From the UHGV virus genome UHGV-0042415: a DNA stretch of 35,864 bases; one strand, written 5' to 3'. A program made the position numbers and the translations under genes. The notes beneath the pieces were generated by a model. It was not told the DNA's origin, did no database searches, and saw only the letters and a program-made list of their open reading frames with translations. Positions 1 through 35,864 of this stretch are shown here, piece by piece (positions within the stretch are counted from its first letter, which is position 1; every line of letters starts with the position of its first letter). Source of the DNA: a virus.

Positions 1-49
1 GATCTATACAACGCCATTTGAATCTATTGTCACTTTTTATCGCCACTTT

Positions 50-1051
50 TTACCCTCTATTGTCAAAAGGGTTCAATTCAACAGCAGCCTCTAAATGACC
101 TGGAGCAAAATGCGCATAACGCATAGTCATTTTTATATCGCTATGCCCCAGTATTTTTTGCAACACAAGAATATTTCCGCCCCGCATCATAAAATGACTG
201 GCAAACGTGTGACGTAGCACATGAGTTAATTGCCCATCAGGAAGCTCGATCTTCGCTCTCTTAATTGCAGCGTCAAAAGCCTCATAACATGGTGAAAATA
301 GCGCTCCTCGTTTTTTAGGAAGCATAGCCTGCAATTGAGGTGAAATCGGTACAGTGCGGTTCTTCTTTCCTTTAGTTTTGACAAATGTGATTCGACCGGG
401 CAGTACTTGAGATTGTTTTAATCCTTCTGCTTCACTCCACCGAGCACCAGTCGCAAGCCCAATACGAACAACAACCCCCAAATCTTTATTCCGTGACTCA
501 TCACACGCAATCAGAAGGCGTTCAATCTCATCTACATACAGAAACGCCAGTTCCTTTTCTTCCTCACGAAACTTGCGAATACCAGTCAGGGGGTTTTCAC
601 CAGACCACTCTCCAAGGCGCTTCAGTTCGGCAAAAACAGCATGTAGATATGACTGCTCACGATTAACAGTTGCTTCACTAAGTTTCTTCTTCCCCTTTGG
701 ATTCCATTCACCTGATAATCGCCGCTCCCTGTAGGTGGCAAACATATTTTTATCAAATTGAGAAGCAAACGGATCACCTAACCTAGAACAAATCGCCTCG
801 AGTTTAGCCCTTCGCTCTTCACCGGAAGACAGTGTTTTACCGTACATATCAAACCAGCGAGCAACCAACTCGGAAAGGTGGGGGCCAGAATCATCCTGAA
901 ACTCGCTCCCCAAATTACTATTCATTAAACGGCGCTCATAAGAGAGCGCCTCACCCTTAGTCGCAAACTGTTTACGAATACGCTTTCCCGATGCTCCATA
1001 CGGGTAACACTCGCAAAGCCATTTACCAGTAGGTAGTCTTCGAACACTCAT
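50..1051 (-). CDS. int: Tyrosine site-specific integrase (P2 Int-like)
   Basis: 333 aa; C-terminal catalytic region HVLRHTFASHFMMRGGNILVLQKILGHSDIKMTMRYAHF (HxxR...Y tyrosine recombinase signature); sits at the prophage edge downstream of the repressor on the same strand. Confidence 0.93.
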   Translation of the reverse strand: MSVRRLPTGKWLCECYPYGASGKRIRKQFATKGEALSYERRLMNSNLGSEFQDDSGPHLSELVARWFDMYGKTLSSGEERRAKLEAICSRLGDPFASQFDKNMFATYRERRLSGEWNPKGKKKLSEATVNREQSYLHAVFAELKRLGEWSGENPLTGIRKFREEEKELAFLYVDEIERLLIACDESRNKDLGVVVRIGLATGARWSEAEGLKQSQVLPGRITFVKTKGKKNRTVPISPQLQAMLPKKRGALFSPCYEAFDAAIKRAKIELPDGQLTHVLRHTFASHFMMRGGNILVLQKILGHSDIKMTMRYAHFAPGHLEAAVELNPFDNRG

Positions 1052-1056
1052 TCTAA

Positions 1057-1443
1057 TTAAGACTTAATCCATCCCATCATCAACATCAGAGATACCGCCG
1101 TATTAGAAACAGACTGATTTTGATATACTTTTCTATTCTTTTTTTTATCTGCGAAAGGCTCAAAGGCCATATCAAGTTGTTTAGTCAATTCCTCTGCCAA
1201 CAATTTGAGGTCATCCATATTTTTAACTTGTGTAGACAATTCTGGTGTAAGTCTTCCTTGATTATAAAGTACAGCTATAAAGTCAGCCGAGGTAGCCAAT
1301 TTGTTTTTATAAGATGCCTTTTGCCACTCAAGGGCGTTTGCCTTATGTAATGTTCCACCTTCATACCATTCAGAGGCATACCCATGAGATGCAAAAACAA
1401 ACAAGATATAAAAAAGGACTAATTTTAAATAATTACGCTGCAT
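1057..1443 (-). CDS. Exported protein of unknown function (cargo)
   Basis: 128 aa; N-terminal signal-peptide-like MQRNYLKLVLFYILFVFASHGYA; visibly AT-rich; 5 bp from int. Confidence 0.65.
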   Translation of the reverse strand: MQRNYLKLVLFYILFVFASHGYASEWYEGGTLHKANALEWQKASYKNKLATSADFIAVLYNQGRLTPELSTQVKNMDDLKLLAEELTKQLDMAFEPFADKKKNRKVYQNQSVSNTAVSLMLMMGWIKS

Positions 1444-1474
1444 ATCATATTTCCTTGCATGTTATTTAACGTAT

Positions 1475-2122
1475 TTACACAAAATAAATTAAAAATGTAA
1501 TCACCATACCCAAAATGAGTCCAACAATGAACACAATCAAAAATTCTTTAGTATATTCTGTTAATAGTTCACTAATGCAGTGTCTATTTTTAATATTGCC
1601 ATTGCTCTGAGATATATTTTTATTAGTCTGCTGATCTAACCACGACAATGCAGATTGCAACTGAGAACGAGTAAGATCGTTTAAACGGCCTGTACCGAAA
1701 TTGATATGGCAATATCGAAGAAGTTTTTGTCTAATTTCATTACTTTCACTGTTGCGAAGAAGGAGGCTTACAAGTAATTTACAGGCGTCATGATCCTTGT
1801 GTCGGTCAAGCATCGCATTGAGAAAGCTAATTGCGGTTGGATACTGATTCACCGTCATCTTATCGACACTATCAACACCGATTTCAGCATGAAGTTTACG
1901 CCAAACAACAAACGATTCTTCCTTGCTGGCATCAACAATCTTGTCAACCAACAACTTCAGTTGATGTCGCTGAGCCTTAACTAATGGGCGCTCATCAGGC
2001 CTACCAGAAGGGATTGCAATATTGACTGTATGCCGATCATCATATCGCTCTATCTGAATATTCTTTTCGTGGTAATCACGCCCAGCAACGCGATTGTCTG
2101 AACCGTTTGAGTTGACCGCCAT
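1475..2122 (-). CDS. Tail-anchored membrane protein of unknown function (cargo)
   Basis: 215 aa; single C-terminal hydrophobic segment EFLIVFIVGLILGMVITFLIYFV, remainder soluble; AT-rich; starts 18 bp after the repressor stop on the same strand. Confidence 0.7.
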   Translation of the reverse strand: MAVNSNGSDNRVAGRDYHEKNIQIERYDDRHTVNIAIPSGRPDERPLVKAQRHQLKLLVDKIVDASKEESFVVWRKLHAEIGVDSVDKMTVNQYPTAISFLNAMLDRHKDHDACKLLVSLLLRNSESNEIRQKLLRYCHINFGTGRLNDLTRSQLQSALSWLDQQTNKNISQSNGNIKNRHCISELLTEYTKEFLIVFIVGLILGMVITFLIYFV

Positions 2123-2140
2123 GTCACCTCCCTGCTAGAG

Positions 2141-2554
2141 CTAACCCTTAGTTTCGTTATAGTCACGACCAGCAATACGATGGCCCTTGCCAGAAGCTCT
2201 TATTGTACCTGGAGCCAAACTACCAGCGGTCAAGGCTGCCAAAGCCGCCGCCTTAACAGCCAAAGGTGCAGAGCGATATATTTTAATTAGCTCAATCTCA
2301 TCTTCAGTGGCATTAGGGATGCCATGTGCACGACTACCAGAAAGTATGTAATAGACATCTACTCCGCAGCGCCTTCCCAAGAGATTCAGCATAGCTGCAT
2401 CCGGTGTAGTCACCCCTCTTTCATACTTCCCCCAAGTCTTTGTAGAAACTTCAAAAATAGACGCCATATCATCCTGAGTCATGCCAGTTTTCTCTCGTTC
2501 CTCCCGTAATCGACGTCCAATAATGACACTTAATTCCTCTTTTTCTGTTGACAT
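2141..2554 (-). CDS. HTH (XRE/Cro-C1 type) immunity repressor
   Basis: 137 aa; N-terminal HTH region LSVIIGRRLREEREKTGMTQDDMASIFEVSTKTWGKYERG; divergent from the early operon; same orientation as int as in P2 C-int. Confidence 0.8.
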   Translation of the reverse strand: MSTEKEELSVIIGRRLREEREKTGMTQDDMASIFEVSTKTWGKYERGVTTPDAAMLNLLGRRCGVDVYYILSGSRAHGIPNATEDEIELIKIYRSAPLAVKAAALAALTAGSLAPGTIRASGKGHRIAGRDYNETKG

Positions 2555-2613
2555 AGGAAGTTTTGTTCCCTAAAGTAATTTCACGTGCAATTAGATGATC
2601 ACAATGTACCACT

Positions 2614-2820
2614 ATGAATCAAGTTAGTCACGACACCAAGTCACGCATTCCGCGTAATACCGCCACAGGTCCAAGACTGGCACTTAGGCTGTCCCTCGAG
2701 GAGCGAGCCATCATTGATGAAATGGCCGCCAAAGAACAACGCTCATCCTCTAACATGGCGCGCATGATCTTCCTTCGAGGCCTGGAGCTGACCCAGAAAG
2801 AACAAAACAAATCTTCCTGA
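2614..2820 (+). CDS. Putative ribbon-helix-helix (Arc/CopG-like) small regulator, Cro-like position
   Basis: 68 aa; RLALRLSLEERAIIDEMAAKEQRSSSNMARMIFLRGLE resembles an RHH beta-strand plus helices; first rightward ORF opposite the repressor; no clear Shine-Dalgarno, so start uncertain. Confidence 0.5.
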   Translation: MNQVSHDTKSRIPRNTATGPRLALRLSLEERAIIDEMAAKEQRSSSNMARMIFLRGLELTQKEQNKSS

Positions 2821-2836
2821 TCAGGAGGTTAGTGGG

Positions 2837-3040
2837 ATGTCAGGTATAACCATCAATATCAATGTGAATGCCCCCTATGTATCCCTGCAGAAATATGCAG
2901 AGATAACAGGTATCCCTCTTAATACATGCAAAAAGATGTTGGCTGACGGTCGAATTATTATCCGACCAAAACGCGCCAAAATGGAAAAGCCAGAAGTAAA
3001 CCTTGTGGCAATGCTGAAAGACGCTATCGCTAACAGTTAA
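2837..3040 (+). CDS. Cox/Apl-like small HTH DNA-binding protein (putative excisionase or early regulator)
   Basis: 67 aa; strong SD (caggagg) upstream; HTH-like YVSLQKYAEITGIPLNTCKKMLADGRI resembles P2 Cox/AlpA-type proteins. Confidence 0.6.
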   Translation: MSGITININVNAPYVSLQKYAEITGIPLNTCKKMLADGRIIIRPKRAKMEKPEVNLVAMLKDAIANS

Positions 3041-3046
3041 AACAAC

Positions 3047-3409
3047 ATGAGCATCGCTATGAATAGAAATGCCACCTCCTCACGTTCTAAATACCGCAAC
3101 GGGGCGGAACGCCATGCTAACCGTTTCGCTACCAGTGCATCACGCAGCAGCTCTCGCTACAGCCTGAGCGAAACACACGCAACACCGGATGGCCACGCTG
3201 TAAAACAAATCGGCGAGCATGCCTGGCTGATTGAGAAAGCTGGAATCGTGGTCCATAAATGCCCACGCAATCCGTTTACCGGAAACCGCATTTTTGCATT
3301 GAGCTGCGGCGACAATCAATTCGGGCTGGATTTCACATTATACGAAGCACTTCGTACGGTTGATCGTCTGCTTCGCGGGCAAAGTTTTATTAAACAGGCT
3401 GATTTATAA
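3047..3409 (+). CDS. Hypothetical early protein
   Basis: 120 aa ORF in the early operon; no recognisable domain. Confidence 0.55.
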   Translation: MSIAMNRNATSSRSKYRNGAERHANRFATSASRSSSRYSLSETHATPDGHAVKQIGEHAWLIEKAGIVVHKCPRNPFTGNRIFALSCGDNQFGLDFTLYEALRTVDRLLRGQSFIKQADL

Positions 3410-3419
3410 CAGGTGAGTT

Positions 3420-3707
3420 ATGACCAAAGAGCATACACAAAGTGTATTTATCCGTTTTATTGATTTTCGCGGTGAACTGTTATTACGCGCATCCGCTATT
3501 GATGGAGTGGCTCCGGCGGGTAAAAACGGAGCCGACGAAGCCACTTACGTTTATCTGAACGGCACGCGACTGCTTGTGGAACTTCCGTACCAGACCGTAC
3601 GAGAAATCATTAGTGGAGCTGAAAAGGCACGCCAGGCTAATGGCGATGAACCTTATATCGAAATTATTTGTATGGATTCAGAAGCAGAAATTCAGAAAGC
3701 AGATTAA
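3420..3707 (+). CDS. Hypothetical early protein
   Basis: 95 aa; SD aggtgag upstream; tightly packed in operon. Confidence 0.6.
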   Translation: MTKEHTQSVFIRFIDFRGELLLRASAIDGVAPAGKNGADEATYVYLNGTRLLVELPYQTVREIISGAEKARQANGDEPYIEIICMDSEAEIQKAD

Positions 3708-3718
3708 AGGGCGTTGCG

Positions 3719-3961
3719 ATGGGCAAAGAATATAAAACTCTCATTAACAAAGCACTTGAGCGTTTTTATTTTCGCTTAAGTGCATCAGGCGCTCATGCTG
3801 AACGTGCAGCCCGTGACTCATTGACCAGGGCAATCCGGAGTCTGTATGACGTGGCTTTTTACGCTGATGATCTGGATGCACTTAACGAACTTTCCGAGCT
3901 GATCTGTGCCGCAGAATGCGGGGAACATATTGAACCGTATAAGCTGGGGAATATTGCATGA
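3719..3961 (+). CDS. Hypothetical early protein
   Basis: About 80 aa from the internal ATG at 3719, which avoids overlap with the upstream gene. Confidence 0.5.
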   Translation: MGKEYKTLINKALERFYFRLSASGAHAERAARDSLTRAIRSLYDVAFYADDLDALNELSELICAAECGEHIEPYKLGNIA

Positions 3962-4071
3962 GTATATTTATCTCATGGCTTGTTCTGATTATTTCGGTGG
4001 CCTGCGCCATTGGGATTATGCGAATTATTCATTCAGTAAAAAAGATTGAACGCTTTTTCACTGGCGAATAA
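3958..4071 (+). CDS. Small hydrophobic peptide (37 aa), possible small membrane protein
   Basis: MSIFISWLVLIISVACAIGIMRIIHSVKKIERFFTGE; ATGA overlap with the upstream stop; below the ORF-track length cutoff. Confidence 0.35.
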   Translation: MSIFISWLVLIISVACAIGIMRIIHSVKKIERFFTGE

Positions 4072-4157
4072 CAGAGCAAATAAAACCACAGGTTAAATAA
4101 GAAAATGTAAAAACAATCCGCATTCGCGGAGGTATTCGCACACGCCAAGGAGGCGTA

Positions 4158-4361
4158 ATGGCAATTAAGCATTTTCCTGTCGTTCGTTTTACCTCCAGAG
4201 GACGTGAATACGAAGTCGACGAACGCCTGATTACCACAATCGACAAACACCGTTCAGAAAAGGATGCACATCACATCTATCTCACTGACGGCACTTACTT
4301 CTGCGCCACGAATGTGGTGCGGGTGAACCTTATCCGACAGGTACAGGAGTCACGCAGATGA
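4158..4361 (+). CDS. Hypothetical early protein
   Basis: 67 aa; strong SD (aaggagg) upstream. Confidence 0.6.
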   Translation: MAIKHFPVVRFTSRGREYEVDERLITTIDKHRSEKDAHHIYLTDGTYFCATNVVRVNLIRQVQESRR

Positions 4362-4603
4362 CCATTCTGGACTATATCGCCGCCAATCCGGGGTGTAGCG
4401 GTGGAGAAATCGCCGCAGCACTGAATACCCCAACCACAGCCATTAATGCGGAGTTACGCCGACTCTGGCGCAGCGGTTCAGTCATAAGAAAAGAGCGCAA
4501 AACAGGCGGTCGCTTTTCTTACCAGATAAACCCGATGCCGTTCGGGTGCGGCAATCCACTTACCAACATGTTTAACCAGCTACTGAAGGAGGCCAGAGCA
4601 TGA
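4358..4603 (+). CDS. Small putative winged-helix DNA-binding protein
   Basis: 81 aa; ILDYIAANPGCSGGEIAAALNTPTTAINAELRRL resembles a winged-HTH; overlapping start and stop with neighbours. Confidence 0.55.
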   Translation: MTILDYIAANPGCSGGEIAAALNTPTTAINAELRRLWRSGSVIRKERKTGGRFSYQINPMPFGCGNPLTNMFNQLLKEARA

Positions 4604-4899
4604 GCGCCATCAACCACCAGGAATTACGCGAACTGGCGATTGACCTGCAACGAATGGCAACGCATCAAAAATTACTGGCGTTTCGCGCAATGCTCTCGCC
4701 GTCTGCCGTGCTGGCACTGCTGGATGAGCTGGAGCACGCCAGAACCATGTCTCCAGCCATTCGCCTGGCGCTCCATCATGAAATCGCTGATTTCTGCGCT
4801 CCACTGGGTTCGCCTGGTGAACCAGAAACGCCGGAAGCAATGCAACGAGAGCTACTGCAACGCATCGACAAGGTTTTTGATTTCTTCCTTAACCAGTAA
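4600..4899 (+). CDS. Hypothetical early protein (Ead/Ea22-like features)
   Basis: 99 aa; helical, LLDELE-type motif; SD ggagg upstream. Confidence 0.55.
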   Translation: MSAINHQELRELAIDLQRMATHQKLLAFRAMLSPSAVLALLDELEHARTMSPAIRLALHHEIADFCAPLGSPGEPETPEAMQRELLQRIDKVFDFFLNQ

Positions 4900-4910
4900 A
4901 GGACCGCGAT

Positions 4911-5114
4911 ATGAACAAAAAGACCTGGTTTCGCGCATACATGTGGGCGCTGGTATGCGTCCTCGTTTCTCTCATTCTGTATGCAGGACTACTCCCCCGA
5001 ATGATTTCATCAGACAGCTCCTTCTTGGTATTGCTGGGCATTTTCATTGCCATGCTGTACCCGGCAGGCGTTGTTCGCCTTTTCAGTAAGTACATCAAGG
5101 AAATCAAACAATGA
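4911..5114 (+). CDS. Small two-TM membrane protein, likely partner of the downstream SPFH protein
   Basis: 67 aa; two hydrophobic segments (WALVCVLVSLILYAGLL, FLVLLGIFIAMLYPAGVV); stop overlaps the SPFH gene start (ATGA). Confidence 0.6.
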   Translation: MNKKTWFRAYMWALVCVLVSLILYAGLLPRMISSDSSFLVLLGIFIAMLYPAGVVRLFSKYIKEIKQ

Positions 5115-5941
5115 AGAAACTCAAACTCTTTCAGATTATCCCGCTTTTTGCCGCCATCCTGCTGGTTGGTTGCGATCGCGTTGAGCCAGGTAATGTGGGC
5201 ATCAAAGTCAACAAACTGGGCGACGACAAAGGCGTCGGTGAAGTGGTTGGCGTTGGCCGCTACTGGACAGGCTGGAATACAGAGGTTTACATCTTCCCGA
5301 CCTTCAAACAAATGAAGACCTACGATGAGCCGTTCAGCTTTCAGATGAGTGACGGCACAACCATCGGCTATCACATCGGTGTGGCCTACAAGGTTGATCC
5401 ATCCAAAGTTACTACAGTGTTTCAGACCTACCGCAAAGGCGTGGACGACATTACCGACACTGACCTGCGCCAGAAGATCGCCGATGCACTCAACCGACTG
5501 GCCAGCAAAATGACCACCGATAAATTCATCGACGGTGGCAAGTCTGAACTGCTGGATTCAGCACTTAAAGATATTCAGGAAGAGATGACCCCCATCGGTA
5601 TTCAGGTCATGAGCCTCTCTTATGTCGGTAAACCGGAATATCCGCCAACCGTTATCGACAGCATTAACGCCAAAGTCACGGCAAACCAGAAAACCCTGCA
5701 ACGCGAACAGGAAGTCAAGCAACGCGAAGCAGAAGCCAACATGTTGCGCGCAGAAGCTGCCGGACAGGCTGATGCCATTCGCACAAAAGCCCAGGCTGAA
5801 GCCGACGCCATTCGTTTACGCGGTGAAGCTCTGCGCCAGAATCCCGGCGTTATGGAGCTGGAAGCAATCAACAAATGGAACGGCACGCTGCCGCAATACA
5901 TGACCAGCAATACCGCTGTTCCGTTTGTTCCGGTGAAGTAA
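5111..5941 (+). CDS. SPFH/band-7 (prohibitin/HflC-like) domain lipoprotein
   Basis: 276 aa; lipoprotein signal with lipobox LLVGC; SPFH-like core followed by an A/E/Q-rich coiled-coil tail (QREQEVKQREAEANMLRAEAAGQADAIRTKAQAEADAIRLRGEAL). Confidence 0.7.
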   Translation: MKKLKLFQIIPLFAAILLVGCDRVEPGNVGIKVNKLGDDKGVGEVVGVGRYWTGWNTEVYIFPTFKQMKTYDEPFSFQMSDGTTIGYHIGVAYKVDPSKVTTVFQTYRKGVDDITDTDLRQKIADALNRLASKMTTDKFIDGGKSELLDSALKDIQEEMTPIGIQVMSLSYVGKPEYPPTVIDSINAKVTANQKTLQREQEVKQREAEANMLRAEAAGQADAIRTKAQAEADAIRLRGEALRQNPGVMELEAINKWNGTLPQYMTSNTAVPFVPVK

Positions 5942-5947
5942 TTAAAC

Positions 5948-5991
5948 CCGGCCAGTGAAAATCGCTGGCCGGAGCAGTATCAGGATTTTTT
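5948..5991 (+). terminator. Hairpin plus T-run downstream of the SPFH gene (putative terminator)
   Basis: ccggccag-tgaaaatcg-ctggccgg perfect 8 bp stem, T6 run 14 nt downstream. Confidence 0.4.
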
Positions 5992-6308
5992 AGTATGCCG
6001 TTCTCACAAAAAAACCGCTTGCCATGCCGCAATCAGTCAGGTTACATTTCCGCTGCACCTCATAAAACGGGTGCCGGGATTGGAACCCCGCAGACTAACA
6101 GAGCGCACAACCGCGCCAGCGGTTTTTTTGTGCGTACCGTATCGCCACGTCTTTTTCGCGTCAAAATTATGGTGGGGCGTACAGGGCCAGCATCAGCTGG
6201 GCCGGGTCCTCTGTTAGCCGGTAGTTCCAACCCTGTACGTCTCACCACCCCGAGCTTGGAACCTCTGGATGGTGAGTTTTCAAAACTGACTAACAGAGAG
6301 GCCACACC

Positions 6309-6536
6309 ATGGCAAACCGCAAACAGCGCGCATACGCTGCGCGTCGTCACATCCAGACTGAAATCGACCGCAGACTTTCCCGCGCATTCCGCGTCGCTAA
6401 AATCATGCACATCAACATGCTGCATGAGCGTAGCTGCGAACTTTCAAACCTCTACTCATCCGCTGTTTTCAGCTATCTGGCGGATGATCTGCGCGAGCTT
6501 CAACAGCTCATCCAGCAGCAAAACAAACTCCATTAA
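6309..6536 (+). CDS. Hypothetical small basic protein
   Basis: 75 aa; SD gagagg upstream; preferred over the overlapping low-complexity 205 aa ORF. Confidence 0.5.
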   Translation: MANRKQRAYAARRHIQTEIDRRLSRAFRVAKIMHINMLHERSCELSNLYSSAVFSYLADDLRELQQLIQQQNKLH

Positions 6537-6608
6537 TTCCTGTTCCGGGCCTTTCCTGCACCTTGCGGCGGGAGGCCTTCGCACATCTGTAACAAGAGGA
6601 TTGCCGCA

Positions 6609-6974
6609 ATGATTCTCGCCAACGACTTTCTTGAATACCTGCTCAACACAGAACGTGATCTTGCCGCTCGCGTGCGTGATCGTTATGACATGTACCTGAA
6701 ATCCCTGCCTGTACCGCAACTCGCTGACGGAAAAATTGTTATTGATGGTCGCTACATGATTGACAGCCACGAGGGAAATTACAGGCTTTACCGCATTGAA
6801 GGTGGCACCCCGTCCGTTATTGGCATTTACCAGCGCCCATCCTCTGCAATCGTCGATGTGATTGCCGACAGCATCCGCATCACACATCGCCATGCCGACA
6901 CAGAAGACACCGTGCTGGAAATTCAGCGGCTGGCTGCCGTCTGCCGCGACACCCTGAATGGCATGACGAAGTAA
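6609..6974 (+). CDS. Hypothetical protein immediately upstream of gpA
   Basis: 121 aa; SD aagagga upstream. Confidence 0.6.
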   Translation: MILANDFLEYLLNTERDLAARVRDRYDMYLKSLPVPQLADGKIVIDGRYMIDSHEGNYRLYRIEGGTPSVIGIYQRPSSAIVDVIADSIRITHRHADTEDTVLEIQRLAAVCRDTLNGMTK

Positions 6975-6980
6975 ATCACT

Positions 6981-9779
6981 ATGACGGCAGAGTACATCAG
7001 GGACTGGCAACAGCCGCGCCACGCAGTGGGACGTGAAGGAACGGGGATCCCCGTTCCTGAATCCGCGCTTTCCTCCTGGCTGGATGCCTACCGGGCAGAG
7101 AACGAGCGCCGCCAGGAAATGGCTGATGCGGCGTTCTCCGCCACGCCGCTGGGCAACCTGATTAATAAAAGCCTGGATGCACAGGAAAAACAGGACAAAA
7201 CCATCACACTGGCAGGAGACGCCAGAAAACAGGTACGCGGTGCGGTGGATGAAGCCATGGCCTCGCTGCGCCTGCTGCCGTCCTATCTGCGCGATCCGCT
7301 TATTCGCCACCTCTCCTTCCTGCGCAAAAAACAGGAAGCCGATCGCCGGAAAGGCAAAAAGAGCTGGCAGGCTGAACGCTACGCGCGCGGAACCCTGCGC
7401 AAAATATTCGAACGTCTGGACCGCACCGACCACCGCTGGCTGACACCGGGTTATCGCTCCCTTGCCGGACGCGAACGCCTGGATGATTTGCTTTACCTGC
7501 CGCAGCTCAACAAGCACCAGATACAGACGCTGGCCACCATGACGGCGGCGATGTTCAGCAGCACCTTCGAAAAACTCTGCGATGGCTTTGGCGCGACTGA
7601 TGGCGAGCTGACCATGGAGGTAACGCTGAAGGCGTATCAGATGCTGGCCCGCATGGCGTTACACCTGCACGCCATGCCTCCGCATTATGACGCACTGACA
7701 ACAGACAAAGACCGGAGGAACGAACCGGACACGGAGTTGCTGCCGGGCGCAATCCTTCGCCTGACCTGTGCGGAATGGTGGAAACGCAAACTGTGGCTGT
7801 TACGTTGCGAGTGGCGGGAAGAACAACTCCGCGCCGCCTGTCTGGTTTCCAGAAAAACATCGCCCTATCTGAGCCAGGACGCGTTAAGCGAGTTTCGCGC
7901 ACAGCGCGAGAAAACACGCGATTTCCTGAAAAGTTTCATGCTGGAAAACGAAGACGGGTTCACGATTGATCTCGAGACGGTGTATTACGCGGGAGTAAGT
8001 AATCCGGTTCATCGTAAGGCAGAAATGATGGCCACCATGAAGGGGCTGGAACTTCTGGCCGAAGCCCGTGGCGACAAAGCGGTGTTTCTGACTGTCACCT
8101 GCCCGTCAAAATACCACGCCACAACAGAGAACGGTCATCCGAATCCCAAATGGAACGGGGCCACCATGCGCGACTCCAGCGATTACCTGGTTAACACGTT
8201 TTTTGCGGCGGTCCGCAAGAAACTGAACCGCGACGGCCTGCGCTGGTATGGCATCCGCACGGTGGAGCCTCACCATGACGGCACCGTGCACTGGCATATG
8301 ATGGTCTTTGCTCATCCGGAAGAAATCGACACCATTGTGTCCCACACCCGCGATATTGCCATTCAGGAAGATCGTCACGAGCTGGGTGATGATATTACCC
8401 CACGCTTTAAGGCGGAGTACGTCGACGGCTCAAAAGGCACACCGACCAGCTACATCGCCACCTACATCGGGAAAAACCTGGACAGCCGTGCCGTGGATGG
8501 CATCGACCCGAAAACGGGCAAGCCACGCGTTGACCACGAAACCGGAAAATCAATGGCCGAGAGCGTGGAACGCGCCATCGGCTGGGCGCGCCTTCACCGG
8601 GTCCGCCAGTTCCAGTTCTTTGGTATCCCCTCCCGTCAGGTGTGGCGTGAACTGCGCCGCCTTGCCAGCCAGATGGCTCGCAACCCGGAAGGACCGCAAC
8701 GGCTGAAGGATGACGCAATGGACGCGGTTCTTGCTTCCGCTGATGCCGGATGTTTTGCCACCTACATAGAGAAACAGGGCGGCGTACTTGTTCCACGCAA
8801 GGACTACCTGATTCGCACCGCCTACGACCTCGCAGATGAGCTGAACGATTACGGTGAACAGAGCGTACAGATTTACGGGATCTGGTCACCGCTCATCGGG
8901 GAGTCTTCCCGCGTATGCACGCATCCGGACAACTGGAAGCTGGTAAGACGCAAACCGGAAGCGGAAGACAGCGCCCGCGAAAATGGTTTTGACCTTCAGG
9001 GCGGCCCTGCCGCCCCTTGGACTCGTGGCAATAACTGTCCCCGTGTACAGGAAACGGACAACAACGGGACAGAACAGCCGGAAGAACGGCCAGCACCGTG
9101 GCCGCAGCTTCCTGACGGCGTTGACGTGAATGAATGGATGCGCTCACTGAAACGGCACGAACGCCGGGCGCTGATGCGTTCGCTGCGTGACAAACAGGCA
9201 AAAAACAGCAGTGATGAAATGCAGAACTGGACACAGAGCCGCAAACAGCCACAGCCTTTGCCTGATAACCACGAGTTACTCGCTAAAGAATGGCGGGAGT
9301 CTGCTGAATCTCTCGGCCTGCATATCGGTGAACAGCAGGTGCAGCACCTGTTACGGGGCGGCAGTCTGTACGTTGACGGCAGCATCATTGCACCGCAGGG
9401 ATTTGAAATTGTACGCAAACCGGATACCCGCCAGGACAGCCGAATCACGCAGCTCTGGCAACGCCTGAGCCGTAATCACGGCGTAAGCAGCACGGAGATC
9501 CGCCATAACCCGGTCGCCAGCTATCTGGAACAGCTGGGGGCATCAGACCCTGAAGCCGCCGCACGCCTGGCATCCACACTTCAGCAGGACCAGAACACCA
9601 TGAAAACACCCGTTACCGTGCTTTCTGACATGCTGCGCGCCATCCGCGACGCAGAGCACGCACAGAGAATCAGTGAAACCACTGAACGCGCCCGCCGCAA
9701 AGCAGACCTGCTGCGGGGTGGCCTGACCAGTGGAAACAAAAAAACAGACAGAAACGGGACTCACAAATCCCGTAAATGA
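6981..9779 (+). CDS. A: Rolling-circle replication initiator (P2 gpA-like endonuclease)
   Basis: 932 aa; HUH-type motif VHWHMMVF and paired catalytic tyrosines YIATYIGK as in P2 A-family initiators; long Q/R/E-rich C-terminal extension. Confidence 0.88.
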   Translation: MTAEYIRDWQQPRHAVGREGTGIPVPESALSSWLDAYRAENERRQEMADAAFSATPLGNLINKSLDAQEKQDKTITLAGDARKQVRGAVDEAMASLRLLPSYLRDPLIRHLSFLRKKQEADRRKGKKSWQAERYARGTLRKIFERLDRTDHRWLTPGYRSLAGRERLDDLLYLPQLNKHQIQTLATMTAAMFSSTFEKLCDGFGATDGELTMEVTLKAYQMLARMALHLHAMPPHYDALTTDKDRRNEPDTELLPGAILRLTCAEWWKRKLWLLRCEWREEQLRAACLVSRKTSPYLSQDALSEFRAQREKTRDFLKSFMLENEDGFTIDLETVYYAGVSNPVHRKAEMMATMKGLELLAEARGDKAVFLTVTCPSKYHATTENGHPNPKWNGATMRDSSDYLVNTFFAAVRKKLNRDGLRWYGIRTVEPHHDGTVHWHMMVFAHPEEIDTIVSHTRDIAIQEDRHELGDDITPRFKAEYVDGSKGTPTSYIATYIGKNLDSRAVDGIDPKTGKPRVDHETGKSMAESVERAIGWARLHRVRQFQFFGIPSRQVWRELRRLASQMARNPEGPQRLKDDAMDAVLASADAGCFATYIEKQGGVLVPRKDYLIRTAYDLADELNDYGEQSVQIYGIWSPLIGESSRVCTHPDNWKLVRRKPEAEDSARENGFDLQGGPAAPWTRGNNCPRVQETDNNGTEQPEERPAPWPQLPDGVDVNEWMRSLKRHERRALMRSLRDKQAKNSSDEMQNWTQSRKQPQPLPDNHELLAKEWRESAESLGLHIGEQQVQHLLRGGSLYVDGSIIAPQGFEIVRKPDTRQDSRITQLWQRLSRNHGVSSTEIRHNPVASYLEQLGASDPEAAARLASTLQQDQNTMKTPVTVLSDMLRAIRDAEHAQRISETTERARRKADLLRGGLTSGNKKTDRNGTHKSRK

Positions 9780-9880
9780 GCAAAAAACGTGCCGCGATAT
9801 ATGAAGCGCGCACAAAACAGGCAAAAGCGGGATTTAAAAATCCTGTAACCGATTAATTAATCAACATAAGGAAAAGCGAC

Positions 9881-10840
9881 ATGAAAATTTGTATCGACGA
9901 CGGCTCCACCAACATCAAGCTGGCATGGACTGAGAACGGCGAACGCCGCAACGCCATCAGCCCGAACAGCTTCAAGTCGGAATGGTCTGCGCCGTTCGGT
10001 GGCACGCAGCCCGCGAACTACATGCTTGATGGCGTGCGCTATGGTTTTGATCCGGTCAGCGATCGCTTTGTCCAGACGACCGACACGCAATACCAGTACA
10101 GCGATGTGAATATAATTGCCATTCATCACGCGCTGGTCAAATCAGGCATCACACCACAGGAAGTGGATGTGGTTGTCACCCTGCCACTGAGCGAGTATTT
10201 CGATACAAACGCACAGCCGGACATGGCCAACATCAACCGCAAAAAAGCGAACGTCATGCGCCCGGTGGAGTACCAGAACGGCGAAGCATTCACTATCCGT
10301 AACGTACGGGTTATGCCTGAATCCATTCCGGCTGGCTTTAAGGCACTGGCTGACATGAGTCCGTTTGAATCCCTGCTGATTGTGGATTTGGGCGGAACCA
10401 CGCTGGATGTGGCAAAGGTTCAGGGGCAACTGGCAGGTATCAGCCAGGTGTTTTGCGATCCACACGTGGGCGTTTCTCTGATGGCCGATGCCGTACTGTC
10501 GGTGATGGCCACTAACGGTATGCGCACCAGTCACCACATCGCCAATACCATTATCGAACATCGCCATGATGAAGCCTGGCTGCGCCAGCACATCCACAAT
10601 GACGCGCATTACGCCAGCCTGATGGCGGTAATTCGTGAAAAGGAAGAAACACTGAAACAACGCGTGATCCGCGCGCTGGCGGGTTTTTCGGGTTACGGGC
10701 GGGTGATGGTTGTCGGTGGAGGGGCGGAGATTGTGGCACCCGCTATCCGCGAAGCCTGCGGAGTTAATGCGACTTTCATCGCGGACGGGGTGCCACAGTT
10801 TGCTCTGGTTAATGGGCTGTACGCAATGGACAAGGAGTAA
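9881..10840 (+). CDS. parM: ParM/StbA-like actin-fold segregation ATPase
   Basis: 319 aa; N-terminus MKICIDDGSTNIKLAW closely matches plasmid R1 ParM (MLVFIDDGSTNIKLQW); phosphate-2 motif LIVDLGGTTLDVA; same length as ParM. Confidence 0.85.
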   Translation: MKICIDDGSTNIKLAWTENGERRNAISPNSFKSEWSAPFGGTQPANYMLDGVRYGFDPVSDRFVQTTDTQYQYSDVNIIAIHHALVKSGITPQEVDVVVTLPLSEYFDTNAQPDMANINRKKANVMRPVEYQNGEAFTIRNVRVMPESIPAGFKALADMSPFESLLIVDLGGTTLDVAKVQGQLAGISQVFCDPHVGVSLMADAVLSVMATNGMRTSHHIANTIIEHRHDEAWLRQHIHNDAHYASLMAVIREKEETLKQRVIRALAGFSGYGRVMVVGGGAEIVAPAIREACGVNATFIADGVPQFALVNGLYAMDKE

Positions 10841-10844
10841 ACCA

Positions 10845-11156
10845 ATGACGACTCCAACCAGACGGATAAGTTTCTATCTGAAGCCCACCGCCGTCAAGAA
10901 CGAAGGAGAAGCATGCGCCTGGCTGGACAGCCTTACACCAGAAGCCCGCAAAAGCGGCCAACGCGTGGCTTTTCTGGCCGGGCTGGCACTTCTGAAAATG
11001 AATCCGGCAGAGGCTTATCGACTGGCTGCATGGGCTGGTGATGAAGCGTTATCAGTGACACAAACCAGGACAGAACGCCCCGCATCACAGCCAGTATCAA
11101 CCGCACAGATAACCAGTCAGATGGCCGGAAATATCCGGGCGTTATTTCCTGAATAA
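10845..11156 (+). CDS. parR: ParR-like small DNA-binding adaptor protein
   Basis: 103 aa from the ATG at 10845 with SD aggag; RRISFYLKP...AFLAGLALLKMNP...IRALFPE resembles R1 ParR (RTIAFKLNP...AALTAGLALY...LRSLFPKE); directly follows parM. Confidence 0.65.
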   Translation: MTTPTRRISFYLKPTAVKNEGEACAWLDSLTPEARKSGQRVAFLAGLALLKMNPAEAYRLAAWAGDEALSVTQTRTERPASQPVSTAQITSQMAGNIRALFPE

Positions 11157-11219
11157 CACAACATCAGGGCGAGTTCGCCCTGCTCTCCACCTCAGAACAT
11201 AAACAAGGAGAACGACTTA

Positions 11220-11603
11220 ATGAGCGAAATCAACTATCAGGCATTACGTGAACGTTATTCACCTGTGCCAGTACCGAAATGCCCTATTTGCGGCGAGGAA
11301 ATGTCAATTCAGCGAATATCTGGAGCACAGGTTGTTTATGCCTGCTCCGGTTATGGTGATGATGGAGATTTCAAAATTGGTCGAACTCTTGCCGACGAAC
11401 ATTATGAAAAATCACGCGTAACAGTGTTGGATGTCGGGGATCCTGAAGTATTGGCGCTACTTGATTGGCTGGAAACCAAAGACAACCGAATCGCTGAACT
11501 GGAAAAAATCGCCACTGACTATGCACTTAAATTCCAGAAAGCACAGGACGCATTAAAGTACGCCGCTTTGCTGCATAGCAGGACAGCGCAGCTAAAATAC
11601 TAA
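11220..11603 (+). CDS. Hypothetical protein with N-terminal Cys cluster and helical C-terminus
   Basis: 127 aa; CPICGEEM...YACSGYGDDGD; SD aaggag upstream. Confidence 0.6.
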   Translation: MSEINYQALRERYSPVPVPKCPICGEEMSIQRISGAQVVYACSGYGDDGDFKIGRTLADEHYEKSRVTVLDVGDPEVLALLDWLETKDNRIAELEKIATDYALKFQKAQDALKYAALLHSRTAQLKY

Positions 11604-11693
11604 CTTAAAGCGGAAGATTAATACATGGTGAGTCGGGGTAATTTGTTTTTATCCCGACAAATAAACAAAAAAGTGGACTATCTCTGTAGTATC

Positions 11694-12224
11694 TTATTCA
11701 GCATCGTCTCGTGCAGTCTGTGCATACGTCACAACAACGCCCAATGCATTAGTTTTCTTTTCAACATAGATAATATTGTCATATTCATAGTTACCATACG
11801 GATAGCAAATAAGAATATTTTTATGCAGTTCGGGATCATCAACAAACGCTCCGGAACAGCTTCTTGAACTACCAGATGTATACTCATACGGTGCAACATA
11901 TGATGATGTTACTCCTGGTAAAAAATAAGTCACCATCATAAGAGGGATAATCAGGAATATCCCTGTAAGAATGCAAGAGCCAGCATAAACCTTCAGGTAT
12001 TCCGACAGTCCTTTCCAGCCACTTTGCTTCACTACCCCCCTCTTCACCAGAAACAAGGAGAAGAAAAAGGACATACCCATACTACACAAGATGTAATAAT
12101 TGGATATACGCGAATTAAGATATGTAATCCTGTAGATATCTGCCCTCCACCAGTAAAAGAGGAAAATAATCCCTAGCACTGAAACAGTCATGCAAATCAA
12201 ATAAGGATATGAATCTTTCTTCAT
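11694..12224 (-). CDS. Three-TM inner-membrane protein with soluble C-terminal domain (AT-rich cargo)
   Basis: 176 aa; hydrophobic segments YLICMTVSVLGIIFLFYWW, YILCSMGMSFFFSLFLV, CILTGIFLIIPLMMVTYFL; strongly AT-rich gene on the strand opposite its neighbours. Confidence 0.7.
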   Translation of the reverse strand: MKKDSYPYLICMTVSVLGIIFLFYWWRADIYRITYLNSRISNYYILCSMGMSFFFSLFLVKRGVVKQSGWKGLSEYLKVYAGSCILTGIFLIIPLMMVTYFLPGVTSSYVAPYEYTSGSSRSCSGAFVDDPELHKNILICYPYGNYEYDNIIYVEKKTNALGVVVTYAQTARDDAE

Positions 12225-12828
12225 GTCTTGCGCTCATTAAAATTTCCCTGCTACGAACAAATTTACCATCCGTTTTTTGCGCAGAAAACAGCACGATGCA
12301 CACTGCACGATAGTGCACAAATTTGCACAATTTTTTTGAACGACTTTTTCCCCTTCCGGCCCGTATAGCGGCTGGATCCGTCAAGGATCCGTGCGTGCAC
12401 AAAAAAACGCGCTTTTTCTGCGCGCAGGTGACGGGGGAACAGCCCGCGTTTCAGGGGGTAAATAGCATTCCCTGAACGATGTCGCAGCGACACAACAGAA
12501 TGGCTGTATCGCTCACGCTGAGCGTGAAAAATACGTAAGGGGTTCTGATTTGATGGGGTGAAAGGTAAGGCCGTCAAATCGCAATGAGACGGCGAGAACA
12601 TGCTGTCAGCTCGATGGGATTGCGTAAGAGTCTGGCCATCGATGATGGCGATAAGTTGGAAGACGTCGTGAAATTATCTGATTGATACGGGTGCTGGAGA
12701 GTCGGGGCATAAATTTTTTATGCCCCGGCGAAGCAGCAGACAAGCGAAGCGCGTCAGTGATGCGGCACCTTGCCGACCACACTCCATAAGTGCAAAATAC
12801 GAGCAAAGAAATCAATGGAGGCTGTTTT

Positions 12829-13353
12829 ATGGTCATTAATTACAAGCAGTTACGAGAAAAACGAGAGCAGGTAAAGGAAAGTTTTCGCCGCAATGAAGAT
12901 CTGACCCCGCTTGTACACCTTGCCCAGGGAATTGTTGATGCTTATGAAATCTCTCTGGAGCTGCCATCACAGACATGGACGGATAGCGACGGTAATCGCC
13001 AGCATTACGTTTCATGCGGACTGGAAACAACTGAAGGGTTTCGCAGAATGCCTTTATCTCAGATTCCTGCCGCTACCCCCAAAGCAAGGGGCGGCAATGA
13101 TGAGCGAAAACTGATTTTTAGCATTGAGACAGTGGTTGACGACACACCTGGCGAAGTCGCGTTCGTGCATACTCCTCTTTCGATCGCAATGTATAACGAT
13201 GAAATACAGGTTCGCGTTAATAATAATATCGTGCCACTTAAAGAAGGTAATTCACCCTACACCACCGTTTGTGAAGCCATTCAATATTACGTTCTCTCTG
13301 AAATTGATAATCTCAAGCCTGACGGCACCCAGAAAATGGTTCAACTCTGGTAA
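12829..13353 (+). CDS. Hypothetical soluble protein between the putative cos region and the portal gene
   Basis: 174 aa from the ATG at 12829 with SD ggagg (the ORF track starts at an upstream GTG); followed by its own terminator. Confidence 0.6.
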   Translation: MVINYKQLREKREQVKESFRRNEDLTPLVHLAQGIVDAYEISLELPSQTWTDSDGNRQHYVSCGLETTEGFRRMPLSQIPAATPKARGGNDERKLIFSIETVVDDTPGEVAFVHTPLSIAMYNDEIQVRVNNNIVPLKEGNSPYTTVCEAIQYYVLSEIDNLKPDGTQKMVQLW

Positions 13354-13359
13354 TAAGGA

Positions 13360-13384
13360 CAGCCCCATCACGGGGCTGTTTTTT
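13360..13384 (+). terminator. Rho-independent terminator
   Basis: cagcccc-atcac-ggggctg stem followed by TTTTTT; overlaps the portal stop codon. Confidence 0.7.
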
Positions 13385-14414
13385 CATCAAGAAGTGCATA
13401 AGAGTTAAAACGGATCACCTCTTCGCCAAGCCAGTCATTGATGTGCTTCATGGCCTCCATGACGGGCATCAGCTCGTTAATTGCGTAAACCCGCGCGGCC
13501 TTCTCCACATCACCAAACGCACTTTTTTCACCCGGCATCGCCCCCATCAGTTGCGGCGGAACGCGGTGCGCAGCCAGCACATCATCACGGGATGCCGCCT
13601 TAACATTCATGAACTCATCCTTTGCGGTGATCTGCTGGAACGGCAAAATTTGCACCCCCTCTTTGCCCCCGTTGGGCGCATGAATGAGCACGTTTTTAAA
13701 CGCACCACCACCACGTGCCCCCTGTAGCGTTTCTTTCAGGGAGTCCATGCTTTCGCGGTTTACCTGCGCTGCACCGATGTAGATGATGCACCCGGCGTGG
13801 GATCCGTTGTCGTAATACAGTTTTCTGAACATGTCCGCCGAATGAGACAGGCTGGCCGAGAGTAATGCGCCAAGATATTCCGGCATGCCGTAAATTTCCT
13901 GGTTAATGTCAGGATTCATCAGGTGGCACACTTTACCAGGGCGAAACTGAAACGCATCCTTGCCATCCTGCACATACCACCATGATTCAAGATCGCTTCC
14001 GCGTCGCATGTATTTCGCCAGGGCGTGCCGTAATTTAAGCGGTTCGCCGAGCATATTGCTCCGAAGCTCAAGGAATGCGTTACCGAACACAAACCAGTCC
14101 AGCGCCAGCGCCGAGAAATCCTGCCGGGAAAGCAGCGGGTGCGGAATGTAGCAACCGAGCAATACATTACGCTTAAAGTAAAGCGCAGACTGATGCCAGG
14201 ACGTTTGCCGGGCAGCTCTTGCCAGACCGTACCAGTCCACCGGGGTTTCATACCACCGCCCGTTATCAGCACAGTACATGTTGTCCAGCAGGTCATGCCC
14301 GGTCAGGCGATAAGGACCATCAAATGTGAATGCACTGAGCGATGATTCTTTCCTGAGCGCATCAGCGAGATCAATGCGTGAACTCATGCGCACTTTTTTA
14401 TTTTTTCTGCTCAT
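13368..14414 (-). CDS. Q: Portal protein (P2 gpQ-like)
   Basis: 348 aa; size and sequence resemble P2 Q; 1-nt overlap with the terminase gene; leftward orientation as in P2. Confidence 0.9.
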   Translation of the reverse strand: MSRKNKKVRMSSRIDLADALRKESSLSAFTFDGPYRLTGHDLLDNMYCADNGRWYETPVDWYGLARAARQTSWHQSALYFKRNVLLGCYIPHPLLSRQDFSALALDWFVFGNAFLELRSNMLGEPLKLRHALAKYMRRGSDLESWWYVQDGKDAFQFRPGKVCHLMNPDINQEIYGMPEYLGALLSASLSHSADMFRKLYYDNGSHAGCIIYIGAAQVNRESMDSLKETLQGARGGGAFKNVLIHAPNGGKEGVQILPFQQITAKDEFMNVKAASRDDVLAAHRVPPQLMGAMPGEKSAFGDVEKAARVYAINELMPVMEAMKHINDWLGEEVIRFNSYALLDEKTAP

Positions 14415-16165
14415 CAGAACTCCATAACCGTGAAACGCTCGTTTTCTCCTTCGCCGCCAATCGGTTCGTTAATGACAGCAAGCATGGTTGCCCACGCAAG
14501 GTCGCCGTGGCTGATCCCCCTCGCGCGGTCCGTTTCGTAAGTGATAAAGCCGCCCGGTGTTTTCACCTTACGCACGGCGTTAAAGGCCGCGACCAGCTCG
14601 CGTTCGGCGCGATCGTATTCCCACCGCCCGGCACGCATTATTTGCAGCATTTTCAGTACCAGCGACCGTTTTGATGACAGCGTGAAGGTGTACGGAATAG
14701 CAGCAGGGAAAAACCGTTTCACTATCTGATAAACAGCCTCCCCGTTCCCGCCCGTCACATCAATGCCGATGTGTTCCACGTTGTAGCGACACGTGAACTC
14801 TTCAATGACTCTGGCCTGTTCTTCAAACTCCAGCCCCTGAACGCGTCGCGTCTCCACCGTTCGAAAACGGCCTCCAGGAACAGCCGGAGGAACCACTACG
14901 GACACAGCGCCGCTGTCGCCGTTTCCACTGCTGCCGTTTGCGTCATACCCAATCCATACCGGACGATTCCCCATCGGGCGGGGAGCAAAAGGTTTCCAGT
15001 CTTTCCAGTCGTCGTATCCGTCAACACCGCAGCCAATCAGTATATTCAGGTTAAATGCCGATTCCCCTTCGCGGACAAACTCACACATATAGAGATTGCG
15101 GAACTCGTCTTCGGTGTTTTCATCACGAATTTCGTCAATATCGGTGTGTTTCCAGCCGTGATTAACCACATCTTCCAGCGTGACAATTTGCCGCCACGTC
15201 CGGTCAGGGCAGATAAGCCCGTTATGCAGCGTTTTCCAGTCCACAGAAAAACGCTGACGTTTATGCGTGGCCTTTTTCTCGTTCCAGCGGTCGCCGTTCC
15301 AGTAGGCGTATGCCTCGTGCGTTTCGGTGGATGGCGTGGAGAAGTAGGTGCGCCGCAGTCCGCTGAGGGTTGCCATAGCGCCAGCCACCTTGCGCAGTTC
15401 AGCAAAGCGACTGACCCAGAAAAATTCATCAAAATAAAAATTGCCCGTGTAGGACTGTGCCGTCGCAGCAGAAGTACCAAGAAAATGCAGCTCTGCGCCG
15501 TTGGAGAGGATGATTTTATCGCCCCCTTTCAGCTCCACATCAACTTCAGATGCAGCCTTCTGAATAATGCTTTTAAACTGGAACGCCTGACGACGCGACG
15601 CAGACAAAAAAATCTGGTTACGCTGGTAAGGTTGCGCCACATCGTCACGCAGCGCCATCAGCAGTGCTTCCTGTGCAAAATACCAGGTCGCCCCAATCTG
15701 TCGGGATTTCAGGATCATCCTGTTACGTATCCCGGCTTCACTGCAAAGGGTCAGGGAGTCAAACCAGCCCCGCTGATGCCACTCCAGCCTGCTGATGATT
15801 TTTTCCCGCAGTGCGGCAATCTGCTCCGGCGTGAAATGATTTTTAAGTTTTTTCGCCCGGCCTTTCTTTCCTGTGGCCGTCGCATCCGGCTGGCCATCAT
15901 GCAGTTTTTTAAGCTGCCGGGTCAGCAGGTCTATTTCCTTAAAGTCACCGCCTGTTTTATTCTGTTTTTCAGTAAGCTGGATGAGGCGCGCATCGATGGA
16001 CTGCGTGACACGCTGCACGGGTGGCGTTTCATCCCACTGGTCGCGTTTTTTCCACGCATAAATCGTGTTCGGGTTTATTCCCATCAGACGTGATATTTCT
16101 GCGGGCGGATAACCCTGCCAGTAAAGTTGCCGCGCACGCTGGCGCACAAAAGCGTCCTGAATCAT
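14414..16165 (-). CDS. P: Terminase large (ATPase) subunit (P2 gpP-like)
   Basis: 583 aa; divergent from the O-N-M-L operon as in P2. Confidence 0.9.
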   Translation of the reverse strand: MIQDAFVRQRARQLYWQGYPPAEISRLMGINPNTIYAWKKRDQWDETPPVQRVTQSIDARLIQLTEKQNKTGGDFKEIDLLTRQLKKLHDGQPDATATGKKGRAKKLKNHFTPEQIAALREKIISRLEWHQRGWFDSLTLCSEAGIRNRMILKSRQIGATWYFAQEALLMALRDDVAQPYQRNQIFLSASRRQAFQFKSIIQKAASEVDVELKGGDKIILSNGAELHFLGTSAATAQSYTGNFYFDEFFWVSRFAELRKVAGAMATLSGLRRTYFSTPSTETHEAYAYWNGDRWNEKKATHKRQRFSVDWKTLHNGLICPDRTWRQIVTLEDVVNHGWKHTDIDEIRDENTEDEFRNLYMCEFVREGESAFNLNILIGCGVDGYDDWKDWKPFAPRPMGNRPVWIGYDANGSSGNGDSGAVSVVVPPAVPGGRFRTVETRRVQGLEFEEQARVIEEFTCRYNVEHIGIDVTGGNGEAVYQIVKRFFPAAIPYTFTLSSKRSLVLKMLQIMRAGRWEYDRAERELVAAFNAVRKVKTPGGFITYETDRARGISHGDLAWATMLAVINEPIGGEGENERFTVMEF

Positions 16166-16319
16166 TGCTCCCCCTGAGTAATTACAGGAAGATTACCCGC
16201 GCGCGAAACCGTTCTCCTTAACCCCCTGTTCTGGCCGTTTTCTTACAACAAAAGCCCTTTGTATCAGCCTGTTACGCTTTGCCATCATGACTGAAGAACC
16301 AGTCAGAGGGGCAAAAACT

Positions 16320-17156
16320 ATGGCTAATGAAAAAAAGACATCCCGCAAAAAGTTTCGCGTGGCTGTCTCCGGATCAACTGTTGATGGCCGCGAAATCAGT
16401 CCGGTACATCTGCGTGAAGCCGCCGAGAACTTCAACCCGGATGTTTACGCTGCCCGCGTGAACGTTGAGCACTATCTCTCGCCATGCCCGTCAAGCGAAT
16501 TTTCCGCAATGGGCGATGTCACCGCGCTGAGTACGGAAGATATTACGGAAGGCCCGCTGGCCGGACGTACTGCGCTGTATGCAGAAATCGAACCGACCGA
16601 GCGCATGAAGCAGCTTGTCGCTGACGGCAAGAAAATCTATTCCAGTATCGAACTGCACCCGCAGTTCTCCGTTAACGGGCGCGCCTATCTGGTCGGGCTG
16701 GCGATGACCGACACCCCGGCAAGCCTGGGCACTGAGCGCCTGAAATTCACGGCACAGCAACGTCAGGCGGTGATGACGTTCAACAGTGTCCAGGGTGAAG
16801 CACCGCTTATCTCCGAAGCCATCGAGTCTGAAATCATCGAAATGGCAGAACAACGCCAGGAAGAAGGCACCCAGTGGTTTAACCGCGTAATGGGGATTAT
16901 TGGCCGTGGCCGCAAAGCGGATGACGCCAGTTTCTCCCGCATTCAGGAAGCGGTGGAAGGCGTCGCAACGTCACAGGCCGACATTATCGACCGTTTTAAT
17001 GTGCTGGAAACCCGCCATCAGCAGGACCGCCAGAAAATCACGTCACTGACCACAGAGCTGACAGCACTGAAGGAAAAACTGCGCACGCAGGACGGCGATC
17101 CGCAGAACCGCTTCACCGCAACGGGCGCAGCCTCCGACCAGCTGGCTGACTTCTGA
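16320..17156 (+). CDS. O: Capsid scaffolding protein (P2 gpO-like)
   Basis: Start at the ATG matching the P2 gpO N-terminus (MANEKK...FRVAVSGSTVDGREIS versus P2 MAKK...FRIGVEGDTCDGRVIS). Confidence 0.88.
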   Translation: MANEKKTSRKKFRVAVSGSTVDGREISPVHLREAAENFNPDVYAARVNVEHYLSPCPSSEFSAMGDVTALSTEDITEGPLAGRTALYAEIEPTERMKQLVADGKKIYSSIELHPQFSVNGRAYLVGLAMTDTPASLGTERLKFTAQQRQAVMTFNSVQGEAPLISEAIESEIIEMAEQRQEEGTQWFNRVMGIIGRGRKADDASFSRIQEAVEGVATSQADIIDRFNVLETRHQQDRQKITSLTTELTALKEKLRTQDGDPQNRFTATGAASDQLADF

Positions 17157-17179
17157 TAAGACAAAGGAGCAAATTTTTT

Positions 17180-18232
17180 ATGAATCTGGTGATGTCAGAT
17201 ATTACCCGCAACAAGCTGGGTTGCTATATGGCGCAGCAGGCGTCGCTTAACAATATCCCGGTTTCCGCACTGGTATCGCGATTTACCGTGGAACCCTCGG
17301 TACAGCAGCGTTTTGAAAACGCCTCAAAGGAAAGCACCGAATTTACAAAAAGAATTAACGTGATCGGCGTGACCGACCAGAAAGGCGAAAAAATCCTCCC
17401 GGATACCACCGGGCCGATTGCGCGCACGAATACCAGTTATGACGGCACAAAACGCCGTAACCCGAATAACGTGGTTGATCTGAAAAACCGCAAATACCAG
17501 TGCGAACAGGTGAACTACGACACGTTTATTTCATATCCGCAGCTTGATGCCTGGGCGGCACACCCTGATTTTCAGTCCCGCATCAGCGCACAGATTGCCC
17601 GACAGGTGGCACTTGACCGCATCATGATCGGTTTCAACGGCACGTCTCACGCGGATGAGTCTAACTTCAGCACCAACAAGTTGCTTCAGGACGTTAACGT
17701 GGGCTGGCTGGAGCACATCAGAACCGACGCCAGCGAACGCGTTATGAATGACGTGACGCTGACCTCCCGTAACATGGACAACACCGTGGCGCACGCGGGT
17801 AAGTATGCGAACGCTGATGCACTGGTACAGGACGCGCGCTCATCCCTGCTGGATGAATGGCACAAGGAAGCTGACGACCTCGTGGTGATTATGGGGCGCA
17901 ACCTGTTTAACTCGCTGCGTCTGCCCGTGCTGAACAGCATCAGCGGCCAGAATCCCAATGCGGAATTACTCGCCGGGCAGCTCATTCTGTCATCGCGCAC
18001 CATTGGCGGGCTGGGCGTGTTCCTTGCGCCGTTCTTCCCGGATTCAACGATGCTGATCACCTCGTTCAACAACCTGTCGATTTACTGGCAGAAAGGTTCA
18101 ATGCGTCGTCTGATGAAAGACGAACCGGAATACAACCGCATCGCCACCTACCAGTCCATCAATGACGCTTATGTCGTTGAAGACTATGGCAAGTGCGCGA
18201 TGGTCACTGGCCTGAAGTTCGCCGACAGCTAA
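17180..18232 (+). CDS. N: Major capsid protein (P2 gpN-like)
   Basis: 350 aa; FTVEPSV...ECDQINYD...MLITSFNNLSIYW align with remembered P2 gpN; SD aaggag upstream. Confidence 0.92.
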   Translation: MNLVMSDITRNKLGCYMAQQASLNNIPVSALVSRFTVEPSVQQRFENASKESTEFTKRINVIGVTDQKGEKILPDTTGPIARTNTSYDGTKRRNPNNVVDLKNRKYQCEQVNYDTFISYPQLDAWAAHPDFQSRISAQIARQVALDRIMIGFNGTSHADESNFSTNKLLQDVNVGWLEHIRTDASERVMNDVTLTSRNMDNTVAHAGKYANADALVQDARSSLLDEWHKEADDLVVIMGRNLFNSLRLPVLNSISGQNPNAELLAGQLILSSRTIGGLGVFLAPFFPDSTMLITSFNNLSIYWQKGSMRRLMKDEPEYNRIATYQSINDAYVVEDYGKCAMVTGLKFADS

Positions 18233-18277
18233 TCAACTCACGGCGGGCATCATGCCCGCCTGTAACGGAGAGAAAGA

Positions 18278-19078
18278 ATGATTACTCCTGCACAGCAACA
18301 CTGGCAGAACGTGATGGCACAGCGCGCAGGCCGGGCGAATGAAGGCGTGGACCACGCCGCGCGTACCGCGCATGAAGAGGTGCTGTATCGTCTGCGTCTG
18401 GCACAGGCCCGGCTTAAGGGCGTACAGGCAAGAAGCGCGAAAGCCGCCATCAAAAAAGAGTTGTTGCCGGATTTTTCCGGCTGGATTGAGGGAACGCTGG
18501 AGGCTGACGGCGGGCAGCAGGACGAAGTGATTGCCACGCTGATGGTGTGGGCGATTGACTGCGGCGATCTTCCGCTTGCGCTGCGTATTGGTGCGTATGT
18601 GGTCCGTCACAACCTCATCATGCCGGATAACTTTGGCCGTACTGCTGCCACGGTACTGACCGAAGAAATCTGCAACCCGGTACTGACGCAGGCCGGGACG
18701 GATGCCGACGCGGATTTGTCCACCTTTATCGAACCACTGGACACACTTTGGGAAATTGTCGCCAACCAGGATATGCCGGACGAAGTGCGCGCCAAATTAT
18801 GCAAGGCGTGCGCCTTTGCCCGTCGTGGTCTGACCGATGCAGACAACATGGCCTTATCACTGAAGCTGCTGCGCGAAGCGATGCACCTGAACCCGAACGC
18901 AGGTGTGAAACGCGAGATTGCAACCCTTTCCCGCGCCCTGAAAAAAGCCGATTCCGCAGCCGCACCAGAAGACGCCAGCGCACAGCAGACGCAGGACGAA
19001 AGCAGCAAAAGTAAAAAGACAACGCGGAAGCCTGCAACACGAAAAACCACCGCGACGCAGAAGGCGAAGCGCGGTTAA
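18278..19078 (+). CDS. M: Terminase small/endonuclease subunit (P2 gpM-like)
   Basis: 266 aa; position after N; basic C-terminal tail. Confidence 0.85.
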   Translation: MITPAQQHWQNVMAQRAGRANEGVDHAARTAHEEVLYRLRLAQARLKGVQARSAKAAIKKELLPDFSGWIEGTLEADGGQQDEVIATLMVWAIDCGDLPLALRIGAYVVRHNLIMPDNFGRTAATVLTEEICNPVLTQAGTDADADLSTFIEPLDTLWEIVANQDMPDEVRAKLCKACAFARRGLTDADNMALSLKLLREAMHLNPNAGVKREIATLSRALKKADSAAAPEDASAQQTQDESSKSKKTTRKPATRKTTATQKAKRG

Positions 19079-19170
19079 CGACTGACCCCGTCAGCGGGCG
19101 GCGTGCGCGGTGTTCCGGTTTGACTCCGTGACCGTTTACACCGCGCACCCACCGCCCGATTTTTTCAGGA

Positions 19171-19674
19171 GTGAACCCCATGAGTATGGTTGCCAGAACC
19201 AACCCCGGCCCCGCAGAGGACGACATCACCGATACCGATGATGGTGATACCCGTATTTCAGCGGGCGCATTCTGGCCGGATATTGTGCTGCGTGAGCTGC
19301 GTCTGGCGATACGACTGCCGGGCCGTGTGACCACCTCCCGCCTGCTGCATACCGCCACCGGGGCCGTGGCACACGTTACCCGCGAGCTGGAAGCGTGGCA
19401 GCAGGAACAACAGGCGGCTGGCCATCAGACGCTGGCCGATGTTCCGGCACCCGTAATTAACGGAGAAAGCGTCAATCTCTGGCACTGGCGCAATGCCGTT
19501 TATACCGCCACACGCGCCCTGATTCTGGAGCGTTACCGCGATGCGGACACAACGGATAAGGGCGACCGCCGCGCGGACGCACTGGATATACAGACATCGG
19601 ATTTGTGGCGCGATGTGAGCTGGGCCATCTCTGACATTCTGCGCCGCCCGCGAATCTTTGCGGAGTTGTGCTGA
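19171..19674 (+). CDS. L: Head completion/stabilisation protein (P2 gpL-like)
   Basis: 167 aa; position and size match P2 L. Confidence 0.85.
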   Translation: MNPMSMVARTNPGPAEDDITDTDDGDTRISAGAFWPDIVLRELRLAIRLPGRVTTSRLLHTATGAVAHVTRELEAWQQEQQAAGHQTLADVPAPVINGESVNLWHWRNAVYTATRALILERYRDADTTDKGDRRADALDIQTSDLWRDVSWAISDILRRPRIFAELC

Positions 19675-19874
19675 TGAAAGTGAAGGCACTGGAAGGCGAC
19701 ACCGTGGATTCGCTCTGTTTCCGGTACTACGGCACGACGCAGGGCGTCACCGAAAAGGTGCTGGATGCCAACCCCGGACTCTGTCAGCAGGTATTTCTGG
19801 ACGCCGGGCAGGAAGTGGAGATGCCGGAGCCGGAGAAGAAGAAACGAGAAATGATTCAGTTGTGGGGGGAGTAG
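19674..19874 (+). CDS. X: Tail protein X (P2 gpX-like)
   Basis: MKVKALEGDTVDSLCFRYYGTTQGVTEKVLDANPGL matches the P2 gpX pattern (MKTFALQGDTLDAICVRYYGRTEGVVETVLAANPGL); ATG overlaps the L stop. Confidence 0.88.
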   Translation: MKVKALEGDTVDSLCFRYYGTTQGVTEKVLDANPGLCQQVFLDAGQEVEMPEPEKKKREMIQLWGE

Positions 19875-19876
19875 CA

Positions 19877-20200
19877 GTGAGCACCATTCAAACAGGGATC
19901 ACAGAGCAGGTTATTGCGTGGCTCTTTGACCACCTGCCAACGGTGTATGCAGTAGGCGCGGCGGTCAGCATTTCCGCGCTGATGAGTCTTTATGACGGAC
20001 GAACACTGGTTCAGACCGTAACGGGATCGCTGGCGTGCGGCGTTCTTGCCATGGCCGTGGCCGGGTCGTTGCGCTTCTTCGGAGTTCCTGAGGATGCCGT
20101 GACGTTTTTCGGCGCATCTATCGGTTTTATGGGTGCAGAGAAAGCACGCGACAAGGTTATTGCGGCCTTTAATCGCAGGGTGAAGGAGAAGGACGAATGA
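19877..20200 (+). CDS. Putative holin
   Basis: About 107 aa from a GTG directly after the X stop; two to three hydrophobic segments and a charged C-terminus (RRVKEKDE); immediately upstream of the endolysin. Confidence 0.6.
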   Translation: MSTIQTGITEQVIAWLFDHLPTVYAVGAAVSISALMSLYDGRTLVQTVTGSLACGVLAMAVAGSLRFFGVPEDAVTFFGASIGFMGAEKARDKVIAAFNRRVKEKDE

Positions 20201-20589
20201 GCGACACATTTAAATTCAGCAGCCGGAGCGAAAAGAATTTACAGGGTGTAAATCCTGATCTGGTGAAAGTGACCCGACGGGCACTGGAAATCTCGGAAGT
20301 GGATTTTGGTATCACCGAAGGATTGCGCAGCCGTTACCGCCAGAAGCAACTTGTGGCCACAGGTAAGAGCCAGACCATGAACAGCCGCCACCTTACGGGG
20401 CATGCCGTGGATGTTGTGGCGTATGTCGGCAGCCAGGTGTCATGGGAATGGCCGCTGTACGAAAAAATCGCAGCAGCATTCAGACAGGCCAGCCGGGAGC
20501 TGAATATTCCGGTGGAATGGGGCGGCGACTGGAAGACCCTGAAAGACGGACCGCATTTTCAGTTACCACACGGAGCCTATCCGGCATGA
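20197..20589 (+). CDS. Endolysin, peptidase M15 (L-alanyl-D-glutamate endopeptidase/VanY-like) type
   Basis: 130 aa; zinc-site-like SRHLTGHAVDVVAY; sits between holin and spanins. Confidence 0.8.
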   Translation: MSDTFKFSSRSEKNLQGVNPDLVKVTRRALEISEVDFGITEGLRSRYRQKQLVATGKSQTMNSRHLTGHAVDVVAYVGSQVSWEWPLYEKIAAAFRQASRELNIPVEWGGDWKTLKDGPHFQLPHGAYPA

Positions 20590-20993
20590 AGCTCTGGCCC
20601 ACGCTTGGCGTCGCTTTCCTTCTGATTGCCGGATGGGGAACATCCATGCGTCTGTCGTGGTCGCTGGGCCGGGAGAACGCCAGAAACGAAGCGCAGGCCA
20701 GCACCCTGAAAAGTACCGCCGACACCCTGAATATCATCAGCGCCGGGGTACAGGATATGCAGCAGGTGCTGGCGCAACTCCGCGTGGAAAATCAGCAACG
20801 CAATCAGGACGGAGAGGTAAGACGTGAACAGCTACGCAACGATATTGCAAAAGATGAATGCGCCCACGCTTTGCCTGACGCTCGTTTTACTGACAGGCTG
20901 CGCAGGCACGCAGAACGCGCCACTGCCAGCGCCGTCAGTCCGGCTTATACCGCAGACGCTGACCATTCCGGTAACGCCGCCCCCCTTCCCTGA
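20586..20993 (+). CDS. i-spanin (Rz/LysB-like)
   Basis: 135 aa; N-terminal TM LWPTLGVAFLLIAGWG, coiled-coil periplasmic part; ATGA overlap with the endolysin stop. Confidence 0.75.
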   Translation: MKLWPTLGVAFLLIAGWGTSMRLSWSLGRENARNEAQASTLKSTADTLNIISAGVQDMQQVLAQLRVENQQRNQDGEVRREQLRNDIAKDECAHALPDARFTDRLRRHAERATASAVSPAYTADADHSGNAAPLP

Positions 20994-21144
20994 CCCTCCC
21001 ACATGGGGAAATCTCGGTATATGGGGCGACCGCCTTCTGGATGCACTGGAAACCTGTAACGCGGATAAACGGGCCATTGAATTACTGGAACAGCGCAGGC
21101 TGCAACGACTGAACAACGAGGACAACAACCATGCTGAAAACTGA
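20854..21144 (+). CDS. o-spanin lipoprotein (Rz1/LysC-like), overlapping the i-spanin in another frame
   Basis: Lipobox LLTGC, proline-rich mature part (PVTPPPFPDPP); starts inside the Rz gene and extends past it as in P2 lysB/lysC; start codon uncertain (20824 or 20854). Confidence 0.7.
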   Translation: MNAPTLCLTLVLLTGCAGTQNAPLPAPSVRLIPQTLTIPVTPPPFPDPPTWGNLGIWGDRLLDALETCNADKRAIELLEQRRLQRLNNEDNNHAEN

Positions 21145-21598
21145 TTCCCTGCGTGAAGCCATGACCCGTTCATGCCGATGGTGTCAGGCCAACCCGGAAA
21201 AATTCACCATTTTCGTGGAGAGCGGCAACATTGAAACGACAGGAGAAACCCCATCGTTTGTTTACCGCTATCAGATGGTGATGTTTGTCATGGATTACGC
21301 CGGGGAGCTGGATGACCTCACGCTGCCGCTGCTGGCGTGGTTATCCGAAAATCAGCCACAGTTGTTGCTCAACCCTGAGCGTAATCAGGACATCAAATTC
21401 TCCGCCGTTATCAATGACGATGACAGCGCCGACCTCCTGTTTACGCTCCCCCTGCGGGAACGCGTTCGCATCACGCGCAACAGTCAGGGCACACCGCAGG
21501 CAGAACACCTGCCGGAGCCAAAACCCCGTCTGCCCTCTTCCGAAGGCGACTGGTCGCATGTATTCCAGGATGTGACGTGGGGTGAAAGCGATGGATAA
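21131..21598 (+). CDS. R: Tail completion protein (P2 gpR-like)
   Basis: 155 aa; position after the lysis cassette. Confidence 0.8.
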   Translation: MLKTDSLREAMTRSCRWCQANPEKFTIFVESGNIETTGETPSFVYRYQMVMFVMDYAGELDDLTLPLLAWLSENQPQLLLNPERNQDIKFSAVINDDDSADLLFTLPLRERVRITRNSQGTPQAEHLPEPKPRLPSSEGDWSHVFQDVTWGESDG

Positions 21599-22226
21599 GG
21601 CATTCACCCGCGTGGATGAAACCTTTGAGGCCATCCGCAACAGCCTGAATCAGCAGGCCATCAATAACATCGCCAGAAAGCTGGCACAGGATTTACGCCG
21701 CGCCCAGCAGGCGCGTATCCGGTCACAGAAAGCGCCGGACGGGACCGCGTGGACACCACGCAGACGCCGCGTAACCCGGATACAGGAACGCATTCGCTTT
21801 ATCTGGAATAACGAAGCACGCACGCTGAAAAACTGGCATCACGACACGGGGAAATACGGGCGAACCATTACCGGGTGGGATGAGGATAAAAACAATATCC
21901 GCACGTTTTACCGGGATGACATCGACCGTTTTCTGGAAATACGCACCCGGCGCATCAACCAGGACAGCACAAAGCGCGTCCCCATGTTCGTAAAACTGCG
22001 CACCGCCCGCTACCTGAAAGCCCGTGCAGATGCTTCCGGTGTGACGGTGGGTTACAGCGGCGTGGCCGCACGTATTGCCCGCGTTCATCAGTTCGGTGAG
22101 CGCGATCAGGTTGCGCCGGGCATTTTCACCGATTACCCGGTACGTGAGCTGCTGGGTATCAGCCAGGCAGATGAGCGCCTGATTTATAACACGGTGCTGG
22201 GCCGGATTGCGGAGGCTGTACGGTGA
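21582..22226 (+). CDS. S: Tail completion protein (P2 gpS-like)
   Basis: About 211 to 214 aa; position between R and V. Confidence 0.8.
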   Translation: MKAMDKAFTRVDETFEAIRNSLNQQAINNIARKLAQDLRRAQQARIRSQKAPDGTAWTPRRRRVTRIQERIRFIWNNEARTLKNWHHDTGKYGRTITGWDEDKNNIRTFYRDDIDRFLEIRTRRINQDSTKRVPMFVKLRTARYLKARADASGVTVGYSGVAARIARVHQFGERDQVAPGIFTDYPVRELLGISQADERLIYNTVLGRIAEAVR

Positions 22227-22804
22227 GCGCAGAACTCATGCGACTGCTGAGCAATATCATCCGCACCGGGATCATCTCTGAAGTTGATGAGAAGTCCTGG
22301 CGCGTGCGCGTTCGCAGCGGCGAACTGGAAACAGGATGGTTGCGCTGGAACACCACGCGCGCGGGAGCCTTCAATGTGTGGCTGCCGCCATCACCAGGCG
22401 AACAGGTGGTAATTGCCTGCATTGGCGGCAACCCGGAAACCGCCATGATAATTGGCAGCCTGTGGAGTGATGCCAGTCCGGCCCCCGGAAAAAGCCTGAA
22501 AGAAATCGTGGTCAGTGCGCCGGATGGCGCGGTGTTCCGCTACGACGCGGACGCAGGCGCACTGAGCGCCAGCGGCATGAAAACAGCCACCCTGCAGGCA
22601 TCCGTCAGCGTGACACTGGATACGCCCGTCGTGGAATGCACAGACCTTCTGAGAACGGCGACGCTTGACGTCACAAAAGGGGGAAAGATGAGCGGCAATA
22701 TCACGCACAGCGGCGGCGATTTCACCTCAAACGGCATCACAGTGCATACGCATAAGCACGGTGGTGTTAAAGGTGGCAGCGATTCGACAGGAGGCCCGCA
22801 GTGA
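22223..22804 (+). CDS. V: Baseplate spike/assembly protein (P2 gpV-like)
   Basis: 193 aa; overlapping starts and stops with S and W. Confidence 0.85.
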   Translation: MSAELMRLLSNIIRTGIISEVDEKSWRVRVRSGELETGWLRWNTTRAGAFNVWLPPSPGEQVVIACIGGNPETAMIIGSLWSDASPAPGKSLKEIVVSAPDGAVFRYDADAGALSASGMKTATLQASVSVTLDTPVVECTDLLRTATLDVTKGGKMSGNITHSGGDFTSNGITVHTHKHGGVKGGSDSTGGPQ

Positions 22805-23151
22805 CAACCCGCTACACAGGAATGAACCCGGACGGGACGGGAAACCTGAACGATATGGACCACCTGAAACAGTCAGTCAGGGACATCCTGACCACCCCGC
22901 TGGCAAGCCGGGTTATGCGACGGGAATATGGCAGCCTTGTGCCTGATTTGATTGACGAACCCATGAATAACACCACGCGTCTGCAATGCATGAGTGCTGC
23001 CGTGATTGCACTGACACGATGGGAACCCCGCATTGCCCTGGATGCCATCGATGTTGTCTGGAAAGCAGGAGGCCGCGCTGGGGTGACGCTGTCGGGCACT
23101 GTCATGCAGACCATGCAGAATGTTGAATTAACCATCACGCTGAGAGAGTAA
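22801..23151 (+). CDS. W: Baseplate wedge protein (P2 gpW, T4 gp25-like)
   Basis: 116 aa; size and position. Confidence 0.85.
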   Translation: MTTRYTGMNPDGTGNLNDMDHLKQSVRDILTTPLASRVMRREYGSLVPDLIDEPMNNTTRLQCMSAAVIALTRWEPRIALDAIDVVWKAGGRAGVTLSGTVMQTMQNVELTITLRE

Positions 23152-23154
23152 ATC

Positions 23155-24051
23155 ATGCCTGCCGTTGACCTTTCCCAGTTACCGGAACCCGCCATCATAG
23201 CGGAGCCTGACTTTGAGGCAATTCTGGCTGACACAGAGGCCATGATGATTGCGTCCTATCCTGCCGAACAGCGTGAAGCCGTCTCCGCCGCGCTGGAGCT
23301 GGAATCGGAACCCCTGAACGTTATCGCTCAAACCATGTCTTTTCGTGAAATGCTGTTACGCCAGCGGGTTAACGAGGGGGCACGCGCCTGCATGTTAAGC
23401 CACAGCGCCGGAACAGACCTGGACAACCTCGCGGGCAATATGAACACAAAGCGCCTGGTTATCACTCCGGCAACGGATACCACCGACGCGGTGATGGAGA
23501 GCGACACCTCGCTGAGACTGCGGGCGCAGCGGGCGTACGACGGCCTGAGTGTTGCTGGCCCGTCAGGTGCATACGAGTATTTTGCCCGCAGCGCCAGCGG
23601 TCTGGTGCGTGATGCGCGGGCCATCAGTCCGTCTCCGGCCTGTGTGACGGTTTCCATCCTGTCCACTGAAGGCGACGGCACAGCAACGGAGGCGTTGCTT
23701 AATACCGTTCGCGCCGTTCTGAATGCAGAGGATACCCGCCCGGTGGCCGACCGCCTGACCGTACAGAGCGCCAGAATCGTGACATGGCGGCTGAATGCAA
23801 AACTGTACTTTTACCCCGGTCCGGAATCCGAACCTATTCTGGCGGCGGCTGAATCGTCGTTCAGGAAGTGGCTGGCTGAGCAGGGGCTTATCGGTCAGGA
23901 CGTGGCGTTGTCCGCCATTGCTGCCGCACTGCATGTGCACGGTGTGCAACGCGTGGAGATAATCGAACCCACACAGAATATGGCCATCAGCGACATACAG
24001 GCGGCGCGCTGTGAGTCATTCACCATCAGCGAAGGTGGGCGTAATGAGTAA
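23155..24051 (+). CDS. J: Baseplate wedge protein (P2 gpJ-like)
   Basis: 298 aa; position and size. Confidence 0.88.
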   Translation: MPAVDLSQLPEPAIIAEPDFEAILADTEAMMIASYPAEQREAVSAALELESEPLNVIAQTMSFREMLLRQRVNEGARACMLSHSAGTDLDNLAGNMNTKRLVITPATDTTDAVMESDTSLRLRAQRAYDGLSVAGPSGAYEYFARSASGLVRDARAISPSPACVTVSILSTEGDGTATEALLNTVRAVLNAEDTRPVADRLTVQSARIVTWRLNAKLYFYPGPESEPILAAAESSFRKWLAEQGLIGQDVALSAIAAALHVHGVQRVEIIEPTQNMAISDIQAARCESFTISEGGRNE

Positions 24052-24652
24052 TTCACTGTTACCGCCATCAGCCAGCAGTTTCATGCGTTGCGCCGAAGCT
24101 GTCGGAGCGCGCATTACAGACATCCCGGTAGACCTCAACACGCTGTGGTCACCGGACACCTGCCCGGTGCATCTGCTGCCTTATCTCGCCTGGGCATTTT
24201 CCGTTGACCGCTGGGATCGCAACTGGCCGGAAGAGACAAAGCGACAGGTGATTCGTGATGCATGGCTGATACACCGACACAAAGGGACCATCAGCGCACT
24301 GCGAAGAGCCGTGGAGCCTCTCGGCTACCTGATTGAAGTAAAGGAGTGGTGGCAACTCAACGAGGAGCCGGGAACATTTCGCATTGTTGTCGGAGTACTT
24401 GATCAGGGCATCACCGATGAAATGTATCAGGAACTTGAGCGCCTTATTGCGGATGCAAAACCAGTAAGTCGCCATCTGACGGGGCTGGCGATCAGCCTGA
24501 GTGTGAACGGAAAGATTTTCGTTGGTACGGGATGCTATCACGGCGATGCCCTGACGGTTTATCCCTACACCCCGGAGTCCATTATTGTCGAAGGGGATTA
24601 TTTCCCTGCCCCGGCCATTCATTTAATTGATAATCTGAGAGTAAACCCATGA
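24044..24652 (+). CDS. I: Baseplate protein (P2 gpI-like)
   Basis: About 202 aa from the ATG at 24044, overlapping the J stop. Confidence 0.82.
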   Translation: MSNSLLPPSASSFMRCAEAVGARITDIPVDLNTLWSPDTCPVHLLPYLAWAFSVDRWDRNWPEETKRQVIRDAWLIHRHKGTISALRRAVEPLGYLIEVKEWWQLNEEPGTFRIVVGVLDQGITDEMYQELERLIADAKPVSRHLTGLAISLSVNGKIFVGTGCYHGDALTVYPYTPESIIVEGDYFPAPAIHLIDNLRVNP

Positions 24653-25974
24653 CATCAAAATACTATGCCATACTGACCAGCCAGGGCGCAGCAAGGCTGG
24701 CAAACGCGACCATGCTCGGCAGCAAGCTGAATCTGACGCAAATGGCCGTGGGTGATGCAAACGGCATATTACCAACGCCAGATCCGACACAAACCAGACT
24801 GATTAACCAGAAACGCATTGCTCCGCTGAATATGCTGGATATCGACCCCTCTAATCCGGGCCAGATTATTGCGGAACAAATCATTCCTGAAAATGAAGGA
24901 GGTTTCTGGATCCGTGAGATTGGTCTTTACGATGATGAAGGGATCCTTATTGCAGTGGCGAACTGCCCGGAAACCTACAAACCACGATTGCAGGAAGGGA
25001 GTGGTCGTACACAGACCATCCGAATGCTCCTTATTGTCAGCAATACAGAGTCTGTCACACTGAAAATTGACCCGTCAGTAGTCCTGGCAACCCGCAAATA
25101 TGTGGACGACAGGATGTCTGGTGCATCCTTGCAACTGGACAAATTAATAGAGAAACACATCAATGCAGAGGATCCGCATACCCAATATGCCCACAAAGAA
25201 TCCCCGGCGTTTAGCGGCACCCCGACTGCACCAACTGCGGATAAAGCGGATAACAGCAATAAGCTGGCCACGACAAAATTTGTAAAAGGGGCAATCGCTG
25301 ATCTGCAGTCAAAATTAGATAATAACCAGCCCGTTGACTGCTATACAAAAGCCGAATCAGATACCAGGTATCCGGATTCAGGAAGTGTTGCATACCTGAC
25401 GAAAAGTACAATTCAGCGTTTTCAGGGAAGTATTGAAGTCAGGGATATTTTCAGTATCTACACATTAAATGATGTAAACGGTCTCAGGCTCGAACCGGGA
25501 CTAAAAAATAACATTGGACTGAAACGCAGAGGAAAATGGACTTATTACAGCTTCCCGGATAAGGATGGGGAGCTGGCATTAAAATCTGATTTAACTTCGC
25601 TTCTGGACGGTCTGGACATATATCCTGTGGGAGCACCACTTCCCTGGCCATTAGCCACACCGCCATCGGGTTACTTAATCTGTAACGGACAGCGATTTAA
25701 CCCGTCCACCTACCCCGGGCTGGCTTCTGCCTATCCAGGTGGTGTCCTGCCGGATTTGCGCGGTGAATTTATTCGTGGCTGGGATAATGGTCGTGGTGTG
25801 GATACAGGAAGACGCATCCTCAGTCAGCAATTCGGCAATACCCCAGTTATGGATTATGAATATCCGGTAGGCAGTGGTTTTTCGGTAACGATTCGCACTG
25901 TAGGAAATGATGAAGGTGCAAATGAAACGCGTCCGCGAAATATCGCTTTTTTATATATCGTGAGGGCTAAATAA
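24649..25974 (+). CDS. H: Tail fibre protein (P2 gpH-like)
   Basis: 441 aa; conserved-looking N-terminal region then divergent C-terminal receptor-binding part; followed by the fibre assembly gene. Confidence 0.85.
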   Translation: MTSKYYAILTSQGAARLANATMLGSKLNLTQMAVGDANGILPTPDPTQTRLINQKRIAPLNMLDIDPSNPGQIIAEQIIPENEGGFWIREIGLYDDEGILIAVANCPETYKPRLQEGSGRTQTIRMLLIVSNTESVTLKIDPSVVLATRKYVDDRMSGASLQLDKLIEKHINAEDPHTQYAHKESPAFSGTPTAPTADKADNSNKLATTKFVKGAIADLQSKLDNNQPVDCYTKAESDTRYPDSGSVAYLTKSTIQRFQGSIEVRDIFSIYTLNDVNGLRLEPGLKNNIGLKRRGKWTYYSFPDKDGELALKSDLTSLLDGLDIYPVGAPLPWPLATPPSGYLICNGQRFNPSTYPGLASAYPGGVLPDLRGEFIRGWDNGRGVDTGRRILSQQFGNTPVMDYEYPVGSGFSVTIRTVGNDEGANETRPRNIAFLYIVRAK

Positions 25975-26594
25975 TGCAAAAATATAACGTCAATATTCAG
26001 GAAGGAAAAATTGGTGAGAACGGTCTGGCCAGCGTGGCCGGATGGGTTAAGTGCTACCTTGCTAATCCTGTAACACGCGAATACATGGGGTCCACCATGG
26101 AATATGTCATGTTCGATGTGTCCCTGTCAGAAGGTGCATATCTGGATGAACCTCAGTTACCAGTAAAAGCCAGTCAGGCGGTTCGACGCACGGAAGATGG
26201 AACAGCCTGGGAAATTGTCGACGATTATCGTGGGATGGAAGCCTTTAATACACAAACCAGAGAGTCCGTAACCATTAATTTTATTGGTCCATTGCCCGAA
26301 ATATTAACAATGCACAAACCCACAAGCGAATTTGACAGATGGGATGGCCATCGCTGGGTGGAGGACAAAGAAGCAGCCAGAAAAGCCAGGATTGATGCTG
26401 TCAGAAAACACAAAGCAGCGTTATCAGAAGAAGCGGAAACACGCATCGCTCAGCTTGAGCGAAAAGTTCGTCTGGAACTTGCATCAGATGAAGAAAAAGA
26501 ACTGCTGAAAGCATGGGAAATCTACACAATAAAACTCGATGATATCAATCCTGAAATAACAACGGATATTAAACTGCCGGAGAAGCCAGAATAA
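25974..26594 (+). CDS. G: Tail fibre assembly chaperone (P2 gpG-like)
   Basis: 206 aa; 1-nt overlap with the H stop. Confidence 0.8.
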   Translation: MQKYNVNIQEGKIGENGLASVAGWVKCYLANPVTREYMGSTMEYVMFDVSLSEGAYLDEPQLPVKASQAVRRTEDGTAWEIVDDYRGMEAFNTQTRESVTINFIGPLPEILTMHKPTSEFDRWDGHRWVEDKEAARKARIDAVRKHKAALSEEAETRIAQLERKVRLELASDEEKELLKAWEIYTIKLDDINPEITTDIKLPEKPE

Positions 26595-26611
26595 TTAATG
26601 TTTCCGGCAAT

Positions 26612-26663
26612 CTGTCGGATAACCGGATAAAACCAGCCCCGGCAATTCCGACAGTTTCTTTTT
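26612..26663 (+). terminator. Hairpin plus T-run terminator after G
   Basis: ctgtcgga ... tccgacag 8 bp stem followed by tttcttttt; lies between convergent G and U. Confidence 0.55.
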
Positions 26664-26713
26664 ATAAAAACTTACCGCTGTGACCAGACTGGTTATCAGC
26701 GGTTCACTTCATA

Positions 26714-27208
26714 TCAGAACAGTGCTTTAACTGAACTTGTCGTATTATTCAGGGATGTGGTCACTTTTCCCTTTAGCTCTGACACCATATCGCTGAATGA
26801 GGAGGACTGAAGGCGTTCCCGCAGATCTTCGTCGCATCGCTCCAGCGTCAGGGAAAATTCTATTTTCTTCGCTTTCCCGTAGCGATCTAACTCAGAACGG
26901 GTCGTATTCGTTTCGGTCAGAACATACATGCCATAAATATGTCCGACACCATCAATCAGAGGCCAGGGTCGCCCTGTATACGCCTGTGTGGTCAGCAGCG
27001 ACAGTGACACTTCGCCACCTGTAATTTCAGGATAAAGCACGCCGGAAAGAACGATGCGATCATCACCTGCACCGATATACTGCCAGCTTGCAGAACGGTT
27101 AACGCGTTCATTTTTCACATGCCGCCAGCTTTTGTTTTGCTGCAACTGCTGATGCGGCAATGTGCGCAACTCAAAAACAAACATACCGTAAATCATCATC
27201 ATGACCAT
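26714..27208 (-). CDS. U: Tail protein U (P2 gpU-like)
   Basis: 164 aa; GMFVF..LPHQ...GVLYPEITGG...WPLIDGVGHIYGMYV matches remembered P2 gpU; on the minus strand. Confidence 0.88.
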   Translation of the reverse strand: MVMMMIYGMFVFELRTLPHQQLQQNKSWRHVKNERVNRSASWQYIGAGDDRIVLSGVLYPEITGGEVSLSLLTTQAYTGRPWPLIDGVGHIYGMYVLTETNTTRSELDRYGKAKKIEFSLTLERCDEDLRERLQSSSFSDMVSELKGKVTTSLNNTTSSVKALF

Positions 27209-27214
27209 GAATCC

Positions 27215-30052
27215 TTAATCTTTATCGTAAAAACGGCCACGTCCGGCACGGTCACGTCGTTCCATTTCTGTCCTGACCATTTCACCGACCAGTTTCGCCA
27301 GTTCGCGGGGATTCTGCGTAACAACGTTATGCAGATGAACATGAATTTCACCACCAAATCCGGAGGCAACAGGCTCCCGGTTACGGGGAGGAGCAGGAAC
27401 AGATGCCACTGGCGATCGTATGGCCTCCGCCACCGGGCGGGAGCTGGCAGCAACAACAGGGACCAGCGCCGGAGGCAGCGGAGCCGGGACCACGGGTGTG
27501 ATATTGATTGCGGGGGCAGGCTTACTGACCTGCGCAATCTTCCGCTCCTGCCACTCCCCACGAACGGCAAGTGCGCGTGGCAGGTTCTTAAAGACAATAT
27601 CGCCGGGGCCAATGCGTTTTTTCGTCTCATCAACCAGCTTACCTGTGTTATCAGCAATTTTGCTGAGTCTGCGTTGCGTACCGGTATTGCTGTCTGTGAG
27701 CGGTTTGTTGTCTTTGGGTTTATCGCCTCCGGTGCCATTTTCCGCTGGCTTCGGCGGATTGATTTTCGCCAGATCCCCCTGAAGCAAGGCAACCTTATCC
27801 TGAAGAATGGCCGCACGCTGTGCGTCTTCGATTTTCTTTCTCGCCCTTTCCGCTTCATCCGGAAGCACACCGAGCTTTTCAAGTATCCACGCCAGCGTAT
27901 CCAGCAGCATTTTTGCAGGCGTCAGAACAAGCTGTAGCGCACCACCAAGAACGTTACCAAATACCTCGCCAGCACTGGTGCACTTATCCAGTGTTTCCTT
28001 GCTGGACTCCATCGGTGACAGCAGCGATTTAAACCAGTTAAACACCTGGCTGATCCCGCTTCCGATTATGTCAAAAACAGGGCCAAACCGTTCAAAGGTT
28101 TCACGCAGCGGAGCCAGCTTTTCCATAATTCCGCTGAACACCCCGGCAAAAAATGCCTTAATCGGGTCCCAGTATTTCCAGATGAGAACCGCCGCAGCCA
28201 CAAGTGCAGCAGCAACCAGACCAACCGGACTGAACAGCGTCCCGAGAGCACCGCCCAGCAAAGAGACGGAACCCGTCACCATTCCCCATAGTGCAGGCAA
28301 CACCCTGACAACATTCATGGAACTGGTCAGAAGAGAAAAACCAAGACGCAACGTGGCCAGCTTCCCGTAAAGCACCCCAACAACCAGCGATAACGAGCCT
28401 ACGGTTGCTGTCATTGCCAGCAGCGCACCGCCTGCAATCAGCAACTGGCGCGTCAGTACCGGATGGGCCTGTGCCAGCGCCGTCACCTTTGTGACCACAC
28501 GCGTGAGCCACTGTGTGACAGAACGCAGCGGCCCATCAATCAGATCACTGATGCGAATACGCAGCCCTTCCCATGCGCTGCCGAGTGATTTCAGGTCGCC
28601 GTCAAGGTTGTCGGCCATAACCTTTGCTGTACGCTCTGCCTCACCGCGCGCAGCTTCAAGCTCTTTTCTCAGTTTGGGTAAGGAACCGTTACCCGCCGCA
28701 TCAACGAGCGCCATAAACGATGTGAAAGCCTCTTCTCCGGCAATGTCCTTAAAGAACGATACCCGGTCAACTTCCCCGTATTTGCGGGTGGCTTTATAAA
28801 GGTCGGCCAGCACATTCTCCATCGGGCGCATTTTGCCGTTCGCGTCAGAGACGGCCACACCCAGTTCTTTCAAAGCATCAGCGGTTGCCTTTGGCTGTGT
28901 TACCAGACGAGCCAGGCTGGCACGCATTGCCGTCCCGGCATCACTCCCCCTGATCCCCATATTCGCCAGCACACCCGCCATTGCTGCGGCCTGCTCCAGC
29001 GATATTCCCAGCTTGCCCGCCACCGGACCTGCATATTTCATGGTTTCACCCAGTGCGCGAAGGTCAGTGTTGGTTCGGGTAAACGCTGCGGTGAGTGTGT
29101 CACCGACCCGGTCCATCTGGTCAGCAGAAAGGCCGAACTGCGTCAGGATATTTGAGCCAATATCCGCCGTCTCGCCGAGGTCCATACCGCCAGCCGTTGC
29201 CATGTTCAGCACGCCGGGAAGCGCAGCCTGAATGGCTTCTGGTGTGAAGCCAGCCATTGCCAGAAAGCTCTGTCCACTGGCGGCATCGCCTGCGGTGAAC
29301 TGTGTTTCAGAGCCAAGTTTTAACGCCTGCTCACGCAGCGCCTTAAACTGCGGGCTGTTTTTGTCGATTCGCGTCAGTGCCTGAACGCGGGACATCTCTT
29401 TCCCGAACCCGATGGCAGGCTGTAAAAAACGCCCGGCAGCATAGCCGCCAGCCGCTGCCGCGCCAATTGCCAGCGCACCACCCGTTTTCAGTTTTCCCGC
29501 TGTTTCCTGCGCGCGCGAATACCGCTCACGCGCCCGTGTTACACGCGCAAGCGCCTGCCGTTCGCGTTCAAGCTGGTTGTTGTATTGTTCGGTGCGTCTG
29601 ATGGCCTGCTGGATGGTGTTATCGCTACCTGTCAGGGAAATGCCGTGGCGTTTCAGCTCTCCGCCAAGTTCCCGCATTTTCTGAATTTCCCGTGTGCGCG
29701 ATTCGTTCAGGCGTTCAAGCCGGGTGCTTAACTGCTGCATCAGCTTTTGTTGTTTTTCGCTGAGCACTGTCCCCGAGCGTTGTAACTGTTGAAGGGCGTT
29801 AAGCTGGCGTCGTGCTTTCACGATGCCCGCATCCGCTTTACTGACAGCGTCACGGGCGCGCTCAAATGAACGCGCCTGACGCTCAAGATTTTTGATCGCC
29901 CCCTGCGTTCGCTGGATGGAGTCACCAAACTGTCCCATCAGACGGCGGGCGCTTTCGACAGGCCGGGTCAGCCTGTCAACGGCGCTGAAAGCGACCCGGA
30001 TATCAAGAGTCTTCATTGTCTGCATTCCCGCTGCGAAGTGCCGCCCGCTCAC
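27215..30052 (-). CDS. T: Tail tape measure protein (P2 gpT-like)
   Basis: 945 aa; coiled-coil N-terminal half, Ala/Gly-rich hydrophobic central segments; follows E/E'. Confidence 0.92.
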   Translation of the reverse strand: MSGRHFAAGMQTMKTLDIRVAFSAVDRLTRPVESARRLMGQFGDSIQRTQGAIKNLERQARSFERARDAVSKADAGIVKARRQLNALQQLQRSGTVLSEKQQKLMQQLSTRLERLNESRTREIQKMRELGGELKRHGISLTGSDNTIQQAIRRTEQYNNQLERERQALARVTRARERYSRAQETAGKLKTGGALAIGAAAAGGYAAGRFLQPAIGFGKEMSRVQALTRIDKNSPQFKALREQALKLGSETQFTAGDAASGQSFLAMAGFTPEAIQAALPGVLNMATAGGMDLGETADIGSNILTQFGLSADQMDRVGDTLTAAFTRTNTDLRALGETMKYAGPVAGKLGISLEQAAAMAGVLANMGIRGSDAGTAMRASLARLVTQPKATADALKELGVAVSDANGKMRPMENVLADLYKATRKYGEVDRVSFFKDIAGEEAFTSFMALVDAAGNGSLPKLRKELEAARGEAERTAKVMADNLDGDLKSLGSAWEGLRIRISDLIDGPLRSVTQWLTRVVTKVTALAQAHPVLTRQLLIAGGALLAMTATVGSLSLVVGVLYGKLATLRLGFSLLTSSMNVVRVLPALWGMVTGSVSLLGGALGTLFSPVGLVAAALVAAAVLIWKYWDPIKAFFAGVFSGIMEKLAPLRETFERFGPVFDIIGSGISQVFNWFKSLLSPMESSKETLDKCTSAGEVFGNVLGGALQLVLTPAKMLLDTLAWILEKLGVLPDEAERARKKIEDAQRAAILQDKVALLQGDLAKINPPKPAENGTGGDKPKDNKPLTDSNTGTQRRLSKIADNTGKLVDETKKRIGPGDIVFKNLPRALAVRGEWQERKIAQVSKPAPAINITPVVPAPLPPALVPVVAASSRPVAEAIRSPVASVPAPPRNREPVASGFGGEIHVHLHNVVTQNPRELAKLVGEMVRTEMERRDRAGRGRFYDKD

Positions 30053-30532
30053 GCCAGCTAACCACTTCGCCGGGCGTCATCATGAAGATTTCGGCGGGCG
30101 ACCAGTTAAAAATAACGGCAATATCTGCCACAAAGTCTTCTATGTGCTCAAAGCACAAAACTGTGATCAGGCTTCCGTCGCCTGTTCGTTCTTCCCGCCA
30201 GAGTCCGCACCGCTCAAAAAATTTACGGCAACCACGCATAACTGAATAAAGTCACGGGATGCCATTTTTTTGATCGTCACTTCATCCAGTCGCGGTGATG
30301 TCACGCGTGACAGCAGCGTAAACATGGATTCCGCTTTCAGATTCAGCACATCAGACAGCGACAAATCTCGCAGAGATCCAGCCTGCTCAATAGCCCCGGT
30401 GATCTCCACAAACGTGATTTTTTCGCCGCCACGCTCAATGGGTTGGGTAAGTTTTACGCCACGCTCACTGGTTTCTTTCACAGTATCAGCAACTACCGTG
30501 TTTTCGGTATCGATGTTTTTCGTCTCTTTCAT
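30003..30532 (-). CDS. Tail assembly chaperone E+E' (programmed -1 frameshift product)
   Basis: Slippery heptamer TTTTTTG on the minus strand (plus-strand 30215..30221) joins the E frame to the overlapping ORF 30003..30239, as in the P2 E/E' and lambda G/GT arrangement. Confidence 0.7.
30167..30532 (-). CDS. E: Tail assembly chaperone E (P2 gpE-like)
   Basis: 121 aa; contains the TTTTTTG slippery site near its 3' end. Confidence 0.85.
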   Translation of the reverse strand: MKETKNIDTENTVVADTVKETSERGVKLTQPIERGGEKITFVEITGAIEQAGSLRDLSLSDVLNLKAESMFTLLSRVTSPRLDEVTIKKMASRDFIQLCVVAVNFLSGADSGGKNEQATEA

Positions 30533-30586
30533 CAGGAAACTCCTTTCAGTCAGAGGCGACGCACTGCGCCGCCTGCATATTACTTA

Positions 30587-31099
30587 TCAGCCAAGCCCAA
30601 GTGCGGAACGGATGCGATCGGGCACAATGTCCTTACCGTCCTTCCGGTAAATGAAGTTCAGCAGGTCAATCTCCCACAACGGACGATCGTTAACGCTCAG
30701 CTTGTAGTAGGTGTTTTTAATGGCGTAAGTGTGCGACGTGGCTTCGCCCTGCTTGGCTTCCCCCATATCAATTTCCGTCACACGTCCGCGCATTTCGACT
30801 TCATACAGGTCGCTTTCTGCATCGGTGTAGTATTCGCCCGCAAAACGCAGCAGCGTGCCGTCAATCGTGCCGCCATACTTAAGGAACAGCTCACGAACTG
30901 CGCCCCCCATGACAAAGCTCGCATCAAGCGCGGAGTCGTCCAGACCGAGATCAATACTTACCGCGCCCATCATGCCACCACCCCGGTAGCTGTCGGTTTT
31001 GCGCGTCAGTTTAGGCAGGGTGACAGACGTCACCTTACCCACTTCGTTTTCACCATCCACAAACAGCGTAAAAAAGCGAAGATGTTTTGGTACAGCCAT
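30587..31099 (-). CDS. FII: Tail tube protein (P2 gpFII-like)
   Basis: 170 aa; directly downstream of the sheath gene. Confidence 0.88.
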   Translation of the reverse strand: MAVPKHLRFFTLFVDGENEVGKVTSVTLPKLTRKTDSYRGGGMMGAVSIDLGLDDSALDASFVMGGAVRELFLKYGGTIDGTLLRFAGEYYTDAESDLYEVEMRGRVTEIDMGEAKQGEATSHTYAIKNTYYKLSVNDRPLWEIDLLNFIYRKDGKDIVPDRIRSALGLG

Positions 31100-32283
31100 C
31101 AGGCACCTCCCAGAACCGCAAATGCGGGTCCAAAGAATTCATCAGTAAACGACTGGTAAAGTTCCATGTCTTCCAGTGGAGGAGCTGGCGTATATTTGTA
31201 GCGAATACGCACCCGCCCCTGACGTAAATCCGTGGTGCCGTTATCCACCACGTCATACCAGCACGACGCCCCAATCAGTTTCCCGGCAGTAACCAGTGAA
31301 TCCAGTTTTGCCCTGACGGCACTGATAACATCCTTCACATTCACGGGTGTTAATGGGCTGTCAATGGTTTCAAACTGCGCTTCCGCAATCGTGTCAGCCA
31401 GGACCTGTGCGGTACGGGTATACACCTCAAAGATGTAGGCTTTTGTTTCCGGTGTGCGGTTGCCCCAGAAGCGGAACCCGTTGCGACGAATAATGGTCGT
31501 GATTTCCTGGTTGTTGAGGCTGTTGGCATCACTGTCTTCGGCCTGCAACGACCAGAACACATGTCTGGACATTCCCAGCACATTTTTAACCGGAACGTTG
31601 GACAGCGATTTGTGCCAGCCCTGCTCATGGTCAATGTACGCACGAAGGCCGCACGCATAGGCAGGCGCGGGGAACACTTCGTTTTTGCCACTTTTCGGGT
31701 TCCAGGCGATGAAGTCCGGCCATAAGAGCATCACCTCACGTTCGTTGAATTTCTGGCGGTAGGTAATTGCCTCAGCCATCGTGTTACAGCCGTGACATGA
31801 GGCATACACAAACGCGCGCAGTTTACCCGCAATCACGCACAGGGATTTTGTTACCGCCTCCGTGTCCAGCTCCGGCGCGGCCAGAATACGCGGACGGTAT
31901 CCGATGCTTTCCTCCTGCTCTGCAACAAGCAGCGCATACATCCCCGTATAGCTGCCGTCAGATTCAGAACCACCGATAACCAGTTGATCCTGCGTCTTAC
32001 CGCCCTCTTCTTTGTGTTCAGCCACGCGAACGACGATCACCTTTGTGCTCACCTGGTCTGCGATAGCCTTAAGCGCACGATAAAGCGTCCCCGTTGTTCC
32101 GCATTTTCCCAGCACGTCATTGACGCGGGTCAGCAGTGTGGGCTTGTTCAGCGGGAACAGCTTCGCGTCCGCATCATCCGCCGTTGCCACGATACCGATA
32201 ACACTGGAATCAACATCGTTAATCGCTGTTACCAGGTCGGTATTTTCCGTAACACGGGCACCATGAAAACGAGTTTCACTCAT
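31099..32283 (-). CDS. FI: Tail sheath protein (P2 gpFI-like)
   Basis: 394 aa; TLSNV...IRRNGFRFWGNRT...YTRTAQVLADTIAEA...YTPAPPLE match remembered P2 FI. Confidence 0.92.
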   Translation of the reverse strand: MSETRFHGARVTENTDLVTAINDVDSSVIGIVATADDADAKLFPLNKPTLLTRVNDVLGKCGTTGTLYRALKAIADQVSTKVIVVRVAEHKEEGGKTQDQLVIGGSESDGSYTGMYALLVAEQEESIGYRPRILAAPELDTEAVTKSLCVIAGKLRAFVYASCHGCNTMAEAITYRQKFNEREVMLLWPDFIAWNPKSGKNEVFPAPAYACGLRAYIDHEQGWHKSLSNVPVKNVLGMSRHVFWSLQAEDSDANSLNNQEITTIIRRNGFRFWGNRTPETKAYIFEVYTRTAQVLADTIAEAQFETIDSPLTPVNVKDVISAVRAKLDSLVTAGKLIGASCWYDVVDNGTTDLRQGRVRIRYKYTPAPPLEDMELYQSFTDEFFGPAFAVLGGA

Positions 32284-32440
32284 AGCTTCAGCCCCTTGTA
32301 TCCGTTAAATGATTAGGCAACAATCATCACCCACCACGCGCGTAATCTCACCCCTGCGCCATTCTCCCGCCACGGCGACAACAAAAAGCAGTAACCCCCT
32401 CCGCACGCACATGCGACCATGCCGCACAGGGAGGGAACAG

Positions 32441-33550
32441 ATGACCGACACCACCATGCAATTGCTCAGTCAGGGCACAGACCCTGTAAAAATGCCGGAT
32501 TTTGATATTCTCGCGGAGGGTAAAACGCTGTCAGGCGTGGCAGAGCGCCTGATGAGCCTGTCACTGACCGACAACCGTGGATTTGAGGCGGACCAGCTCA
32601 CCATCACGCTGGATGATGCGGATGGTCAGTTGCAGCTACCGCCACGGGGCGCGCGCCTGACGGTTCTCATTGGCTGGAAAGGAGAACCGCTGACAGAAAA
32701 AGGCACTTACATTGTTGATGAAATCGCTCACGAAGGACCGCCGGACAGGCTGACTGTTTCAGCCAGAAGCGCAGATTTTCGGGATGAATTTAACGTTAAA
32801 CGTGAGGTGTCCTGGCATGATGTGACCGTTGAGCGTGTGGTATCCGCCATCGCTCATCGGTACGGTCTGAAACCACAAATCAGCGAAATACTGATGGATA
32901 TTGAAATCGACCACGCCGACCAGACCGAAGAAAGCGACATGTCCTTCCTTACGCGCATGGCGGAAATGCTGGGCGCAATCACCACGGTAAAAAGCGGTAA
33001 TCTGTTATTCATCATGCCTGGCGGTGGCGTGAACGCACAGGGCCAGCCGTTGCCCTCATTCGCCATCACACGCAGCAGTGGCGATCGCCATCAGTTCCGC
33101 ATTGCTGACCGCGAAGCGTATACGGGGGTACGCGCTTACTGGCTTGATCTTAATTACGGGAAAAAGAAAAAAGTCAGCGTGAAACGCCGCAAACCGCCAA
33201 AACCCAAAAAGGAGAAAAGCAGCAGCCGTGAAGGTGATTATATGGAAGGCGCGGAAGGCAATGTGTTTGTGTTACGCAAGACTTATCAGAACGAGCAGGC
33301 AGCAAGACGCGCAGCGGCGGCGAAGTGGCAGCAGCTACAACGCGGAGCCGCATCATTCTCCATCACGCTGGCACGTGGACGAGCAGAACTCTACCCCGAA
33401 ATGCATGGCACGGTAACAGGATTTAAAAGCGAGATTGATAATCAGGACTGGATTATTGCAAAAGCCGAGCACACCATTGATAACAGTGGTTTTACCACAC
33501 AGCTTGAGCTTGAAGCAAAAATCCCGGAATGGATAGCAGAAACAGAGTGA
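32441..33550 (+). CDS. D: Tail protein D (P2 gpD-like)
   Basis: Start at the ATG at 32441 with SD gggaggg; LTDNRGFEADQLTITLDDADGQ...LPPRG...VDEI.H.GPPD...RSADF matches P2 gpD; lysine-rich internal linker. Confidence 0.9.
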   Translation: MTDTTMQLLSQGTDPVKMPDFDILAEGKTLSGVAERLMSLSLTDNRGFEADQLTITLDDADGQLQLPPRGARLTVLIGWKGEPLTEKGTYIVDEIAHEGPPDRLTVSARSADFRDEFNVKREVSWHDVTVERVVSAIAHRYGLKPQISEILMDIEIDHADQTEESDMSFLTRMAEMLGAITTVKSGNLLFIMPGGGVNAQGQPLPSFAITRSSGDRHQFRIADREAYTGVRAYWLDLNYGKKKKVSVKRRKPPKPKKEKSSSREGDYMEGAEGNVFVLRKTYQNEQAARRAAAAKWQQLQRGAASFSITLARGRAELYPEMHGTVTGFKSEIDNQDWIIAKAEHTIDNSGFTTQLELEAKIPEWIAETE

Positions 33551-33676
33551 ACAACCTCGACGTTTTACTTAATATACAATAGCCTTCTGGACACGGTAAG
33601 GCAAGAACAAGGGTAAAAGATCCTTTACTGTCAGAGTTACAGGTTATACCTGTAAGCAAAAACAAAGGCATATATT

Positions 33677-34435
33677 ATGTTCAGTTTATTTTCGTTAACT
33701 GCCGGAGCAAATGTGCGCTGGCATGATTTACCTGGTAAAGGTATTCCTGTTGTTTTTATTCATGGGCTTGGCTGTTCCTCTTCTTATGAATATCCACGGG
33801 TTGTTGCAGATCCTGCATTTGGTGGACAACGAGCGATATTGATAGATCTCCCTGGATATGGATTCAGTGATAAGCCTAAAGGATTCGATTACAGCATATC
33901 CCATCAAGCTAAAGTTGTTATTGAAGTAGTAGAAACCTTAAATCTCTCACAGTTCCATATTTATGGTCACAGTATGGGGGGAAGTATTGCGATTGAAGTG
34001 GCCAGACAACTACATGAGAGAACAAGAAAGCTTGTGGTTTCTGAGCCTAATTTTCACTCTGGTGGAGGTACCTATAGCCGTAAGATAATAGAGAAACCAG
34101 AAGCAGAGTTTATTTCGCATATATATAATGAATTACTGGAGTGTGAAACATCCCCATGGAAAGGTGAACTCCAGAATGCAGCCCCATGGGCAATATGGCG
34201 AGGAGCCAAAAGTCTGGTTGATGGAACCACTCCATCATGGAGAGATATATTCCTTAATCTGCCCTGTTCACGTACACTAATTTTTGGCGAACAATCATTG
34301 CCAGACAATGATTTCCAGCAAATAAAAGAATCTGGAATATCTGTTGCAATAGTGCCAAACGCTGGACACTCCATGTCATGGGAAAATCCATCAGCACTGG
34401 CCTCAATTTTACATACAGAATTTTATAGAAAGTAA
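33677..34435 (+). CDS. Alpha/beta-hydrolase fold protein (putative esterase/lipase), AT-rich moron
   Basis: 252 aa; HG oxyanion motif (VVFIHGLG), nucleophile elbow GHSMGG, C-terminal His in AGHSMSW; markedly AT-rich with AT-rich flanks. Confidence 0.75.
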   Translation: MFSLFSLTAGANVRWHDLPGKGIPVVFIHGLGCSSSYEYPRVVADPAFGGQRAILIDLPGYGFSDKPKGFDYSISHQAKVVIEVVETLNLSQFHIYGHSMGGSIAIEVARQLHERTRKLVVSEPNFHSGGGTYSRKIIEKPEAEFISHIYNELLECETSPWKGELQNAAPWAIWRGAKSLVDGTTPSWRDIFLNLPCSRTLIFGEQSLPDNDFQQIKESGISVAIVPNAGHSMSWENPSALASILHTEFYRK

Positions 34436-34480
34436 AATAACCTATACATAGATATTGTTTCCACCAACATCATATTATCA

Positions 34481-34512
34481 AAGAGCAGGGCAAATTTACC
34501 TCCTGCTCTTTT
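34481..34512 (+). terminator. Hairpin terminator after the hydrolase gene
   Basis: aagagcagg-(11 nt loop)-cctgctctt followed by tt. Confidence 0.5.
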
Positions 34513-34788
34513 ACTCAAATTAGATGATTTTATAGCACACATTTTATGAAATATTTAAAATCTATAAACTTATAAGAACATTTTTTATCAAAACACATAC
34601 ATAATGAACAATCTCTTTTATCATAATTAGTAAATTATCACTTGATAATAAATGACATACTAAATATGCATCAGGGTTAATTTTTATTAATAGATAAACG
34701 TCCATGCCTCAATCTGACCTGATTGTTGATTGGCATATTCACTAGTACAATTTAAAATCACGATAGCAGCACATTAAGGGAGGTCGCT

Positions 34789-35049
34789 ATGTTTCGTTGT
34801 CCGCTTTGTGGCGCATCTGCCCGTATCCGCACCAGTCGTCCGGAAAATGATTCAAACACCGTGCGGCAAAAGTATTACCAGTGTAACAACCTGGAATGCG
34901 GCGTATGCTTCTCAACACTGGAAGCTTTCCATAAATTCACATCAAAACACGCCTCCGGCGTTCACTCTTCAGAAGGTATCCCGTGGCATGAGCTGCCAGC
35001 TTCACACAGGGGAAACAATCAGATGAGTTTGCCTTTACCTCAGAATTAA
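34789..35049 (+). CDS. ogr: Zinc-finger late gene transcriptional activator (Ogr/Delta family)
   Basis: 86 aa; MFRCPLCGASARIRTSR...YYQCNNLECGVCF matches the P2 Ogr Cys4 finger (MFHCPLCQHAAHARTSR...YHQCQNVNCSATF); SD aagggagg upstream. Confidence 0.9.
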   Translation: MFRCPLCGASARIRTSRPENDSNTVRQKYYQCNNLECGVCFSTLEAFHKFTSKHASGVHSSEGIPWHELPASHRGNNQMSLPLPQN

Positions 35050-35238
35050 CAGGCAGAATTGCCGGAGTAACAAAAAAGCGATAGATTACGTGCGGGTGCC
35101 TTTCGGCTGATGGTCGGAGGGAATACCCGAAGGCCGGATGTGGAAAGGCCCCGGAAAACATTTCTGTTTAACCGAGGCCCTAACCCGTCAACCTAGCAAG
35201 TGATAGGTTAGCGCCTCTCCAACAAAGGAGCAAGCGCT

Positions 35239-35379
35239 ATGTCGCAAAAATCGCTTACGGCCATCACGTTCTGCGTGACGGTAATCCTCATCATCTGGAT
35301 GCTGCACGGTTCGCTGTGTGAAATACGGATGAGCTTCTGGGGAGCGGAGTTTGCGGCGTTCTTACAGTGTAAGCAGTAA
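35239..35379 (+). CDS. hok: Hok/Gef-family type I toxin (small membrane toxin)
   Basis: 46 aa MSQKSLTAITFCVTVILIIWMLHGSLCEIRMSFWGAEFAAFLQCKQ; TM helix followed by the family signature SLCEI...AAF; SD aaggag upstream; stable hairpin gacgggga-ggcaac-tccccgtc downstream; too short for the ORF track. Confidence 0.8.
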   Translation: MSQKSLTAITFCVTVILIIWMLHGSLCEIRMSFWGAEFAAFLQCKQ

Positions 35380-35568
35380 GGAAACCGCGACGGGGAGGCA
35401 ACTCCCCGTCAATCGGTTGCCAGGGTAAGGCCGATAAGGCACCCTATCTCATAGGCATGAATAACAACCCCACAGCGTAAAAACTGCGGGATTTCTTTTT
35501 GGGACTCTCACTAGCTAGTGAGCTGTTAACTGCACATAATGCTCGCACAACAAATCATTTAAAAGAGA

Positions 35569-35850
35569 TTACTCAGCATTCTCCTGCTTCCATTGCCGGA
35601 TCATTTCATCGGTAACATCACTTTCATAACATACCACGTCATACCCTCCAGTACGGCTATATGCACTGCGTCCACCACATCTACTACCATTCCTTGCATG
35701 ATTATACGGACACGCACAATTGCCTGGATAAGATTCAATGGATTCTTTAATTATTTCTTTCTTGATCTGAGCGTCTGACTTTCCTGTTGCTGCATACCCA
35801 CTAAAAGATACCAAACACAGGCAGATTGCCATTAATAAACCACATCGCAT
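35569..35850 (-). CDS. Small exported cysteine-containing protein of unknown function (possibly host flank)
   Basis: 93 aa; signal-peptide-like MRCGLLMAICLCLVSFSGYA; AT-rich; lies right of ogr and hok. Confidence 0.55.
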   Translation of the reverse strand: MRCGLLMAICLCLVSFSGYAATGKSDAQIKKEIIKESIESYPGNCACPYNHARNGSRCGGRSAYSRTGGYDVVCYESDVTDEMIRQWKQENAE

Positions 35851-35864
35851 ACCGATACACTCTA

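Follow-up and report, generated by a model that had tools for sequence, protein, structure and literature searches.

Fixed inversion of the FI…U tail-gene block in a P88-like prophage and a predicted shared activator site between FI and D

The virus genome UHGV-0042415 (35,864 nt, hereafter the window) carries a P2-like tail-gene region in an order that departs from P2, raising the questions of whether this order is real, whether it is fixed and how the displaced genes could be transcribed. In P2 (Peduovirus P2, NC_001895), FI-FII-E-T-U-D form a single operon on the strand of V…G, in which the end of U and D overlap. In the window, H and G on the plus strand converge with U-T-E/E′-FII-FI on the minus strand. 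D, again on the plus strand, is divergent from FI. A sequence-only reading of this DNA had described these strands and the collinearity of P2; the latter was confirmed, as were the former by PHROG and Pfam assignments. The same reading treated the arrangement as peculiar to this prophage, most probably a fixed rearrangement and possibly an assembly artefact. Its account of an inversion relative to P2, of fixity and of promoter features between FI and D stood up in our analysis, while artefact and peculiarity did not. The explanation that we regard, taken as a whole, as clearly the most probable is that the window is a complete P88-like prophage (Xuanwuvirus-type, Peduoviridae) with the normal gene order of its clade, produced by an ancestral cassette inversion, in which two late promoters, pF and pD, would be served by one shared activator site.

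The P2 structural and late gene set is present (Q, P, O, N, M, L, X, lysis genes, R, S, V, W, J, I, H, G, FI, FII, E/E′, T, U and D), with H to D assigned by PHROG or Pfam, O to D by the PGAP annotation of an identical prophage of E. coli M8, and Q, P, O and others recognized as ORFs in P2 order. A gpA replication protein (Pfam Phage_GPA, 1e-131), a Phage_integrase protein and an ogr-family late activator (34789..35049, plus strand, 86 aa; Pfam Ogr_Delta, E = 5e-14) were also found. P88 (Xuanwuvirus P88, NC_026014) is 96.4% identical to the window over 79% of positions 1..25000 and 94.4% identical over 69% of positions 24600..34500, with approximately 94% identity from U to D; from these two segments, identity × coverage comes to roughly 70–76%, at the genus threshold of ~70%. 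The gene order of the Xuanwuvirus clade, with FI…U opposite to the fibre genes and D, is present, and P88 and PhiSM, like the window, carry ParM after gene A. The window differs from P88 in the C terminus of H and in G, and carries, between D and ogr, a gene for an alpha/beta hydrolase. PADLOC, run on ten proteins of the accessory and cargo regions, returned no match for eight of them and weak HTH-domain matches only for an HTH repressor-like protein (2141..2554).

Within the tail block, H (24649..25974, plus strand) encodes a tail fibre of the tail-collar type (441 aa; PHROG 327 and fibre families) and is followed by G (25974..26594, plus strand), the tail fibre assembly protein (PHROG 105, E = 1.8e-53). 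The resemblance of H to known phages is confined to its N-terminal ~550 nt. On the minus strand lie the tail sheath gene FI (31099..32283; PHROG 23, E = 2e-124), the tail tube gene FII (30587..31099; PHROG 55, E = 8e-60; phage major tail tube protein in PGAP), the tail assembly chaperone gene E (30167..30532; PHROG 103, E = 2e-34) with the E′ frame (30003..30239; PHROG 1756), the tape measure gene T (ORF 27215..30052; PHROG 28, E = 1e-213) and the tail protein gene U (26714..27208; PHROG 76, E = 3.6e-72). PGAP places the start of T in E. coli M8 at 30016, inside this ORF. E′ is predicted to be reached from E by a programmed −1 frameshift on the slippery sequence T TTT TTG (30221..30215, E frame), from which the E′ ORF extends to 30003 in the −1 frame; P2 is annotated with a frameshift of the same kind. 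D (32441..33550, plus strand) encodes the baseplate hub or late control D protein (369 aa; PHROG 52 and Pfam Phage_GPD), which shares 52–78% full-length identity with the D proteins of P2, 3LV2017 and phiT5282H. The D start codon at 32441 and the ribosome-binding site GGGAGGG are a conserved pair in a five-genus alignment; a rival in-frame ATG upstream, at 32309, is not conserved. Given the start at 32441, FI and D diverge over a gap of 157 bp (32284..32440), as had been read from the sequence.

The distribution of the arrangement was assessed among phage records, species representatives and complete genomes. The stretch from U to D is collinear with the window in 13 phage records at 92–95% identity. 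Among 80 species-representative loci, 56 have the inverted order with a D protein 61–99% identical to that of the window, and 23 have the collinear order with a D protein only 47–54% identical. All 56 loci with D identity of at least 61% are inverted, across ~25 Enterobacterales genera, and the arrangement therefore tracks a clade. Of 5426 complete E. coli genomes, 1353 contain the FI|D junction and 1571 the P2-type U–D junction. The inverted order is annotated in P88 and Citrobacter phage PhiSM and in at least four further genera of Peduoviridae, among them Gemsvirus, Reginaelenavirus, Novemvirus and that of Serratia phage KSP20. P2, Fels-2, PSP3 and the P2-like Burkholderia phages are collinear, which rules out Fels-2 and PSP3, both considered as carriers of the inverted order. 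These data establish how the genes are ordered, that this order is fixed and where it occurs: the inverted FI…U block is the standard fixed order of the P88 group and nothing peculiar to this prophage. The sequence-only reading had itself named normality of the order within the phage subgroup as an outcome that would refute it, and this is the outcome obtained. The literature on P2-like Burkholderia phages, P88, PhiSM and Xenorhabdus tailocins yielded no explicit account of the inversion or of a pD promoter.

The same comparisons bear on whether a misjoin during assembly turned the FI…U block round, for which the departure from P2 order is the sole pointer. Four independent complete E. coli genomes carry the G|U junction at 99.9% identity, the FI|D junction recurs in the 1353 genomes above, and both junctions are present in P88 virion DNA (PMC5285337) and in the 56 species-representative genomes. 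Moreover, the conserved regulatory features of the FI|D gap described below make sense in this orientation only. Because both junctions recur in independent assemblies, we consider an artefact virtually impossible. P88 and PhiSM have the window's arrangement, …I-H-G on the plus strand, U-T-E′-E-FII-FI on the minus strand and D on the plus strand, followed by ogr. Both can be induced and both give plaques (PMC5285337, PMC6456863); the inverted order is therefore compatible with virion production.

At the left boundary, G and U are separated by a 119-bp spacer containing two predicted intrinsic terminators face to face, with a G+C-rich hairpin and a U-run on both strands of 26612..26703. The plus-strand terminator (26612..26663), already proposed from the sequence and upheld here, consists of a hairpin at 26612..26654 (−18.8 kcal/mol, z = −2.4) followed by UUUCUUUUU, and would end the fibre (…H-G) transcript. 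The minus-strand terminator (26664..26703), which had been missed, consists of a hairpin at 26674..26703 (−16.9 kcal/mol, z = −4.1; none of 200 shuffles equally stable) followed by the U-run AAGUUUUUAU, and would end the FI…U transcript. Both hairpins were revealed by folding; neither was picked up by a simple pattern scan for terminators.

The P88 counterpart of this spacer differs, as P88 carries, between G and U, an invertible fibre segment with alternative H′/G′ genes together with a DNA invertase. Gemsvirus 500465-2, in which FI…U also lies on the strand opposite to D, likewise has an invertase and an invertible fibre segment adjoining U. Such segments directly beside U give some reason to ask whether the FI…U block itself flips by site-specific recombination through a Cin/Gin-like invertase, as fibre segments of relatives do. 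The 119-bp spacer in the window contains no ORF, hence no invertase gene, and none was found elsewhere in the window. As the earlier reading had noted, inverted repeats are absent from the boundaries at 26.6 kb and 32.3 kb; a search of 25.9–33.7 kb gave chance-level pairs only, the best of which joins 26688..26705 with 31967..31984, inside FI, at 16 of 18 bases. A search of the window with a Gin crossover site, a weak test, returned no match. In the opposite orientation the promoter geometry of D would be lost, and all 56 classified loci of the clade share one orientation. With no boundary repeats, no invertase and no clade member in the other orientation, an invertible switch is very improbable, and the order is best regarded as a fixed rearrangement.

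In this order, the FI…U operon would call for a late promoter reading leftward from the FI|D gap and D for a promoter of its own, as had been proposed; sequence features matching both predictions were found when 32284..32440 was searched for divergent Ogr-dependent promoters. A P2-type late promoter was taken to have the dyad TGT-N12-ACA centred ~55 nt ahead of its transcript start and, at the P2 distance from this site, a −10-like box whose −35 partner is poor or missing; for the window, distances to a start were taken from the −10 boxes alone. A strict search for TGT-N12-ACA over the whole window gave three matches, a number below chance, none at a late promoter. Because the sites in the window carry a TCT half-site, finding them required a looser pattern combined with footprinting across genera. 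These pointed to a predicted Ogr-type late-activator site, TCT-N12-ACA, at 32363..32380 (centre 32371.5), whose left half-site is one mismatch from the consensus TGT; the orthologous sites of Klebsiella 3LV2017 and Serratia KSP20 have the canonical TGT-N12-ACA. Of 56 related loci, 51 have the pattern T[GC]T-N12-ACA in the FI|D gap, 50 with a single match and one with two that overlap; in this strict form it is absent from the remaining five. Its centre lies 74.5–88.5 nt from the FI start codon in the 51 gaps (mode 82.5; 88.5 in the window), and the corresponding pF distance is 82.5 nt in P2 and 79.5–86.5 nt in the collinear controls. In Gemsvirus 500465-2, Reginaelenavirus 3LV2017, Novemvirus phiT5282H and Serratia KSP20, FI…U is likewise divergent from D, the gap contains the conserved block …GCGACAACAAAAAGC… and the D start codon is kept; the non-E. 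coli members of this set are 68–72% identical to the window at the nucleotide level and differ in fibre modules and cargo genes.

The predicted site is flanked by two −10-like boxes. On the left, the putative −10 box of leftward pF, GATGAT (32323..32328, minus strand), spans −48.5 to −43.5 from the site centre and predicts a start near 32316; its A2 and T6 are nearly invariant in the 51 anchored sequences and in 16 collinear controls, including P2, PSP3 and Fels-2. The putative −10 box of rightward pD, GACCAT (32415..32420, plus strand), mirrors it at +43.5 to +48.5 and predicts a start near 32427, with a short D leader of ~14 nt. The pD box is kept in the inverted clade, with A2 and T6 near-invariant, and is not conserved in collinear controls. 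Both boxes thus lie 43.5–48.5 nt from the site centre, the same positions as in P2 pP and pO, and are conserved across ~25 genera; the apparent conservation of site and boxes is inflated by the relatedness of the sequences, although spacer and flanks vary.

P2 offers a mapped precedent in the divergent promoters pP and pO, which are served by one activator site centred at 3071.5 and start 55.5 nt to either side of that centre, at 3016 and 3127. The divergent P|O gap of the window contains a comparable TCT-N12-ACA site (16230..16247) with −10-like boxes on both sides, in the geometry of mapped P2 pP/pO. An exact extended pattern, TTGTTGT-N12-AGAA, was found within the window only in the FI|D and P|O gaps; as it was derived from the same two sites, this recovery is circular within the window. 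TGTTGT is common to the annotated activator sites of P2. Independent support for the activator site comes from cross-genus conservation together with P2 geometry. The Ogr homologue of the window shares 42% identity with P2 Ogr over 53 aa, and its DNA specificity is assumed. The window and P2 have in common the late-gene set, the T TTT TTG frameshift site, an Ogr-family activator and, by prediction, the type of late-promoter site. Peculiar to P2 in this comparison are a separate pV promoter and, between G and pF, the fun(Z) cargo slot. Ahead of V in the window, a motif search saw no pV-like site, an absence that is not proof.

D might instead be driven otherwise than by an Ogr-dependent promoter sharing the pF site: a constitutive sigma-70 promoter could serve it, or the right-hand box might have another role, for instance within the D leader or through extra contacts of activator or RNA polymerase at pF. 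The shortness of the D leader is in keeping with such alternatives, and the promoter assignment is a sequence-based prediction. A sigma-70 consensus scan of the gap, which is blind to activator-dependent promoters, found no strong site. The right-hand box has A2 and T6 at the exact mirror distance of P2 pP/pO and is conserved only where D adjoins, and D, as a late structural gene, needs late expression. We therefore consider a different mode of D expression unlikely, though less so than an artefact or a switch.

Our preferred explanation is that, in the ancestor of the clade, a cassette comprising the pF promoter and FI-FII-E/E′-T-U was inverted whole relative to the P2 order and left D behind. 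FI to U would still be read leftward from the original Ogr-dependent pF, now in the FI|D gap, and D would be read rightward from a second late promoter, pD, on the other side of the same dyad-symmetric site, paralleling the single P2 site that serves pP and pO. The fibre and FI…U transcripts would then stop at the opposed terminators of the G|U spacer. The assignment of promoters, shared site and terminator function draws on conservation and on the geometry of mapped P2 promoters. Extending this to the P88-like clade in general, we lean slightly towards a reading in which one Ogr-type FI|D site drives both the ancestral pF and a pD that evolved more recently. Because no separate pV-type site was found, this site and the P|O site, both bidirectional, may together run most or all late genes; and the inversion may have been tolerable because P2-type activator sites already work both ways.

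As the order is already visible in published annotated genomes (P88, PhiSM, KSP20 and others), it carries little weight as a discovery. Its significance lies in the use of P2 as a reference: in E. coli the inverted order and that of textbook P2 are about equally common, and P2 is an unsafe template for the gene order and operons of roughly half of Enterobacterales P2-like prophages. Annotators and prophage callers should not count the inverted order as a rearrangement or a misassembly. If the promoter reading is true, the FI|D gap would be a clean natural case of an operon split by inversion, in which the orphaned gene was rescued by a bidirectional activator site.

The 35.9-kb window is a P2-like prophage with an integrase gene (50..1051, minus strand), a gpA replication protein gene (6981..9779, plus), Q and P on the minus strand, O to G on the plus strand and a gene for an Ogr-family activator (34789..35049, plus). 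In P2, V-W-J-I-H-G and FI-FII-E-T-U-D all lie on a single strand. Searches against PHROGs and Pfam confirmed every gene name that a sequence-only reading had assigned in and around the inverted block and, with the P2 record, the inversion of the FI to U block itself. The plus strand carries H (24649..25974), G (25974..26594) and D, which ends at 33550; between G and D, the minus strand carries U (26714..27208), T (27215..30052), E (30167..30532), FII (30587..31099) and FI (31099..32283). The minus-strand E′ frame extends down to 30003, and the slippery heptamer of the E/E′ pair (T TTT TTG, 30221..30215, in the E reading frame) is canonical and likewise present in P2.

An assembly artefact, raised by the same reading, was rejected because both junctions recur in independent complete genomes. 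The convergent G|U junction (25900..27300) was found at 99.9% identity in four complete E. coli genomes (M8, RSHH22, SK6988 and IGC_RcoliRes_1.1), all from mice, and the divergent FI|D junction (31900..32900; coverage ≥ 80%) at 95–100% identity in 1353 of 5426. The P2-type U-D junction is present in 1571 of the 5426, and the two arrangements are about equally common in E. coli.

The distribution of the inverted order was explored beyond E. coli. Megablast of 24600..34500 against the phage collection returned 13 records collinear with the window from U to D (92–95% identity). The annotated records of P88 (Xuanwuvirus) and 500465-2 (Gemsvirus) place U-T-E′-E-FII-FI on the strand opposite to D and the fibre genes. 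A more sensitive search across FI|D recovered the divergent junction in Reginaelenavirus 3LV2017, Novemvirus phiT5282H, Serratia KSP20 and many Klebsiella phages. Using a D-protein profile, 80 loci were then fetched from species-representative bacterial genomes and classified by tblastn, the queries being the window and P2 versions of the FI, FII, T, U, D, I, J and ogr proteins. The window arrangement, with J and I (plus), U-T-FII-FI (minus), D (plus) and ogr (plus), was found in 56 loci and the P2 arrangement, with U immediately before D on one strand, in 23; one locus with a truncated D hit was left without a class. D identity to the window matched this split exactly (61–99% in inverted and 47–54% in collinear loci). 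The inverted loci span about 25 Enterobacterales genera, including Salmonella, Serratia, Klebsiella, Enterobacter, Citrobacter, Kosakonia, Pantoea, Erwinia, Pectobacterium, Brenneria, Edwardsiella, Hafnia, Yersinia, Providencia, Morganella, Xenorhabdus and Photorhabdus. The order, which had been taken as unusual, is thus the norm of its subgroup; it looks odd only beside the classical models P2, Fels-2 and PSP3, every one of which is collinear. It is also compatible with virion production, since P88 has been induced, purified from plaques and sequenced from virion DNA (PMC5285337), and the temperate phage PhiSM is spontaneously released and forms plaques (PMC6456863). One fetched locus (L009, NZ_JBQPOM010000071.1, ‘Vagococcus sp. 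WN89Y’) places a copy of this enterobacterial tail module on a Firmicute-assigned contig, where its D protein shares 98% identity with that of the window; this assembly is probably contaminated or mislabelled.

The orientation of the FI to U block is fixed, as the sequence-only reading had held. An invertible switch was rejected, as there are no inverted repeats at the two block boundaries and no invertase gene in the window, just 119 bp separate G from U, and the orientation is identical in all classified clade members. The best inverted-repeat pair links a stretch of the G|U spacer to one lying 300 nt inside FI and matches at 16 of 18 bases, about the chance expectation for 7.8 kb. P88 is the closest relative: the first 25 kb of the window align with it at 96.4% identity over 79% of their length, and the U to D stretch at about 94% identity. 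Judged from these part-genome comparisons, similarity to P88 is at the usual 70% threshold for a genus. P88 and 500465-2 carry an invertible alternative-fibre segment and a DNA invertase between G and U (3262..5966 and 5555..7576 of their fetched loci, L001 and L002, respectively). In P88 and like relatives this Cin/Gin-like invertase adjoins U and serves the neighbouring fibre segment, whereas the window lacks both. The window also differs from P88 in G and the H C terminus. The H C-terminal half, the whole of G and the G|U spacer (26595..26713) had no close match in the phage collection and recurred exactly only in the four mouse E. coli genomes.

In phiT5282H and many fetched loci, too, G and U converge directly, with no invertase. 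In the window, the spacer contains two predicted face-to-face intrinsic terminators sharing an A+T-rich centre. The plus-strand hairpin (26612..26654, followed by UUUCUUUUU; −18.8 kcal/mol, z = −2.4) bears out a terminator already proposed here. The minus-strand hairpin (26674..26703, followed by AAGUUUUUAU; −16.9 kcal/mol, z = −4.1), equalled in stability by none of 200 shuffles, would end the FI to U transcript.

The D start is most likely ATG 32441. In an alignment of the window, P88, Klebsiella phage 3LV2017, Enterobacter phage phiT5282H and Serratia phage KSP20, this codon and its ribosome-binding site, GGGAGGG, are conserved, and the variation upstream is non-coding in pattern. Read from 32441, D aligns over its full length with D of P2, 3LV2017 and phiT5282H (52–78% identity), which supports the claimed 157-bp FI|D gap (32284..32440) as correct. 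Public annotations of the D start conflict (window 32309..33550): PGAP called only the last 266 aa as D in E. coli M8 (locus L003, 15851..16651), the Gemsvirus record has a 413-aa ORF from the ATG equivalent to 32309 (L002, 13213..14454), and the P88 record starts D 9 nt downstream of the ATG aligning with 32441. Among these, conservation favours 32441.

A separate D promoter and a leftward FI late promoter (pF), both anticipated from the gene order, are supported by a conserved site and flanking boxes. In the P2 record, every late promoter has a mapped activator site, reading TGTTGT-N…-(A/C)CA, and the starts of the P and O transcripts are mapped as well; the divergent pP and pO share a single site (centre 3071.5), and their starts (3016 and 3127) are each 55.5 nt away from it. 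In the FI|D gap, the most conserved non-coding block across five genera is GGCGACAACAAAAAGC, which with its left half reads TCT-N12-ACA (32363..32380) in the window and canonical TGT-N12-ACA in 3LV2017 and KSP20. T[GC]T-N12-ACA occurs in this gap in 51 of 56 inverted loci, against a chance expectation below 0.1 per gap, centred 74.5–88.5 nt (mode 82.5) from the FI start codon. The corresponding distance is 82.5 nt at P2 pF and 79.5–86.5 nt in 16 collinear loci, PSP3 and Fels-2 included; this match indicates that pF is homologous in both arrangements and moved with its operon upon inversion of the cassette.

When 51 distinct sequences were anchored on the activator site, ungapped, two short, near-maximally conserved islands stood out amid variable sequence. 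The FI-side −10-like box is GATGAT in the window (32328..32323, minus; −48.5 to −43.5 from the site) and GATTAT or GAATAT elsewhere; the D-side box is GACCAT (32415..32420, plus; +43.5 to +48.5) and AATCAT or AACTAT elsewhere. The two boxes retain A at position 2 and T at position 6, the −10 signature, and lie exactly where the P2 pP and pO boxes lie relative to their shared site. Collinear controls conserved the FI-side box but not the opposite side, so the D-side box is specific to genomes with D there. A single activator site would then serve both pF, starting leftward near 32316, and a clade-specific D promoter, starting rightward near 32427 with a 14-nt leader to the D ATG. TCT-N12-ACA with −10-like boxes on both sides was also found in the P|O gap of the window (16230..16247). 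TTGTTGT-N12-AGAA occurs exactly twice in the window, in the FI|D and P|O gaps, although it was derived from these two sites and is not independent evidence; such evidence lies in conservation across genera and in agreement with the geometry mapped in P2.

For O, the longest ORF begins at 16287; PGAP and the predicted pO start (about 16294) both favour 16320 as the start codon. The region ahead of V (20000..22300) yielded no late-activator site flanked by −10 boxes, and the S-V gap is only 11 bp, whereas in P2 V has its own promoter, pV, and a terminator follows S; therefore, O to G may form one long operon in the P88-like clade.

Several accessory genes were also observed. A low-GC alpha/beta-fold hydrolase gene (33677..34435, plus), with no match to known defence-system models, occupies the slot between D and ogr, a further difference from P88; relatives have this slot empty or with other contents, and the gene resembles cargo (a ‘moron’). 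Two ORFs of 128 and 215 aa with very low GC (~37%; 1057..2122, minus), between the integrase gene and an HTH repressor-like gene (2141..2554), had no significant Pfam and no PADLOC match and may be cargo. The M8 annotation places a gene for an SPFH/Band-7 protein in the early region (5111..5941, plus) and, as in P88, one for a Hok/Gef-family toxin just past ogr (about 35239..35379, plus). Next after gene A (9881..11156, plus) come genes for an actin-like segregation protein of the ParM/StbA type and for a Plasmid_stab_B protein; the ParM annotation is common to P88, 520873, PhiSM and the window, perhaps a hint of plasmid-like maintenance in the P88-like clade.

Our literature search found no explicit discussion of the inversion, although the arrangement is already plain in public annotated records such as the partial KSP20 record (AB452988) and that of P88, published in 2017 (PMC5285337). 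The observation is right but ordinary: in a large, common P2-like clade this gene order is standard and fixed. Mildly new is the proposal that a D promoter shares the pF activator site, which would then work in both directions, a tidy and easily tested hypothesis.

Follow-up and report, generated by a model that had tools for sequence, protein, structure and literature searches.

The D–ogr Junction and Its Insert

The window analyzed here is the whole 35,864-nucleotide stretch of the virus genome UHGV-0042415, a P88-like prophage (Xuanwuvirus/Gemsvirus, Peduoviridae) of E. coli. Near its right end, a gene for an α/β-fold hydrolase lies between tail gene D and ogr, and is accompanied by several non-coding elements:

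32441–33550, plus strand: tail gene D (late control D/baseplate hub; Phage_GPD, E 4.3e-17), the left anchor of the hotspot described below
33551–34748, no strand assigned: cargo insert relative to P88, 1198 bp, GC 0.37
33551–33676, plus strand: leader of 126 bp, from the D stop to the hydrolase start
33677–34435, plus strand: hydrolase coding sequence (252 aa, α/β-fold serine hydrolase)
34480–34511, plus strand: terminator-like hairpin (11-bp stem, 10-nt loop, then a short T-rich tail)
34512–34729, no strand assigned: non-coding, very AT-rich spacer
34730–34758, plus strand: promoter-like TTGGCA-17-TAAAAT upstream of ogr (10/12 matches to σ70)
34789–35049, plus strand: ogr (late transcription activator; Ogr_Delta, E 5.1e-14, and RefSeq annotation), the right anchor of the hotspot

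The start of D is likely the ATG at 32441, which is preceded by the ribosome-binding site GGGAGGG; the mechanically delimited ORF begins at 32309, and the RefSeq homologues of D are 1101–1110 nt long. In P88, the stop codon of D and the ATG of ogr are only 42 bp apart. In blastn comparisons with P88, 500465-2, and 520873, homology ends at 33550–33567 and restarts at 34745–34753. As the homology with P88 breaks off after 33550 and is found again from 34749 onward, the insert is placed at 33551–34748.

An earlier note, made from the letters alone, had described the junction as one not known to hold a gene in P2, the segment as strongly AT-rich, and the hydrolase gene as having its own terminator followed by about 350 bp of very AT-rich DNA. 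All of this has been borne out, and the insert coincides almost exactly with the coordinates given in that note (33551–34788). The insert is absent from most relatives, and its GC content is 0.37 versus 0.52 in the remaining window. Within the insert, GC amounts to 0.37 in the leader, 0.41 in the coding sequence (0.28 at third codon positions, GC3), and 0.28 over the following 353 bp. The predicted terminator is the hairpin at 34480–34511, with a folding energy of −14.6 kcal/mol and a z-score of −4.6; none of 200 shuffled sequences was equally stable. Its stem persists in L023, a 91%-identical allele in which both arms carry changes. A strict consensus scan for terminators missed this hairpin because of the 10-nt loop and the short T run.

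The leader is 96% identical in two other prophage lineages bearing the hydrolase. It contains, in diverged form, the left border module common to the other cassettes found at this junction, as well as a palindrome, ACAGGTTATACCTGT, at 33639–33653 (6-bp arms separated by 3 nt). Neither a σ70 match nor a terminator was revealed in its 126 bp by a consensus scan, and no late-promoter dyad of the P2 type (TGT-N12-ACA) occurs in the region, whether near D or near the hydrolase gene.

The spacer behind the hairpin has a GC content of about 0.25 (0.25 for 34513–34748) and is poorly preserved: in L023 it shows 71% identity with indels, versus 97% for the coding sequence. A small gene or RNA in this spacer was considered and rejected, as the two other alleles do not conserve its 47-aa minus-strand ORF and a search of 34512–34729 against Rfam gave no match. 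The site at 34730–34758, just beyond the spacer, is the best σ70 match of the region, and from its sequence we infer a promoter function for it.

The Hydrolase and Its Catalytic Residues

The protein was predicted in the earlier note to be an α/β-hydrolase of 252 aa with a complete catalytic set (HG, GHSMGG, and a C-terminal His), and Pfam matches support this: Abhydrolase_1 is hit with an E-value of 7.5e-21 and Abhydrolase_6 with 1.2e-17 (residues 25–242). There are also NCBIfam and PHROG matches, the PHROGs label being just “esterase/lipase”. An AF2 model (pLDDT 94, pTM 0.92) has the strands and helices in the canonical order of α/β-hydrolases, with a helical cap inserted between β6 and β7:

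residues ~130–195: cap domain, with the invariant W161 and W174-R175

In an alignment of 36 homologues, the whole catalytic set is invariant. Conserved in all members are H29-G30, G97-H98-S99-M100-G101-G102-S103, E123-P124-N125, G129-G130-G131, W161, W174-R175, and G230-H231. The oxyanion HG follows β3, the nucleophile elbow G-x-S-x-G (G97-H98-S99-M100-G101) follows β5, and His231 follows β8. A profile alignment with the presumed DhaA sequence pairs S99 with the nucleophile Asp106, E123 with the acid Glu130, and H231 with His272. Ser207 occupies the canonical position of the acid after β7, and within the 36-homologue alignment the Klebsiella/Raoultella members have Ala instead of the nearby D210; for these reasons, the acid is sought after β6, and the triad most probably consists of Ser99, His231, and E123. 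Overall, the protein looks catalytically competent, judging by its conserved residues, while its subfamily is uncharacterized.

The N-terminus bears no charged n-region when inspected by eye, and residues 2–6 form a conserved β-strand in the AF2 model, in agreement with the earlier statement that a secretion signal is absent. No sensor or regulatory domain is present in the protein. The earlier note had also named two possible refutations, namely that the catalytic residues might not align with those of known enzymes or that the gene might be a conserved structural component of related phages. The residues do align on profile comparison, and since nearly all relatives lack the gene, it does not qualify as a conserved structural component. 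To the earlier description the present analysis adds a general cargo hotspot, the derivation of the gene from a family that is mostly chromosomal in other Enterobacterales, and, probably, E123 after β6 as the catalytic acid.

No NCBIfam equivalog scores above its cut-off. The hydrolase reaches 62 bits of the required 209 with MenH, 53 of 256 with PcaD, 46 of 239 with RutD, 25 of 207 with BioH, 38 of 399 with PRK10673 (the YbfF-type esterase), and 38 of 462 with BphD. The models of macrolide esterases (EstT-like) are likewise far from being reached (NF052610, 20 bits versus 420; NF053684, 18.8 versus 570), and the dehalogenase models give 50–54 bits versus cut-offs of 241–466. In PADLOC-DB 2.0, no family matches the hydrolase at E ≤ 1, and an assignment to defense by HMM was therefore rejected.

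No close solved structure emerged from the PDB, whether searched by sequence or by profile, and the matches cover only about residues 7–125. The best sequence matches are the C–C bond hydrolase CumD (2d0d/1iun; E 1.8e-17 when searched with the family profile) and small esterases. Structurally, small carboxylesterases and feruloyl esterases (7dq9, 5h3h, 4uhc, and 6eb3/8v16) come closest, and the structural neighbors are 15–21% identical to the hydrolase. The viral structural neighbors found in BFVD are generic, mostly from giant viruses, with no close viral relative among them. A close solved structure or viral structural relative was thus rejected on the PDB and BFVD searches. The statement of the earlier note that the function is not readable from the sequence stands, as no equivalog, defense model, or close solved structure matches the protein.

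Carriers of the Hydrolase Cassette

The D–ogr segment of the window is 94–97% identical to the phages P88, P884B11, 500465-2, 520873, and others, and 100% identical to the chromosome of the mouse E. coli isolate M8, where the prophage adjoins tRNA-Leu/Cys/Gly and pgsA-uvrC. The flanking prophage segment is very common, with matches in about 30% of complete E. coli genomes (1648/5426). The hydrolase cassette is present in only six of the 5426, which comprise four identical mouse isolates, NCTC9022 (96.7%), and a sprout isolate (90.9%), and, in addition, in two IMG/VR contigs. All 13 related phage records examined lack the gene, and well under 1% of the related prophages carry it. The two diverged copies belong to prophages at another attachment site, adjoining ihfA-pheT; the cassette is thus distributed over three diverged prophage lineages and two chromosomal attachment sites. 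A search of the literature on mouse E. coli found nothing specific on the carrier prophage.

Among the three phage alleles, dN/dS is 0.16–0.43, and the ORF is intact with all catalytic residues in the three lineages at a DNA divergence of up to 9%. Judging by these alleles, the gene is maintained under purifying selection.

The D–ogr Junction as a Cargo Hotspot

The occupancy of the junction was assessed in 36 evenly spaced prophages with both flanks, sampled from the matches of the flank search. The junction is empty, with a P88-like spacing, in 23 of them, and the remaining 13 hold something else. Ten distinct cassettes, including that of the hydrolase, occupy the junction, and the nine others were retrieved. 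All ten are 1.0–1.8 kb long with a GC content of 0.335–0.425. The nine other occupants of D–ogr encode the following products:

DUF3800 protein, minus strand (cassette in 36 genomes)
SEC-C/YecA-like protein (cassette in 92 genomes)
PIN_12 protein
DUF2971 protein (PADLOC candidate PDC-S31, E 5e-27)
PRTase with a 185-aa partner (the PRTase weakly matches PsyrT)
221-aa protein (EPEC E2348/69)
385-aa protein
340-aa protein (weak HEPN match)
132-aa protein

The cassettes share their borders. Directly after the D stop there is a common left module with the consensus CAACTTAGATGCATTAGCTCAG, and ogr is preceded, across the ten cassette types, by a common right module with the promoter-like sequence TTGGAG/TTGGAA/TTGGCA-17-TAGAAT/TAAAAT. 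The D–ogr junction is a general, nearly always single-gene cargo hotspot in P88-like phages, and the hydrolase cassette is accessory (moron) cargo, a rare occupant of this hotspot. A literature search found nothing specific on a D–ogr hotspot described before.

Ten nucleotides of the right module may resemble the end of IS1. A repeat, CAACTTAGA, flanks most cassettes, and one locus (L026) has terminal inverted repeats of 29–36 nt. In a shuffle test of the terminal repeats, only L026 was significant (1/300), unlike the window (35/300) and the other eight loci. Since the repeat exceeds chance in L026 alone, it is not a general feature of the cassettes, and a transposon-like nature of the cassette was rejected. 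The proposal that the right border is a duplicate of the 3′ end of D was also dismissed, as a similarity of about 40% is unconvincing.

Several of the other occupants look like defense genes. DUF2971 is the domain of the validated lactococcal Aristaios system (PMC11381338), DUF3800 is an effector domain of type VII retrons (PMC7736814), and the hotspots of the P2 family are rich in defense systems (PMC9122126; PMC13586616). The links of DUF2971, the PRTase, and DUF3800 to defense give the D–ogr site a defense-like flavor. By association, this flavor favors an anti-phage role for the hydrolase as well, which counts against the explanation preferred below.

Homologues and Origin of the Gene

A large protein search returned 484 homologues of the hydrolase. 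Stand-alone chromosomal relatives with 55–78% identity are present in Lelliottia, Enterobacter, Citrobacter, Serratia, and Klebsiella. The closest homologues, with 70–79% identity, include those of Lelliottia, Enterobacter sp. 638, Citrobacter, Serratia silvae, and Yersinia canariae. The gene of Lelliottia and Enterobacter sp. 638 (70–78% identity) is always situated directly upstream of the PTR2 transporter, methyltransferase, and GGDEF genes, while its other side varies between a prophage, one of two islands (CTD6/MC2 or UvrD), and no element at all. A reading of Enterobacter sp. 638 as a second prophage carrier was rejected, since Lelliottia and metagenome contigs show the gene beside the same chromosomal neighbors, accompanied by other mobile elements or by none. 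The Citrobacter homologue is located on the chromosome between fryA and ypdC, that of Serratia silvae, also chromosomal, adjoins ampC, and that of Yersinia canariae lies beside an integrase. Homologues of about 60% identity are syntenic beside srfABC in Enterobacter, Leclercia, and Kosakonia, and those of Klebsiella and Raoultella have other conserved neighborhoods. No partner gene is conserved across the genera. At 42–47% identity, the family extends to Vibrio, rhizobia, and Chromobacterium.

Mobile copies are few: the prophage lineage, a Salmonella plasmid, and a Salmonella Tn3-family transposon. In the latter, a 79%-identical copy is the sole passenger of a 4.7-kb element, which has the hydrolase gene together with tnpA and tnpR between terminal inverted repeats of 38 bp (97% complementary) and is found at differing insertion points in otherwise similar contigs. 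The window shares with this copy the coding sequence only, at 73–77% nucleotide identity.

To judge from these relatives, the phage gene is a capture from a family that is mostly chromosomal and stand-alone in other Enterobacterales, and the family is likewise to be regarded as mobilized on at least two independent occasions, one involving a temperate phage and another a Tn3-family transposon. The GC3 of the phage allele is 0.28, far below the 0.36–0.67 of the closest relatives examined, which speaks against the capture reading as far as the immediate donor is concerned.

Possible Functions of the Cassette

The hydrolase is a fairly ordinary accessory gene of the prophage. The best explanation for it, tentatively adopted here at somewhat short of an even chance, is that it encodes a captured cytoplasmic enzyme of the small-molecule esterase type that benefits the host bacterium. 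The build of the protein would fit esterase, thioesterase, or lactonase activity on a small substrate, which may be anionic, as the invariant Trp-Arg of the cap hints. Such an enzyme would hydrolyze a small ester, lactone, or thioester in the cytoplasm, and the carrier bacterium might thereby gain a detoxifying, resistance-like, or scavenging trait. The independent pickup of the family as the sole passenger of a Tn3-family transposon fits a benefit at the level of the host.

As the leader contains no promoter match and no terminator follows D, transcription would probably enter the hydrolase gene by read-through from the D transcript. The hairpin of the cassette may then stop this transcript, and the promoter-like module at the right border may restore the expression of ogr. 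If late read-through from D were the only source of expression, the hydrolase would be produced late in lytic growth and be silent in the lysogen, which would argue against a benefit by lysogenic conversion and leave some room for a lytic or counter-defense role.

The company kept by the cassette raises another possibility, according to which the hydrolase would be a single-gene anti-phage defense or superinfection-exclusion module made in the lysogen, acting, for example, by hydrolyzing a lipid, an acyl carrier, or a metabolite needed by the invader, or by damaging the infected cell. The other cargo at D–ogr is indeed defense-like (DUF2971, as in Aristaios, PMC11381338; PIN_12; the HEPN-like protein; the PsyrT-like PRTase pair; DUF3800, as in type VII retrons, PMC7736814; and SEC-C), many defense systems reside in P2-family hotspots (PMC9122126; PMC13586616), and the cassette itself is AT-rich, patchy (6/5426 genomes), and under purifying selection. 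However, PADLOC gives nothing for the hydrolase even at the permissive E ≤ 1, the protein lacks a sensor or regulatory domain, the leader offers no promoter match for expression in the lysogen, and the literature search yielded no stand-alone α/β-hydrolase defense gene. Moreover, the orthologues in several genera are stable, syntenic chromosomal genes outside defense islands. A defense module is therefore regarded as unlikely, and so are the modes of action given for it as examples. Doubtful, too, is the broader proposition that the hydrolase represents a new stand-alone anti-phage, inter-bacterial toxin, or antimicrobial resistance enzyme among at least ten interchangeable single-gene cassettes. 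If it were true, the D–ogr hotspot would be a compact, easily mined reservoir of candidate defense genes, with a separate copy of the ogr promoter module in each cassette.

Since the gene follows D on the same strand at a distance of 126 bp, with neither a terminator nor a promoter match between them, a late D–hydrolase transcript is the simplest reading, and the hydrolase might serve the lytic cycle. In that case, it would have a counter-defense or auxiliary function, either degrading a host immune signal or small molecule or remodeling the metabolism or envelope of the host during virion production; AHL-lactonase-type enzymes (AidH and Est816) are among its structural and sequence neighbors. 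Against this are the carriage by well under 1% of related prophages, the generic, mostly giant-virus nature of the viral structural neighbors, and the orthologues, which are ordinary chromosomal genes, one of them a transposon passenger, and so point to a benefit for the cell and not for the virus. Nor is the hydrolase fold known to be that of anti-defense enzymes. A lytic role is accordingly considered very improbable. A somewhat less remote, though still poor, prospect is a neutral hitch-hiker, i.e., a chromosomal gene trapped by illegitimate recombination and useless to both phage and host. The cassette is very rare, four of its six carrier genomes represent one identical mouse-associated lineage, and no function can be assigned. 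Yet the frame and catalytic residues are intact in three lineages up to 9% apart in DNA, dN/dS is 0.16–0.43, and the coding sequence is conserved far better than the neighboring spacer. That the composition has drifted strongly (GC3 0.28) while the gene has not decayed suggests a long residence under constraint.

Mobilized by a phage and by a transposon yet stably chromosomal in Enterobacter, Citrobacter, Serratia, and Klebsiella relatives, the hydrolase family shows the same pattern as intrinsic traits that turn mobile, which makes its substrate worth finding. In addition, the D–ogr junction of a very common type of E. coli prophage is a tidy single-gene cargo site, whose other occupants resemble defense genes.

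Comparison with Known Systems

With the Abhydrolase_1/6 superfamily (PF00561, PF12697), the hydrolase shares the fold, the HG motif, G-H-S-M-G, the C-terminal His, and a cap after β6. In its mode of action, it would resemble a small carboxylesterase of this type. Its identity to the nearest esterase structures is 15–24%, and the cap and the C-terminal half are specific to the hydrolase family; a substrate could not be transferred from these structures to the present enzyme.

The probable acid placement after β6 is DhaA-like. However, in comparison with the dehalogenases DhaA/LinB and HLD-III (8ooh), the nucleophile is Ser instead of Asp, with S-M replacing D-W, and the halide-binding Trp beside the nucleophile, a feature of DhaA/LinB, is absent. 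Given Ser99-Met and the dehalogenase scores of 50–54 bits, far under the cut-offs, the identity of a haloalkane dehalogenase was rejected. The meta-cleavage hydrolases CumD, MhpC, and BphD match only the N-terminal half of the protein. In the hydrolase, the catalytic His is followed by Ser-Met, whereas the CumD/MhpC/BphD family presumably has a Trp there. Another difference from the meta-cleavage product hydrolases is that no context of aromatic-degradation genes surrounds the hydrolase homologues.

As a mobile gene, the window copy differs from the Tn3-family passenger, its Salmonella homologue, in having neither a transposase nor such 38-bp repeats around it. As cargo, it is comparable with the genes in two hotspots known from P2-like phages, old/tin between the gpA and portal genes and Z/fun within the tail genes, where AT-rich genes show the same presence/absence and replacement, and where, as at D–ogr, the alternative cargo at a fixed junction is defense-like (PMC9122126; PMC13586616). 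The D–ogr junction is not among the hotspots given in PMC13586616. Compared with P2 old/tin and Z/fun, it is another junction in another genus (Xuanwuvirus/Gemsvirus), and its cassettes nearly always consist of a single gene.

Cassettes at the D–ogr junction

The junction between tail gene D and ogr of P88-like prophages can be occupied by any of at least ten AT-rich cassettes, interchangeable with one another and 1.0–1.8 kb long, as follows from a comparison of window positions 33551–34788 with the corresponding loci of related prophages (L002, L003, and L025–L031), and nearly all of these cassettes carry a single gene each. They have short left and right border modules in common, most are bracketed by a repeated CAACTTAGA, and the right module comprises a conserved promoter-like site that putatively serves ogr.

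Between the window (34436–34748) and the diverged hydrolase-bearing prophage allele L023 (4886–5245), the spacer that follows the hydrolase gene is only 71% identical and contains indels, whereas the hydrolase coding sequences are 97% identical (dS 0.08). Such a disparity suggests either a recombination break or a very fast turnover of AT-rich DNA.

Other features of the prophage

The gpA–portal region, a classical cargo hotspot of the P2 family separate from the D–ogr junction, and the prophage end beyond ogr carry the following features in the window:

9881–11156, genes for a 319-aa actin-like ATPase of the ParM/StbA type and for a Plasmid_stab_B protein, gpA–portal hotspot
11220–13353, gene for an Ead/Ea22-like protein, plus three ORFs of 176, 112, and 187 aa, remainder of the hotspot
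35094–35379, hok/sok-type toxin–antitoxin locus, directly after ogr
35094–35249, sok RNA match (Rfam, 47 bits, under the gathering score of 59)
35239–35379, Hok/Gef ORF (46 aa)
35569–35850 (−), Cys-rich protein (93 aa) with an apparent N-terminal signal peptide, at the prophage end

A plasmid-type partition system is unexpected in an integrating P2-family prophage, and its two genes may hint at an episomal phase. The 176-, 112-, and 187-aa ORFs had no match in Pfam, and PADLOC recognized neither these nor the Ead/Ea22-like protein (0/4). The Cys-rich protein, annotated as hypothetical, also occurs in P88.

Chromosomal neighborhoods of the hydrolase orthologues

Two features lie close to chromosomal orthologues of the hydrolase:

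L021 2969–5686, integrase-bounded island of Lelliottia amnigena, adjoining the orthologue
L012–L014 5741–5914, OrtT/GhoT-type small toxin gene of the Enterobacter cloacae complex

The Lelliottia island, which encodes CTD6- and MC2-domain proteins along with a 609-aa protein, resembles an island of conflict systems. At this chromosomal site, Enterobacter sp. 638 has a prophage and L116 a UvrD-helicase island; because its occupants differ, the site is an integration hotspot. In the E. cloacae complex, the orthologue is located 87 bp downstream of the toxin gene on the same strand, and the two are flanked by ydc genes and srfABC.

Terminal repeats of the SEC-C cassette

The SEC-C cassette of L026 has two imperfect terminal inverted repeats:

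L026 2650–2678 / 4406–4434, 29 nt
L026 2703–2738 / 4346–4381, 36 nt

An equal score was obtained in just 1 of 300 shuffles, and the same test revealed no comparable terminal inverted repeats in the remaining cassettes, including that of the window. The core GACTCCAACT bears an apparent likeness to the end of IS1.

Follow-up and report, generated by a model that had tools for sequence, protein, structure and literature searches.

Just past ogr, near the right end of the UHGV virus genome UHGV-0042415, lies a 46-codon open reading frame (ORF) that the gene list of this DNA lacks. We asked whether it is a real toxin gene of the Hok/Gef family, whether it belongs to the phage or to the host, and whether the allele found here could be expressed. 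The whole stretch of 35,864 nucleotides is hereafter called the window. An earlier reading of the same letters by a model (the sequence-only reading) had proposed a Hok-family type I toxin locus at this position. Our results indicate that the locus is probably a hok/sok-type type I toxin–antitoxin cassette, carried as accessory cargo by a P2-like prophage in leuZ of E. coli and subject to R1-like RNA control.

Toxin gene

The ORF at 35239..35379 on the plus strand starts with ATG and encodes a peptide of 46 aa, MSQKSLTAITFCVTVILIIWMLHGSLCEIRMSFWGAEFAAFLQCKQ, a Hok/Gef toxin of "cluster 72" in a published catalogue (see below). The Pfam profile PF01848 (HOK_GEF) matched the peptide at 30.1 bits (E = 3.7e-07), above its gathering score of 22 bits, with residues 7–44 aligned to profile positions 5–42 of 42. 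PHROG 251 matched it with an E value of 2.5e-23. The peptide has a single hydrophobic N-terminal helix at approximately residues 5–25 (11-residue Kyte–Doolittle means of 1.9–3.1), which, together with its length, fits the description of Hok/Gef small peptides (about 45–55 aa). In addition, the seven positions conserved in >80% of Hok peptides (M1, C16, T18, L30, C31, E32, and E41 of the catalogue logo) are all kept in the window peptide, as M1, C12, T14, L26, C27, E28, and E37, and the spacings between them are identical to those of the logo (+2, +12, +1, +1, +9). A Shine–Dalgarno sequence, AAGGAG (35225-35230, plus strand), lies 8 nt 5' of the ATG.

The 46-aa frame, the good Shine–Dalgarno sequence, and the transmembrane helix with a Hok signature (hydrophobic residues at about 5–24; HOK_GEF, 30.1 against 22 bits) had all been noticed in the sequence-only reading, and the Hok-family type I toxin locus that it proposed is borne out by the profile matches and by the hok-type leader and 3' elements described below. 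Assignment to one of the named Hok proteins of strain K-12 was dropped, as the NCBIfam HokA and Hok subfamily models scored far below their cut-offs. Identity with HokA in particular was rejected: the equivalog model NF007290 reached 35.8 bits against a cut-off of 89, and the two peptides are 43% identical.

Prophage cargo

Over its final 1165 bases, the window matches four E. coli genomes of mouse origin at 100% identity, among them that of strain M8. In M8, a perfect 124-bp direct repeat, made up of the 3' 55 nt of a tRNA-Leu gene (leuZ) and 69 bp downstream, flanks the element. On the left, the repeat ends 57 bp short of window position 1, beside the integrase gene (50..1051, minus strand); on the right, it begins at window-equivalent 36322, which is 458 bp past the window end. 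Hence the prophage reaches beyond the right end of the window. The sequence-only reading had placed attR between ogr and hok; the att repeat lies instead in leuZ, and its right copy is outside the window altogether.

We joined both outer flanks into an empty yecA|leuZ junction. Other strains contain this junction as one uninterrupted sequence, with 100% identity and coverage, and it is present in 3792 of the 5426 E. coli genomes (at least 80% of the query covered). Everything between the att repeats is thus an insertion, and this comparison with unoccupied sites puts hok inside the prophage, answering what the sequence-only reading had suggested should be settled in that way. Phage records agree. 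The gene order in phage Chuche is ogr – hok – com – methyltransferase – int, and in phage P88 hok is internal, 750 bp from the end of the circular record. Taken together, the att repeat past the window end, the empty site, and the phage records make hok prophage cargo: the hok cassette is accessory cargo of a P2-like (Peduoviridae, P88/Xuanwuvirus-type) prophage in leuZ of E. coli. Of the two placements offered earlier, last cargo gene of the prophage or host locus next to the integration site, the former stands in so far as hok is cargo; it is not the very last gene, because an ORF of 93 aa (35569..35850, minus strand) follows it inside the prophage.

The DNA 3' of hok is variable. Among 55 viral loci with enough flanking sequence, 21 carried the 93-aa ORF, 11 carried com and the methyltransferase gene, and 23 carried something else. 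The homology of viral loci to the window stops either at 35444/35451 or at 35502-35512.

Two other explanations of this ORF were weighed against these results. It could be a chance open frame or a piece of an unrelated gene, given that it is only 46 codons long and that the NCBIfam HokA and Hok models stay under their cut-offs. The Pfam match lies over its cut-off and the PHROG 251 match is strong (E = 2.5e-23), however, and the frame is intact in 14 of 16 diverse relatives, shows changes that are mostly synonymous-biased, and is embedded in a conserved hok-type RNA context. We give this explanation virtually no credence; the fragment of an unrelated gene, a possibility that the sequence-only reading had itself raised, is ruled out by the Pfam and PHROG matches and by the intact ORF in relatives. 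Alternatively, the locus could be a host chromosomal gene that merely lies beside the integration site. Related cassettes do occur at chromosomal sites outside recognizable prophages, for example beside ykgM, but the 124-bp att repeat encloses the whole series from int to ogr, hok, and the 93-aa ORF, the junction lacking this DNA is contiguous at 100% identity in the genomes counted above, and the Chuche and P88 genomes hold ogr–hok internally. The empty-site comparison rules a host gene out. That the ORF at 35239..35379 is the toxin gene of a hok cassette is near certain.

Distribution and existing records

The locus had been described as unannotated, which does not hold for public records: RefSeq carries exactly this coding sequence in M8 as "Hok/Gef family protein" (WP_000078920.1), with an ogr/Delta zinc-finger gene on one side and a 93-aa hypothetical protein on the other. 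The cassette (~370 bp, 35073-35444) was found in 1751 of 5426 complete E. coli genomes, at up to 9 places per genome. It is also carried by IncI1 and IncF plasmids of E. coli, E. marmotae, E. albertii, and Salmonella, and it adjoins lom in Stx and O157 lambdoid prophages (81–83% identity). In the P2-like phages P88, Chuche, Shae_phiSM, PhiR44_2, 500465-2, P884B11, and 520873, it lies 3' of ogr. The sequence homology of the copies in Stx phages, plasmids, and other loci spans 35073-35444. A relative is encoded on 323 viral contigs of IMG/VR, and in 79 of the best 80 of these contigs ogr is immediately upstream of hok.

A 2026 preprint has catalogued 32,532 hok loci, reported their enrichment in prophages, and tested 45 representatives (bioRxiv 10.1101/2025.08.07.668861). 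Its Table S2 includes 72_1621 and 72_1589, both marked as belonging to a high-abundance cluster (bioRxiv 10.1101/2025.08.07.668861). The former has the same sequence as the Chuche phage Hok and is one residue (V15A) away from the window peptide; the latter is identical to the lom-adjacent O157 copy. In the toxicity panel of 45 homologues, only 19_179, 60_1482, and 69_1540 were non-toxic (bioRxiv 10.1101/2025.08.07.668861). This implies, going by the text of section 6 rather than by a figure, that the catalogue peptides of cluster 72 are toxic on overexpression. The catalogue covers the coding sequence only, with Mok, Sok, and the mRNA ends explicitly left out, and it makes no mention of the ogr-adjacent position in P2-like phages (bioRxiv 10.1101/2025.08.07.668861).

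Other resources added little. In PADLOC, neither Hok nor the 93-aa ORF nor the hydrolase is covered by a defence-system model, and an RNA-seq/Ribo-seq paper on EHEC lists Rfam sok matches with nothing specific to the window cassette. The 15-mer GGGTGCCTTTCGGCT, scanned over 596 Gb of genome contigs, gave chance matches in unrelated phyla only, the pattern being too short. The element is ordinary and widespread, and it has been catalogued already, as has its Hok group. The biological gain from recognizing it is small: the prophage enrichment of Hok is known and the peptide group has already been catalogued and tested.

Sense transcript

A candidate hok promoter lies at 35059..35087 on the plus strand, with TTGCCG (35059-35064) as the −35 element, a 17-nt spacer, and TAGATT (35082-35087) as the −10 element; it agrees with the sigma-70 consensus at 8 of 12 positions. 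A pattern of the form TTGCnn-17-TAnAnT stands at a fixed distance from GGGTGCC in 12–14 of 15 copies from unrelated genomic contexts. A consensus scan for sigma-70 promoters and terminators across 34900-35620 returned no promoter on either strand at its threshold; both this promoter and the antisense promoter discussed below were therefore assigned by homology and conservation. Transcription of hok would then start at about 35094.

The Rfam sok model (RF01794) matched 35094..35249 on the plus strand with 47.3 bits (E = 5.5e-09), below its gathering score of 59. The same model was applied to a genuine R1-type locus, one that encodes a Hok 100% identical to that of R1; it gave 87 bits there, also on the hok strand, and its match ended at the hok AUG. 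The model thus describes the sense hok leader, which contains the complement of Sok, and a plus-strand match in the window is just what a hok locus would be expected to give. A search for sok and for the mRNA fold-back elements, as the sequence-only reading had proposed, therefore had a mixed outcome: the leader match is present and falls under the gathering score, and the fold-back elements are predicted.

We take the body of the hok mRNA, from the tac-like element to the end of the fbi-like element, to be 35094..35444 on the plus strand; the first position is where the Rfam model starts, and the true 3' end may be at about 35500. The conserved cassette ends exactly at 35444 in unrelated contexts. 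For the terminator, the hairpin at 35469-35490 with its U-run is weak (−8.3 kcal/mol, z = −0.6) and is a candidate at most.

The RNA from 35094 to 35457 is predicted to fold at −158.9 kcal/mol (z = −5.96). Both the minimum free energy and the centroid structures contain a 15-bp closing helix, in which the tac-like 5' element (35094..35108, plus strand) pairs with the fbi-like 3' element GGCCGAUAAGGCACCC (35429..35444, plus strand), the latter being complementary to the 5' end. When shortened to 35094-35414, the RNA is predicted to refold (z = −5.33): the 5' end now pairs with the ucb-like segment at 35143-35152, GAGGC (35174-35178) pairs with GCCUC (35213-35217), and the hairpin hiding the Shine–Dalgarno sequence is absent. 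This alternative fold agrees with the consensus structure of the Rfam model. The sequestering hairpin itself (35209..35239, plus strand; −14.2 kcal/mol, z = −3.3) would hide AAGGAG and the first base of the start codon; GCCUC, which finds its alternative partner in GAGGC, belongs to the 5' arm of this hairpin. Downstream of hok, a 3' stem-loop is predicted at 35385..35416 on the plus strand (−22.2 kcal/mol, z = −5.4). Its core stem, 35389-35397 with 35402-35410, is exactly where a GC-rich hairpin had been noticed by eye. By analogy with R1 (PMC9841398), this stem-loop may protect the 3' end of the processed, active mRNA.

We aligned 16 cassette copies from different contexts and asked how well they could form these structures. 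For the full-length structure, 89.5% of cells were paired, vs 38–43% when the partners were slid, a difference that is somewhat inflated because the structures were derived from the window sequence itself. Among the relatives, 17 pairs of this structure were changed on both sides. The tac/fbi closing helices were 89% and 98% paired, with one compensatory pair each, and the sequestering hairpin was 95% paired. The core of the 3' stem-loop was paired in 99% of cells and had four compensatory pairs. In the shortened form, the tac/ucb stem was 97% paired and the GAGGC/GCCUC helix 82%, with little covariation. Most helices are invariant rather than covarying, so that the support for the structures is largely a matter of conservation. 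According to these predictions, four structures are open to the transcript and conserved among its relatives: the closing helix, the alternative stem at the 5' end, the hairpin over the Shine–Dalgarno sequence, and the 3' stem-loop.

Antisense RNA

An antisense Sok-like RNA is plausible at about 35200-35140. The predicted RNA (35140..35200, minus strand; ~58–62 nt, with approximate ends) would consist of a 5' tail, a hairpin from 35180 to 35147, and a CCUUUCC tail; a 65-nt minus-strand segment folds at −25.1 kcal/mol (z = −3.15). Its candidate promoter (35205..35233, minus strand) has TTGCTC (35233-35228) as the −35 element, a 17-nt spacer, and TAACCT (35210-35205) as the −10 element. The R1-type locus has TTGCGC-17-TATCCT at the same position relative to the hok AUG, and the hexamers are nearly invariant among the 16 relatives, with TTGACT in three copies and TAATCT in one. 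The proposal thus draws on positional homology with R1, on conserved promoter-like hexamers, and on a stable hairpin.

The hexamers agree with the consensus at only 6 of 12 positions, below the level at which the scan lists a promoter. Furthermore, the same bases also build the hairpin over the Shine–Dalgarno sequence, which makes the cause of their conservation ambiguous. Given the poor consensus, the empty scan, and the shared bases, we infer Sok here from its likeness to R1 and treat it as a prediction. The sequence-only reading had expected both an antisense Sok and a mok-like leader in 35100..35240. The former part is plausible, whereas a mok frame reaching hok is missing.

Leader frame and expression of Hok

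The leader contains an ORF of 28 codons (35110..35196, plus strand; stop codon TAG at 35194-35196), which is the truncated counterpart of a 70-codon mok-like ORF in some relatives. A second leader ORF of 21 codons runs from 35138 to 35203. From 35184 on, the frame overlapping the start of hok is open, but it has no start codon, and a search for mok in three frames with ATG, GTG, or TTG found none that reaches the hok Shine–Dalgarno sequence in the window. The earlier statement that no overlapping mok frame could be seen was correct for this copy. We are less sure that the window allele expresses Hok than that it encodes Hok, because its leader ORF ends 43 nt short of the hok start codon. R1 makes Hok only if mok is translated as far as the hok Shine–Dalgarno sequence, and premature mok stops upstream of the hok start abolish toxicity (PMC9841398).

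The window copy is not exceptional among its relatives. None of the 16 relatives has a start codon at the position of the R1 mok start (8 nt after GAGG), and an ATG frame running into hok was found in two of these diverse copies. Among the best 80 of the 323 viral loci, 19 have a frame of 70 or 87 codons from the first leader ATG (that at 35110 in the window) that overlaps hok, and three have a frame of 61 or 78 codons from the second leader ATG. All 22 of these long frames end inside hok, and the leader frames of the other 58 loci stop 19–112 nt before the hok ATG. In most copies of this Hok subgroup, the mok frame, essential according to the R1 paradigm, is missing, which is worth following up. 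In the R1-type plasmid control locus, the leader ATG and hok share a frame at a distance of 57 nt; the frame relation thus varies even there.

Alleles with open and closed leader frames are otherwise nearly identical; what differs is the length of the leader (145, 146, or 147 nt) and a stretch of 12–15 nt. This stretch falls in a hypervariable segment (35181..35199), which faces the 5' tail of the predicted Sok and determines if the leader ORF continues into hok or is closed before it. Across 42 distinct phage-linked cassettes, the summed column entropy of 35185-35194 was 9.5 bits per 10 nt, the maximum of the transcription unit; the next-highest values were those of three hairpin loops (~4–5 bits), and most 10-nt bins had 0–1.2 bits. 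In R1, the Sok 5' tail starts target recognition.

Compared with increasingly distant relatives, hok had dN/dS values of 0.13–0.54 in most pairs; two IncI1 copies gave values >1, which rest on one synonymous change. The Hok ORF is intact in 14 of the 16 relatives. Of the other two, one is an unannotated copy that starts with ATA and has its −10 element deleted, and one is a plasmid copy that carries an internal deletion. Conservation of the leader is at least that of the coding sequence (minimum, 80% vs 67%). These patterns speak for selection on Hok in lineages that for the most part have no mok frame, and they favor a functional cassette, in which control would act directly on the hok ribosome-binding site (RBS), over a silent allele.

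A structurally intact and translationally silent allele is nevertheless a serious rival, although we hold it to be rather improbable. It supposes that Hok needs a ribosome travelling on the mok-like ORF through the hok RBS, and that the TAG at 35194-35196 cuts this ORF, such that no Hok is made; the locus would then persist only as a gene pair of antisense RNA and mRNA, or would be a recent loss-of-function variant. The effect of premature mok stops in R1 (PMC9841398) fits this supposition, as does the fact that 22 of 80 near-identical relatives have a leader ORF of 61–87 codons into hok and differ mainly in the segment of 12–15 nt. In addition, the hok loci on the E. coli K-12 chromosome are reported to be inactive for the most part (earlier work cited in bioRxiv 10.1101/2025.08.07.668861). 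However, 58 of the 80 close relatives and 14 of the 16 diverse ones are also without a long ORF, and yet Hok is intact, with dN/dS mostly <0.55 across clusters. The hok gene has a strong Shine–Dalgarno sequence of its own, AAGGAG, which the predicted refolding would free without passage of a ribosome, and the leader frame varies in the R1-type plasmid locus too. We therefore prefer the functional cassette, in which the hok RBS would be controlled directly.

For such a cassette, a mechanism can be outlined after the R1 paradigm (PMC9841398, PMC4147584). By analogy with R1, the weak promoter at 35059-35087 would give a stable mRNA from about 35094, which would be inert as long as its 5' end is paired with 35429-35444. 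Slow trimming of the 3' end to the stem-loop at 35385-35416 would let the 5' end re-pair with 35143-35152; GAGGC (35174-35178), thus freed, could pair with GCCUC (35213-35217), and the hairpin that hides the hok Shine–Dalgarno sequence would open. A short, unstable antisense RNA (promoter 35233-35205, RNA about 35200-35140) would pair with the refolded leader and either block activation or trigger cleavage by RNase III. Once the antisense RNA is no longer replenished, Hok would be made and would damage the inner membrane.

Two more general ideas follow, which we put forward as a possibility on the doubtful side. Hok of clusters 72, 79, and 82 might be controlled in a mok-less manner by an RNA relay (tac/fbi, then tac/ucb, then GAGGC/GCCUC, then release of the Shine–Dalgarno sequence) that Sok would block. 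Alternatively, the hypervariable segment might divide the copies in a genome, of which there are up to 9, into Sok/hok specificity classes and at the same time toggle the mok-like frame. If the second idea is true, "armed" and "silent" alleles coexist in P2-like phages. As for its role, the cassette may serve to retain the prophage, to assist lysis at induction, or to exclude other phages; we single out none of these candidates.

Comparison with known systems

The window cassette has much in common with hok/sok (parB) of R1. Both encode an N-terminal membrane helix followed by an SLCEIR...AAF core. Both have a long structured mRNA with a tac/fbi closing helix, a tac/ucb stem, a GAGGC/GCCUC stem, and a 3' stem-loop, and an antisense gene in the leader whose promoter stands at the same place relative to the hok AUG; in the window, these RNA features are predicted. 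The refolding logic of the window RNA (tac/fbi, tac/ucb, and Shine–Dalgarno/dcb) is as described for R1 (PMC9841398). The same Rfam model matches both loci on the same strand and at the same position. Conversely, R1 Hok has 52 aa and the window peptide 46 aa, with 30% identity between them, and blastn of the window cassette against the R1-type locus detected no DNA similarity; the comparison thus rests on the Rfam model and on structure. The start of mok in R1 (an AUG 8 nt after GAGG) has no counterpart in the window, where no leader ORF reaches hok. In addition, the R1 locus is on a plasmid, whereas the window cassette is in a P2-like prophage.

Among catalogued peptides, cluster 72 (72_1621 and 72_1589) includes the one from which the window peptide differs only by V15A. 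The closest named chromosomal Hok is HokA of E. coli K-12, which is also the best NCBIfam match (43% identity). HokA shares with the window peptide the MxQK start, the W-M-x-x-x-SLCE motif, and AAFLxCK. The window peptide is 4 residues shorter, and the two belong to different 60% clusters (93 against 72).

Records of related phages might suggest yet another name. The label "MokW-like host killing" on genes of P88 and Chuche is the description of PHROG 251 and is no evidence for hokW or mok. We rejected an identity with hokW taken from such labels, as the HokW reported in PMC8621323 is different, with 30% identity and membership of a different 60% cluster. HokW, a peptide of 51 aa (MKQQKAM...), belongs to the HokD-like cluster 35; the 30% identity to the window peptide was obtained with the HokW-type peptide 35_712. 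The hokW-sokW locus of the Stx2 prophage Sp5 (E. coli O157:H7 Sakai) has been shown experimentally to be a toxin–antitoxin system of type I, one that speeds lysis and phage release after induction (PMC8621323). When Sp5 is induced, the antisense RNA disappears, HokW precedes the endolysin, and phage release is halved without the locus (PMC8621323). That locus is in a lambdoid phage, whereas the window cassette is in a P2-like phage. Both are prophage-borne hok/sok loci, and hokW-sokW is a plausible model for the role of the window cassette.

The Rfam family RF01794, which carries the name 'sok antitoxin', matches the hok mRNA strand, both in the window (35094..35249) and in the control R1-type hok/sok locus of plasmid pMTY1886_IncFII (L018, 232..403), and in this bona fide locus the match ends at the hok AUG. 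Therefore, RF01794 matches identify the leader of hok, with the Sok RNA itself on the opposite strand. Within L018 344..559, a leader ATG precedes the hok ATG by 57 nt, in frame and with no stop codon between them; this frame would yield an N-terminally extended Hok instead of an overlapping Mok. The sole CDS annotated there in the plasmid record is 33 aa long.

Two copies of the cassette have decayed. The one in strain SCU-115 (L009 301..655), which is unannotated, has its start codon replaced by ATA and is missing the −10 region, and that of an E. albertii plasmid (L016) has an internal deletion in hok. A tandem pair of Hok genes (L013 1..129 and 463..603) adjoins serS in a record deposited as a 1.2-Mb 'plasmid'.

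The prophage att repeat comprises 124 bp, namely the 3' part of the tRNA-Leu gene leuZ and 69 bp downstream of it. Its left copy lies 57-180 bp to the left of window position 1 and its right copy at window-equivalent 36322..36445; both are outside the window, so the window begins and ends within the prophage. In the sequences compared, these two copies are L004 4820-4943 and L001 5623-5746. In strain Ecol_276 (L011), ogr and hok directly adjoin serS, an arrangement suggesting that phages of this type have a second integration site.

Between hok and attR, the window prophage encodes a 93-aa ORF (35569..35850, minus strand) whose N-terminus resembles a signal peptide and whose C-terminal part is rich in Cys. 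This ORF matched PHROG 27544 (E = 1.5e-59), a family of unknown function, and had no match in Pfam or PADLOC. The content of this slot differs among related phages, with com and a methyltransferase gene in Chuche and a different small ORF in P88.

At the other end, two ORFs next to the integrase gene, of 128 aa (1057..1443) and 215 aa (1475..2122), both on the minus strand, sit in a stretch of 37% GC and are followed by an ORF for an HTH repressor-like protein (2141..2554). Neither matched Pfam or PADLOC, and they are possibly further cargo genes.

A low-GC block (33551..34748; GC about 0.39-0.46) separates the gpD tail gene from ogr and contains an alpha/beta-hydrolase gene (33677..34435), after which the DNA is AT-rich. 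This block looks like a second cargo insertion, because in P88 and Chuche the ogr region comes almost directly after the tail gene.
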